Below the pieces are notes generated by a model. The model worked only from the letters and a program-made list of their open reading frames with translations, was not told where the DNA came from and did no database searches. A stretch of 64,000 bases of DNA from assembly GCF_026571515.1 (NCBI RefSeq), contig NW_026855987.1, forward strand, positions 1 through 64,000. The letters are read 5' to 3'. Made by a program: the position numbers and the translations under genes. Position 1 is the first letter of the stretch. Each line of letters starts with the position of its first letter. This DNA is from Ruditapes philippinarum. Its lineage: Eukaryota. Of the stretch, positions 1 through 64,000 are shown piece by piece.

Positions 1-3000
1 TTGGGAAAAACCCAATTTTTTTCTAAAAGTATTTTTGGGTAAAAAAAATTTGACAATTTTAAATCAAAAAATTTAAAAAAAAGGGAACATAACCTTTTAG
101 TTTAAATTTTTTATTTATTTAATTTAAAAATTTTATTTTTAAAATTATTTGCTCTTGTGAATATCTTAAATTTAAAAAAGAAACCCCAAAAAAAAAAATT
201 TTTGGTTTTTAAAAATTTTAAGAAAAAACCCCCAAAAGTGGAAAAAAAATGGAAAACCAAAACACCTTTGGAACCCAAAACATTTTTTAAAATTTTCCCT
301 TATCTTTTTAAAAAAGAAAATTTCCCTTTTTTTTTTAAATTTTAAAAAAACCTTTTAAAAATTCTTTTTTAAAATTTGCCCTTATTTTTAAAATAAAACC
401 CTTCCCCGCCCCCCGAAAAATTTTTTTTTTCCCAATTTTAATTGTTTTAAACCTTAAAAAATTGTTGGCAAACGGCAAATAAAAAAATTTAGGAAAAAAT
501 TTAAATGTTTAAAATTAAACATTTTTTTTAATGCAAATTAAAAAATTCAAACAACCCCCTAAATTAAATAAAATTTGCATAGAAACTGTTAAATTTTTCC
601 TTAAATTCATACAACAAATGTTTAAAAAATTTTTAAACCCCCAAAAAGTTTCCAAAAATTTTTTGTTTTTGTGAAAAACGAAAACCCAAAAAATTTTTTG
701 TCAAAAAGGGGGTAAGAAAAAATTTAACCCTTTTCGAAATTTTTGGTTTTTTTAAAAAATTTTTAAAGCCTTTAAAAAATGGGTTAAACAAATTAAATAT
801 AAAAACAAAAATTTTTGGTTTCCCCAAAAATTCCAAAAAACCCAAGTTTATTTTTTAAACCAAACTTTTTAATTAAAAGGGAATTTACTTATTTTTAAAC
901 ACGGGAATAATTTTTAAAAAATGTTTTTGGCCCCGGTTTAAAAAAAATTCTTAGAAAAGGGAAAAAAAAAGTTTTAAAAAAACCTTTTCCCGGAATTTCT
1001 CAAAAAAAACAAAAGTTTTTTTTTTTAAAAAAAATTTTAAAAAAATTGGGGAAAATCAAAAATAAAAAAAAACAAAAAAAATTTTAAAATATTTTTTAAA
1101 TCGTTTTAAAAAATCGGAAAAAACAAGGTTTTTTTGAAATAAAAAAAGGGTTTTTTAAAAACCCTTTAACAAGAATGAAAACCTTTTAAAAAAAAGTAAT
1201 TGGAAAGGGTTTTTTAAAAAATTTAATAATTACCCAAAAAGGGGGAAAACCAAAAGCCCCAAAAAATTTTTGCCGAAAAATTTAAAAATAAAAAACAAAA
1301 GGGGTTATAAAAAAACAAATGTTTAAAAAATGTTTTTCCAAATTTTAAAAGGGCCTTTTTGGGGGGCGGTTCCCACGAAAAACCCAACCAAAAAACTTTT
1401 ATAAACGGAAAATTTAAAAAAAACCCTTAAATTAAAAAACAAAAAAAAGCTGACCCATTTGTTTTAAATTGTTTTAACCACAATGAATTTTAAATTTAAA
1501 AAAACCCTTCTTTAAGCCAAAAATTTAAAGTTTTAATTTTAAATTGCCCCTTTTTAATTCAAACTTAATTTTTTTCCAAAGGGAAATTTTAAACAAATTT
1601 TTTATTTTTAAAAAACCCCAACCCTTACCCAAACCCCAAAAAAATTTAAATTTTGAAATTTGTTTTAACCCCAAAGATACTTAGGCCATTTCCAAACCAA
1701 AAAAGGGAAAAAAAATTGGGCAAAAAAATATTTAGAAAATTCAATCCAAAATAAAATTTAAAACGTATATTTTGTTTTATTTAAAATCCGTTTTTAAAGG
1801 ATTTTTTGGAAATGGCTTTTTCAATTTTTGGTCTTTTTTTCTAAATTTTAGGAAATAAATTTCCGGGAAAAAAGTGTTTTGAATAAATCTGAAATTTCAC
1901 ACAAGTTTTTTAATCCAGCCCTTAAAAAAATTGGAAACATAAAATCAAAAGTCCATGTCTGTCATGTCAAAATAAAACTTTAGTGGAGTCCCTTTAAATA
2001 TATTTTCTTTTTCTTTTGTGTCTGTTTTCAGTCATATATCAGTTGTTCGGTTGGTATTTGGAATGTTGGCTTTGTTATGATATGTTATGGGGTTGTTGAT
2101 GCCGCGTGTTCTTTTACGTTTGGTAGACTGGTACAGTACGTCGGGCATATACCATTTTTCATTTTAGGTAAGTTGAAACGTGATAAATATATGTACATGT
2201 ATTTCGAATTTTCTTTCTTTTTCTGCAATACCTTATAATTATATGCAATGCATCTGATAGAGTTTCTAGACATGTATGTTTAAAGTGAATCAGATTACAT
2301 TCACAAATTACATATTTACACACCTTTTGAAACATATTATTTGTGATGCAAATAGTGAGAAATATTGCATTAATATGTTTTAATTTAAAATTTTTTTCCC
2401 AAAGGGCTTTTTAATTTTTTAATATCTTTTCAAAAAAACCCTAAAAAAAACAAATTTAAATTATTTAAAATTTAGTTTTTCCCCCTTTCCCAAATTCACG
2501 TGGTTTTGATGTCTCGTTTTTTATTTTTTGCAAAAAAAATCCCAATTTATATTAAAAAAATTGCAAAGGGCAATTGGGTTTTACGCTACGGCAACCGTTT
2601 TAACGAGATGCATATAATTATTGGAAAATTTCCCTGTATTTTACCTGAAATTTTGATATTTTTAATTTACAAAATTGGTTTCAAAATGTTTTATGATAAA
2701 TTTTGGGTTTAAAAGGGCCCCAAAATTTTTTGTTCCAATTTTTTGGCCAAAAAGAACAAAATTCCCAAAAACACGGGAAATCCCGCCCCAAAGAAAAGAT
2801 GTATTCTTTTTAATTTTTTTGCAGCCTTTTGGGGAAATTGGGTTTGACCGCTGTTTATAAAAAGATAAAATTAACGGTTGGGTTCCTTTAAACTCCTTCT
2901 TTTTTTAGTAATGGAAACATAGCTTTAAAACTTAAAGCTTTAAAAATTTTGAAAACCAAAAAAGCTAGGAACAATTTTTGTTACGAAAGGTTTTTTGGTT

Positions 3001-3800
3001 GGCGCCATTTTTCCATTTTCCGTATTTTCTAAAAACAAAAAACCCTAATCAAAAAACCATTTAAAACAAAGTAACTAAAAAAAACAGTATTTTTAATTTT
3101 TTGATTTTATTATTTTAAGTTTATAAATATTTTTAAATTTAAAAGTTAAATTTGGGAAATTTTTGGTTGGTTTAAAATAGTGTTTAAATAACGATTACGA
3201 TATAATTTATATTTTTGGGCCATTATCTTTAAAAATAAATGTTTACAATAAATTATTTTTTCAAGTATTAAAAATAGATAAACGAATGTATACGTTTGTT
3301 TATAAAACTTTTTCATTCTTAAAAAGGGTATACCACAAAAAAAAGGGTTACGAAAAGAAAATCACTTTACCATGTCTTCCCCTTTAAAACGCACATGCTA
3401 TTTCCCGGTTACGGGTATTTTTCCCCTTTGGGGGCTTTTAGATTTTTTTAATTTTGTACATTTCTCTTTTTCCGGGAAAGTAGATCTTTATACACTGTAA
3501 TTTTAGGGGAAAATTCGAATCAGATCTAAGCATTAGTCATATCTTTAGCCTACTTTTAATTTTTTTTCCCCCATTTTTTAAAGGGTTTTTTTTTTCTTTT
3601 TTTTTTTTAATTTAAAAAAAACCGGGGGAAGCAGGGGCCCAAACTACCGATTTGGGGGAAAAAGTATCGGTTTTAAATTTTGGGGGTTGGGAAATACCCA
3701 ATTTGGCCCGGGTACTGATTTTTAAAATTGAAATTTTATTTTTTATAATAGGTTTTTAAACCCATGGGCATTTTGATTTTAATGATGTCCCAAAAATTTC
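1..3800. other. Low-quality, homopolymer-inflated sequence (probable unpolished assembly region)
   Basis: Dominated by A/T/C/G runs. It contains a distorted copy of the Kolobok-like MITE end (agtggagtccctttaa at ~1982-1997) and an intact exon island, and it sits just before an N gap. Confidence 0.75.
2032..2167 (+). CDS. UNC93A: Internal exon of an UNC-93-like (UNC93A-type MFS) membrane protein
   Basis: ttttcag acceptor and G|gtaagt donor. Translates SYISCSVGIWNVGFVMICYGVVDAACSFTFGRLVQYVGHIPFFIL, matching the UNC-93 family motif. Flanking exons are not recoverable. Confidence 0.85.
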
Positions 3801-5132
3801 AAACATAGAAAAGAAAAAAATAGCATGTCAGTGGACATAACTAAGTAAAGTAATATAACACACATGAACATAAGTTGAAATACATGTATAATATTGAGCA
3901 GAGGTAAATTTGAAATATAGTGTATGGTGATGTTGTTTACTAGGTAAAGATTTACAGTCTTTACCAACATCTAGATACAACGAAACATGCTTATGACGAA
4001 TTTCTAGGGACATGGAAATTTGCTTCGAAATATCCGAAATTCGTTATATCCATATAACAAGATTTCGTTATAATGTTTTGGTATCACGTATTTTGTTATG
4101 GACATTGATGCAACTGGTTTAATATGAATATTTTATTATAAAACACAAGGATCATTTACATACTAGTAATAGAAAATACAGAATGCATGATGATAAGTTT
4201 TATCAATAATTGTGTTTCTTTTTATATAAACATAAAATGTGATAAAAAACGAGAACAGTGTTAAATTTCGTACACATTCTTGTCATTCAATTCAAGAAAG
4301 ATATTAATTCTTCTCAAAAAATGTCACTTAAGAACACTTAAATGATATATATCAAGCTAGCCCCTAGTGGCTGAGGAGTTGCTTTTAACAGTTGAGGCAT
4401 AAGAATTGCATTAACCTTGAGATCGTTTGAGGCGATCTTCAAATTACTGGAGTCTTTGCATCTCTAAGCTCTAGCAGGTGAGGTGACTTTGACTCCTGGT
4501 GTTTTTGTAACACCAAAGGTTAGGCAAAATCATCTGTCCTGTTTTGGCGCCATATGACCTATATTGTGTTGGTGGGCAGAAAACAAAACCAAACAAAACA
4601 AACATATGTAAATCTGTGTATTTACAGTGACCTATAAATCCTTTCTAAATGAGTTGTTTCATAAATGTATCTCACATATTAAGACTTCTCAGTTTTTACC
4701 AAAGTCCTGTTTTGTGTTTAACTTACAATACAACATCATTTTAACACGTCACAGATTTTCTTATAAAAATTGTATTTACTTTAGAGTATATTTTTATTAT
4801 TGAAAGAAACATTTACATAAAATGATTTCCTTTATAAATTATTGTAAAAAATGTTATTTTGATAAGCTTTTATGTAACGTATGTACTTCCAATATAAATT
4901 TATAAACAATAAATATATAGTTTCATTTGCTTTTGTGTTATCATTTCGTTTTTGATACAGAAAGACACTGAGAGTACGGACCCCCTTAACTCAGGTGATC
5001 ACTCATGTATGGAGTGTTGCTCAGGGGAGGTCTATAAGTCGTTTTCTTTCCAATGTAGATAGAAAATGAAAAAAACTACAGTATGACATTTAGCCGGTCA
5101 GTTTGTTTCAAAAGCAAAAAATGTTAAAAATG

Positions 5133-5319
5133 NNNNNNNNNNNNNNNNNNNNNNNNNNNNNNNNNNNNNNNNNNNNNNNNNNNNNNNNNNNNNNNNNNNN
5201 NNNNNNNNNNNNNNNNNNNNNNNNNNNNNNNNNNNNNNNNNNNNNNNNNNNNNNNNNNNNNNNNNNNNNNNNNNNNNNNNNNNNNNNNNNNNNNNNNNNN
5301 NNNNNNNNNNNNNNNNNNN
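5133..5319. other. Assembly gap (187 N)
   Basis: Run of N. Confidence 1.
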
Positions 5320-5553
5320 GAGAGTTTAACATACCGATTATAAATTGGGAAGTGTTGAGGAACTGGAATAAAATTGAATACAAATTTATTCAAATGACAA
5401 TTCAAATAGGTTTTTGGACATCCAGTATCATCTGAAAACTATAACGTCATCCAATGAATTATATATCGTCATGTTTAACATAGTTGTGCCTGGGTTTAGG
5501 GTTTAGACTTGGGGGACGCACAATGTGTTTCATGATATGCAGTTTCCTTATAT

Positions 5554-5723
5554 GAGCCGCGTCACGACAAAACCAACATAATGTGTTTGCGACCAGCATG
5601 GATCCAGACCAGCCTGCGCATAGAGAAACTGATAGCGAACAGCATGGATCCTGATCAGACTGCGCGGATCTGGATCCATGCTGGTCGCAAACGCATTACG
5701 TTGGTTTTGTCATGACGCGGCTC
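5554..5723. mobile_element. Sola-like palindromic MITE (GAG...CTC), internally deleted copy
   Basis: TIR gagccgcgtcacgacaaaaccaac / gttggttttgtcatgacgcggctc; 4-bp TSD ATAT. Confidence 0.85.
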
Positions 5724-6449
5724 ATATGCATTCAGTTCTGATAAGATCTTGGTGTATGGGCTATAGGGCATCGTCGAAACGCACGGTATACGTTCTACGT
5801 TTAATACTGGTATACAGCCTTCTTTACCGAGGGCGGATATAGAGCTGCAACAACTTTCAAGGTTGTAGACTCAGCATCAACCCAGTATGAGATATTAGTG
5901 TCAGGGTTTGAATTTAGGTGCTGAATGTGCATATCATTACACCAGATTTGAGGAACACATTTCGCAGTGTATGCACTCAGTTCGAGCAACACATTTTATA
6001 GATCATTGTTGATAAAGGCCAAAGAGAGGTGCACCAGCTCTCATTTCCAAAGAAATATGCTCATCCATAAGTAGATAAAAGATATTTTTGCCGAGACTTT
6101 CATTTTAGGGCACAGCATTCGATTAATGTGTGATCTCCGAACAGCACTAGTCATTGTTTACAGTTTTAATTGAGTGCTATCTTCAGACGGTAACTGTCAC
6201 CTTAATATCTAGGGTCAAGAGTGCTAAAAGACACTCATTGTAAAAGAAATCGACTCCGTGTCCCTCTGTGTATGAGTTTTGACTGCCTGGCTTAAGATGT
6301 TGATCTTAAGTGGTAAATAACCTGCAAAGTTGTATATGCATTCATATATTTCAAAACCGGGGTACTTTCCTCATGCTTTGGAGTATTGCTCAGAGTAGCT
6401 CCTGGGGTCGTTTCTTCTACTGTAGATGTAAGTTAAATCTGAAAGCAAA

Positions 6450-6625
6450 GATGACGATAATGATAATGATGATGATGTTGATATGATGATGGTGACGATG
6501 ATAAAGATTACGATGATTTTAATGATGATTTCAATGATGATGATTTCGATGATGATTTTGCTGATAATAATCATGATTATGTGATTTCAATGATGATTTC
6601 GATGATGATTTTGATGATGATGATC
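6450..6625 (+). repeat. Degenerate (GAT)n microsatellite
   Basis: gatgacgataatgataatgatgatgat... repeats. Confidence 0.9.
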
Positions 6626-7369
6626 AACAAAAGCTTGATCTCTTTAGCCACACCAGAAAATCAAAAGCTTTACAATATGGTAGAGGCATTCGCAGCGGAT
6701 TAATTTTGCCCAAGAAGTATATCATAGTATTATATATGTATAGAAGAATCTACATGTACGAATGAAGGAACCGGAAGTTCCGACTTAAACAAACAGACTT
6801 ACTTCATGATGAAAAATACAACATACCACCGGCATCAATAAAAATATGTTAAAATATTCAAATGCTACGATACTAGGGGATAGGCAATGGCTTTGTCTCG
6901 ATATAAAGGTACCTGAACTATAATACACCATAAAATTGCTAAAACCATGCTATAAATATTTGTAGATAAATATTGTCTTTATAAGCAATAGTATAGATTA
7001 GTAATTTAATAGTTTTTTGTTCAAATGATTCGATTAAAACAAGCGCATCCAACTATGAAGTGTTAATCGATGAAAAGATTTAATTAAATTTATTATGATA
7101 AAAAGGCATTGTATTAAAACTATACCTGGCCCGGTACAAATGACGTGGAGTTGACTTAATGATATTATTTGATACGTTTTAATTAAAGAAATATATAAAG
7201 GGGGTATATCTTATATAGGTAAATCATGTTGAAACAATGTATACCGAAGAGTTTAACTTTAGGGACAAACATTATTCAGAATAACAGAAAAGTGTATCAA
7301 GATAAAATGGAAGTAGATATTGTGTTTGAAAGAATGGAAGAAAAGGGCGTATGATGGATTAATCACAAA

Positions 7370-10300
7370 ATGGAAGATGGTAAATATATAACTTTCTTGC
7401 GGGACTGGTTTTGTGTCTTTATCAAAATAGTGAGTCTCTTCATTAGTATCACATGTTCAAACATTGTTTTGCTGTTATTTTCTATTTTTCTATTAATATA
7501 CAGTGCAAAAATAACACCTAGCAAGGAGGGCAGACTGGAATTAAAATTCCTTTTTTCCCGCAAAACATAACCTCTTGATTATTGTAGGTATAAATATAAT
7601 GTAATATAAATTTGGATATGATAATTGCCATGTAAAAACATGGACATTTTCGGTATATCTGAAACGGACGAAATTTATAACTTTCATCTACCAGTGTAAA
7701 TCTAAATGAGAAGTTCAGCTATTTATATAAACGTGTTAAATTAGAGCCGCAAAAAAAACTGCGAACTGATCGAATGCTTTCGCGTCATGAAAGAATTTTG
7801 CTTTTCTAAAACATTTATAGGCCAAGTTAATTTTATCTACTCATCTGAAAAAGGCATCTTGTTGAGGAAAACGGTCGTATTATATTAAGAAAACAATCCA
7901 TTATTTACTATCATGCTCTCACACATGCATGCACACACACATTAATTTCAAATATATATTTAGGTAGCATTTCGATTGAAGTATAGAAATATGTTCATTG
8001 TTTAGAAATAATTATATCACTCGAAATGATACACAAAAACATTTTTAAAATTATTGTGTGTGCGTGCGTGTGTGTGCGCGCGTATACATGCATATAGTAA
8101 ACACCATTCCATCAAACCATATATTGAAGAGAAAATACGGGTTTTGCTGTTGGTCTGGATAGCAGTCTTAGAAGCTACAAATTTGTATTGCTGATGAATG
8201 ATAACATAACATTGTTCTTTATCTGTGATTAAAGCAAATACAATGTGCATTAATCACAATTAAAATCAATATGTCATAGATTTTACAAAAATATATATAA
8301 ATAAAATCATCACCCGAGTGTACCTATGATAGTATCATGTTTCGAAAGTCGCCAAAGAAGATTGAATCACGTGACCACTGCGTGATATTGTTCCAACATC
8401 GGAATATCGAATATGAGACAACGTGCACAAAAACAAAGCAAATTACAATAGATATAGTCGTGAGAAATTTAAAGATTAATTGTATACATATACATTTACA
8501 TTTACATTGCATGTAGAAGGCATAAATAAAGTTCATACATTATCTGTTTATTTTTGTCGCCATAAAGTGTATCAAACTATATATTTGCTTTAAAAAATAT
8601 TATTTAAATTTTGAAGAAAAAAAAACAACAAAAAACAATACTCCAAAAATACCTGTATTAAAGAAATGTTTGTATATCCCACAAGAGCGAATGGTGCATG
8701 CACAAAATAAACCTACTTAAAATAGAAGCATAATATTGGATAAAATAAACGAATAATTTGTTGATGAATATTTTTCAGTGAAAAGGGAGCGGGCACTCCG
8801 CTATCTCAACATAACTGGTGTTAGTCAATGTATAGTTGGAGTGTTGTTGCTGATCCTAGGTGTTGTTTCAAGGTTTAAACACGGACCTTACATGGACGGT
8901 ATTCCTCCATTTTACACTGGTGCTTTTATTGGAATGGCTATGGTAAGTATATGTTAGAGAAGACAATTCATTTGTCAAATTATTGCAGCTTTCTTTCACA
9001 ATAAAAGTTTGTCATTTTTAACTTAGAAAAACAGATTAGTGGTAGAGTGGACTTTGGCACTGATACTAATTTAGAGCTGGAATAACTGTTGTTTATAAGA
9101 AATGGCAAGTTAATAATTTTGCCATGCTTAGCACTCCAGCAGAGCTTTTTGTACAGTTGACCGTATTTTATAAAAAAAAATTATTCAAATGATAAAATTC
9201 TAGGGTTCTAATCGATATTTGTAATTCATATGGACAAATAAAATATGATCTGTTAAGACAATGCCAAATAATAATTGTTCGAGTATATTTTCTGTGTTTC
9301 AGGTTCTTGTTCAAGCAGTACTCGGGCTTGCAGTGTTCATTCGTGGCAAAGATTGTGTTAACAAGTTAGAGGCAGCCGAAAAAATAGGATGTATAGTAAG
9401 TTATACACCAGAATAGCGTTTCGTACTACATTTGTATTAGTATTTCTTTTGTAAATTTCATGGTTATTAATAGAGGAGCATTACTGGTTTAAAGCAGCAA
9501 GCCCCCAGATTCATGTAATTTTTCATTTTTATTTCAATTTTATTTATTGAATTGTAAATATGTTTACTTTTCTTAAAATCCTAGTACATATTAATATTCT
9601 CTATGTTGATTTTCCTGAAATATAGTTTTGCTCATCTAGAGGCTTGCAGCTTTAAAATATATTTGTCAACTATCTTTTCTTCTCGTTTATTAATGAAAAG
9701 TTGTCTTTAAAAAGGATAACAATCTTGTTTGTAAAACGTTGTTTAATAATCCCCCACCCCCAAACAACACTATTGTATAACATAACATACCAACTTTTCT
9801 ACATATGGGACTTTAAGAGAGCGCTTAGTCTAAGTACCAGTAAGTCCTACAAATTTACATGTTTTGTTTGAATCTTATAAATATTCAAAGCAATTTGAAT
9901 TTAATATTACAGATGCAGACATATTGTTTAATGGCGATTGCAACCAATGTTGGATACCTGGTCGCTGTGTTGGTGGTCAGTTTTACTGGCGTTTGTTTGA
10001 ATAGCGATTGTTCGTACATAGAGACGCGAGAAAATCGCCGCCTCGCCATTACTATCATAGTGTTCATATGTGTGGGAGTTTTAACCAGTGCAATTGGTTT
10101 GGCAATAGTGTGCAAATTTTCATCAAGTTTTGGACTGAAAATGTTATCACGTGCTCAATATCAAATTTCTAACATGGTAGACAATACAGACGATGTAATA
10201 GCCTATATAGCAGCAGAACAAACGGCAGGGACTAATATAACTGAAAATGAAACGCATCACCATCATCATCATAGTCATCCAGATCCCAGACTGGCATTTC

Positions 10301-10857
10301 CAGAGCCAGATTTTTCTACCACTCATTTGCAACATTATCTTACACAGCAATATAGAGATAGAATACGAAAACGACGTAAGAAGAATAGAAAACGAAATAG
10401 ACAAAGCAATACAGAAAATGAGAACCGTCGGCGGCGACAAGAAAGAGAGGCCCCGTATGTGTTACCTCCAGTTACAGGGCTAAATTACCACGAAAGAGAG
10501 GCCCCGTATGTGCTACCCCCAGTTTCAGGCCACAATTTCTACCAAAGGTCAAGGTCACCGACGAGAACACCACCGCCACCACCTCCAAGCCCGCCTCCTG
10601 CGTCTATGCATTATCCACCTCCGAGTCCATCACCCCCACTCACACAGTCTCCACCGCAATCAAGAAGAACGCCGCCCTTGACCCCGTCGGCACTTCCATT
10701 ACCGGATATAATACCACCTAGATATTCACCGCAACCTCAGTCTTCCGGCACGCCATCACCACCACCACCAACTCCACCTTTACACCAGCCTGCAATAATA
10801 CACGTGATTCCGTGCGGTGAAACATTTCAGGATGAACCGCCACCTTATTCTCCGTGA
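7370..10857 (+). CDS. MS4A/CD20-like four-transmembrane protein with long His/basic/Pro-rich C-terminal tail (~403 aa; exons 7370-7379, 8779-8942, 9303-9395, 9913-10857)
   Basis: Canonical AG/GT sites with consistent phases. Joined protein MEDVKRERALRYLNITGVSQCIVGVLLLILGVV...FYTGAFIGMAM|VLVQAVLGLAVF...GCI|MQTYCLMAIATNVGYLVAVLVV...AITIIVFICVGVLTSAIGLAIVC gives four hydrophobic helices and ends EPPPYSP*. The 10-nt first exon is the least certain part. Confidence 0.75.
9493..9651. mobile_element. Kolobok-like MITE family 2 (TTAA|AG...CT|TTAA) in intron
   Basis: ttaa-agcagcaagcccccagat ... atctagaggcttgcagct-ttaa. Confidence 0.7.
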
Positions 10858-11304
10858 AATAGTATATTAGCGAACGACAATCGAGTTTTGAACAGTTGAT
10901 GAAATAGTACGCAATTGTCTCCCCTCTTTAAGAAATGGCTACCAGTACATTGTTCTATTTTGAGCGAGACAATGTTTGTAAATCTTTTACGTATGTATGA
11001 TTATGTGTTAATATTACAGATTTTTACCGTAGCTCTTTAGTTGAAAAAAATATAAAGGGTTAAAATGCTTTGTCTAATATTATTAATTATGAATTATAAA
11101 TAATTAAATGTAAAAAAGAAAAAAAAACACATTTAGTTCATTATAAAAGGGTCTGTCTTTCATTATGTACATTTTGCTGTTTCAAATCCCGCAAACAGCC
11201 CGAACAAACACTGGACAATAATACAGACTGGTGTCAAATTGTAAATGCTCATATCCCAGAAATACTGGTCTTAAGATTAGTTAAAAATTAACACATAATT
11301 TCCA

Positions 11305-11480
11305 TTAAAATGGAGAAAAACGGATTCCATAAAGAAGGTCCGAAACAACAAAATTGAAAATGTTGTAGGCTTGGTTTGAAGGAGCCTGTTCATAGACGGT
11401 ACTGAAAAGTGCAAGCTACCGTCCACACCCATAGCACCGTTTATGTAGAATTCAATAATTAAACATGAAAATGTTAATAC
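11305..11480. mobile_element. DNA transposon fragment, also present at 35482-35640
   Basis: Near-identical aaaattgaaaatgttg(t/c)aggct...gaaaagtgcaag(c/t)taccgtccac at both sites. Confidence 0.65.
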
Positions 11481-12180
11481 ATTAAAGTTTATCTTTTAAT
11501 AGTCAAAATATATTGACGTGCCAAAGCTAGATTCTGAGATGTTTTTAGAGGGTAGATATTGCCCATACACAAAATAGCACAATATCTCGTCGCGTAGTAC
11601 AATTTAAATATTTTAACATGGAAAAATATGTCTGTAAAAAAAGTCGAATTCGTTATACAATATCAGTTTTTAAAGGACAATGCTATTTTTTAAATTTTTA
11701 TTTTTTTATTTTATTTTCTTAATTTCTTTTTATTTGGTGAGGGTGTCACTCATACTCATATCAACCAACTTTTGGCTGAAATTAATAATGTAAAAAAATG
11801 GTCTTATAATGAACTTAATCAAGTTACACATCACCTGGTGTCGTATTTCTTCAGGAGTGGCCTCCAGCACAGGTTTGACTGTTTTGACTGTTTGACAAAG
11901 TCTTGGGAATGTCCCAATACTCTATACAACAAATATACAGATCCGATATTGATGTGTCGATATTTCTTTATCATAAATTATGCAGTACATGTTAACATTG
12001 TTTGCATACTTCATGTACATGTATATCTACAGAAGAACATGTAAATCATTAAAGTTCGTAATATCATATAACATTGCATTATGTAAGAAGACTACAAACT
12101 TACTAAGCCGTTAATATACATGTACATACATTATTAGAGAAGCAAATTTCGAAATCGATCTGCAATAGGCGATGGCTTAA

Positions 12181-12651
12181 AGCTGCATGCCTCAAGATGA
12201 GCCAAATTTAAGAAATTCAGCTTCGAGAAAAATGCACTAATTTTTTTTTTTTAAAAAAGGAAAGCTTTCTCCTTTTAAACAATCGTTGCATTTTCCTCAT
12301 CAAACAATTAACTTGTCAGTTATATTCTTCTATACAAATTATCGTGAAGATTTTGAAAATTTATTTTAAACCTAAATCTTGTGAAGTAAACAAAGAATGT
12401 AATTTACACATTGCAAACGGCACTTTCAATTTATGTAATTGACCAAAAAGAGGTAAAAATTTGCAGAAATAACCCTTACTGCGTTAGTCACGCAGTACAA
12501 ATAAGGTGATAAATACTGTAAAAATCAGTAATTAACCGCACATAGCATGTAAATTATTCCGTGACTCATTTTACTTTTCTTAAAATCTTAGTACATTTGT
12601 CTCAAGTTTCTTTTTCTTTAAATTATTCGGTTCATCTGGAGACATGCAGCT
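12181..12651. mobile_element. Kolobok-like MITE family 2
   Basis: ttaa-agctgcatgcctcaagatga ... tcatctggagacatgcagct-ttta. Confidence 0.75.
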
Positions 12652-13214
12652 TTTAGATAATGTCCACATGTAACGTTGTGACTAAGAGTTATATAATAAA
12701 ATGGTCAAAAGTAGTGGAACTCAATCATTGTGTTGATCTATCTGGAAGGAGTTTTAGCAACAACAAAAATGCATTATACAATAAAAACAATAAAATTTAA
12801 TTCCCAAATAAAATATTTTCTTATTAATTAGTTTAGCTATGATCTTGCGCATATGCAAGAATTTTAAGAGGAACTTTATAAACACAGTTCTTTAGTAATA
12901 TTATTTAAATTTAGGTACTTTGCTGTGCATTAACTGAAAACATTTGTTGGTGACCTTCAGGCAATTATTTAGTTATCAGGCAATTGCGTGCAATAGGTAT
13001 GAAACTGCGTACAGTTGAGGTCATCAGACAGGCTGACATGTGCAAATTTAGTACATGGCCCCGAGTCAGTGATTTGAACTATAATTGAAATAGCTGAATG
13101 TCACTTTATTACAAATTTCATAACTTGGGACCGATTGAAAATATGCACCTACTTTGAAAATTTCTTGAAACTTTAACATTTATTGCAAAGATTAATTATT
13201 AATTAATTATTTCA

Positions 13215-13519
13215 AGATCAATTTTCCATTTGATGTAGATTTAGGCCAGTATCGGCAATATTTCAGACCGTTTGCTCATTCCGTTTTGAAGAATATCTGT
13301 TCTAATATGAAAAATGACCCAAAGTTGAAAAGCGTTGCAACGCTTTTTAATCGAATCGGGCTTAGAACGGCGCAAAAGTTTCAATTTATTTCGGACTATA
13401 TTTCTTATTTATAACTATCCTTTGCATATGTTTTTGTTTTAAGTACACCAGCTGAACTATGTAAGAAATTAGAAATTCGTGGATTGTTGGGATTTTGAAC
13501 GCAAGTGGAGTTCCTTTAA
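13215..13519. mobile_element. Partial Kolobok-like MITE family 1
   Basis: Aligns to 16320-16626 (ccatttgatgtag...aaaatgacccaaa...agtggagttcctttaa). Confidence 0.65.
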
Positions 13520-14042
13520 TGAGCTTATATTTCCGTAAAGTTTCTAAGTTAGTAATTACGGCTAAAATCAGTGTTTTGAATATTTTTGTAAACGGCTTAT
13601 GCGAAGAGGCTACAAAAGAGAAACGTATAACAACAAATTTAACGCTGATCATCTAAAGATGCTATATTTATACCAGTTTTAAACAACCACTAAAGAAAGT
13701 TAAAAATAAGACCATTCCCACAGAACAGGCCATGTTCTAGACTGTTTGAATCCTCCATTTACTGGGTTATGTATTGTTTTGATTTTAATTATTAAAGCTT
13801 TAATGGGCAATTAAATGTACCAGCAGACCATCTGTAGCTGATACAGCAGTCCATAGGGACATGGACAAGAGAACCACGATGGCCATAGATCAGCAAAGCA
13901 GATTGCAATATGTCTCAAGGTGGGCGACCTTGAGACATACAAGTATTGCAATCTGCTTTGCTGAAGAAGGTCCAAGGTCATACACCGGCAAATTCTGATT
14001 TTTTCAAGCTAGATTGAATAAGCGGATTGAATCTAAAAAATA

Positions 14043-14485
14043 AACAAGAGGGCCATGATGGACGTGAAGTCGCTCACCTGTATATAGGCCACTGGGGTGA
14101 TGACAATTATAACCCAAGGACTTTTATTTGAACAAACTTGGTAAACACCCTTTAGAAGATATTTCATGCTCTAGCTCTTTGGGGTTTTTAAAAGAAGATT
14201 TTTTAAGTTTTTACTAAACACATATTGGAAAAAACAATGACCCCCAGAGGCGGCGCCAATTTTGTCCGGCCAGGCTTTTATTTAAGACACTCATTAAAAG
14301 ATATCTCATGCTTAGTATCTAAACTCTAGCTCTTTTAAAATATTTTTTATAAGTTTTTACTATACACATATCAGGAAAATCATTTACCTCCGGTGCGAGA
14401 CCAATCTTAACCCCAGGGGTCCTTATTTGAACAAACTTGGTAGACACCCATTAGAAGATGTTTCATGCTAAATATCTTAGCTTAA
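14043..14485 (-). mobile_element. Helentron/HINE-type element fragment with degenerate ~150-bp internal repeats
   Basis: Starts aacaagagggccatgatgg...cgctcacctg. Repeated ttatttgaacaaacttggta(a/g)acacc..ttagaagat.tttcatgct units. Confidence 0.55.
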
Positions 14486-14883
14486 GCGTGTTTTCGTCCC
14501 GCGACCCCACCGTTTTATTTCTTAAATCTCGCTCCGCGGCCCCGCAGGGTTAATTTTTTTTTTAAACTTCGGCCCGCGCCCTCGCTAATAAGCGTGTTTT
14601 CGCTGCGCGCCCCCGCCATTTGAACTTGATAATTTTCGACTTTTCGCTTGGCGGTGTCGCGGAGCGAAAACACGAATGGCACAAATCAGCCACCATAGCT
14701 AAATACTATTTAATCCAAATATCAAAGCTGTCTAGACATGAGTAGTTACAAAATTTTGCTTTTGGTTGCAATGCCAGCCATTTTTGTGTGCAAAAGACAC
14801 ATCTTTGCCAAGTTGTATCAACCTCAACCCAGTGTAATGAAAAAAGTGTGATACGATGTGTTGACTGTTTTTTTGTTGCTGAT

Positions 14884-15133
14884 GTTTTTTTGATTGGGTT
14901 TCACGTCGCACCGATAGGTCATATGGTGACGATCCATCTTTACTGGTGGAGGAAGACCTCAAGTGCCCTTCCGTGCATTACTTCAGGCACGAACGGGCAC
15001 CTGAGTAGAACCACCGCCGTTCGGTAAGCTAGCTGGATAGCTTCCTCATATGAAAGAATCCCAAGTCCCTGTCGGGATTCGAACCCACAGCGGTGAAGTC
15101 AACGACCTAAACCAATCGGCCACGGACTCCCCC
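14884..15133 (-). mobile_element. tRNA-derived SINE
   Basis: Minus strand: A box tggccgattgg, B box gttcgaatcc, A-rich tail. Second copy at 41061-41321 and a fragment at ~32110-32205. Confidence 0.85.
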
Positions 15134-16269
15134 TCGATGTGTTGATGATAAGAGTGAACCTAATAGCTCTTTCTGACACTGTGTGCCAGGTTGCACAATT
15201 TAAATGCAGCTGCTGATATAAATTTGGAAATAGTACAAGCGTATTTCAAGAATTTTATTTATATTGCAAAAATCGCTACATTTCCATATTGTAAGCTTAT
15301 TGTCAGTATTGCCATACAAAATAACCATTATTATCAACCCCTTTGTCAGTGTAGTGTTTTAGCATAATGTCAGACAGCCTTTTTTGTCAGGGATTTCTCT
15401 AATTAGAAAGCAATGTTGCTTTTCTGTTGTTTTTTTTATCTGTTTTCAAAATGCAAACTTGTACCTCCATCTGATTAAAATCAGCCTCTAATTAAAGCTT
15501 TGCATTAGGATCTGACGGCCACAAATAGGTCACCTTCTCGTGACCTTTCAAACAGCCAATCAGTGGCGTGCTTTCACAATGTCACATGGGTGCTCAAGTG
15601 GAATTTTGAATCATCTCTTTATTTCTAAATCAGGAGAGTAAAACAATATTGAAACCAGATGTCGTTTGGGACAGTAACCCTTAGTAACTGCTCACTAACT
15701 GAATCTTTATGTCGGAGTTTGACGGAAAGGGCCGAGAAGAAACGATTGGAAACAAAACATTACATGGCTTTATAGAATAACAATAATTTACTGATTCTGC
15801 ATAGGACTGTTTATTTTTTGTTTCACATTATGTTATATATACAGATTATATAGCATTAAATGTGAATTTTCTAACAAAAAAAGAGAAAGAATATTGTACA
15901 CATGCAAACTAAATACAACACTTTAACCATTATCATAATAATATATCAACTTACGTCAAAAAACTGTATATATTAACAATATAACATTAGTCCACTCTGT
16001 AATATATTACAGTTAGCCAATAAACAAAGAACATAATTCATTATCAAATTTCATGTTATATTTTCACTGCACAACAACGGGACACATATACACATTTCAT
16101 AGACCTAATTAATTACTACCTCAATCAAATAAATACTAAAAAACAATCATGATCATATTAACACGTTTCCAATGACACTATTTCAGAAGAGAAAAAAAAA
16201 AGAAACAAAAGCAACAAGAGAATGTCACCCAGATTATCTTTACCCACCTTATAAATTCTCACTTATTAA

Positions 16270-16622
16270 AGGGACTCCACTGAGGTTTTTTGACTTGATG
16301 GGACTGAAAAAATTTTCAGATAATTGTACCATTTGATGTAGGTTAAGACCACGAATCTTTGTGCAAAATTTCAGATCATTCGCGCACACAGTTTTTCCAG
16401 AATAATTATTCTAATTGTAAAAAACTGACCCAAACAGAAAAGCATTTAAACGCTTTTTACTCAAATTAGGCTAAGAAAAGCATAAAAATACGATTTTCAA
16501 CTTATTTCAAAGTATATTTCTTAACTATCTTTGCATATAGTACTGTTTAAAGTGCCCCAGCTCATTTATGTAAGAAATTCAAATGTTATGTTTTTAGAAT
16601 TTTAAACCTCAGTGGAGTCCCT
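16270..16622. mobile_element. Kolobok-like MITE family 1, complete
   Basis: Perfect 19-bp TIR agggactccactgaggttt / aaacctcagtggagtccct, flanked by TTAA on both sides. Confidence 0.85.
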
Positions 16623-19600
16623 TTAACTCAAATCAATTTTCAAAATTTTTGTCTTTTTATTGTTTAAATTATGACCATTTGAAATAAAGTTTAAAGTTTA
16701 AAAAAACCTATATCCGTTCAACGCTATTCTTAAAATAACTTCGTTATATTCCATAAATAACATTAATTACTTAATTAAACAACAGGTAACATTATTCTCA
16801 CTTTGGTTTCAATCATTTTTAACAAAGATCTTCATCATATTGCACCCTCGCATCTGACTTAGCCAAAAAGCATTAAGCATAACAATTTTATAAAAACGTT
16901 TTTTTTTCAACAATTAACATAATAATAATATATTATAAGCTATTGCCAATATTGCCTCATTCACTCATTCAATAACATAGATATTGTATAACATTACTAC
17001 TATTACATGTAATATCATTACATAAGCACTTAAAAGCAGGTGTTAACTACGCTCTTTAATGCTTTATTTTATTAAATCAAGCGCTTATAAATGTATATGT
17101 ATATCCTCACGCCCCCCTCCCCCTATGCAGATTTTAAACAATGAACTCTTCCTGCTTTTAAGTTTGGAGCTACCCATTGTTCATTTAGGGATTTCAATAT
17201 CAAAATTCAAATTTGAAAAAGCCAATACACAGAAACATATAAAAGCCGTTATAACTGGCAGTACAAAACAAGTTAACCAATCTACCAATAATAATAAATG
17301 TACATGTACTTAAATACTTGTATAATAGTATGCAACAATTAGTAACCATTAATACTTATTGTTAGGCATTTATCTTCAGCATATTTTATTACACACTGTT
17401 TGACACAATTATAAAGTTGGTCTTTCATTCCTGTATATAGAACTAATTATTTGGTAAATATTTCCTATAATTTTACAAGAGATAAAGATAAAATCACTCT
17501 CTCTATACTTTTACATGAGTACATGTACCTTGAATCAAATATTTATATACAAGAAACTTCGTATAACCTTTTATATAATGGATTATGCCTATGTTTGATT
17601 AAATAAATTTCTGTTAAAGCACCAAATATTGGCAATTAAACACTTCATTAACAAGTAAACAGTATGTCCATATAGTCAAGTTCAGCCTCTCATTTATAAG
17701 TAACATTTTACACTTAGGAAAAAAAATACAATTTTTAAACATTTCATACTTTGCATGGAATCATTTATTTACAGTATTTACAAACTATTTGTAATGCACT
17801 GAAAATGGCTAAGATATGACAGTTAATAACTCACTGTGCAAAACGCTATACCACATTATTTTAAAAAAAAATATCAAAGTACTTTTGTAAACACTGTGTT
17901 AAAACTAACTAGCATTGTTAATCAGGTACCAAATTAAACTCTTCTCTCTCAAGTCTCCATCAATTTATATAATAGTAATAACCCATAATTACATAACTTC
18001 CAACATTCCATATCTAAGAAGAGACACTTAATGCCCATCAAAATGTAAATGGTGAGTGCACAGGTAAAAGTCAAAATAACTTAACATTTTGTCATAAATG
18101 TGTTCAATTTTATCTTTTACTAAGTCAAAATAATCAATAATTCAAATGAACCATGGACATTTCTGTAAATGATTATTTAAATATGTGACATTTCTATGAA
18201 TATCATTCGAAATGTTTCAGCAAAGTTCAATTCTTTAGAAAGAGTAGGGCAGTCTTTTTTTATAACTTAGGTAGTTTATTATATTTATTAATCAATTATT
18301 GGTCAATCACCATCAAAAAAGTCAATCTCTTGAAATATATTACTTATTCAATTCAGCTTGACATCAAAAGAAAAAAATGAGCAAAATGTCACTTTAACAC
18401 ATTTTATTACCAGCAGTTTAACTCAATTGTCTAAAATGTCCCTTCTGGTACACCATACAATTTAGCAAATGTACAATATTGATTGATATTCATTAACTGG
18501 TATACATGAACTGATCAATGTAAGCAATTTATAGATAGACAAAGGATTTGTACAATAATGCAATCTTAAACCAGCACAAAAACTTTGCCCACTATTAGCT
18601 TTAAATTAACCAGTTAATATACCAGGAAGATCTTCAATTGTTATGCATATACCTTAACATTCAAATTCCTTTAAAAGCTTTATGAATATAAACTTAACAA
18701 AATGTTCAAAAGCCAGGTGAAGTTTTTCCTGTAACAATAAACGTTGACAATAACAAATAATGAAGACAAATAAACTGACTTCAAATGTTCACCCTTAATT
18801 TTCACCAGAATTTTAGTTTCAAATTCATTAGGAACATTTCATAAACAATCAAATGGTGATATTTAACAATACATTGAAAAATTTCTTTATTGCGCTTTTT
18901 TAATATTTTCATGATCTGAATGCAAAATCTACATAGCCTAATTATGCAGGGCAGTCTTAATGTGACAACAAATGCATGTATAGTACTTAGTTACTATGTA
19001 CATGCATACAAAATGCTCAAGTTCTATATAATTATGTACAGAATAACAAATTTGCTAGCTTAGTGCAGTAATGGGTTAGCTGTTTATAAATTTTAACAGG
19101 AGTTAATGCATTAATGCAGTAAGGTGATGATATCATTTAACTAACAAATGCCTGTGGTAGTACAAATTAGCATATAGGGTGATGAATTTTATATGATATA
19201 TATAATGATACATTCTCAGTAATATTTTTTTTACTTTTAAGAGAAGCATTGACAATACAACACCTAAAACCTGAGATTGTGTCAATCTTTTTAACAATGC
19301 AAAAATATATATATAATTTCCTGTCAAAATAAGCTGAGTACATGTATATATTATTGTGTTCTGACTTTATTCAACTTAGTCACTTATAAACATTTAATAA
19401 TTGTTCATCATTTTCTTGATGGCAATAGAAATTACACATGTGACAAGTGCATACCAAGATCAGCTGGGACCTTGTTGCTGTTTGGTCATGGTTTGCACTG
19501 TTTGCTTTCAAGTTAGAACTGATTTTGAAAATTTCCCCTAAAATGATCAATGGTTTTGTCCAAATTGAAAGATGGGTAATTAAGTCCATTTAAGCTTCTA

Positions 19601-21649
19601 TAATGAAGCATGATAGGGATGTTGGTCAATTAAAACATAAGGTATCAATATTCGAATGAAGCACCTTTAAGCAGACAAAATCCGGCAGGCAGTTGGATTT
19701 AATAATCTTCCAAAATATACTGGACTAGTAAATCAGAAGGCAGTATTTATATGATCTTAATAAAGGAAAAGAGATCTAAAATGGCAATTGAATGATGTCA
19801 AAATATATCTGTACAGAATTTATTCACCTGAGAAATATGCTAATTAAAAAAATAACATTTCCCTTACTTAAAACATGCACAGAATTTACCTTACTTTTAC
19901 GCAACAATTTAATAAAGTTTTCCAGTGTTCTCTTAAGATTATAATGTTATTTTGTTGGACTGTGTTTGATTAAAGAATTATTCAATTCTATTTAAAATCA
20001 ATTTTTCCTGAGAAAATCAAACTACTCATTGTAAAAATTTAATCAAGCGGGGCAGTTAAGAATAATGTTCTCCATATCTTGACCACAGAAATTTGTATTT
20101 GACAAAAATAGTAACATATTCATACATCGACAGACATATCATGAATCATGATTATTAATTACTGGATGTTATTTTATAATTATCTCATAATCTTCTCTAA
20201 TAATTGAGTATTTAATTAGCAACCATACAACATTTTTACTTGCATTAAAAACCATACTTATTTCCTACAAGTACAAAAATGTACTTAAATTATACTAAGT
20301 CCTCATAATTAGTCTAAGTCCTCACATTATAAGCCTATGTCCTCATAATGATAACTAAATATAAACACCCTAACACATCAAATGAATGGATCATTGTAAC
20401 TTATAGTAATATTTGATTTGTAAAATGTAAAAAAGTATCATTTGATTGCTTAAAAAAAATTGATTAAAAGAAAAGCTGCAGGAGGAAATAAGTATGGCTA
20501 GGATTAATCAAATTATATAATAAATGCTGGTAAATGATATATATATAAATTACAATATATTATGTAAATATACTATGGCACCATGGTTAATTTAAGAGTG
20601 TGTTAGTCTGGAATTGCTATACTCACAATTTACATGTACAGATTTATAGTCAGTTTCATTTTTTATGTCATGGTCTGTTTCATTTTTTTTATCTAACAGT
20701 CAGTTTCATTTTTCTATGTCACAGTTAATTATCTAATAGCTGATAACACATGTATCTGTCTATAGATGCTAATTGATTAAAAAGAGTATCAGTTAAACAC
20801 TGATTGGATCCAAGTGTCTCTTTGACAAATGTTAAAATTATGACCTTTAAACTAAGTAGAGCTTCAATGACCTTGACCCAATTTCCCAAAGCTTACTATC
20901 TCATTTAAGCTGTTTGATTTTTAACTCCCTAATATATAGATGCTATGATTTAAGAAGAATATATTAAATTTTATCACTTAAACACTGATGGCAATTCCTA
21001 GTGTCACTTTGACAAATGTTAAAATTATGACCTTGACCCAATTTGCCAATGATTACAATGTCATTCAAATCAACTCTTAAATTTTAAAGTCCCTGTGTAA
21101 CTTTTCAGTAAACCAAAGGTAGTGGAGCGTTCATTAGGATACAATTGGATAATCAATAGATGGTCATAGTTAACCAACAAAAATTTTAATACATGAAGTA
21201 TCAGAAGTAAGTGAATTTATTCAGAAATTTACAAGGGAAAAAAATGTTTCCTGTGGAAGTAACAACATGTGAATAATTCAGCAATAATGATAAAGAATAA
21301 ATATCAGAAGAAAAAAACTATCAACAGATCTATGGTTACTTTTTTTGTAAGACTGTTGTAAACAGAAACAGTCTTTTTTGTTTTGATTTTTTTTTACAGT
21401 TTTAAATTTTATACATTTTTTTTGTAAATTTTCTTTGAATTCAGAAAATTATGTGACGAACATGTAAGATCATTAACAATTAAGATAAAAAGAATTACAA
21501 CAAATCTTAAAAGTCAATACTTAAAGAGGGAAAAAATACTCCTTAAATCTTTTTGAATATTAAAAGTCTATGCTATTTGAAAACAATATCAATCTTTGTG
21601 TATTATGTGGCAGAAATTTGATAACCTAGCATATAAATGTACACGTTTA

Positions 21650-24452
21650 TTACTGCTTCCTCTGTGGAATACGTCCGTTCATCTGGCCTGATGGGTTCTT
21701 GACTCGGTTTTTGCGGGTCACGTGCTTATCACAACTGGCAACTTTGTTGCTTCGGTCAAGATTTCTCTTGTTATTGCGTTTCGTTGAGAGTTTCTGCTGC
21801 ACCTTTTGAGCATGCTTTACCTGAGAGACTTGAGCTAAAAGCTCAGCCCGAGCCGACACTGCACGCATGCGTTTTGGTGAAGGTCGGTTCATGGCTTGAG
21901 ATCTTTTTGATTTTGTGACAAGTTCATTAGAAGACTCGTCTGAAGCGTTGCTTTCCTCTCCTGCACTGCCAGATCGTTTATACACAGACATGCTTGGATG
22001 TTCAATCAACAGATTTTCTAGGTCAGAGATTCCGACTTCCGGAGCTTGGCCGTTTCCTGCAGTAAAACATGAAGGAGGCGTTAGAATCCAGGCCTCGTTT
22101 GAGCGCCCATGACGAGTACGAACAAATAAATGACGAGAATGTGAAACGGGACTCAATGAGTTTGGGGTAGATAACTTGGAAGGACTAGAAGATTCACTCT
22201 TGCAAGGACTTATATTATTTGATGAGTCACTCATTGAGCTAGCGGAGTCAGTGGAGTCACCAGGGTAACAGTTGCCAGAGTAACAGGTCACATGGCTTCG
22301 GTGACTGGCTGGCTGGTTACCAAAGCAACAGTCTGTAAGAGAATAATGACTACTTTAGTCACTCTCCCTCCATAAAAATTAGAATATTTCAAACTAAATA
22401 GTTTGAAAAAAAGTACAAAATAGGAAATCTATTATCCAGAATGATAAAATATTTTAAAGAATTTATTATATTCTAGAAATTTGAAAAAAGAAAATTTCAA
22501 AATTCATATTATTAAAAACAAAATTAAAGCAAAATACAATTTTTTGGTTACACATTTCCACAGAACATTAAGAAAGACATGCATAAATAAATTTTGTTTT
22601 TCAGACAACAAATATTTTGTTTGAGAATTAAAAAAAAAAAGAGTATGATATTTACAATATAAACATGTATACAAGTACTACTACAAGGTGGAGTTTAAGA
22701 GGACTGACTACCGTTACCATAGTGACTACCTTGACCTCTACTACCCAGTGCCTGAAAATTATATTCTTAACATGCACCTAAGCTAAAACACAAAAGATCA
22801 ATATGCTATGGTTTAAACTATATTTTTTGTCCATTACGGGGTCAAATTCAGTATTTTAACTTAAGACAATTATTCAATATCTTTACCAGATAACAGTACT
22901 ATTGAACTGACAATAGTTACACTGTTTTTAAATGTCGGTTTCTTAAATGTGCTGAAAGTTATGGAACATTTCGTCAACTTAGTGCAGTAACAGGTTAAGT
23001 CCTATTGAATTATATAAGGAGTTAACCTGTTATTGCACTAAGGTGAGGATTTGTTGGGTCTTGTAACCCTTACCAGTGCTGGAACCTAAGAATGTACATG
23101 TAGTTGGTCTGCCATCTGAGTACAGAGCCATATTGGCCTGCACTGCACATTCAGCAATCTGACAAGACTCTTTATACTGCTGGTTTCAAATTTTCATCTT
23201 GATTGAAATCCCCAAAGTTGTAAATGGGAAGTTCCGAAAATGGGAGCTGGACAAGTCCATTTCAGAAATTCAGCAGGTTTAAAGGGTTTAAGCCAATCAA
23301 GGATTGCTGGTGATATGAAGCCCTAAAACAGCATGCCTCCAGATGAACCAAAATATTTTTAAAAGGTCAATATTGAAAAAACTGAGATTTTTAAAATGTA
23401 AAAAATATTCGCAATGAATATACTTGTTGTAAATGCAATTAAAGACTGATTTTGCAGTATATGATTCACCATATTTCTATTGTGTGACTAATGCAGTGAA
23501 GTTTTTATTTTACATGTTCTGACCTTTTTTGGAAGATTTTAAGGCAGCAGTTTACAATTTGTAAATTACTTTGTTTGTTCACTTGACAAAATTTTACTTT
23601 TTGTTACATTTAAACAAATTTCATGAAAAAAGCATGAATCTGGAGGCATGCTGCTTTAATATGTATTATAGTCAAATTGACAAATTCAGATCAACACTTA
23701 ATAACAAGCATAAACTTTATAATTACCCTTTTTCAAAACTATAGATCTCACCATTTAACATTTTTAGGGAAATTTAAATATTATGTACTAACTGAATAGT
23801 GAACAGTGCAAACAGGCATAGATGGCATATCTTGATCTGACCTGGTCACATTGCCACCAGCAGTCTAAGGGTTACAATCAATTTCTTTTCAGAATTGTAT
23901 GTTGGCATATCATAGTCAAATTGTAACATTATAGGGTACTCACAGTGATAAAAATTTGCCCTTAGTATTGATCTTCAAATATACCTGATGGTGGCATTTT
24001 ACCAGTGCATACCTGAAGATCATAGTAGGGCACATGCAACTGCAGCTGTATGATTATGGTCTACACTGTTAGCTATTCAGTCAGCCAATTTTAGTTTTTT
24101 TAATTTTCCCTAAAATAATGAATGGATTGGTCCAGATTGAAAGATGGACAAGTCCAATTATTTGGTATTTAGCATGGTTAGAGGTACTACAATGACCTTG
24201 CATTTGGTTTCAAGTACATAAAGTAAGTACAAAATAAATATCATGCACATATCTACATGGTGTAAGTCACTAAGTGTAACAGCATGATGCAGGTTAAAGG
24301 TCAAACGTACCTTTATGCTCGACTACGACCCAATCTTTGTCACTGGAAGCTTCTGTCTCCATGGCAACCGGCTTGGCTGGTTCAGATGGCTGTTCATGTT
24401 GTTGTGGCTCAGTGGTGGATGAACCGAACAGATAACTGGCCCAGCTCAACAT
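21650..24452 (-). CDS. TP53INP: TP53INP/DOR-family autophagy and nuclear-receptor cofactor (~274 aa; coding exons 24452-24311 and 22332-21650)
   Basis: LIR-like DKDWVVV, EAWILTPPSCF and LENLLIEHPSMSVY (DOR-family signature), basic C-terminus. Phase-1 intron G|gtacgt ... ttacag|AC joins in frame. Confidence 0.92.
23328..23655. mobile_element. Kolobok-like MITE family 2 in TP53INP intron
   Basis: acagcatgcctccagat ... atctggaggcatgctgct-ttaa. Confidence 0.7.
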
Positions 24453-27400
24453 CTTTCCTGAAATTACATAAATAAGCAAAAATGTAATTTAAGTACCAAA
24501 TTTATATAATTACATGTATTTTAAGTTGGTGTTGATCTGTCCTGATGCAAAAACCCATGCTGTTTAATTATGATACATTTATAAAGCCACTTTCTTTATT
24601 AAAGTGACTAAATGAGTATTTCTGACAGCCCATACATACAGCATTATACTAAGGGCGAGTTATTAAATAAGTTCAGGGGCTTGATTAAATACATGAAAAC
24701 AGGTGCAATAGTGCTATCATTGCATAAAATCAATACCGGTATCTCTAAGTCTGAATCCTAATTCCTTGTTTCATTATTTGTTTTTCAAATAAACTAAAAA
24801 ATTCTTTCAACAGTCTTTAAATGTTCACCTGCCGGGTATGCAAATTTCATACAAAATTATCTTTTTTGACATTCATTAATACCTATATAGTACTTTCAAT
24901 CAATATTTACACAAATAAGTCTACTTTTTGTGAAAATCATGCACATACGATGGCAAACTTTTCATTAGTATCAAAAATAAATAAACTTACACGACTTTCC
25001 TGATCACAAAGTTTCACTAATTGTGCATAAAGAATTAGACATATAGATTGTGGGTTATAATATATAACATACATATCATATTATAGCTGACCCATAGATC
25101 ACTAAATACTGTAACAAATTGGTCAGAGATAAGCAGTGGCTATCTGAGGCCAGTGGCCGGAGTAAATAACATTTATACCATGGGGGTCATTTCAGATCAT
25201 TCAATCAGTGGCCAAACAGTGGCTGGAGAAAATAACATTTATATATAGTCCTTGGGGGTCATTTCAGGTCATTTGTTTATATTATGTAAAAGACTTAAAT
25301 ATTCACCTTACTTGACCTAATGATCATAATGTGAACCATACAAACACCTTTATATAATCACTTATTCAAATACTGTGTTGACATCATGTGTTAATGCTAT
25401 TTATAATCTAATAATATACTTTAGTGTTTGAAATTATTCTTTGTCCAATTATATATAATAGCTAGGATTGAAGTACAATGTATTTCAAATAGATAATGTA
25501 ACACATTTTCTTGAATTGTGCTGCAGATTTTAAGTAAAAAGACTGTCTATAACAATAATTTAAAACAGTAAGCTGGTTAATATTTATAAGTAGATATTTA
25601 CAAAATTAAATTGGTTGCACCTGACCAATTTAATTTTGTAAATACGTACCAATAAACTTTAGCCTACCTTACATAAATTTGTGTAACTATTTTAGAAATA
25701 TTTCTTGCAATATTAAACTGACAATGTAAAATCTTTAAATAATTATATAACCCTTAAACTTGAATTATTCTATTCTTCACAACCGTATTGATCATTGTAA
25801 ATTTACAATTAAAAAAAAAAAAGCACAGCTAATTTGTGCCATCTGATCATGGTTTGCACTGTTTGCTATTCAGCCAGGATTTCTTAAAATTTAAATCCTT
25901 GATTGTTTTGTCAAGATTGTAAATGGGCAATTATGATATACTGAAAAGTCAATTTATGATAATACTGAAGTGCAGTAAGAGTTAATTAACTTTGCTTTCT
26001 AATTGTTTAAGATCATAATTTATGTACCATTTACTCTATAATAAATGCCCTACCTGTTAATAAACACAATCCCCTCACCTTTTTTTAACATTAAAGGAGT
26101 TACCAAGACATTATAGCGGTTTATAACACAAAATACAAATTTTAGCACATTAAAAAATTTTGATGTTCCAGTAGGTATAATCTGATGGGGGAAAAAAGCA
26201 AACAAGATTTTTTTTTTTACTTTTTCTTTTACAATTTTTCTTCCTTCTTTAACTATCACCCCCACCCTCCCTCTTAATGTTGAAGGTGCAACTCATTTAT
26301 TGGAGAATACATGGTAGATTAAAACAATGATAATATATTATTTCTTTTTTTTTTCCATCTTATTCATCTTTAACATGTACATATAACAATTGTTTAATTG
26401 TTCAACAAGATGAATTTAGGTCCTCTAATAATTAGCCAGGTCTAATTTGTTCAATTTATGACTAATTAACTTAAGCTTGCTTTACAAAATCATTTACCAT
26501 ATACTTAACACATTTTTACAAAATCATTTACCATACAATTAACACAGAGCGATTTGACTGAAAACAGAAATCCTGAAGGCATTATTTTTTCTTTTCCCTG
26601 CCAACTCTCATAATTTATCTACTTTATACTCCATGGCTAAATTGATCAAATTAACCATGGCTCTCTTAAATATACTGGCATTATACTGAATTAACCCAAA
26701 AATCCATGATCGCCAGTTAATTGTCCTATCTCAATTCAATCTTAAAATTATGCATGCATATTTTTGACTGAATTAATTAAGCCATGATCAGACTGTGTGG
26801 ATCATGCCAGCTGATCTTGGCCTATTGAGTTTGATTGTATGGGCAAGAATCAGTGGCTTGTTCACACTGTTAATATCATTAATTAATGCTTTGAACATAA
26901 TTACATGTAATAGTTCATTATACTTAATGGTAATAATAATATTAATTAAAAAAACATCTTTATGCCTTTGAAGTAAAATTTGATGTTTTTTATATAATTT
27001 CTAAACTTACTTGTAAAAAGGATGGTCAATTTAAAAATACCATGAAAAACAAAATTTAAAATTTATGATATTTACAAGACTTTATAAGCTAATGATCACT
27101 ATCTAAATACATTACTAAAGGAAATAATGATAATTATAAGCAAAGAATTCTTTCAAAACTAACAGCAGAATAATTATGTAATTGACAAAGTTAAAATAAC
27201 AGATTCAATAGTAAGCAATAACATAGAAATCTAACAATAAATCTAACAATTATATAATTGCACAACTTATACATAGTTATTCAACAATTTGCAAGTATAT
27301 ATATATAGACATAACGAATTCTCTTATCTAAACAAACAATTGAAATATGTATAATTTCTTACCACTTGAGTCAAATTTTATCATTTCCAACTTAAACTAT

Positions 27401-29151
27401 AAATCTTAAAACAAATTAAACCTACTTAAAAGTTGTAGAATGTTTCCTGATTCGAAGATATTAAATAATGAAATATAATAGCTATAAAATTATCCTTATA
27501 TAATAGAATAAATATGATGGACACAATGTAAACAACAACAAAAATATTGATTTTCTCACATTATAAACAGTTGCCATAGAAATATTGGATATTGGAAAAC
27601 AATATCAGGGCCCCTAATTCAATGCACAAAGGAGTATAAAGGAGTTTAAGGGGACACAAAGGGGACATTCCGACAAACTGATAACATCTGTCTGTACATG
27701 TGTTTATAACATGATACCACCTGTCAATGATAATATTTTTTTGTCAACCTAAATTTTAACTATTATACATGTACATGTAGGTATGCCTTAATTAGATATT
27801 TTACCAAGATATTTGTGCAAAAAGTAATTTGGTTTGTAAATTAACCATTTTATATACAAATTAAGAGGTAATAATTGCATCTTTAGCAAAAATCTGATGT
27901 ATATGAAATAATGATATCATAAATATGATGATAATTGTATATCAATAAATTAATAAGAAAATTGTGTATAACAATAAATTTTTCCTTATTACCTTAAAAC
28001 TTATCATAAATTATACATAATTTAGGAAAAGTCTTATTAACTTAAAGGAATTTAAATCTTAAAGGGTCAACATTATTTTGACAGAACTTGTGATTATGTA
28101 GTACAAATGAGGGTGTACTCCACGATAGGTAATTTTTAGCTATGGGATAGAAGGGGGAGGGACTGTGCTTTTAGTCAATTATAAAATTCCAGTACAAATA
28201 ATCAAGTATGTATAAATTAAGTACACATAAAGCTATAAACATAGTCTGATACAGAGCCTCTCACACCAGTCCTGTAAGTATCACTTGTATGTAATATTAT
28301 ATACATGTCTACATGTATATTATAAACAAAGCAGTCATGTGAATTTAGTCTTTTTAGTATTGAGTGATCTAAAGAAAAAAGTTGATAACTTTCTGTAACA
28401 AGAGCTATAGGTAGTACAGTGTGCTTGCTTGATAGTAAAACAAGAGGCCATGACAATGTTGAATTTTCTATGTTCAAAAAAGGGCCAATAATACTGACCA
28501 AATCAAAGTTAAGAGTTATGGGCCTTGGAATACAGTGACCTCTCCTATTATGCACTCATAAGAGTGTATATGAAATATCAACCCATTCCCTTCAGAATTT
28601 TTTAAGATACCAACTGGCACCTAAAAACTTAATTAAAGTCAGTGATACCAACATCATGAGTTCTGTGTGAGCTCTTTAATCTTTGCATAGATTAGTCAAG
28701 CTAATAATAGCATAGCAAAGTTAATTAAATAATAATAAACAGGGTTTTTACAATTTTACTAACTTATTTCAATATCAACAACACAAGACTTTAACCTTTA
28801 AATCAAAATAATAACCATTTAAAAATATGAACCATTATTACTGTATAATTCAAAAGAAATTAATTCTCTTAAATCATTATTTACTTACTTCACTGATTTG
28901 TTTATATAATAAAGAGCAGAGCCCTTATAAATACAATTTTATATAACATCTAAATATCAAAGCATTAATTTGTTTTGAATGTGCAATTATACCACTTTAT
29001 CTAATCTGTTTACCTGCAGTAATCTGTATTAATTTCCTTCTTAATGAGAATATAATCTCTTAACAAAATGGTAATATGTAAAATTGTTAACTTAAACTTG
29101 ACTGGGCATTCAAATTGCACAATATTAAGTAAGTGACAGGTTTTTTTATTA

Positions 29152-31061
29152 CCCAGCCTGTACGAAAAAGTCTGGGCAGAATGCAGACAGAATCTGTACA
29201 GACTTTATTTAGAAAACTCTGTACAGAGTCTGTACAGAAAAAAATCTGGTCAAATGAAACAAAGTTGAACCAGAATTCTATTAATAGATTTTAGCAATAA
29301 GGATAAAGAACGAAATCTGTACAGATTTTTTCTGAAATATTTAAATTAAGCCGATTATTTTCTGGGCAGAAAAAAATCTGGGCAGAAAAAAAAAATCTGG
29401 GCAGAAAAAAAATCTGGGCAGAAAAAAATCTGGGCTTCTTCATATTCTGTACAGAATTAACCCTGTCCATAGGAAATATCTGAAAGGGAATTCTGCACAG
29501 AAAAATTCTGTACAGAAAATATTCTGTACAGATTTTCGTTTTTTTGGCTAAAAACAAAATCAATTTTCCTTTTGAACATTTCTTATTTATTAATTTCAAT
29601 TAACAATTTTTATTCATTTCTTTCCTGGAGTAGTCTATCCAATGAGTAATAGCCTTGTTGAGGGCGCTGTCATCAGGAATTGGCTTGTCTCTGTCTTTGC
29701 ACCACACACACATCCTGACATAATCTAGAGTAAAAAAAAAGGAATTTGAATTATGTTCATTCTATTATTAAATGATATGCAAAATTTGTAAAATATTTCA
29801 ATGTATATATAAAACAGTTAAAATTGTATACCTATATACCTTAAGTTTTTTTGCACCAAGTAACATCAAAGTCACTGACTAATAAAACTGTTTACATATA
29901 TCATCCCTGACCAAAGCTTGTGTTACAAATCTACACAGTTATGTAATTTGCAACATAACTTAAAATAGGAGAGATTTACAAGTGGCCAATATTCTAAAAA
30001 TAGAATTGCTGATAAGCACTGACCATAGCAACAGTTGCTGGTCATAAATTCTACACAATTTCTGGGAGCTTTCAATTGATTAATTTAAACTAAATGAATT
30101 GAATTATAGAATAGCAAAACCAAAAGCTAAACTAGTTATTGCATAATAGAGCAAGAAATTAAAAAAAAAAGATCTTGAGCTATATCCTGATCAAAAAGCA
30201 ATTTATGAACTAATAATTTCACTGGCCCAGCTTTGACCTCAGTGCATTAATATTATACTCATTAGACCATAGTGGTCTGTCTCAAATCAGAGTAAATTTA
30301 ACTAATATAGATAATTCATAGACTATTAAAAGATGTATAAATAATTTCTTTTATCTATAGTGGAAGGTATAACCAAATAATTTAAAGAAAAATTCAAAGA
30401 AAACATTGCAAAATCTTACCTCTGGTTTTGATTATAATTCCATAATAATTCCTCTTTGGCCCCTAAATTTGAGAATTTCAAGTCTCTACATGATTGCTCT
30501 TCACAACAACTAACTTGTTTACTTATCATTAGAAAAATAAACTAAACAAAACATATTCATCTTTGCTAATGTTTTAATCTTTGCCATTTTATGTGAAGAC
30601 ACTTTGTGAAATAAAACCTCGTGTGGCAGTCTGAGAGATTTGAATTGACCAACAGGGGTTACATGGGGGTTACACCTGATATTACAGAATATCTATCTAC
30701 TACTCTGAGATTAACTCAGAGTGAACTTCTGGCTAGAAAAGTAAATTCTGTCTCAAGATTTATCTAAGTGTTAAAATTCTGTGTGTCTATGTAAATTCTG
30801 CCTCAATTTTTTTTCAAAGTATTGAAATTCTGTCTTGTAAAAATAACTAAGAGCAAAATATCTGTGTGAAAATTTTTCTGTACAGAAAAATTTTTGATTC
30901 TGTTTTATTCTGCACAGAAAATCACCTATTTCTTAGGCAGATTCTGTGTCCAATTCTGTGTCGGTGTCAACTCTGTACAGAAAAATGAAAATCTGCCTCT
31001 ATAACAACCAGAGTTGGTACAGAGTCTGTACAGAATTGGCTCAGAATTTTCGTACAGGTGG
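29152..31061. mobile_element. 1.9-kb non-autonomous TIR DNA transposon with subterminal ctgtacaga/ctgggcaga repeats
   Basis: cctgtacgaaaa (29157) and ttttcgtacagg (31047) are inverted. Clusters of tctgtacaga motifs at both ends; TA on both flanks. Confidence 0.75.
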
Positions 31062-33564
31062 TATCCTCTAGTGTAAACAACATGATGTAACACCCTGATG
31101 ATTTCAATTGGTCTATAAACCCAATAATTTTCAAATGTTGTGCAACATTATACACCCTTAGGAACAACTAGAAAAGTTCGAAACAAACAGAAGTCCTTAA
31201 GGCCAAAGGTCAGGACTGTGTTAATTGCAGGGTAAAAAGTTTTCACAATGTTGTTAAATTGTCATGAAATACTTAAAATAGCATACATAAATTTAAATGC
31301 CCTTAAGATAGCTGTCAGTTATTCTATTTAAGCTGATGTAACAATTCTATATTTAGAAATGACATCATATTACAGGTATATTATATTCAATAGGGCATAA
31401 ACTGTTTATGAACATAATTCAAGTATGCGTACACCTGAATCAAACATAATTTAATTTTATTTTTGAATGCAAACTATGGTTTGAAAAGTGGGATATTATT
31501 CTTTACAAGTAATAAGAATTAATCAGTGGCACCTCATAAGTGACATCACACTATGGAATGTATGTCATTTAATTTTAGAATCAATTTAAAAGTGAAAAAT
31601 AATGGCTAGCCAGAGTGTTGTCTTGCCTCAGGCAGAAGATTCAAATGCTAGAAATTTTATCTCAGTCTTGAATTATTTCCTAAATGTTCACAATATGAAA
31701 AGATGATTTACATAACACACCAAAAAGGGTATAATTTATATGTAAAAAACTGTCATTTTTTTTGCTGTGGGCAGAAAACGTTATATTTTTTATGTGTTTT
31801 ACAATAACACATATTTTGAATTAGTAGCCTTTTTTCTTTATAAATCATAATTAACATTAATTCTAACCAGTCTCCACTTTAAAGAAACTCTAATGAGGGT
31901 TTCGACATGACCTGATACTCTTTTTTTTCTTCAGAAATCATACTGTAACTGTAATTGATATCAGAATACAAATAAATGAAGAGTTAAATTCTACACCAGA
32001 CATTATATACTATAATACTACCTCCTTTTATTCATCAGAATTTATGTTAATTTTTTGGTAATTTTATTCAAAATATTTCTGATTCAGTGTATGGGTTGTT
32101 TATAATTTTGTTTGTTTTTTATTGGGTTTTATAACACTGACACAATATGAGTCAAATGGCGATGTTCTAGCTTTACTGGTAGAGGATTTAGACCTCAGGT
32201 GCCTCCAGATTCACGCTAATGTTCATGAAAATTTTGAAAATGTATAAATTTGAATGTTTAATATTGTGAAATAACCAAAAGGCAGAAATTTACACATAAG
32301 CATTGATGGCACTTACCTGTACAACCCACATAAATTACCAAAATAGTTGTCAAGGCATGCAGCTTTAAGATTGTCCTTAAAAAATTTTAAATACGTTGTT
32401 ATTCCTCACATGATTTATTTTCTGTATAGAAAGACTTCTGTGACATCAACAGGTAACAGTCTGTTATGTCACAAAATTACTTTTTGGCCTGCTGTCATGC
32501 TAACATTACCGGGTGATATTACTGATGTCCTTCCAGTATATTGATATGCTGGATATAATAAAATAAAAAATCTAATATCCAATTGTAAGTGTTACAACAA
32601 AATGTTCGCCTTTAATAAGATAATGTCAACCCTGTTAACAGTTACGCTTAGGTTGACATCAATTGTCTATGATAAATATCATGTTGTTCTATCTTCCACA
32701 GTGGGTGTTTCTAACTATTACTATTAAGCCTCGGGTTCAAACCGAGTTTAGCGCATCCTGGAAGATAAACAATATTACCACATTGGATCATTGAGGGTTG
32801 CTGTCCCCACTCCTGCAACTGCTTTTGTAAAGGTTTTCATGTTCTTGGGTCTTCTTGACTAGATTCTATCCAAGCCTAAGACTCAATTGGTTACATTCAT
32901 GATTCCGGATGGAGGACATTCTTCAAAATGTACGTTCAAACCATTCTTTATACCTTTTATAAGTTTTTCAATAATGATAAACCAATACAAGTGTTTGCAT
33001 AGCAACTGTACTGTAATTCATCCGTAAATGAGATCAAAAAGCTTCAATTTCAAGTGACCTACCCCAGTTACATTATTGACTTGTGAATTTGTTTGACTTT
33101 CATGACAGGAAGGAGGGTTTTAAGGCTACTGGTGTCTTTCTGTACACAACAATGACTTAGTTGAATCTTTACAGGTTGCAACAGTTTTATTTAATGAACT
33201 TTGCCAGTCATCTTTTAGGAAATCGAGGTCGATATTTTTCTTGCTTATTGAACGGCTAAAAATAGCACAAAACTGACAGGAAACACACCCAACATAAATG
33301 ATGCACCCAAAAACCATTATTTTGAATGAAATTCTGCATAAAAATTATAATATACCAAAGTTTATATATCAAATGAAATGACTGCAAATGCAATCACAGT
33401 AAATCTGGCTATTTTTCGCACACTAAGTGTTTTTTTGCGAGTGACGTTTCCCCGTTGTCAAGCTGGTTGAAGGTCAATACGTAACGCAAAATAATCAGCT
33501 GTTGAGCACAAACTTTGCATCAAAAATTTAGCATTTTAAACGAAAAAATAAGTTATGAACTTAC

Positions 33565-33865
33565 TGTTATGTAGATTCTGCAATGTCCTACAATCGTTCT
33601 ATAGTAAAACTTTGTCCTTTTTCGCAATAATTATGCAGATATTAACAAATTTTCTTGAACGCTTTTCTTCCCCGATCTGTCAGATTTCAGGCAAACAAGG
33701 TCGCAAACTTGATTCGCTACTGTTGTGTTTATGTTTGCTACGAACGTTTTCATTGGACAAACTTTGTTTTCGTTACTAAAAATAGTAACGTTTAATATTC
33801 ATGAGCCTTCTTTGTTCTATTTTTGGCAGTAAGCATGCGTGTACAATGTTTACATCATGTGAACG
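33565..33865 (-). promoter_or_regulatory. Probable non-coding first exon and promoter of TP53INP
   Basis: Minus-strand donor gtaagt at 33564-33559, local CpG enrichment, CCAAT (attgg 33752-33756), FOXO-type TGTTTAC at 33847 next to TCATGTGA at 33855. The exon at 24457 has only 5 nt before the ATG, so an upstream exon is required. Confidence 0.5.
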
Positions 33866-34861
33866 CCACGATCGCACTGGAAGAGGCTCCGGTGGGGATA
33901 CAGGTAGTTTTTTTTTCGATTTAAATATGTAGGTCGTATTTAATCACGTTCGAAATTTTAGAAGAGTTGTGCGCAGTAGGCAAAGCGGCGCAGGCTTCAA
34001 TCTTCATCAGATGCGGTTAGTTTAACATGTATATTCCCATTCGATAAGTAATGTATACTGTTATATATTAGGCAGACTATGTACATTATTATTATATATC
34101 TATAGAACCACGAATTTATTTAATTAAGATTCGTGATAGAACTAAACGTACCAACTTCATTAATACTTCCTTATTAAACCCGCCCATTCCACTATTTTAA
34201 AGTACACGTTAAGTACGTTTCGTAATTGATTCGATGCGGACATAGGCCTATGTACATGTAGTTTATAAATACTTAATGAGGGTCCATCCGTCCTTTCAGG
34301 CACTAAATCCAGCTTTCAATGTCGAGTACGGACTCCGGACATGTCACCATGGAGTCATGCCCTTTTAAAAGAGTTTCTTTTGAAACACAAAGTGGTGATA
34401 ATTTACCTCCATCAGGGTCTTTCAAATACGTACTTCTATTTGAAAGACCCTGCCTCCATGCAAATTCCACGGACTATTAGCCAAAGATATGAATTTTGAG
34501 CCAAAAGAAGGTCTCTGTACGGCGGTCAATGAGAACCTATATAAATGTACAGTAACCTGAGGCAATATGAAGGGTAGTCCTGAAAAGTGCTGTTGGTGCC
34601 AGCAAAAGGCCTGCAATTCAAGCCGTCTATCGTGCTAGGGGCGCACGCACCCTAGCACACATCCTTGTCGACTCAGAGCCTACTTTGTATAGGCTTTTGT
34701 CAGGGTACCGGCAGCTAACTTCATGCAAGCTAATTTTAAGTCTTATACGTAACCCCGAGCTGTAGAAAACATACGAACTTGCCGTCTTACAAAAATCATT
34801 TGATACAGTGGACCATTCAATCCTTTTAATGAATTTAGAAGCCTGATGTTTTACAATGGTT

Positions 34862-36475
34862 TAGGTCATATACCTGCCTGATAGGCAACAACTTGTTGAT
34901 GTATCTGGTACTTTCTCCACACTTGAAAGGATTACTTGTGCATGGTGTTCCCTAAGGGTCTATCTTGGGACCATTATTATTTCTAATTTATGTAGGCCTA
35001 ATTAAATGATATGCAGGCTGTTGTTAAAAATAAACTTCTTCTTTATGCAGATGATTCTGCTATTCTTGTTGCAGGTAAAAATAGGTCACCTATTGAAAAA
35101 GAAGTGACAGATGAACTACATTCTGTCAGTCAATGGTTAATTGAAAATAAACTTCCCTTCACTTAGGCAAAACAGAGACAATATTATTTGGTTCTAAACA
35201 TAAGTTAAAAACAGGTTAATCTCTTCATGTCAGTTGTAAAGGGACTGATATACAGTCAACTTCTAATGTCAAATATCTAGGTGCAACACTTGATCAGTCT
35301 CTCTCTAGTGAAGCAATGACAAGTTCTATTATTAAAAAGGCCAATGCAAGGTTAAAGTTTATTATAGAAAACGTGATTTTGTCAATTTTCACACTAAAAA
35401 ACTTCTTGTTATGGCCCTCATCCAATGTCATTTTGTTTCTGGTTTCCCGGGGTTACTAAATACTGGAAGGATAAACTCCAGTAAAATAGAGAAATACAGA
35501 ATCCCTAAAGAAAGCCAAGCACGACAAAATTGAAAATGTTGCAGGCTCGGTTTGATTGAGCCTGTTCATGGACGGTAATGGAAAGTGCAAGTTACCGTCC
35601 ACGCCCCCTAGCACCGGCTTAAGCAGAATTCAACATTTAACACGAACTGGTACAATTTTGAATTTTGAAACATCCGCAGATGTGTTCATATGACAGTTAT
35701 CATGGAACCTTACGTATGACACGTAAGTGCCATTCCATGATAAGCGGCATATGGTCCCAAAGTAAAAAAATACGTGTGCCCTAAACGAGAAAACAATGGG
35801 CGGAACTAAATAAAATGGAATTTTGAAAGGGGATCTGAGGTTATGAAGCCTGCATATCACAAGTCACACCAAGTCAATCCAAGTCACACAAAATAAATTA
35901 ATAAGATTTGTTCTAAATCTTGGTTATAGGTCACATATTGATAATGAACACTTTAAATTTTAAATTGGCTGCCTGTCCAGAAAAGAGTCAATCAAATTAT
36001 CCTCTGTAACGTTTTAAAAATAAAACATGGACTTGCCCCTGAATATATGGGAGAAAACTTTATTCCATTAGATTCTGTTCATACCTACAGGACCAGGTCA
36101 AGTGAAAATGGGTGTTATATGCTACCTAAGGTCAAAGGTTTCGGATCAAAGTCTTTTGCTTACACTCGATGTGTATTGTGGAATAAACTACCCTCTTCTA
36201 TTTGGATGGAATCAAAATTGTACATTTTTAAATTATCTGTTAAAAACATTTACTTAATGGGTAATTATCTCTCTTAATGGTGTCTATCCTCTAGTCTTAA
36301 TATTTATTATTTTAATTTATTTATTTTAATTTGAACATTTATATGTATACTATTGTTTTTCTTCAATTAAAACTGTGATAAGTTATTTTCATGCCTCTCT
36401 TTGTCAAAACCATCAGTATCTAAGGACCACAATAGAAATAAGAGATTAAGTTCTCTTTCTTGTGTTATCCTTGGT
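34862..36475 (+). mobile_element. Decayed CR1/L2-clade LINE (RT 3' part), interrupted by a DNA-transposon fragment at ~35482-35878
   Basis: Frameshifted GVP*GSILGPLLFLIY, NDM...LLLYADDSAIL, KYLGATLDQ, KLQ/VTQNKLIRFVL, HTYRTRS, SFAY...WNKLP, followed by a 3' UTR. Confidence 0.9.
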
Positions 36476-36484
36476 ATGATGTTT

Positions 36485-36527
36485 TATCTATCTATCTATC
36501 TATCTATCTATCCATCCATCCATCCAT
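36485..36527 (+). repeat. (TATC)n(CATC)n microsatellite at LINE 3' end
   Basis: tatctatctatc...catccatccatcc. Confidence 0.9.
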
Positions 36528-38025
36528 AGACGTAGCATTGAATCTTAAATCATCTGCCGATGCACTGTGTCTTCTCAACGACGCACACGTACCGAGGGGA
36601 TGCGGACATGTCAGTAATTGCACTATATAGTCATGCCGTATAAATTACCTCCGGAGTCAAAGAGGAAATTAAATAGGTCACTGTATGGGACGTACACTGA
36701 TAGTGATACTTTGCCAATTAAATGTTTTCATAAATTTATTCAGATCGCCCCTAATCCAAATTTACACAACCTGTTTGGATGGTGCTCACGAATGAGACTT
36801 TAATTTTGACATGGATAACATCTTCCCGACCCTTATAATTTACGGTATAAACATGTGACAGGCTAGGCACGGGCCGATGTGCACATACTTTTTCGGCAGG
36901 GGATGCTGAAGTTTAAAACAACCGGATTACCTCCTCCCCCAGGGCGTCCTGTCGTGCAGGAAAATTGGAATCTGCTTATTATAAATGGTGCATTTTAGGT
37001 GCAAATATAAAGTATACATTTTTATAAAATTTCATGTTTATTAGGGTCTTTACTTAAATATCTGGATTTATAAGAACATGCAAGCTAAGGGTTTAATTAT
37101 AGTTGATCTGTGGGAAATAAATACTACATGTATATATCAAATGGATGTTTCTGGCATTTTCTCGTACACACAAAAAAACCTAGAAAATTAGAAGAAAAAA
37201 AATTCCTTCAAAATATCTTTCCTTTAAAATAAATAGAAATATTTCGTATTATACATAAAAACAATCGTAGTCTAGGGTCACGCTTGCCTAATATCAACTC
37301 AGTGTTTTTTTTCTTGAGAATGTTTAAATGTCCAAACTTGCCTGGTCGAGGAGAACAGGCTGTCTTTGCAGGCAGATTTGTTTTTAGGCTGCCGCTCAGA
37401 AAGTGGCTAACATTGTGACAGAAAATAAAGATCACGCAAGCGTGGTATCAATCAGTCTCATATACAGTATTATTATAAAATGGCCACACTTATGTTTGTA
37501 TTCAATAGCATTTACACAACACTGTCAAGTTTGTTATTTAGGGGATAGTTAAGTTGTTTGGCTAATGAAGTTCTGCAGACATACAAATAAAATGAGCGAA
37601 CCTGCAGAGATGTGAAATTTCTTGGTGTGGGTGAATTAAACAGATCGGCTGGATGAAGACCTTTATTCTGCATGGTTGCTTATATTCTGAAGCTCATACA
37701 ATTGCGGTAGAAATTATATTACACCGACATCTTCGCCTACAATATAGATTTAATCGAATTCAAGCTTTTGTTGAAGGACGGAAAAGAAAAACAAGTATAA
37801 AGTAAGTTATATGGGTGAAATACTTACACAAGGAATTTTTACCAAATAACCTGGACTGACAAAAGAAATAGTTGAGAAACATTTATGGAAGAATTATTGT
37901 TAAACAGAATTCAAATATCAAGTATTTAACTAGAAGGTTAAAGAACTATCCTGTATATTTTATTTTAGAACTATCCTTTACATTTTATTTCATAATGGCA
38001 AGAACTATCCTTTTTATTTTAGTTT

Positions 38026-38115
38026 AGAACTACTAGTATCTTAGAATGATAATTGAGAACTACTAGTATCTTAGAATGATAATTTAGAACTACTAGTATC
38101 TTAGAATGATAAGAA
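38026..38115 (+). repeat. 30-bp minisatellite x3
   Basis: agaactactagtatcttagaatgataatt(g/t) repeated. Confidence 0.85.
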
Positions 38116-38299
38116 CTTGCATTTACAATTTTTTTAGAATGGCCAGTGTGATTCCCAGATTTTATTTTGTGATTTTAAAATAACGTGTCACATTGAGGTT
38201 CATGATAAAAACATCTGCGGATGTTGCCATTCGTGTGAAATGTTCAGTTCTGATTAAGTCGACCCGTGGATGGTAGCTAGCTTGCATTTTTTTCACTAC

Positions 38300-39290
38300 C
38301 CACCAGTTTGACTCTATCTCAATCAACTGAGAAGTTGTAGCACTTTAAAATCAGTTTTGATGAAAAAATCAACGCTAATTAAATGGTGAATTTTGGGAAT
38401 TTTGAGATGTCCCCTCGTTGCCATGGTAATAGGAAATTTAAGATAGAGCATGCCGTTACAATTAAAGGCTATGGTCCAGTCAACGTTTGGGCCAAGTTTG
38501 ATCATTCCTTTTAGTTTCATTGCAATTTGAACTTGTAACAGAATAAAAACAAATATTTCTGCAGTAATTGGATAAACACCTCTTGCCTGATCCTTTGCAA
38601 ATTCGATTTTGTACGAGTTTGGAGGGTCTTCTTTACACATTACAAAGACCAAAGCCCTAACACAATAAATATGTCCGTGAGATTTTCGCGAAGCATGGTC
38701 GTTTTCTGGAACGTCGATTTGCCCTTCCTTATGTAAATTATTGTAGAAAGCAGCATTTTCTCAAGCCAATCTTTTTAACAACATTTGAGCCGCGTCACGA
38801 CAAAACCATCATAATGAGTTTGCGACCAGCCTGGATCCAGACCAGCCTGCGCATCCGCGCAGTCTGATCAGGATCCATGCTGTTCGCTATCAGTTTCTCT
38901 TCCTGTTATAGGGTTTGTAAGCGAACAACATGGATCCTGATCAGACTGCGCGGATGCGCAGGCTGGTCTGGATCCATGCTGGTCGCAAACGCATAATGTT
39001 GGTTTTGTCGTGACGCGGCTCATTTCTTTGACTGTTTGCAAATTCGATTTTTGAAGGTTTGGAGAGTCTTTCTTACACATCATAAATAACAAAGTCCCAA
39101 TGCAATCAATATGTCAGTGAGATTTCCGCGTCGTTTTCTTGGCCGGCGATTTGATCTTTATGTATATAAGCTGTATAAATTTTCGAAAAAAAAAATTCAA
39201 CTATTTTCTCGAGCTATTTTTAACACCATTTGTCTGTTTGTTTTACAAATTCGTTTTTGCGCAAGTTTGGAGGGCCTTACTTACACGTGT
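38300..39290. mobile_element. Degenerate DNA transposon with internal repeats, related to 40290-40540 and interrupted by a Sola-like MITE
   Basis: Shared actctatctcaat...gagatgtcccc.cgttgccatggtaa...atggtccagtcaac; repeated ttgcaaattcg...ttggag(g/a)g units. Confidence 0.6.
38787..39021. mobile_element. Sola-like palindromic MITE, full length
   Basis: GAG...CTC termini, near-perfect long inverted arms, TSD ATTT. Confidence 0.9.
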
Positions 39291-39966
39291 ACAAATTAGA
39301 GAATTTCGTTTCTAATATTAATAAATGGTATCAGAATTTTAGTTTGAAAAGTAATGATACTGTTATACAAACTACTGGCTTGTTACAAATGTCATTACTA
39401 ACAGAAACTATTTGACAACATCCATATTAACTTTACAAAACAATTTTTATTTGGCTAATTTTGCTTTGCTAGTGCAATTCATGAGATGATCTAACCTAAA
39501 TCCGCTCGGATGACGCCAAGAACTCCTATTAAGATAATTATATAGTTCTACTATCATTAAAGTCAACGCACGAGAGAAAGATATTGTTACGGTTGGTCAT
39601 ACCGGTCGCCAAATAAGGTCTCACCCCGGTACGAAATAAGACCCAAACCGTCTTAATATAAAAAGTTGTTCTTTTAAATTTGAAAGTTTCCCAATTTAAC
39701 TCATCTTTAGTTTGATTGGTCATACTTAAAGTGTATTTATTGCATCTGTGTAGTATGTGTGTGTTATATGATAACTTTAAAAGTTGTGTTTATGTATTCT
39801 CTCTAAAACCTCATTTGTTGGCGGAAGGATTAAAGATGTATTACCCACCAGCGGTCATGGTGAATTTAAACAGTGTTACAACAGAATAAAAGTAGATGAC
39901 TAACATATTATATTTCGGGCCTCATTTGGCTTAGAATGTGTTGACGTTTAAAGTTGAAGACATTAA

Positions 39967-40586
39967 CCCATTACCTCATATATACGCGAAACAACGCACT
40001 TTCGACCCCCCCCCCTCTTTTAGGCCTAAAATAGTGAAAAAATGTCCTATTTTGCCTCCAACACATGTTTTCGTTTGAGAAATGTTGCTAAAAAAGTGAC
40101 CACTTTTTCGGCGCCGCCCCTATCCAAAAGATTCATCAGGGGGGTTGACAGAAGGGGGATGTGCCCCTTTTGTTTGGGGGTTTGAAGGGGGGAGGCAGTC
40201 CCCCTCATCGCCAAGAAATTTTGGACTTGCGAGAGGCTAAAAATGACCCCAGGTCGATCATAAGCTAACGTGTAACCAACGTTGAAAAGCATTTTACTCT
40301 ATCTCAATCCCTTGAGAAGTTGCAGCACTTTGAAATAAATTTTGATGGAAAAAAAATCAAGGCAAAATAGTGATTTTTGGCAAATTTGAGATGTCCCCCC
40401 GTTGCCATGGTAACAGAAAATTTAAGACTGAGCATGTTGTTACAAAGGCAATGGTCCAGTCAACATTTGTGCCAAGTTTGATTAGTATTGAAGCATTTTT
40501 CATAGTTTCATAGCAGTTTGAACTTGTAACAGGAGGCTTTTCAATGAAAACGGCCATTTTTCACAATATTCTCATGAGGGAAAGGG
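39967..40586. mobile_element. piggyBac-like MITE
   Basis: ttaa-cccattacctcat ... atgagggaaaggg-ttaa. Absent from the paralogous segment near 59270. Confidence 0.75.
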
Positions 40587-41060
40587 TTAAATAATTCAGG
40601 AACTGTGGCCTCAAATTTGGCTGATTTACTATAGAACAACAAGTACGACTACGAGACCATCAATGAAGACGCAACCGTGTAAACTCGTCACCTTACAAAT
40701 CATAATCATAAATGATTGTTGAAAATGCATTTATTGTTCATCTGTCGTTTTTTAATGTTTATAAATTTTGCTACTTAGAACACTTTACATGTAGGAAAAT
40801 ACAAAGACATACTTCTATGTACAAAAACTAAAAGATTTTACAAAAATTTATTTGAAAATATGTACAAAAATAAAAAGATTATACAGAAAATTTTGTATAT
40901 GTACAAAAACAAAAAGATTATACAAAAATCTATTTGAAAATATGTACAAAAATAAAAAGATTATACAGAAATCTATTTGATAATAAGTACATGTATAAAG
41001 TAAAGATCAATAACTAAGTAAGATCATATTCACAATTACTCATATATGTTGTTATAAATT

Positions 41061-41321
41061 TTTGTTTGTTTGTTTGTTTTGGGTTTTACGTCACATCGAC
41101 ACAGTATAGGTCATATCGCGACTATCCAGCGTTTAACTGGTGGAGGAAGACCTCAGGTGCATTATTTCAGGCTCAAACGGGCACCTGAGTAGTACCAACG
41201 ACGTTCCGTAAGCTAGCTGGATAGCTTCCTCACAAGAAAGAATCCAAAGTCCCTGTCTGGGAGCGGTGAGGGGCAAGTGGTTTAAAGTCAATGACCTTAA
41301 CCACTCGGCCGCGGACGCCCC
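41061..41321 (-). mobile_element. tRNA-derived SINE (same family as 14884-15133)
   Basis: Shared ctggtggaggaagacctcaggtgc and gtaagctagctggatagcttcctca; (TTTG)n tail. Absent from the paralog near 59630. Confidence 0.85.
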
Positions 41322-42632
41322 TAGTTATACATGTATACATGTATATATAAAAAAGGGTCAATAAGGTTAGACATTAATTGTCATTGTTTACTATCCTAAA
41401 ACTCCATTGGTTTAAGGTTTATGTTACTCCTCTAAGTGAGTACAAAAGCATTGAAAGACATTTACTTCTATATTTGACAAATTTGTCGTTGCATAGGTTC
41501 CCCATCAGTTATTTTTAATTTAATACAAAAAATGCTGCACATAGCTGTATATACTGAAGACCAAACAAGCGGACAGTGAATGTATACTCTGAGTTCCTTG
41601 GACCCCTGAAAATAAAAATTTTGATAAAATAAGAAATAAGTTTATCAAAACAAAATCAGTTATAAGAGTTTTTTGCGGTTTACATCTTATCAAAACCCCA
41701 TAGGTCAGAGGGCAACTTTCCAGTCATGAGGTCCTACCAGACACACGTATCTGCACGCCAACTTGTGCAGAAGTATTCAGCAGTATGGGTATGTCGCCAT
41801 GACAATCTCACGGATTTGCCTGATAAATAATAACCTCTCTGAGCATTGGAACTTAACTTAATACGTTATTTAGTGGAAATTACACAAAAACAAATGAAAA
41901 TTAAGCAATTGACTGATCTATTCTGGAAATGAAGTAAAATACCAAATCCTCATCTTGAATATGCAATACCCCTTACTGACATTTAACGACCACCACTGGT
42001 ATAAAATCCTGGATACGCGACTGTCCCCTACGGTATTTTGAAAATGTTTAAGTTAATGGCCATTCAATTAATGATTTTGATAAGGAAATATTTTAAACAA
42101 GACAACATTATATCGCCATACCAAGTGCATAAATAGAAGGTAATATGCATGAAGAGCCCGTATCCCCAAAATGACGAAAATTGTCGATCATGTTTGATAT
42201 TTAAGATATTGTAAGTACAGAGTGTGATTGAAACAAAGTTTTTCAATTTTCAGGTCTAAAATTTATAAGATACTGGTAATGGGTGAACACTAGGTGTGTA
42301 AAGCATTTAAATGATATGACCTTGGTACCCAATAAACTACATTCATATTTTGTTTCGATACGATGTGTTCTTATTAAAAGTAAACGTTCTATCCTTACCT
42401 CAATTTTTAAAATGTTCAAAATTGTTTCAGTGAAGGCGGAAATGTATGGTAACTGGACAGAATAACCATTCGCATAATGGTGAAATGAATGCACTGACTC
42501 AATTGATTTTTTGATGCGGAGAAGCATAATTAAATATTAATTATTAATCACGTGATCATCGTTTTAAGTTTATGCAGCAATGCTTGAAATGTAAAAGTAA
42601 CCCAGATGAATAACTCTACTCCAAATACCTTT

Positions 42633-45600
42633 TTAAGACTTTATTATTTTGTCCCTTTTCTCTTTATGTTTAACTTTTCTTCCTTTTTCTTGCTTATCTT
42701 CTCCTTTTGCCATTGTACCTAAAATAACATCGCCTAATAAACTCATAATATTAATTTCCCTTTCTTTGCAAATAAAATAAATTTTGGCGTAGATGGTATA
42801 CAGGTCAATAGTTATACATGTATTCTTATATTCACCTGCTGGTAATATAAAGATATTCAATGTAAGAAATAACTATCCACACTTTGCAAAATGCCATAGG
42901 GCAAAGGGTTTAGTCATATTAATGCAAATGACTTTCACATTCTTGCTGTTTAAAACGTTTTAGGTCATATGTTGCAATTACAGCCTTTTGATGGTGAGCT
43001 GAGGGATGGCTAGCTGTACGCTTTTGGATTATGTCAGACCGGAGCGTGCGTTTTGATAGATTCAGCAATCTTAACTATTCAAACACAGAGGACCATGATG
43101 AATTTTATACAACACCTTGTTTTTGTGACAAATTGACTTTCTTCCTTTCTTCTATGACCATCTTTTTGTAGGACTCATCACATGGGTGATCCCATATACT
43201 CTCTCCAGTAACAAAGTTGAAGTAATAAATATCGCCACCTGGATCTTTGCTGCATTATAACAAAACCATATCATGAAAATAAGTCATTGATGTTGCACAT
43301 AAAAATATATTCCAGACCGTAACCATTTTTATAACAATAAACACAGCATCAGCTGAGTGATGTGATGTGATATGATAGGATGTCGCGTTATCGCATGTAT
43401 GGTTACATCAATTTAGCTGGGAGAGAATTTGAGAAATCACAACATCGATCCTTTGCTATTTCCGTTCAAATAGTGACAATGCGATTAAATGATTTGACGC
43501 AAAGTTACATCTTAGAAGAACTGGTAATGGGTCGTTCAATCATGAATTTTTTAAGCACTTCATTCGTCAACAACTCATACCATTGGATATCATTTGATAT
43601 ATAAATACATTGTATGCCATAAAAAGCTTTTGAAATATTTTGAAATTTCAAGATGTCGTCGTGCTAGTATTATAAGGTCCTATCTCCATTTTCATGAAAA
43701 TTGAGTATGATATACCACTGGATTCAGAATTAAAAGATCTATCTCCAGGTGGTTTCCATTTATGCATGAGGTTACCCTGCTTGATATAATAGCATGTATA
43801 TCATTTTCCATTTTCGAAAATAATAGTTGAATTAATTATTATGTTGCTCTATGTCCATGAGCCAATCAGTGATTGTGTGCGAGGTCATGTGACAGATTTT
43901 GCTTTGTCAAAAAGCATTGACACCATTGCTTAAACTGGCTACCAGAAGTAAATTAGTTTTTAGTATCATATTTGATAAATTGGTAGGAAATATTACCATT
44001 AAGTCAAAGCAAAACCTTTTAATCTTTTAAAAGAGATAATGCCATTATATATGGTTACCGCCTTTAAAATATAAATGGTTATAAACACTACTCCTGGAGA
44101 TAGGGTATTGTAATTTTAAAGAGAAATTTTTTATTTTGTTTTAATATTTTCTAAAACATGGCAATAAATGGAAGGCAGTGTTGTTTAAGGCTAATGTACT
44201 TATTCTGAAACATTTTAATCATCTATTTGAGTTATCAAAAAAAAATTAACAAGGTATCGTGAAAAAAGTCGTTATAAATTTTATAAAATATAACTTTTGA
44301 ACTATGGATATATTCGGATGATTGAATTTCGGTTATAGTTGTTGTTTCTTGTTTTAATATACTGTCTTCTATATAACCAACGGTTGTTGTAGTATAAGAT
44401 ACTTTAATTGTTTCAGAGATTAGAGTGTGTTTCATTGAATGCAGATGCCAGAACATATACTAGTGTTTATTTTGAGATTTCTTCCATTAGAATTTTTACT
44501 TGACAGTGTTTCATTAACATGTTAAAGACTCCACAACCGCGCATTAAATGTTTTTGCCTTTTATGAGAAATTTTGAATTTTCTTTTCCATTTAGCTTAAA
44601 CGATAGAGGCACCCACAATATTTTCCAACATGCTCGTGGGCTTAAACTATTTTTAATTCCATGAATATTCATCTTGTTCAACATTTAAAATTTACCAATG
44701 ATTTTAGTTCGCTCAGTCACTGTATATCAACATATTGGTTAGATATTTCAGACAGTCCAATTTTATAATTGTCACATCTAGAATAAAACTTAAAGTCTCA
44801 CATTGCAGACTTAAACAACTTTCCTGCGATTAGATTATGTCATCAACTACTGTCAATTACTAGTATATATTTTTTCTCATGCAAATGTTATCAGGTGAAC
44901 AATCAAGTTCCTTTAAAACTTTTATTTTCACTCTTATTGGCAGAAAAGGAGGATCACATATAGTTTAAAGAACTTATTGCAAATGGTTACATTGACTGTT
45001 CCTTTCATAGTTTTCAAAATGAGTAAAGTTTCTTTCAGGTGAAAGAAGTTTTTGCAAATCCTCCAATCTATCATTATGTTTTTGTAGTATGTGCTGCCTA
45101 TTAAATTGTGACAGGAGTTGTTGCATTTTTATTGTAAATCTATCGAGGGCATTTTTTTAACATTTTGGTCTTTTTAACAGAGAGAGATAAAATCAAGAAT
45201 TAATTCAAGACAAAGTAACAGATAAACATGTTAAAATTTCCATTTTATCAGAGAGTTGATTTTATATTCAGTTTGTGTCTGTAACTAAGTGAATAAAGTG
45301 TTTTTGTTCGTTAATATTGCAGAATTTTTTTAGGTTGGAAAAACTATTGCCTTATAGTTATATGATAAATATTTAAAGTGATTGTGTTGAAATCTTTTGT
45401 TTCAGTTTTGTAAAAATTCACAATGCAGGTAAAGTACAAGTAGTTTATTGCGATCTATTACAAAACTTGTATGTTACTGATGCCAACAGGTGAAATAATT
45501 TATTCAAATTTATTTCTTTGTCACAAGTTATATCAAAATGTGTAGCTGAAAGATAAAAATACAAGTATTGACCAGAATTTTTAGTTTGTTTATACAAATA

Positions 45601-46227
45601 CCATAATAATCCTATTTGCTTTCATTAGAATTGAACATATTTATTAGTTTTAAAATATCCTATATCCTAGTTCATACTATCCTGGGCAGTTTTAAAACGC
45701 TCTATCTCCGTGTGCAACATAATTCTAAGCTTCCGGCAAGTACAAATAAGCAAAAAGCTCTATCTCAAAATGAAAAATCCGGTTTTAGAAAATATCTCTA
45801 AAGATATCGTGTAAAATCTTTGTTTGCAAGTTATGATAGAACATAATAATGATTCATTCAAAAAATCTCCATCATTACATGGTCTAGTAACATTTTTCTG
45901 TTAACTAAAATTTAAAGCTCGATTTCCCGCAATGTTACATAATGGCACTTAGGACCTTATTATACTAGCACGACGATGTTATGTTTATTGTTGGCCGTTT
46001 GACTTCAATCACATGTATGTATTAATATAGAAAAATATTTTTATTAGAAAAACATACCAAGGTTTCCAATGTTCAGGAAGTGGAGCATTGACACATTCTC
46101 TGGCAATCCAAAGCAAATGTGGTTCCTTGTCAGGGTCTATACCAATAAACTCGGCATACTCACAAATTTCATCCTCGGTATGAACATCAAAAGCTTCCTC
46201 AAGGATCAGCTGGTCGTTTATCATCAT
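42633..46227 (-). CDS. CEP164: CEP164-like N-terminal/WW module A (terminal; exons 46227-46058, 43249-43116, 42718-42633)
   Basis: [11 protein letters not shown]...[30 protein letters not shown]|[37 protein letters not shown]...|[13 protein letters not shown]...KS*. Matches the CEP164 N-terminus (DQLVLEE, GIDP, WKPCQD, YYFNF, WDHPCD). Confidence 0.85.
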
Positions 46228-49200
46228 CTTGAAGAGAGTTAATAGATTTGATAAGTAAGTCTCCTGATAGATTAACTGCTATATTTTCTGTTTCGATTTA
46301 CAGCAAAGCAAAATAAAATAAATAAATACCACCCTTTTGATTATAATTAATATTAGGTAAGCAAGGCTTATTTATGTAAAATACACGACCCATCTAACCA
46401 GGGGCAGGAACTTGTTACACGACAGATGTTTTTCCAAATAATAAGTCGCGTTCCCAACCTCATCTGATGATTTTATGTTATGAGAAATGAGGGCAGGAAG
46501 TGTAAAATGGAAGTGTTACTTATTCTCAAATACCAAGTTTCAACAACATTTCATACTATTATACTGTTTGGTAACACAAGAAGGTGATTAAAAGAGTAAA
46601 TCTTTTTGCAATTTCTTAAAATTACTTTGAAAGTTTCCCGTTGAAATAAAAGAGGAAAGAAATGATAAATTTAACATAATTGTTTCAGATACAATCACCT
46701 GTGACGGTTTGTCTTTTCCCTTTTTTCTTTTTCTTTCATCTTTTCCTGTCTTGTCAATGTCTTTTTTGTTTGTTTCTGTCTTGTCAATGTCTTTTTTGGT
46801 TGTCATTTTATCTGCAAAATTTATCTCATACAATAATTAGTGTCACAGTTCCAATTCCTTTTTTTATATAAAAACTTAAACAAATTATTTCTATGTGTCT
46901 ATATTTCCGGAGTGTTTTTGTACGCCGATTTGAATACTTTTTGTCATATCTCCGTAGTCCGTCAACATAACGGCTTTCCTGAATAAGTTTCCAGTACTTG
47001 CCAATGTCTCCACAAGTGACTGACTATTGATCTGACATGGTGATGAGAAAGAACCAAACGATCATAAGAGTAATGTCACAGATCTATAACTGTAGAGAAA
47101 TTACGCCCCGCCCGATGGTCGGACTAGCGATGTCTAGATTACTTATTCGATGCTCTCCCTATTGAGCACACATCAAGATTTTAGCCACGAGAAAGGTCAA
47201 TGATTTTACAATTAGATGATAACTTATATGAACTGCACAATTGTCTAGTAAAAAATACATATATCAAATATATGTTATTATTGGTCACATTGTGCCACAT
47301 CATTCTTGTTATTGGCTAATATATGTTGTACCTTGTGTTTGTGACAATTTGACTTTCTTCCTTTCTTCTATGACCATCTTTTTGTAGAACTCATCACATG
47401 GGTGATCCCATATACTCTCTCCAGTAACAAAGTTGAAGTAATAAATTTCGCCATCTGGATCTTTGCTGCATTATATCAAAACCATATCATGAAAATAAGT
47501 CATTGATGTTGCACATAAAAATATATTCCAGACCGTAACCATTTTCATAACAATAAACACAGCATCAGCTGAGTGATGTGATGTGATATGATAGGATGTC
47601 GCGTTATTGCATCAATTTAGCTGGGAGAGAATTTGAGTAGTCACAACATCGATCCTTTACTATTTCCATTCATAGAGCAACAATGCAATTAAATGACTTG
47701 AGGGAAAGTAACTTCTTAGAAGAACGGGTAATGGGTCGTTCAATCATGAATATTTCAAGCACTTCATTCGTCAATAACTTTGACATTCTCTTTCTTAAAA
47801 CTGTAAACTGACAACATCCGTTAAAACTTCAATTCTAAGGGACACTCATTATGTTATCATATTTCATAAAGAAACTATTGAAATAGATGTAATGTACATT
47901 GTTGGTTGGCCGTTTAGCCGTTTTAGTTCAATCACATTTGAGCCGCGTCACGACAAAACCAACATAATGCGTTTGCGACCAGCATGGATCCAGACCAGCC
48001 TGCGCATCCGCGAAGTCTGATCAGGATCCATGCCGTTCGCTATCAGTTTCTCTACTTGTAATAGTGTTTGTAAGCGAACAGCCTGAATCATGATCAAACT
48101 GCGCGGATGCTCAGGCTAGACTGGTTCCATGCTAGTCGCAAACACATTACGTTGGTTTTGTCGTGACACGGCTCATTTAATCCAGGTAAGCATTTTATAG
48201 AAAAATATTTTGATACAAAAAACAGACCATTTGATATCATTTGATATGTAAATACAATTTATTTCATAAAATACTACTGAAATATTTTGAATTTTCAAGA
48301 TGTAATGCTTGTTTGACTTTATAATTACATGTAAGTATTAATATAGAAAAATATTTTGATTAAAGAAACATACCACGATTTCCAATGTTCAGGAAGTGGA
48401 GCCTTAGCACCTTCTCTGGCAATCCAGAGCAAATGTGGTTCCTTGTCAGGGTCTATACCAATTAAATTGGCATACTCACAAATATCATCCTCGGTATGAA
48501 CATCAAAAGCTTCCTCAAGGATCAGCTGGTCGTTTATCATCATCTTGAAGAGAGTAAATAGATTTATTATAAGTGAGTCTCCTGATAGATTGAACTGCCA
48601 TATTTTCTATATTGATTTACAGCATAGCAAAATTGAATAAATAAATATCACCCTTTTGATAATTAACAATAGATAAGCAAGGCATATTTATGAAAAATCC
48701 ACGACACCACTAACCAGGGGCAGGATCTTGTTACACGACGGATGTTTTCCAAATAATAAGTCGCGTCTCCAACCATATCTGATGATTTTATGTAATAAGA
48801 AATGAAGGCAGGAGGTGTAAAATGGAATTGTCCTGATTGATGTTGTTGCCTGCATTGTTCAATGCGTTAGAAAAAAAGCGTTGTCAAATTTCTCGATTTC
48901 GTAGAAATATAAGTTATAAGGTATTTTAACGTCTTTATTATCTGCGTATTGTCATCTACTCATATTCAAAGGTTCTTTAGGCTTTCTTGTATACTATTTT
49001 ATAATTAGTTCTTCCGAACTCTACCTTTTCTTGCCTTACGTTTTAATTTCTATTATTGCAACAATATGAATCATCAGTTATTTATTGTCATCTGTTCGTA
49101 GCTCTTATTCTCAAATACATAGTTTCAACAACATTTCATAATATTATACGGTTTGGTAACACAAGAAGCTTAAGGTGATTAAATGGAGGATATTTGTTTG

Positions 49201-52200
49201 TTTGTGTGTAAGATCAAATTTTATTTCATCTCGTGAGCTTTAAAAACAGTATTCTCACGAGTGGCGTAGCCACGAGTGAGAATACTGTTTTTAAAGTTCA
49301 CGAGATGAAATAAAATTACATCTTACACAACAAACAAACACATTTTCTTTTTGTTTTATGCTTAAAAACAAGTTAAAACTAAATTTCCTTGATATTAATT
49401 TTAATATTAAAATCTGTTTTCCCCATTGGTAGCTTCTCTATTAGTCGAATTTTTCATAAAATACAAGAAGTTTTGGGCTGAAAATAAGTTCGACAATCAA
49501 CGTTAAATGGCGAGGATAATATTCATTTTATTCAAATAATATGAAAGATCGCTTGTTTTATTAATATAAACAAACAATTCTATTTGGAGAAAAAGTCAAA
49601 CCATCCATCCATATATCAGTTACTTACGGCGTATTTATATAAGACTTGGCTCTGTGAAATGTAAACGGCCGCCATTTTTAAAATTGTGTATTCCATTGGA
49701 GGAAAATAATTGTGTTTGATTCAGAGGGATATCATTTGGATTTGTTAGTCATACACCTTTTAAGAAGAAAGAAAACTTTTTTGAGGATTATTACAGACAA
49801 TGAATAAGTGTTGACAGATGAGTAAACATTCAAAATCGGCTATGGAACTGGAACACATGGACTTTTTGAAAGGCTGCCTTAGTCTGTAAGTCCTGACAAA
49901 CTTACGAACGCTAGGTTATTTACTTATTCTTCGGGCTAATGTCTGTCATTGCTTTTCAAGTTATTAGGCAGTTATTGCTCGTAGGATACTTAAATACGCC
50001 CAAATGTCATCAAGAGCAGTTCTGCATGTGGAAGGAATTGTATTTTTCAGACTGTAAACATGAAACAAATATTTAGAGATGATATTGGGTGATTGGTAAT
50101 TTGAATGAATTGAAGTAAGTTTTCTTCTTTTTATTACTTTTGAAATTTCAGTTATTTATCTATTTCAGCTTCGCTTTTCTCTAAATTTAAACAGCCCTGA
50201 CAATGTGAGAATTGTCAACACTAATAAAATTTAGGTACCGCATAGGGAAAATCTTTAGTGTCATCTTTGAAAAGTGTGAAATTATATTTTGATAATTTTC
50301 ACTGTGAAATTATCAAATATAATTTTCACGAATAAATCAGTAATCCAATGAAAAGCATAAAATAAAAAAATAAATCTTGCAATTTCTGAAAATTACTTTG
50401 AATCTTTTCCGTTGAAATAAAAAGAGGAAAGAAATAATAAATTTAACATAATTGTTTCAGATACAATCACCTGTGACGGTTTATCTTTTCCCTTTTTTCT
50501 TTTATCTTTTCCTGTCTTGTCAATGTCTTTTTTGGTTGTCATTTTATCTGCAAAATTGATGTCATACAATAGTGTCACAGTTCCAATTCCTTTTAATATT
50601 AAAACTTAAACTAATTATTACTATTTGTCTATTTTTCTGGAGTGTTTTTGTATGCCGATTTGAATACTTTTTGTCATATCTAGGTAGTCCGTCTACATAA
50701 CGGCTTTCCTGGATAAGTTTCCGGTACTTGCCAATGTCTCCGCATGCGACTGAAAATTGATCTGACATGGTGATTAGAACCAAATGATCATTAGAGTAAT
50801 GTCACAGATCTATACCTGTGGAGAAATTACGCCCCGCCCGAAGGTCGGACATTACTTATTCGATGCTCTCCCTATTGAGCACACTATATACACCCATGTC
50901 ACCTAAGAACATCAAGATTTAAGCCACATGAAAGGTCAATGATTTTACAATTAAATAACTTATATAAACTGCACAATTGTCTAGTAAAAATACATATATC
51001 AAATATATGTTATTATTGGTCACATTGTGCCACATCATTCTTGTTATTGGCTAATATATGTTGTACCTTGTGTTTGTGACAATTTGACTTTCTTCCTTTC
51101 TTCTATGACCATCTTTTTGTAGGACTCATCACGTGGGTGATCCCATGTACTCTCTCCAGTATTAAAGTTGAAGTAATAAATATCGCCATCTGGATCTTTG
51201 CTGCATTATATCAAAACCATATCATGCAAATAAGTCATTGATGTTGCACATAAAAATATATTCTAGACCGTAACCATTTTTATAACAATAAACACAGCAT
51301 CAGCTGAGTGATGGGATATGATAGGATGTCGCGTTATCGCATATATGGTTGCATCAATTTAACTGGGACAGAATTTGAGTAATCACAACATCGATCCTTT
51401 ACTTTGTCCATTCAAAGAGCAACAATGCAATTCAATGACTTGAGGCAAAGTAACATCTTAGAAGAACGGGTAATGGGTCGTTTAACATGAATATTTCAAG
51501 CACTTCATTCGTTAATAACTTTAACATTCTCTTTCTTAAAACTGTAAACTGACAACACCCGTTATTACTTCAATTCTAAGGGACACTCATTATGTTATCA
51601 TATTTCATAAAGAAACTATTGAAATAGATGTAATGTACATTGTTGCTTGGCCGTTTAGCCGTTTTAGTTCAATCACATTTAATCCAGGTAAGTATTTTAT
51701 AGAAAAATATTTTGATACAAAAAACAGACCATTTGATATCATTTGATATATAAATAAAATTTATTTCATAAAATGCTACTGAAATATTTTGAATTTTCAA
51801 GATGTAATGCTTGTTTGACTTTATAATTACATGTAAGTATTAATATAGAAAAATATTTTGATTAAAAAAACATACCACGATTTCCAATGTTCAGGAAGTG
51901 GAGCCTTAGCACCTTCTCTGGCAATCCAGAGCAAATGTGGTTCCTTGTCAGGGTCTATACCAATAAACTTGGCATACTCACAAATATCATCCTCGGTATA
52001 AACATCAAAAGCTTCCTCAAGGATCAGCTGGTCGTTTATCATCATCTTGAAGAGAGTAAATAGATTTATTATAAGTGAGTCTCCTGATAGATTGAACTGC
52101 CATATTTTCTATATTGATTTACAGCATAGCAAAATTGAATAAATAAATACCACCCTTTTTATATGCCCGAAAGAATTTCGGGCATATTATGTTATGCCCC

Positions 52201-54987
52201 CTGGCGTCCGTCCGTCCATCCGTCCGTTAGCAATTTGATTTCCGGAGGATAACTTAAGTTCCATTTGGCCCACAGTATTCAAACTTCATAGGATGATTGT
52301 CCATTTTGAGTAGAAGACCCCTATTGATTTTGGGTTCACAAGGTCAAAGGTCAAAGTCACTATGACCTTAAAACTGAAAACAGTTTCCGGAGCATAATGT
52401 AAGTTCCATTTGGCCCACAGTGTTCAAACTTTATAGGATGATTGTCCATATTGGGTAGAAGACCCCTATCGATTTTGGGGTCACAAGGTCAAAGTTCAAG
52501 GTCACTATGACCTTAAAACTGAAAACAGTTTCCGGGGGATAACTTAAGTTTCATTTGGCCCACAGTTTTCAAACTTCATAGGATGATTGTCCATATTAGG
52601 TTGAAGACCCCTATTGATTTTGGGGTCACAAGGTCAAAGATCAAGGTCACTATGACCTTAAAACTGAAAACAGTTTCCGGAGGATAACTTAAGTTCCATT
52701 TGGCCAACAGTGTTCAAACTTCATAGGATGATTGTCCATATTGGGCAGAGGACCCCTATTGATTTTGGGGTCACAAGGTCAAAGTTCAAGGTCACTATGA
52801 CCTTAAAACTGAAAACAGTTTCCGGAGGATAACTTAAGTTTCATTTGGCCCACAGTGTTCAAACTTCATAGGATGATTGTCCATTTTGGGTTGAAGACCC
52901 CTATTGATTTTGGCGTCACAAGGTCAAAGGTCAAGGTCACTATTACATTAGAACTGAAAACAGTTTCCGGGGCATAACTTAAGTTCCATTTGGACCACAA
53001 TATTGAAACTTCAAAGGAGGATTGTTTTGTGAAGGAGGTAATACTTATTTAATTCCCGTGTCTTACAAATGCTTCATCTTTACTAAAAAAAATCACTTTT
53101 GGGCATATAATGCTCCGCTTAGCGGTGCTCTTGTTTTAGTTATATTTTATATTAGATAAGCAAGGCATATTTATGAAAAATCCACGACACCACTAACCAG
53201 GGGCAGGATCTTGTTACACGACGGATGTTTTTTCCAAATAATACGTCGCGTCTCCAACCTCATCTGATGATTTTATGTAATGAAAATGAAGGCAGAAGGT
53301 GTAAAATGGAAGTGTCCTGATTGAGGTTCTTGTCTGCATTTTTCAATGCGTCAGAAAAAAGCGTAGTAAATTTTTCGATTTCGTAGAAATTTTACCTATC
53401 AGGTATTTTAACGTCTTTCTTATCTTCGTATTATCATCTACTCATATTCACGGACTCTTTAGGCGTTCTTGTATACTATTTTATAATTAGTTCTTCTGAA
53501 CTCTACCTTTTCGTGTCTTACTTGTTTCTATTTCTATTATTGCAACAATATGAATCATCAGTTATTTATTTTCATCTGTTCGTAACTCTTATTTTCAAAT
53601 ACCAAGTTTCAAAATTATTTCATAATATTATACGGTTTGGTAACACAAGAAAGTGATTAAAAGATTAAATCTTGCAATTTCTTGAAATTACTTGAAAGTT
53701 CCCGTTGAAATAAAAAGAGGAAAGAAATTATAAATATAACATAATTGTTTCAGATACCATCACCTGTGACGGTTTATCTTTTCCCTTTTTTCTTTTTCTT
53801 TTATCTTTTCCTGTCTTGTCAATGTCTGTTTTGGTTGTCATTTTATCTGCAAAATTTATCTCATACAATAATAAGTGTCACAGTTGCTATTCCTTTTTTA
53901 TATAAAAATTCCTTTTTTATATGAAAATTCCTTTTTTATATAAAAATTCCTTTTTTATATAAAAACTTAAACTAATTGTTTCTATTTGTCTTTTTTTCTG
54001 GAGTTTTTTTTTGTATGCCGATTTGAATACTTTTTGTCATATCTCGGTAGTCCGTCCACATAACGGCTTTCCTGGATAAGTTTCTAGTACTTGCCAATGT
54101 TTCAGCAAGTGACTGACTATTGATCTGACATGGTGATGAGAACCAAATGATCATTAGAGTAATGTCACAGATTTATAACTGTGGAGAAATTACGTCCCGC
54201 CCGAAGGTCGGACTAGCGATGTCTTGATTACTTATTCGATGCTCTCCCTATTGAGCACACTATATACACCCATGTCACCTAAGAACATCAAGATTTAAGC
54301 CACGAGAAAGGTCAATGATTTTACAATTAAATAAATTATATGTACTGCACAATTGTCTAGAAAAAAATACATATATCAAATATATCTAATTATTGGTCAC
54401 ATTGTGGCACATCATTCTTGTTATTGGCTAAGGATGATCCATGTATATGTTGTACCTTGTGTTTGTGACAAATTGACTTTCTTCCTTTCTTCTATGACAA
54501 TCTTCTTGTAGACCTCATTACATGGGTGATCCAATATACTATCTCCAGTAACAGAGTTGAAGTAATATATATCGCCATCTGGACCCTGGCTGCATTAGAT
54601 TAAGTCATATTATTATATTAATATGTAAATCTTAACATACATTAGTTACAATAATCGAAACGTGTCATGTTTTTGTAACGGACTAAGAAAAATGTTTATT
54701 ATTTCGGTTTCAGAAATACAATCTGTATAACTTCAGGAAGAGCTTTTACTTGCTATTTTTTATCACATTAAATAAGTGTTTACATTTGCTGATATAAATA
54801 TACAAACATACCTTTGTTTCCAAGTCTCTGGGAGAGGAGCATTTATTCCCTTTTTAGCAATCCAGAGCAAATATGGTTCCTTGTCAGGGTCTATACCAAT
54901 ACATTGGGCATACTCACAAATTTTGTGCTCGGGAGGAACATGGTTTTCATCATACTCCTCATCGAGAACCAGTTGGTCGTTTATCAT
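42633..54987 (-). CDS. Putative 12-exon gene encoding four tandem CEP164 N-terminal (WW) modules, ~526 aa (modules D-C-B-A)
   Basis: Exons 54987-54812, 54589-54456, 53846-53764, 52045-51876, 51200-51067, 50547-50471, 48543-48374, 47465-47332, 46811-46699, 46227-46058, 43249-43116, 42718-42633. Phases 2,1,0 repeat; total 1581 nt with no internal stop. Confidence 0.65.
43657..45975. mobile_element. 2.3-kb non-autonomous TIR transposon (Sola-like 4-bp TSD) in module A intron 1
   Basis: 26-bp TIR cgtcgtgctagtattataaggtccta (1 mismatch); TSD ATGT. Empty site caagatgtattgtttattg at ~62210. Confidence 0.85.
46699..48543 (-). CDS. CEP164: CEP164-like N-terminal/WW module B (exons 48543-48374, 47465-47332, 46811-46699)
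   Basis: ...EHWKSC|[31 protein letters not shown]...|[38 protein letters not shown]. Confidence 0.85.
46912..47167 (-). mobile_element. Old tRNA-SINE remnant in intron 2, shared by modules B, C (~50640-50880) and D (~54002-54257)
   Basis: Minus-strand tRNA-like head gctcaatagggagagc...; tail ...gatatgacaaaaagtattcaaatcggcgtacaaaaacac. Confidence 0.55.
47940..48174. mobile_element. Sola-like palindromic MITE in module B intron 1
   Basis: TSD ATTT; exact empty site caatcacatttaatccagg in module C at ~51670. Confidence 0.92.
49184..50370. mobile_element. 1.2-kb insertion with a long terminal hairpin (Crypton-like non-autonomous element, tentative)
   Basis: Absent from paralogous introns (aaggtgattaaa...taaatctt contiguous at ~46585 and ~53655). 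~145-bp palindrome at 49195-49340; ttttatgctt / aagcataaaa inverted pair. Confidence 0.65.
50471..52045 (-). CDS. CEP164: CEP164-like N-terminal/WW module C (exons 52045-51876, 51200-51067, 50547-50471)
   Basis: ...EHWKSC|[31 protein letters not shown]...|[26 protein letters not shown]. Confidence 0.85.
52156..53135 (+). mobile_element. Helentron/HINE (DINE-1/pearl-like) element carrying a 145-bp tandem array (~5.4 units)
   Basis: Subterminal IR atatgccc/gggcatat, (GTCC)n microsatellite, units at 52241, 52386, 52531, 52676, 52821, 52966, 3' hairpin gctccgcttagcggtgc. Inserted in a T-run; empty site at ~48655. Confidence 0.88.
53764..54987 (-). CDS. CEP164: CEP164-like N-terminal/WW module D (first; exons 54987-54812, 54589-54456, 53846-53764)
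   Basis: [59 protein letters not shown]|[31 protein letters not shown]...; second WW Trp replaced by Leu. Confidence 0.82.
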
Positions 54988-57900
54988 CTTCTTAAAAAAA
55001 GACAAGTTATCCTAATGCCTTGATAGATTATATTACTGTTAGATATTCTGGTGACTGTACTCAAATCTTCTTTTGCTGTAATTCAAAAGGATTGGTAGTG
55101 ACATCTGTAAGTTTCTATGGAACTTTTAAAGAAGTGTTTTTAATAAGTTGTATTAAATGTAACTAATACAATATAACAGGGAAATTAACACTCATAATAT
55201 AGAAATACTGTCATATCATCATCATTATTATCTCAGTGTGTCGGACAATTAAGGCTGCAAATTTCTTCAATAAGTCTCATTACACTTTATCAGAAACAGA
55301 AAGCGCACATCGTTCTTAAATTGCATCATTCATTTCGCTTTGGTTTTAGAAATATTCAACGTTCCACCATCTTGTAAACGAACTAATGACTGTTATGTGG
55401 TTAAATTGGTACCTGAACAATAAGCATATGAACTTCATGATACCAACCAACTGCATACGCATATATATATACATGCCTTGTATATAACATTAAATTTCTT
55501 TTAATCAAAAACACTCATTGTACTTACAAACATATCCATGTATAAACATATACACTGCCAACTTTAAGCCAACTATATGAATATATTCTTAAGGTAAAAA
55601 CGGTAACATACTCAAAAAATGTGCACACTTGTAGGTTTGAACTCGGAAAAACCATGCATGTTTATAACCTGAGATCTTCATAATCTGAACGCTACTTAGA
55701 TTTACGTGTTTACATATATTCTTCTATATTGAAATAAAAATGCAAAATGTAAAAATTGAAGAACTTGAACAACCCATTATATCATAATGGTACGACTTAT
55801 TAATGTAAACTGTAAACGTTATCGTGTTCGACTTATATACTCGTTGTGAAATAATCTATGTTTAAACTAACTGAACAATTATCGTCAATTTAAGAACTAA
55901 CAAGAAAAATATTACATACATTCGTATGGTATATAGACACGATTGCATTCTAACTTCTGTTAAGACTTTTTATGCTTGCTGCATGAAAGGTGTTATGTAA
56001 AATGAACAAACATGTCATCAGTTATTTTATATCTTTAAACATGTTCATGGAATGTAATAAATTTATTTGTGATATAAATCCGTGAATAAATGTATCATAA
56101 TATTAAAGTTGTATGCCTTCAGATGAGAAAAAATGATTTCAAGAAAAGAACAATGCACGATCAATTTATGCTTTAAAACATTTACACAAAATTACCCAAC
56201 TTCCACTGAACAGACCATATGAAAATCTTGCAAACACACAGAGATAGAAATATAAACAATAAAAACCCGTTTTTGCCCGAGTATTTCTTTGTTTTCTGAA
56301 CTCGTAATTCTGGGCACCAGTTTATAAAAAAACTTAGCTTACACGGACACGATCTTTCTTTTTCTTTTTTTTTTATCTTACAGAGCATTAAAAACCATTC
56401 TAATATATTAAAGGTAGAATTTCATGAAAACCATAGTCACAGATTTGAGAAATTATTATATATTTACAAAAAACATCATTATTTGTTATCGATTGATCCA
56501 ATAAAACCAATAAGATACGGTTTGTAAATATTTATTACAAATAAATATAAAAAGGTAATTCCTATCCATGTTAGCTATATTTATAATTCCCGCGTTAAGT
56601 CGCGGTGGTGATTGGGATAATCACGTGATACTGTAACAGCAGCCGTATTACGATACGAAATGCCTGGTCATTTTCGGACAGTTTCTTCAGCCGAAAATAT
56701 AATATGAAATTAATACTTGCAATTCAAAGTTTGTTTGCTACATAAAGATTATCGATTAACTAATTGCAAACCTTTTCATATTGATGTAATGTCATTGGCT
56801 GAAACCATTACGTAATCAATACACATTAAGGTGTTAACTAGTTTCATTAAAATTATGTCTTTAATCGGACATATAACAATTTTATTTACAAATAATTTGA
56901 TAAAAACAATCCCAGAATCATTTAAAATAATTGAATTCATCGAAAAATAATAAATGCATATAAATTGTAAATTTCTGTAACATGACAACTCACCCCCTAA
57001 ACAAAACATAATAGACTCAACCAAAACAAGCGCCTGCTTCTTTACCTAATTATGTAATTGCATGACCATGATTTGCAAACCAAATTTAAGAGCAAAAGCT
57101 ATTGTAAACTAAAAATCGTTAATGCATGATCTCAATAAAGATTGAAGAAAAATAAATTACCGCGTTAATATGATATGTAAATAGTCATAACGTATATAAT
57201 GAAATAAGAGCATATACCGTTGATACGAAGATCTAAGACTTGCTAATATGAATGTAAAACGTCTGTATGCTAATAGCGTTCTCCTTATAATAATGATATA
57301 TAAATAGTTTGTATATAGATAAGACAACATACCATTTTAAGTTACATATAAACCCATCTAACCGAAATATCCTGCATATTTTATTGGTATTGATCGTCCT
57401 ACACTCGTTCATATACCTGTTATTTATAATCTTCTGGATTACAAATAGTTCTACCACGTGATGTTAACAATGTTTGTATAAAGATCGATATCCATTGGAA
57501 AATTAAGTATACTTCGGTTATATTATGATTAAAAAGTACGTCTGACAATGAGTTGCCCAATAATATATAACCGATCGAAATATCATCAATAAGTCCGTTC
57601 TTATACTTTCATTTTGTACTTTCGGTTTTTAAAAACATAAATATAACTAAAAAGATAGTGTACTTTTAAATTTAAATTCAATAAATTGTCTTAATTTAGG
57701 TTGTCTTTACAAATATCAACATTGACTGACTACTGCATAACATGTAGCGTAGGTTAGATTGATCCGCCGTATTTATCCGAAGTTTGGTAGGAAGAATCGA
57801 AAAGTTGTGATTGAATTATCTATCCTGATCCGAACCACAGACACGTGGGATGTGTAGCTCAAAACGCCTTTAATATCAAAGTAAAATGTATATTTGTCAA

Positions 57901-58295
57901 TCCCAGCACATGTGCTGATCATATACAGCTAAGCCGTTTTGAAAAGAAATCATATTTCAACGTCTATAAAAATACACAGGATAAAAATGTTCGCCGGAAA
58001 AAATCCACACACCTACCGTCATAATCACCACGTATTTTATTCCATTTCCAATATTTTCACATATTCCTTTGCTCCATCAACACAGAAGATATAATTCTTC
58101 ATGATGGTGGTCAATTTAAAACTTCAACGTCAATATAAACAACGCAACGGGCGAAATAAACATCAAGACTATCGCCGTTTTAATCCATTTACAAAATCTT
58201 TCGACAAATCAAACGTGGCTCCCAGCTTTGCCGTATACAAATGCGCTGCGATTTGAAGATAAGAACCAGACCCTTTCATTTAAGCAACAACAGTC

Positions 58296-58330
58296 AGGGA
58301 AGAGTTACTTCCCTTACCGGATGTGACGTT
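58296..58330. promoter_or_regulatory. Candidate promoter motifs upstream of the four-module gene
   Basis: Inverted repeat agggaag-agtta-cttccct followed by ETS/CRE-like CCGGATGTGACGT. CpG-richer region with a minus-strand donor-like gtaggt at ~58016. Confidence 0.35.
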
Positions 58331-60325
58331 AATGGGGGATTGTACTATAAAGGCCCCATAGAATTGAAATAGAATAGCTTATTGAAAAGTTAAATGCGTA
58401 AATACTGATAGTTCAATTATAATTATAACATGTAAAACTTTACTCATGCATACCAGGTACGTATATTGATATTATATATACCTGTGCATACATAAAATCA
58501 ATATCAAGACAATAAAAAAGTACAAAAACTAAGATTGAGATTAATTCTCGATACGGAGCGAAATAGCGAAATTTCAAAGTGAATATATAATTATTAGATT
58601 TTCTCTAATGGCAGCATAAAAAGCTAGTAAATAAATCAGATTTTGATACGGGGAAGTCAAAGACCGGGCCCGCAAAGCGGGTCCGGGCTTTGGCTTGCCC
58701 GGCTATAGACTACACGTGTATATGTGAAAGAAAATCAAATAAAAACAATTAAAAAATACATAGAATTCTATACCTATCAATGAAATTTTCAGTGTCAGTT
58801 TTAGTCGGGCGCCGCCATTTACAATGTAACTCAATGATAATACGGGGAAGTCAAAGTCAGGGCACACTCTAAAAGATAGTGAGAGAAATATATTGTTACG
58901 GTTGGTCACACCGGTCGTCAAATAAGGCCTCAACCCGGTACGAAATAAGACCCAAACCGTTTAAATCTAGAAAGTTGTTCTTTTAAATTTGAAGGTTTCC
59001 CAATCTAAGTCATCTTTATTTTGTTTGGTCATACTTAAAGTGTATAAATTGCATCTGTGTAGTCTGTGTGTGTTATATGATAACTTTATGTATTCTCTAG
59101 GACCTCATTTGTTGGCGGAAGGATTAAAGATGTACTATCTACCAGCAGTCATGGTAAATTTATACAGTGTTACAACACAATAAAGATTTCTGAAAAAGTA
59201 GATGGCTAACATATTATATTTCGGGTCTCATTTAACTAAGATAATGGTGACGTTTAAAGTTGAAGGCAGTATATAACCCTTCAAGAACAGTGGAATCGGG
59301 AATAAAGCCTCAAATGTGGCTGATTTACTATAGAACAAAGAATACAAGTACGAGACCACCAATACAGTCGCCACCGTGTACACTCGTCACCTCATAAATG
59401 ATTGTTGAACATGCATTTTTTGTTCAGCTGTCGTTTTTCAATGTTTATAAATTTTGCTACTTAGAATACTTTACATGTAGGAAAATTACGGAGACATACT
59501 TCTATGTACAAAAACAAAAATATTATAACAAAATCTATTTTATAATATGTACAAAAACAAAAAGATAATACAAAAGTTTATTTGATAATAAGTATAAAAG
59601 AAAGATCATCGTTCACAATTACTGCTATATGTTTATATAAAAAGAGTCAATACTAGGTTAGACTTTAATTGTCATTATTTACTGTGGTTTAAGTTAAAGG
59701 TTACTCCTCTAAGTGAGAACACTAGCCTTGAAAGACATTTGATTCTATATTTGAGAAATTTGCCGCTTCAAAAGTTTCACGTCAGTCATTTAATAATTTA
59801 ATACAAAAAGAAATGCTGCACATAGTTGTATATACTGAGGACCAAACAAGCCGATAGTGAATGTATCCTCTGTGTTCCTTGGACCGCTGAAAATAAATTT
59901 GGATAAAATAAGAATAAAGTTTATTTAAACAGAATCAGTTATAAGATAGGGGGTATTGGTCAAATGGCGTCTTTCCAGATATGAGGTACTACCAGATACA
60001 TGTATATGCACGCTGGAAGCTAGTGCAGAAGTATTCAGCAGTATGGGTTTGACGCCACAGCCTCCTTTTCTTGGATTTGACTGATATGTAAAAACCACTC
60101 TGAGCATTTGAACTTTACTTACGTTATTTAGTGGAAATTACACAAAAATATATGAAAATTAAGCATAAATTGACTGATCCATTCTGGAAACGAAGTAAAA
60201 TGCCAAATCCTCATCTGGAATATGCAATGCCCCATACTGACATTTTACGACCACCACTGGTATAAAATCCTGTAAATCGCCTATGATATTTTGAAAATGA
60301 TCAAGTTAATGGAGATTCAATAAAT

Positions 60326-60524
60326 GAGCCGCGTCACGACAAAACCAACATAGTTTGCGACCAGCATGGGTCCAGACTAGCCTGCGCATCCACGAAGTCT
60401 GATCAGGATCCATGCTGGTCGCTATCAGTTTCTCTATTTGTGATTAGACTGCGCGGATGCGCAGGCTGGTCTTGATCTTTGCTGGTCGCAAATGCACTAT
60501 GTTGGTTTTGTCGTGACGCGGCTC
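60326..60524. mobile_element. Sola-like palindromic MITE
   Basis: GAG...CTC termini, TSD AAAT; empty site near 42066. Confidence 0.88.
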
Positions 60525-61131
60525 AAATGCTTTTAATTAACAAGACAACATTATACCACCATACCAAGTGCATATATTTAAGGTTATGTGCATAAAGAGC
60601 CCGTGTCGCAAATAATGACGAAAATTCTCGATTATGTTTGATACTTAGTATGTTGTGAGTACAGTGTGTGATTTAAACAAACTTTTTTTTCAATTTTCAT
60701 GTCTGGAATACATGATATGTCGTGGTTTTGTTATTTAAAATGGGTGAACACCAGTAGGTATGTAAAGCATTCAAAGATATGACATTGGTTCTCAATAAAC
60801 TACATTCATATTTTGTTTCGATACGATGTGTTCTTATTAAAAGTAAACTTTCTATCATTACTTCAATTTTAAAATGTTTAAAAGTTTTTCAGTGAAGATG
60901 GAATACAGTTTGGAAACTGGACAGAACAACCTTACATATATTGGTGAAATGAAGGCACTGACTCAATTATTTGATGCGGAGAAGTAATATTGTTTCAGGT
61001 TATATATTTATTATTAACCACATGCATATCATTGTTAAACATTTAACATGTTGTATAGCATTTAAGTTTGAATTCTTGAAATGTAAAAGTAACCCAAATG
61101 AAAAAGCTATACCAAATACCTTTTTAAGACA

Positions 61132-62475
61132 TTACTTGTCCTTTTTCTCTACATGTTTATCTGTTCTTGCTTTTTCTGGCTTGTCTTCCCCTTTTGCCAT
61201 TGCACCTAAAATAATATCTTTATTAGCGTAGGCAGTATGCATGTCAAGAATTGTATTTTCATAGTCACATAAGCTAATAGCTATCTGAACTGCACAAAAT
61301 GTTATAAAGTAAATGGTTAATTTATATCAAAGCAAATGGCTTTCACATTCATGCTAATCTAGACCTTCGAGGTCATATGATGCCATTGCAGCAGTTTTAA
61401 TGGTGAACGGAAGGATGGATAGCTTAATGGTAGTGAATTAATTTCAGAAAGGAGCGTGCGTTTTGATAGATACAACAATCTTAAACACAAAAAACTTATG
61501 AGTTATATACAACACCTTCTGTTTGTTTCCTTTCCTCTATGACCATCTTTTTATAGAACTCATCACATAGGTGATCCCAAGTACTCTCTCCAGAAGCAAA
61601 GTTGAAGTAGTAAATATCGCCACCTGGATCTTGGCTGCATTGTAACAAAACCATATCATGAAAATAAGTTATTGATGTTGCACATAAAAAATATATTCCA
61701 GACCGTTACCATTTTTATTTCTTTAAAGAATGAATGGTAGGATATGAATTACTTTTTGTCGCTTAATCGCATGGATACTAGGTTACACCAATTTAGCTGG
61801 GAGAGAAATTGAGTTATCACAACATTGATCCTTTACTATTTCCGTTCAAAGAGCAACAATGCAATTCATTGACTTGAAGGAAAGTAACTTCTCAGAAGAA
61901 CAGATATATCGTTCAATCATGTATAATTCAAGCACTTTATTCGTCAATAACTCTGACATTCTCTTTCTCAAAAATGTAAACTTATAACATCCTGTATAAC
62001 TTCAATTCTAAGAGACACTCATTATGTTATAATATTTCATAAAGAAACTATTGAAATAGATGTAATACATGTAATATACATTGTTGGCAGTTTGGCCGTT
62101 TTACTTCAATCACATTAAATCCAGGTAAGTATTTTATAGAAAAATATTTTGATACAAAAACATACCATTTGATATCATTTGATGTTAATATTGAAATATT
62201 TTGAATTTTCAAGATGTATTGTTTATTGTTAGCCGTTTGACTTCAATCACATGTAAGTAATAATATAGAAAATATATTTTGATTAAAAAAACATACCAAG
62301 GCTTCCAATTTTCAGGAAGTTTAGCATTGACACCTTCTCTGGCAATCCAGAGCAAATGTGGTTCCTGGCCAGGGTCTATACCAATACATTCGGCATACTC
62401 ACAAATTTCGTGCTCGGTAGGAACATAGTTTTCATCATAATCCTCCTCAAGGATCAGCTGGTCGTTTATCATCAT
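61132..62475 (-). CDS. CEP164: CEP164-like N-terminal/WW module E (exons 62475-62297, 61634-61516, 61205-61132); probably the terminal module of a second paralog or a stand-alone mini-gene
   Basis: [60 protein letters not shown]|[39 protein letters not shown]|[24 protein letters not shown]. Confidence 0.85.
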
Positions 62476-62557
62476 CTTGAAGAGAGTAAATAGATTTATT
62501 ATAAGTGAGTCATCTTATAGATTAAACTGCTATATTTTCTATTTTGATTTACAGCAT

Positions 62558-62730
62558 TGTAACACCGCATTTTGGGGTCAAACGCACTTTTGGGTCCGAC
62601 CTCAAAGTGCGTTACGTACTTTGGGGTCCGACCCCAGAGTGCGTGACGCACTATTGGGTCCAATTTTGACCCCAAAGTGCGTTAAACAGGTACATATACA
62701 TCAGACAAGCGACCGCACTTTGGGGTCATA
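62558..62730. mobile_element. End of an inserted element with short gaccc(c)aaagtgcg repeats in both orientations
   Basis: Homology to the paralogous introns stops at acagcat. Repeated cgcactttggggtc / gaccccaaagtgcg follow. Confidence 0.55.
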
Positions 62731-63544
62731 AAAAATCAATCAATAAAATGAATTCTCATGATGTTTCAAATAATATGTTGCAGTCAAAGCCAATGGTAAA
62801 CAAAAATCAAGGTATTGAATAGAGGCGAAACATGTGTCCTGAATTATAGTAGAATCAATAGGTATTTTAAAAGAGTGAAGAACTTAAATAAAGAATTTGT
62901 ATCAATTAATAATTTGTAATAATATTTGTAATAATTATAAAATATATTTTTCTCACATTTTTCCATTTATTTCAAAAGAATGTACACCTTTCATTAACTC
63001 CATTGTTTTTAGCTAATTGCATCACTTTCCCGTTTATTTTTATTTATACATTTTATAGAAATATAATAATCTTAGCATAGACAAAGGTATAAATTCTGGG
63101 AAATCTTAATAAGACATTTCAGTAAAAATTGTGCCTGATTATATGTTGAAATGGCCATTTATTTAGCTTATCTAAATGTGACATTTAAAAAATTTGACTA
63201 GGTGTAGATCCAGCCTTAAGTAGTATAAACTATTTGAGTAGTCAATCATTCATAATCAAAGGGCTGCAAGCTCTGTGGTATTTTCTGATCTTTGCAACTA
63301 AATCGTACTGTATTTCTGTATGCATTTTCCTGTATAAATTTATTTTTATATACTATTATTCATCTTGCAGGGCACCGAGATGCAGCGACTGCGTTTAGAT
63401 TTTTTACTGTAACAGTTTGAGTTTGATACATACGGAAATTTGCATGACCAGAGTTGCATCAAAAATCATTTATGTTATTTTTTATGACAGCCACAGTTTA
63501 TTCTTGCATTACGTGGCTTAAAAAAGACACTTAAAAAAATAGTT

Positions 63545-63615
63545 GTCTCGACTGGGATTTGAACCCCAGACCTCTCGTACCTTAGACGAGCACGTAACCC
63601 CTACACCACGGGGAC
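63545..63615 (-). pseudogene. tRNA-like sequence (SINE head or tRNA pseudogene)
   Basis: Minus strand gtccccgtggtgtagggg...ggttcaaatcccagtcgagac with A and B boxes; imperfect stems. Confidence 0.5.
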
Positions 63616-64000
63616 GATATACCGAGAAAACTGAATATATAGAATTTTAGGGTTTGTTATCCTTATTAATTTCGAGGTATTTTGTTCACGATAAACCTGT
63701 TGTTTACCACTGATGTAAATAATTTAGCAAAAATCGTCTCGCCAAAACAGTTTCACATGTATATATCCCACTACTCGATAGTCAGATTTATCTGAAGTAT
63801 TAGGTAATCGACATTGCTAAAATAGCATTTTCATTGATTAAAATGATATTTATCCGCGTAATTTGTGATTGTGCATTTATTGACAATTCAAAAGCACTAC
63901 TTTTAAGCTTTGAACGAGTTGTAATTTGTTGGATACTTCTAACAGAATTAAAAAATTTCCTTCTTTTACACCGCTAATTTTAAGCTGTTTTAAGGTTTTG

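What the first reader, a model, noticed from the sequence alone, without database searches (positions are those of the whole stretch)
42633..54987. Tandem-CEP164-NTD protein: four TTBK2-binding/WW modules spliced into one chain, with no coiled-coil anchor
Seen in sequence: four 3-exon cassettes with intron phases 2,1,0. Each linker exon ends KDKPSQ|gt in phase 0, and the next cassette begins at a pyrimidine-rich acceptor (ctctcttcaag|ATG) in phase 0. D-C-B-A therefore join into a 1581-nt ORF that stops only in module A's distinct terminal exon. Established knowledge: canonical CEP164 has a single N-terminal helical+WW domain that recruits TTBK2 to distal appendages to start ciliogenesis. Its long C-terminal coiled coil mediates centriole localisation, and over-expressed N-terminal fragments act dominant-negatively. 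Inference: this would be a multivalent, unanchored kinase-binding scaffold or decoy that could regulate cilium or flagellum assembly. I know of no described protein with this architecture.
Basis: partly seen in the sequence, partly recalled or inferred. Interest (0 to 1): 0.9.

Follow-up and report, generated by a model that had tools for sequence, protein, structure and literature searches.

The report
Tandem CEP164 head-domain genes
A mollusc-like genome has two neighbouring genes built only from repeated copies of the kinase-recruiting head of the cilium protein CEP164, without its anchoring tail; the exons fit one four-module protein and oysters have an annotated look-alike, but the joining of modules in RNA is not yet shown here.

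Summary
On the minus strand there are four 3-exon cassettes with intron phases 2,1,0. All 12 exons are open, every junction is GT/AG, and together they make 1581 nt including the stop. Each cassette's exons 1 and 2 match the solved human CEP164 N-terminal domain best.

F ends in a linker exon and E in a terminal exon, the same grammar as D-C-B-A.

A complete canonical CEP164 lies on another contig. This contig has nothing of CEP164 past residue about 110. The linker donor and the acceptor before each ATG are inherited from canonical exons 1-3.

The architecture is not unique. RefSeq lists uncharacterized 3-4-module oyster proteins (LOC105317981), which arose independently, and protists have such proteins too. 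No paper I found describes any.

The modules are expressed and intron 1 is spliced in B and E. Exon-3-to-exon-1 joints could not be seen, because transposon joints swamped the single read-laying run.

Older branches show purifying selection. Recent ones look neutral, and module D has lost two ligand-binding residues.

I favour a multi-module chain at about 0.5. The decoy or scaffold function is inference only.

The parts
54812..54987 (-). Module D exon 1 (ATG at 54987; helices 1-2 and first WW Trp); ends in phase 2
   Evidence: PDB match of the exon-1 type
54456..54589 (-). Module D exon 2 (WW strands and helix 3); degenerate, with the F77 and W84 equivalents replaced by S and L; ends in phase 1
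   Evidence: (WW only 17.5 bits)
53764..53846 (-). Module D linker exon (Lys-rich, ends ..KDKPSQ|gt, phase 0)
52046..53763 (-). D-to-C spacer, the proposed intron; holds a 145-bp satellite of 5.4 copies
51876..52045 (-). Module C exon 1, acceptor ctcttcaag|ATGATG
51067..51200 (-). Module C exon 2 (WW, 38.3 bits)
50471..50547 (-). Module C linker exon (6-nt in-frame deletion relative to D)
48544..50470 (-). C-to-B spacer, the proposed intron, with a transcribed transposon insertion at about 49100-50400
48374..48543 (-). Module B exon 1
   Evidence: splice to exon 2 seen in run X1 (joint 47465/48374, depth 199)
47332..47465 (-). Module B exon 2 (WW)
46699..46811 (-). Module B linker exon (30-nt in-frame tandem duplication)
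46228..46698 (-). B-to-A spacer, the proposed 471-nt intron; no AATAAA or ATTAAA; RNA depth about a tenth of the flanking exons in X1
46058..46227 (-). Module A exon 1
43116..43249 (-). Module A exon 2 (WW); followed by the terminal-type intron 2
42633..42718 (-). Module A terminal exon. It is a copy of canonical exon 3 with a stop (TAA 42635-42633) 6 nt before the relic donor AAG|gtattt
42050..42632 (-). Sequence after the stop, homologous to the stretch after module E's stop (about 78-84% identity); likely 3' UTR or a relic of canonical intron 3
55003..57835 (-). Region upstream of D exon 1, homologous to the region upstream of F exon 1 (contig 67864-69572); candidate promoter and 5' UTR shared by the two genes and absent in front of the follower modules
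62297..62475 (-). Module E exon 1 (second module of the sister gene F-E)
   Evidence: spliced E exon 1-exon 2 junction in X1 (table 5c, depth 103)
61516..61634 (-). Module E exon 2 (15-nt in-frame deletion; the P87 equivalent is L)
61132..61205 (-). Module E terminal exon, with a stop 12 nt before the relic donor

Best explanation
The window holds one and a half of two neighbouring, lineage-specific offshoots of CEP164: gene D-C-B-A, and module E of gene F-E (F lies past the window's end).

Origin. An old partial duplicate of the first three coding exons of the canonical gene lost everything downstream. It gained a stop at the end of its copy of exon 3. It then grew by tandem duplication and unequal crossing-over of the three-exon unit.

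Why the modules fit together. The unit keeps the canonical exon-3 donor, which is phase 0. It also keeps the AG that sits directly before the ATG of exon 1. Splicing from a linker exon to the next module is therefore in frame.

Most likely product. A 526-residue chain (about 250 residues for F-E) of CEP164 N-terminal domains joined by Lys-rich linkers, with no centriole-targeting part. Each cassette is a phase-0 to phase-0 unit of 381-417 nt, so skipping cassettes could give isoforms with fewer modules.

Inferred action. A soluble, multivalent binder of the Pro-rich motif that CEP164 normally captures on TTBK2. It would compete with, or cluster, the kinase away from distal appendages.

What is shown: exon anatomy, domain identity, origin, expression and intron-1 splicing. 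What is inferred: joining of the modules in RNA, translation, the ligand and the effect on cilia.
For: - Anatomy: 12 open exons, phases 2,1,0, GT/AG throughout, 1581 nt.
- Grammar repeated in two genes: linker exons (F, D, C, B) are always followed by another module, and terminal exons (E, A) always end an array with the same about 580-bp tail.
- Only F and D share a 2.8-kb upstream region; follower modules lack it.
- Both exon-3 types are homologous to exon 3 of the canonical gene, and its phase-0 donor is retained.
- The B-to-A spacer is 471 nt and has no poly(A) hexamer.
- In run X1 the exon bins have depth 130-720, against 0-27 in introns and about 24 in the B-to-A spacer. The predicted intron-1 joints of B (depth 199) and E (depth 103) are present.
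- Selection: dN/dS of modules against the canonical gene is about 0.09. Old internal branches carry 16 synonymous to 9 non-synonymous changes (P 6e-7 to 2e-4). The follower-module stem carries 5 to 3 (P 0.007-0.04).
- All 4 exonic indels are multiples of three, against 12 of 57 non-coding indels.
- Precedent: Magallana gigas and M. angulata RefSeq models with 3-4 such modules in several isoforms; transcript-derived protist proteins with 2-3.
- Residues needed for TTBK2 binding in human (Q11, Y73, F77, W84; PMC8752127) are kept in F, C, B and A. E also keeps them but has Leu for P87.
Against: - No exon-3-to-exon-1 joint was seen. The joint table of the only read-laying run was filled by transposon joints.
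- Contigs run unspliced across the acceptor of B exon 1: X3 covers 48521-48748, and X1 covers 48556-48889 at about 30% of exon depth.
- A exon 1 has zero depth in X3 while the B and C exons are covered.
- Two raw RNA-seq runs show almost no exon signal.
- X1 and X3 are only guessed to be RNA.
- Recent branches carry 7 synonymous to 34 non-synonymous changes, which looks neutral, and module D has lost two binding residues.
- Unequal crossing-over keeps the frame by itself, so the open frame is weak evidence of selection.
- No protein model of this kind from this organism was found in the protein collections.
- No poly(A) hexamer lies within 1 kb after A's stop.
- Binding to TTBK2 was not tested.
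Confidence: 0.5

Rival explanations
1. A cluster of independent mini-genes. Each cassette is transcribed from its own start in the spacer and translated from its own ATG-ATG. The product is a single-domain protein of about 130-150 residues that ends in the short read-through tail after the linker exon, or in the terminal exon for A and E.
For: - Every follower module keeps ATGATG.
- Contigs are colinear with the genome across the acceptor of B exon 1, and the 334 nt upstream of it reach about 30% of exon depth in X1.
- A exon 1 is uncovered in X3 while B and C are covered.
Against: - Depth falls about ten-fold (X1) to fifty-fold (X3) directly after the linker donor at 46699, so most transcripts do not read through.
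- The read-through stops lie 8, 11, 25 and 36 codons downstream in F, D, C and B, so they are not conserved.
- The B-to-A spacer has no poly(A) hexamer.
- The spacers are no better conserved than the introns.
- Only F and D share an upstream region.
- Oyster gene models join their modules.
Confidence: 0.2
2. A transcribed but decaying partial duplicate. The array was once functional. It is now drifting, its RNA is noise or regulatory at most, and no stable protein matters.
For: - Recent branches carry 7 synonymous to 34 non-synonymous changes, indistinguishable from neutral.
- Module D lost the F77 and W84 equivalents, E the P87 equivalent and C the C88 equivalent.
- F carries a duplicated exon 2 that would shift the frame if both copies were used.
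- Signal is very low in two raw RNA-seq runs.
- Transposons and a satellite fill the spacers.
Against: - None of the 19 exon copies has a stop or frameshift, despite up to about 25% nucleotide divergence.
- All four exonic indels are in frame (P about 0.002-0.012).
- All splice sites are intact.
- Exon depth in X1 and X3 far exceeds intron depth, with correct intron-1 joints.
- There was long purifying selection before the recent copies arose.
Confidence: 0.22
3. Assembly artefact: the tandem copies are collapsed or mis-joined alleles of one or two cassettes.
For: The genome is fragmented (15874 contigs). DNA-like runs hold only 41-49% of the sampled words of the stretch, which suggests high polymorphism.
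Against: - The copies differ by 2-25% and carry copy-specific indels, a satellite and different transposon insertions.
- There is no second copy of the array elsewhere in the assembly.
- The chimeric pattern of B and C is what unequal crossing-over produces.
Confidence: 0.03

Closest known systems
CEP164 (canonical distal-appendage protein; N-terminal domain solved as PDB 7NWJ, 7O06, 7O0S, 7O3B)
   Same: Each module is a full copy of the N-terminal domain, a three-helix bundle with an inserted WW. Exon 1 and exon 2 hit the human chain at E 3e-15 and 2e-12. The Lys-rich stretch after it is homologous to canonical exon 3. The residues shown in human to bind TTBK2 are kept in most modules.
   Different: There are four (or two) heads in a row. 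None of the about 1250 residues that follow in the canonical protein is present. The organism's own complete CEP164 lies on another contig.
Magallana (Crassostrea) gigas LOC105317981 and M. angulata LOC128155750, 'uncharacterized protein' (XP_034303042, XP_011413124 and isoforms; UniProt A0A8W8KPJ6)
   Same: 3-4 CEP164 N-terminal domains separated by charged linkers of about 60-110 residues, 477-666 residues in all, no long coiled coil, several isoforms that differ in module number.
   Different: - The oyster modules form their own clade (100/99), while the modules here group with this genome's canonical gene. The expansions are therefore independent and the genes are not orthologues.
- Oyster linkers are longer.
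- The oyster protein ends in a short helical-looking tail.
Protist proteins with repeated CEP164-type helix-WW modules (for example P0009 from a EukProt transcriptome, Eutreptiella P0160 and P0161, and P0008, P0011, P0077, which look alveolate-like by sequence)
   Same: 2-5 divergent copies of the same helix-plus-WW module in one chain, some from transcript assemblies. The module therefore tolerates tandem use.
   Different: The copies are ancient and divergent. They are often fused to IQ-motif arrays or other regions. They are unrelated in origin to the recent animal arrays.
Experimental CEP164 N-terminal fragments
   Same: A CEP164 head without the centriole-targeting part. When over-expressed in cultured cells it blocks cilium formation, probably by competing for TTBK2 (stated in PMC8752127, which cites Schmidt 2012, Chaki 2012, Cajanek and Nigg 2014, Slaats 2014).
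   Different: Those are artificial, single-headed constructs. Here the headless-tail form would be encoded naturally and be multivalent. No functional test exists.
Classical tandem-WW proteins (NEDD4/WWP family, PRPF40)
   Same: Several WW domains in one chain give avidity and selectivity for Pro-rich ligands. PRPF40 WW domains are the next-best PDB matches to exon 2.
   Different: Those WW domains are bare and sit beside catalytic or FF domains. Here each WW is embedded in the CEP164 helical bundle, and nothing else is attached.

Membership tests
CEP164 N-terminal domain (helical bundle with inserted WW) | Sequence match over the whole domain (human residues about 8-107) | tested here: met
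   Exon 1 matches 7NWJ chain positions 12-68 (E 3e-15). Exon 2 matches positions 72-111 (E 2e-12). These are the best hits in the PDB.
CEP164 N-terminal domain (helical bundle with inserted WW) | WW signature (two Trp, aromatic YYF block, Pro) | tested here: met
   Pfam WW scores 38.3 bits for C exon 2. Both Trp and the aromatic block are present in F, E, C, B and A. This is NOT met in D, where the second Trp is Leu and the F77 equivalent is Ser (17.5 bits). E has Leu for the Pro.
CEP164 N-terminal domain (helical bundle with inserted WW) | Binds the Pro-rich motif of TTBK2 | not testable with these tools
   Only residue conservation could be checked (Q11, Y73, F75, F77, W84 equivalents). No TTBK2 sequence of this organism was in hand, and a spliced module may not be sent to the fold tools.
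Canonical CEP164 (distal-appendage protein) | Long coiled-coil middle and C-terminal centriole-targeting region | tested here: not met
   tblastn of full-length Solemya and Tubulanus CEP164 and four shorter CEP164-type proteins (one of them an N-terminal domain-SAM-U-box fusion) finds nothing beyond residue about 110 on the 83.7-kb contig. At least 19 colinear exon hits lie on C11606.
Tandem CEP164-head proteins of the oyster LOC105317981 type | Three or more head domains joined by charged linkers in one open frame, with no long coiled coil | tested here: met
   Exon-by-exon phase check gives four heads and three linkers in 1581 nt. The oyster proteins have 3-4 heads.
Tandem CEP164-head proteins of the oyster LOC105317981 type | Modules joined in mature mRNA | tested here: inconclusive
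   Expression and intron-1 splicing were seen, and depth drops after the linker donor. No inter-module joint was listed, and some contigs are unspliced at the acceptor.
Tandem CEP164-head proteins of the oyster LOC105317981 type | Common descent (orthology) with the oyster gene | tested here: not met
   In the exon-1 tree the oyster modules are monophyletic (100/99). F and D group with this genome's canonical gene (87/75). dS to the canonical gene is about 0.9. The alignment has only 59 columns, so resolution is low.

The most novel reading that the evidence does not exclude
Molluscs, and independently some protists, have repeatedly turned the TTBK2-recruiting head of CEP164 into free, multivalent, tail-less proteins. 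Module number would be tuned by unequal crossing-over and cassette skipping. These proteins would act as natural dominant-negative buffers or clustering scaffolds that set when and where TTBK2 can start cilium assembly, for example in multiciliated gill or larval cells or in sperm. The fast recent change of the WW surfaces could reflect a shift to new Pro-rich ligands.
Probability: 0.2. Interest if true: 0.8.

Novelty: new variant of a known kind. Interest (0 to 1): 0.55.

Why it matters
CEP164-TTBK2 docking is the switch that licenses cilium formation, and its failure causes human ciliopathies. The only known way to block it with the CEP164 head alone is artificial over-expression.

A naturally encoded, multi-headed, unanchored version would be an endogenous regulator of that switch. 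It arose at least twice in bivalve-like lineages and also in protists. It would also be a ready-made high-avidity reagent for TTBK2-type motifs.

The locus is a clean worked example of how keeping ancestral splice phases lets exon-block duplication build repeat proteins.

If the array is only drifting, it is an ordinary partial gene duplicate and of local interest only.

Tried and rejected
- **Read laying.** I laid 46100-52090. Two transposon stretches (47900-48300 and 49100-50500) took nearly all reads and 889 of the 904 joint rows were not shown, so the inter-module joints could not be read. A narrower stretch free of transposons would have been the better choice.
- **Protein search with exon 1 alone.** It returned only genomic read-through ORFs and no transcript fragments.
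- **Searches sized for 137-810 residues and the length-free profile search.** None found a multi-module protein from this organism.
- **Search for a processed retrocopy or any contig carrying the linker-exon/exon-1 junction.** The own genome (2 mismatches allowed) and the JGI metagenome contigs both gave nothing. This is uninformative rather than negative.
- **Literature.** No paper on LOC105317981 or on tandem CEP164 heads.
- **Bacterial promoter and terminator scan.** Irrelevant for a eukaryote; ignored.
- **Continuation of the gene into another domain, such as the SAM and U-box seen in Mya arenaria.** Rejected: no tblastn hit on the contig.
- **Module A's relic donor continuing the reading frame.** Rejected: A and E both have in-frame stops before it, in different frames.
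- The joined protein was not built for, or sent to, any search, fold or complex tool, so no structure or complex prediction of a module was made.
- **Human-like hit.** One Logan-derived hit (P0231) looks like the human CEP164 N-terminus. I did not compare it or search further with it.
Full report
**What is in the sequence**

The window is G000 contig C4474, bases 1-64000 of 83721. It is AT-rich eukaryotic DNA with about 32% GC.

On the minus strand of 42.6-55 kb, the exon-bearing units recur three to five times; the exon copies were located by blastn. Reading the boundaries base by base gives four cassettes of three exons:
- D: 54987-54812, 54589-54456, 53846-53764
- C: 52045-51876, 51200-51067, 50547-50471
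- B: 48543-48374, 47465-47332, 46811-46699
- A: 46227-46058, 43249-43116, 42718-42633

Every intron starts gt and ends ag, and the phases are 2, 1, 0. The third exons of D, C and B end ..KDKPSQ|gt. C, B and A start directly after ctcttcaag.

Tracking the phase exon by exon gives no internal stop and 1581 nt up to the TAA at 42635-42633. I verified continuity by arithmetic on the separate exons. The joined model was not built for, or sent to, any search or fold tool.

**What the modules are**

Exon 1 of module C matches the solved human CEP164 N-terminal domain (7NWJ, 7O06, 7O0S, and the TTBK2 fusion 7O3B) at E 3e-15. Exon 2 matches its WW strands and third helix at E 2e-12, ahead of all other WW proteins. 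Pfam WW is passed at 38.3 bits against a cut-off of 26.9. Each cassette is thus one complete CEP164 head plus a Lys-rich linker.

A fifth module, E, lies at 62475-61132 in the window. A sixth, F, lies just beyond the window at contig 67849-66430.
- F ends in a linker exon of the D, C, B type.
- E ends in a terminal exon of the A type, followed by the same about 580-bp tail as A (78-84% identity).
- F and D share about 2.8 kb of upstream sequence that no follower module has.

So there are two paralogous genes with the same grammar: a first module, one or more follower modules reached from a linker exon, and a closing terminal exon.

F also carries a local duplicate of exon 2. Only one of the two copies can be used without shifting the frame.

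**Where it came from**

The genome has exactly seven exon-1 copies: six here and one on contig C11606.

The C11606 copy is the start of a complete canonical CEP164. At least 19 colinear tblastn hits to the Solemya velum protein cover residues 3-1369 between 123949 and 176820. Nothing on C4474 matches CEP164 beyond residue about 110. No SAM or U-box exons follow either.

Exon 3 of the canonical gene (about 126090-126182) is homologous to both the linker exons and the terminal exons. Its phase-0 donor corresponds to two things: the donor after KDKPSQ, and the unused AAG|gtattt that still sits 6 nt (A) or 12 nt (E) after the stops of the terminal exons. The AG directly before the ATG is also shared with the canonical gene.

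The in-frame fit of cassette to cassette is therefore inherited, not newly evolved.

B and C have A-like first exons (95-98% identity). Their second introns and linker exons are D- and F-like (93-95%). That is the signature of unequal crossing-over between a first and a last module, as another first-stage note proposed. Such events keep the frame automatically, so the long ORF alone says little about selection.

**Selection**

Counts are summed over exons 1 and 2.
- Modules against the canonical gene: dS about 0.83-1.10, dN 0.07-0.12, ratio about 0.09. The offshoot is therefore old and was constrained for most of its history.
- Polarising changes with the canonical gene gives, as synonymous to non-synonymous counts:
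  - 14:4 on the branch shared by all modules;
  - 7:4 on the first-module stem;
  - 5:3 on the follower-module stem (P 0.007-0.04 against neutrality);
  - 16:9 for the old internal branches pooled (P 6e-7 to 2e-4).
- The recent branches (D, C, B, A, F and their young stems) carry 7:34, which is what neutrality predicts.
- Module D replaced the equivalents of human F77 and W84. E replaced P87 and C replaced C88. In human CEP164 the F77A and W84A mutants bind TTBK2 poorly (PMC8752127).
- No exon copy has a stop or frameshift.
- The four exonic indels (9, 15, 30 and 6 nt) are all multiples of three. Only 12 of 57 indels in the matching introns, spacers and the tail after the terminal exons are (P about 0.002-0.012).

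The picture is long constraint followed by recent relaxation or diversification, with the frame still protected.

**RNA evidence**

Twenty runs hold part of the stretch; none is on record as RNA. Four raw RNA-seq runs of the same species label were also offered. I laid two raw runs and two contig sets on 46100-52090.

The raw runs (4-6% sampled) show almost nothing on the exons.

The contig sets X1 and X3 are only guessed to be RNA, but they behave like RNA.
- In X1 the bins with exons have depth 130-720. Intron bins have 0-27.
- The exact predicted intron 1 of B appears as a joint (47465/48374, CT..AC on the plus strand, depth 199).
- Table 5c holds a contig whose inserted letters reproduce the spliced exon 1-exon 2 junction of module E (depth 103).
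- Directly after the linker donor of B, depth falls from about 150 per bin (roughly 300 on the exon) to 24 in X1, and from 31 to 0.6 in X3. So most transcripts neither read through to the VIVSETIM.. stops nor end there with a tail.

Evidence pointing the other way:
- The joints that would prove the chain were not shown. Of the 904 joint rows, 889 went unshown, and the few that were shown were almost all transposon joints.
- An X3 contig (48521-48748) runs unspliced through the acceptor of B exon 1.
- The 334 nt upstream of that acceptor reach about 30% of exon depth in X1.
- A exon 1 has no depth at all in X3.

The B-to-A spacer is 471 nt and has no AATAAA or ATTAAA. There is also none within 1 kb after A's stop, so this argument is weak. 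A search for a processed copy or any contig with the linker-exon/exon-1 junction found nothing.

**Comparison with what is known**

A profile of the seven exon-1 peptides, run against 1.84 billion representative proteins, finds 1880 relatives. Nearly all are ordinary CEP164 with one head, but some have several.

A search sized for mid-length proteins brings up Magallana gigas LOC105317981 (XP_034303042 with 663 residues and four heads; XP_011413124 with 491 residues and three heads; isoforms X1-X4) and M. angulata LOC128155750. All are named 'uncharacterized protein'.

In an exon-1 tree the oyster modules are one clade (100/99), while F and D sit with this genome's own canonical gene. The two arrays therefore arose independently (only 59 columns, so support elsewhere is weak).

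Protist proteins with 2-5 divergent modules also exist, some from transcriptomes. A cichlid model with three near-identical heads may be an annotation artefact.

I found no paper on any of these. The architecture is thus present in databases but undescribed.

**How it most likely works**

The CEP164 head binds a Pro-rich motif in the C-terminal part of TTBK2. The rest of CEP164 places it on distal appendages. Over-expressed head fragments block ciliogenesis, probably by competing for TTBK2 (PMC8752127).

A chain of three or four competent heads without a targeting region would be a soluble, high-avidity competitor or clustering scaffold for that motif, or for a new Pro-rich ligand, given the recent changes on the WW surface.

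This step is inference only. Neither binding, translation nor any cilium phenotype was tested. The fold and complex tools could not be used on a spliced module.

**Verdict**

- Observation: confirmed and extended.
- Interpretation: partly supported. The multi-module reading is the best single explanation (about 0.5).
- Rivals: single-module mini-genes (about 0.2), a transcribed but drifting relic (about 0.22) and misassembly (about 0.03).
- Novelty: a new, independently evolved variant of a family whose oyster counterpart is already predicted but uncharacterized.
The decisive junction test remains to be done.

Noticed in passing
G000:C4474:66430-67849 (locus L008 2430-3849), just outside the window: Module F, the first module of the sister gene. 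It has two copies of exon 2, 255 bp apart (67432-67299 and 67177-67044). The upstream copy is followed by the terminal-type intron start, the downstream copy by the linker-type one. Using both would shift the frame.
   Followed up: partly
window 21653-22291 (-): 213-codon ORF that matches the Pfam DOR family (TP53INP-like, PF14839; 98 bits, E 8.5e-28). Probably the main coding exon of a neighbouring gene.
   Followed up: partly
window 9859-10857 (+): 332-codon ORF with a hydrophobic N-terminal half, a His run and a very Pro-rich tail ending in a PPPY-type motif. No Pfam match. PPxY motifs are WW ligands; its nearness to a WW array is probably coincidence.
   Followed up: partly
window 47935-48100, with a related copy near 60400-60540: Short interspersed repeat inside intron 1 of module B. 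Its RNA depth is enormous (about 33000 per strand in run X21), with many internal joints and strand switches. It swamped the read-laying tables.
   Followed up: no
window 49100-50400: Insertion, apparently a transposon, in the C-to-B spacer. It is absent from the B-to-A spacer and is transcribed on both strands at depth 100-300 in run X21.
   Followed up: no
window 52239-53025: 145-bp satellite, 5.4 copies, 92% alike, inserted in the D-to-C spacer.
   Followed up: no
window 63544-63615 (-): tRNA-like element (Rfam tRNA, 34 bits) about 1 kb upstream of module E. It may be a tRNA-derived repeat.
   Followed up: no
window 46900-47900: In raw RNA run X21 about 8-13 reads deep on both strands across intron 2, exon 2 and intron 1 of module B alike. 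The matching part of module C has almost none. This may be an unspliced or antisense transcript, or a repeat. Unexplained.
   Followed up: no
proteins P0031 and P0168 (Mya arenaria): A CEP164 head fused to SAM and U-box domains. This is another re-use of the head in a bivalve, here joined to a ubiquitin-ligase module.
   Followed up: no
protein P0166 (Potamilus streckersoni): A gene model of the freshwater mussel CEP164 repeats the first about 18 residues of exon 1 after the Lys-rich stretch. This suggests a partial duplication of the same exon block inside the canonical gene.
   Followed up: no
window 5133-5319: Run of 187 N (assembly gap or masked). Left untouched.
   Followed up: no
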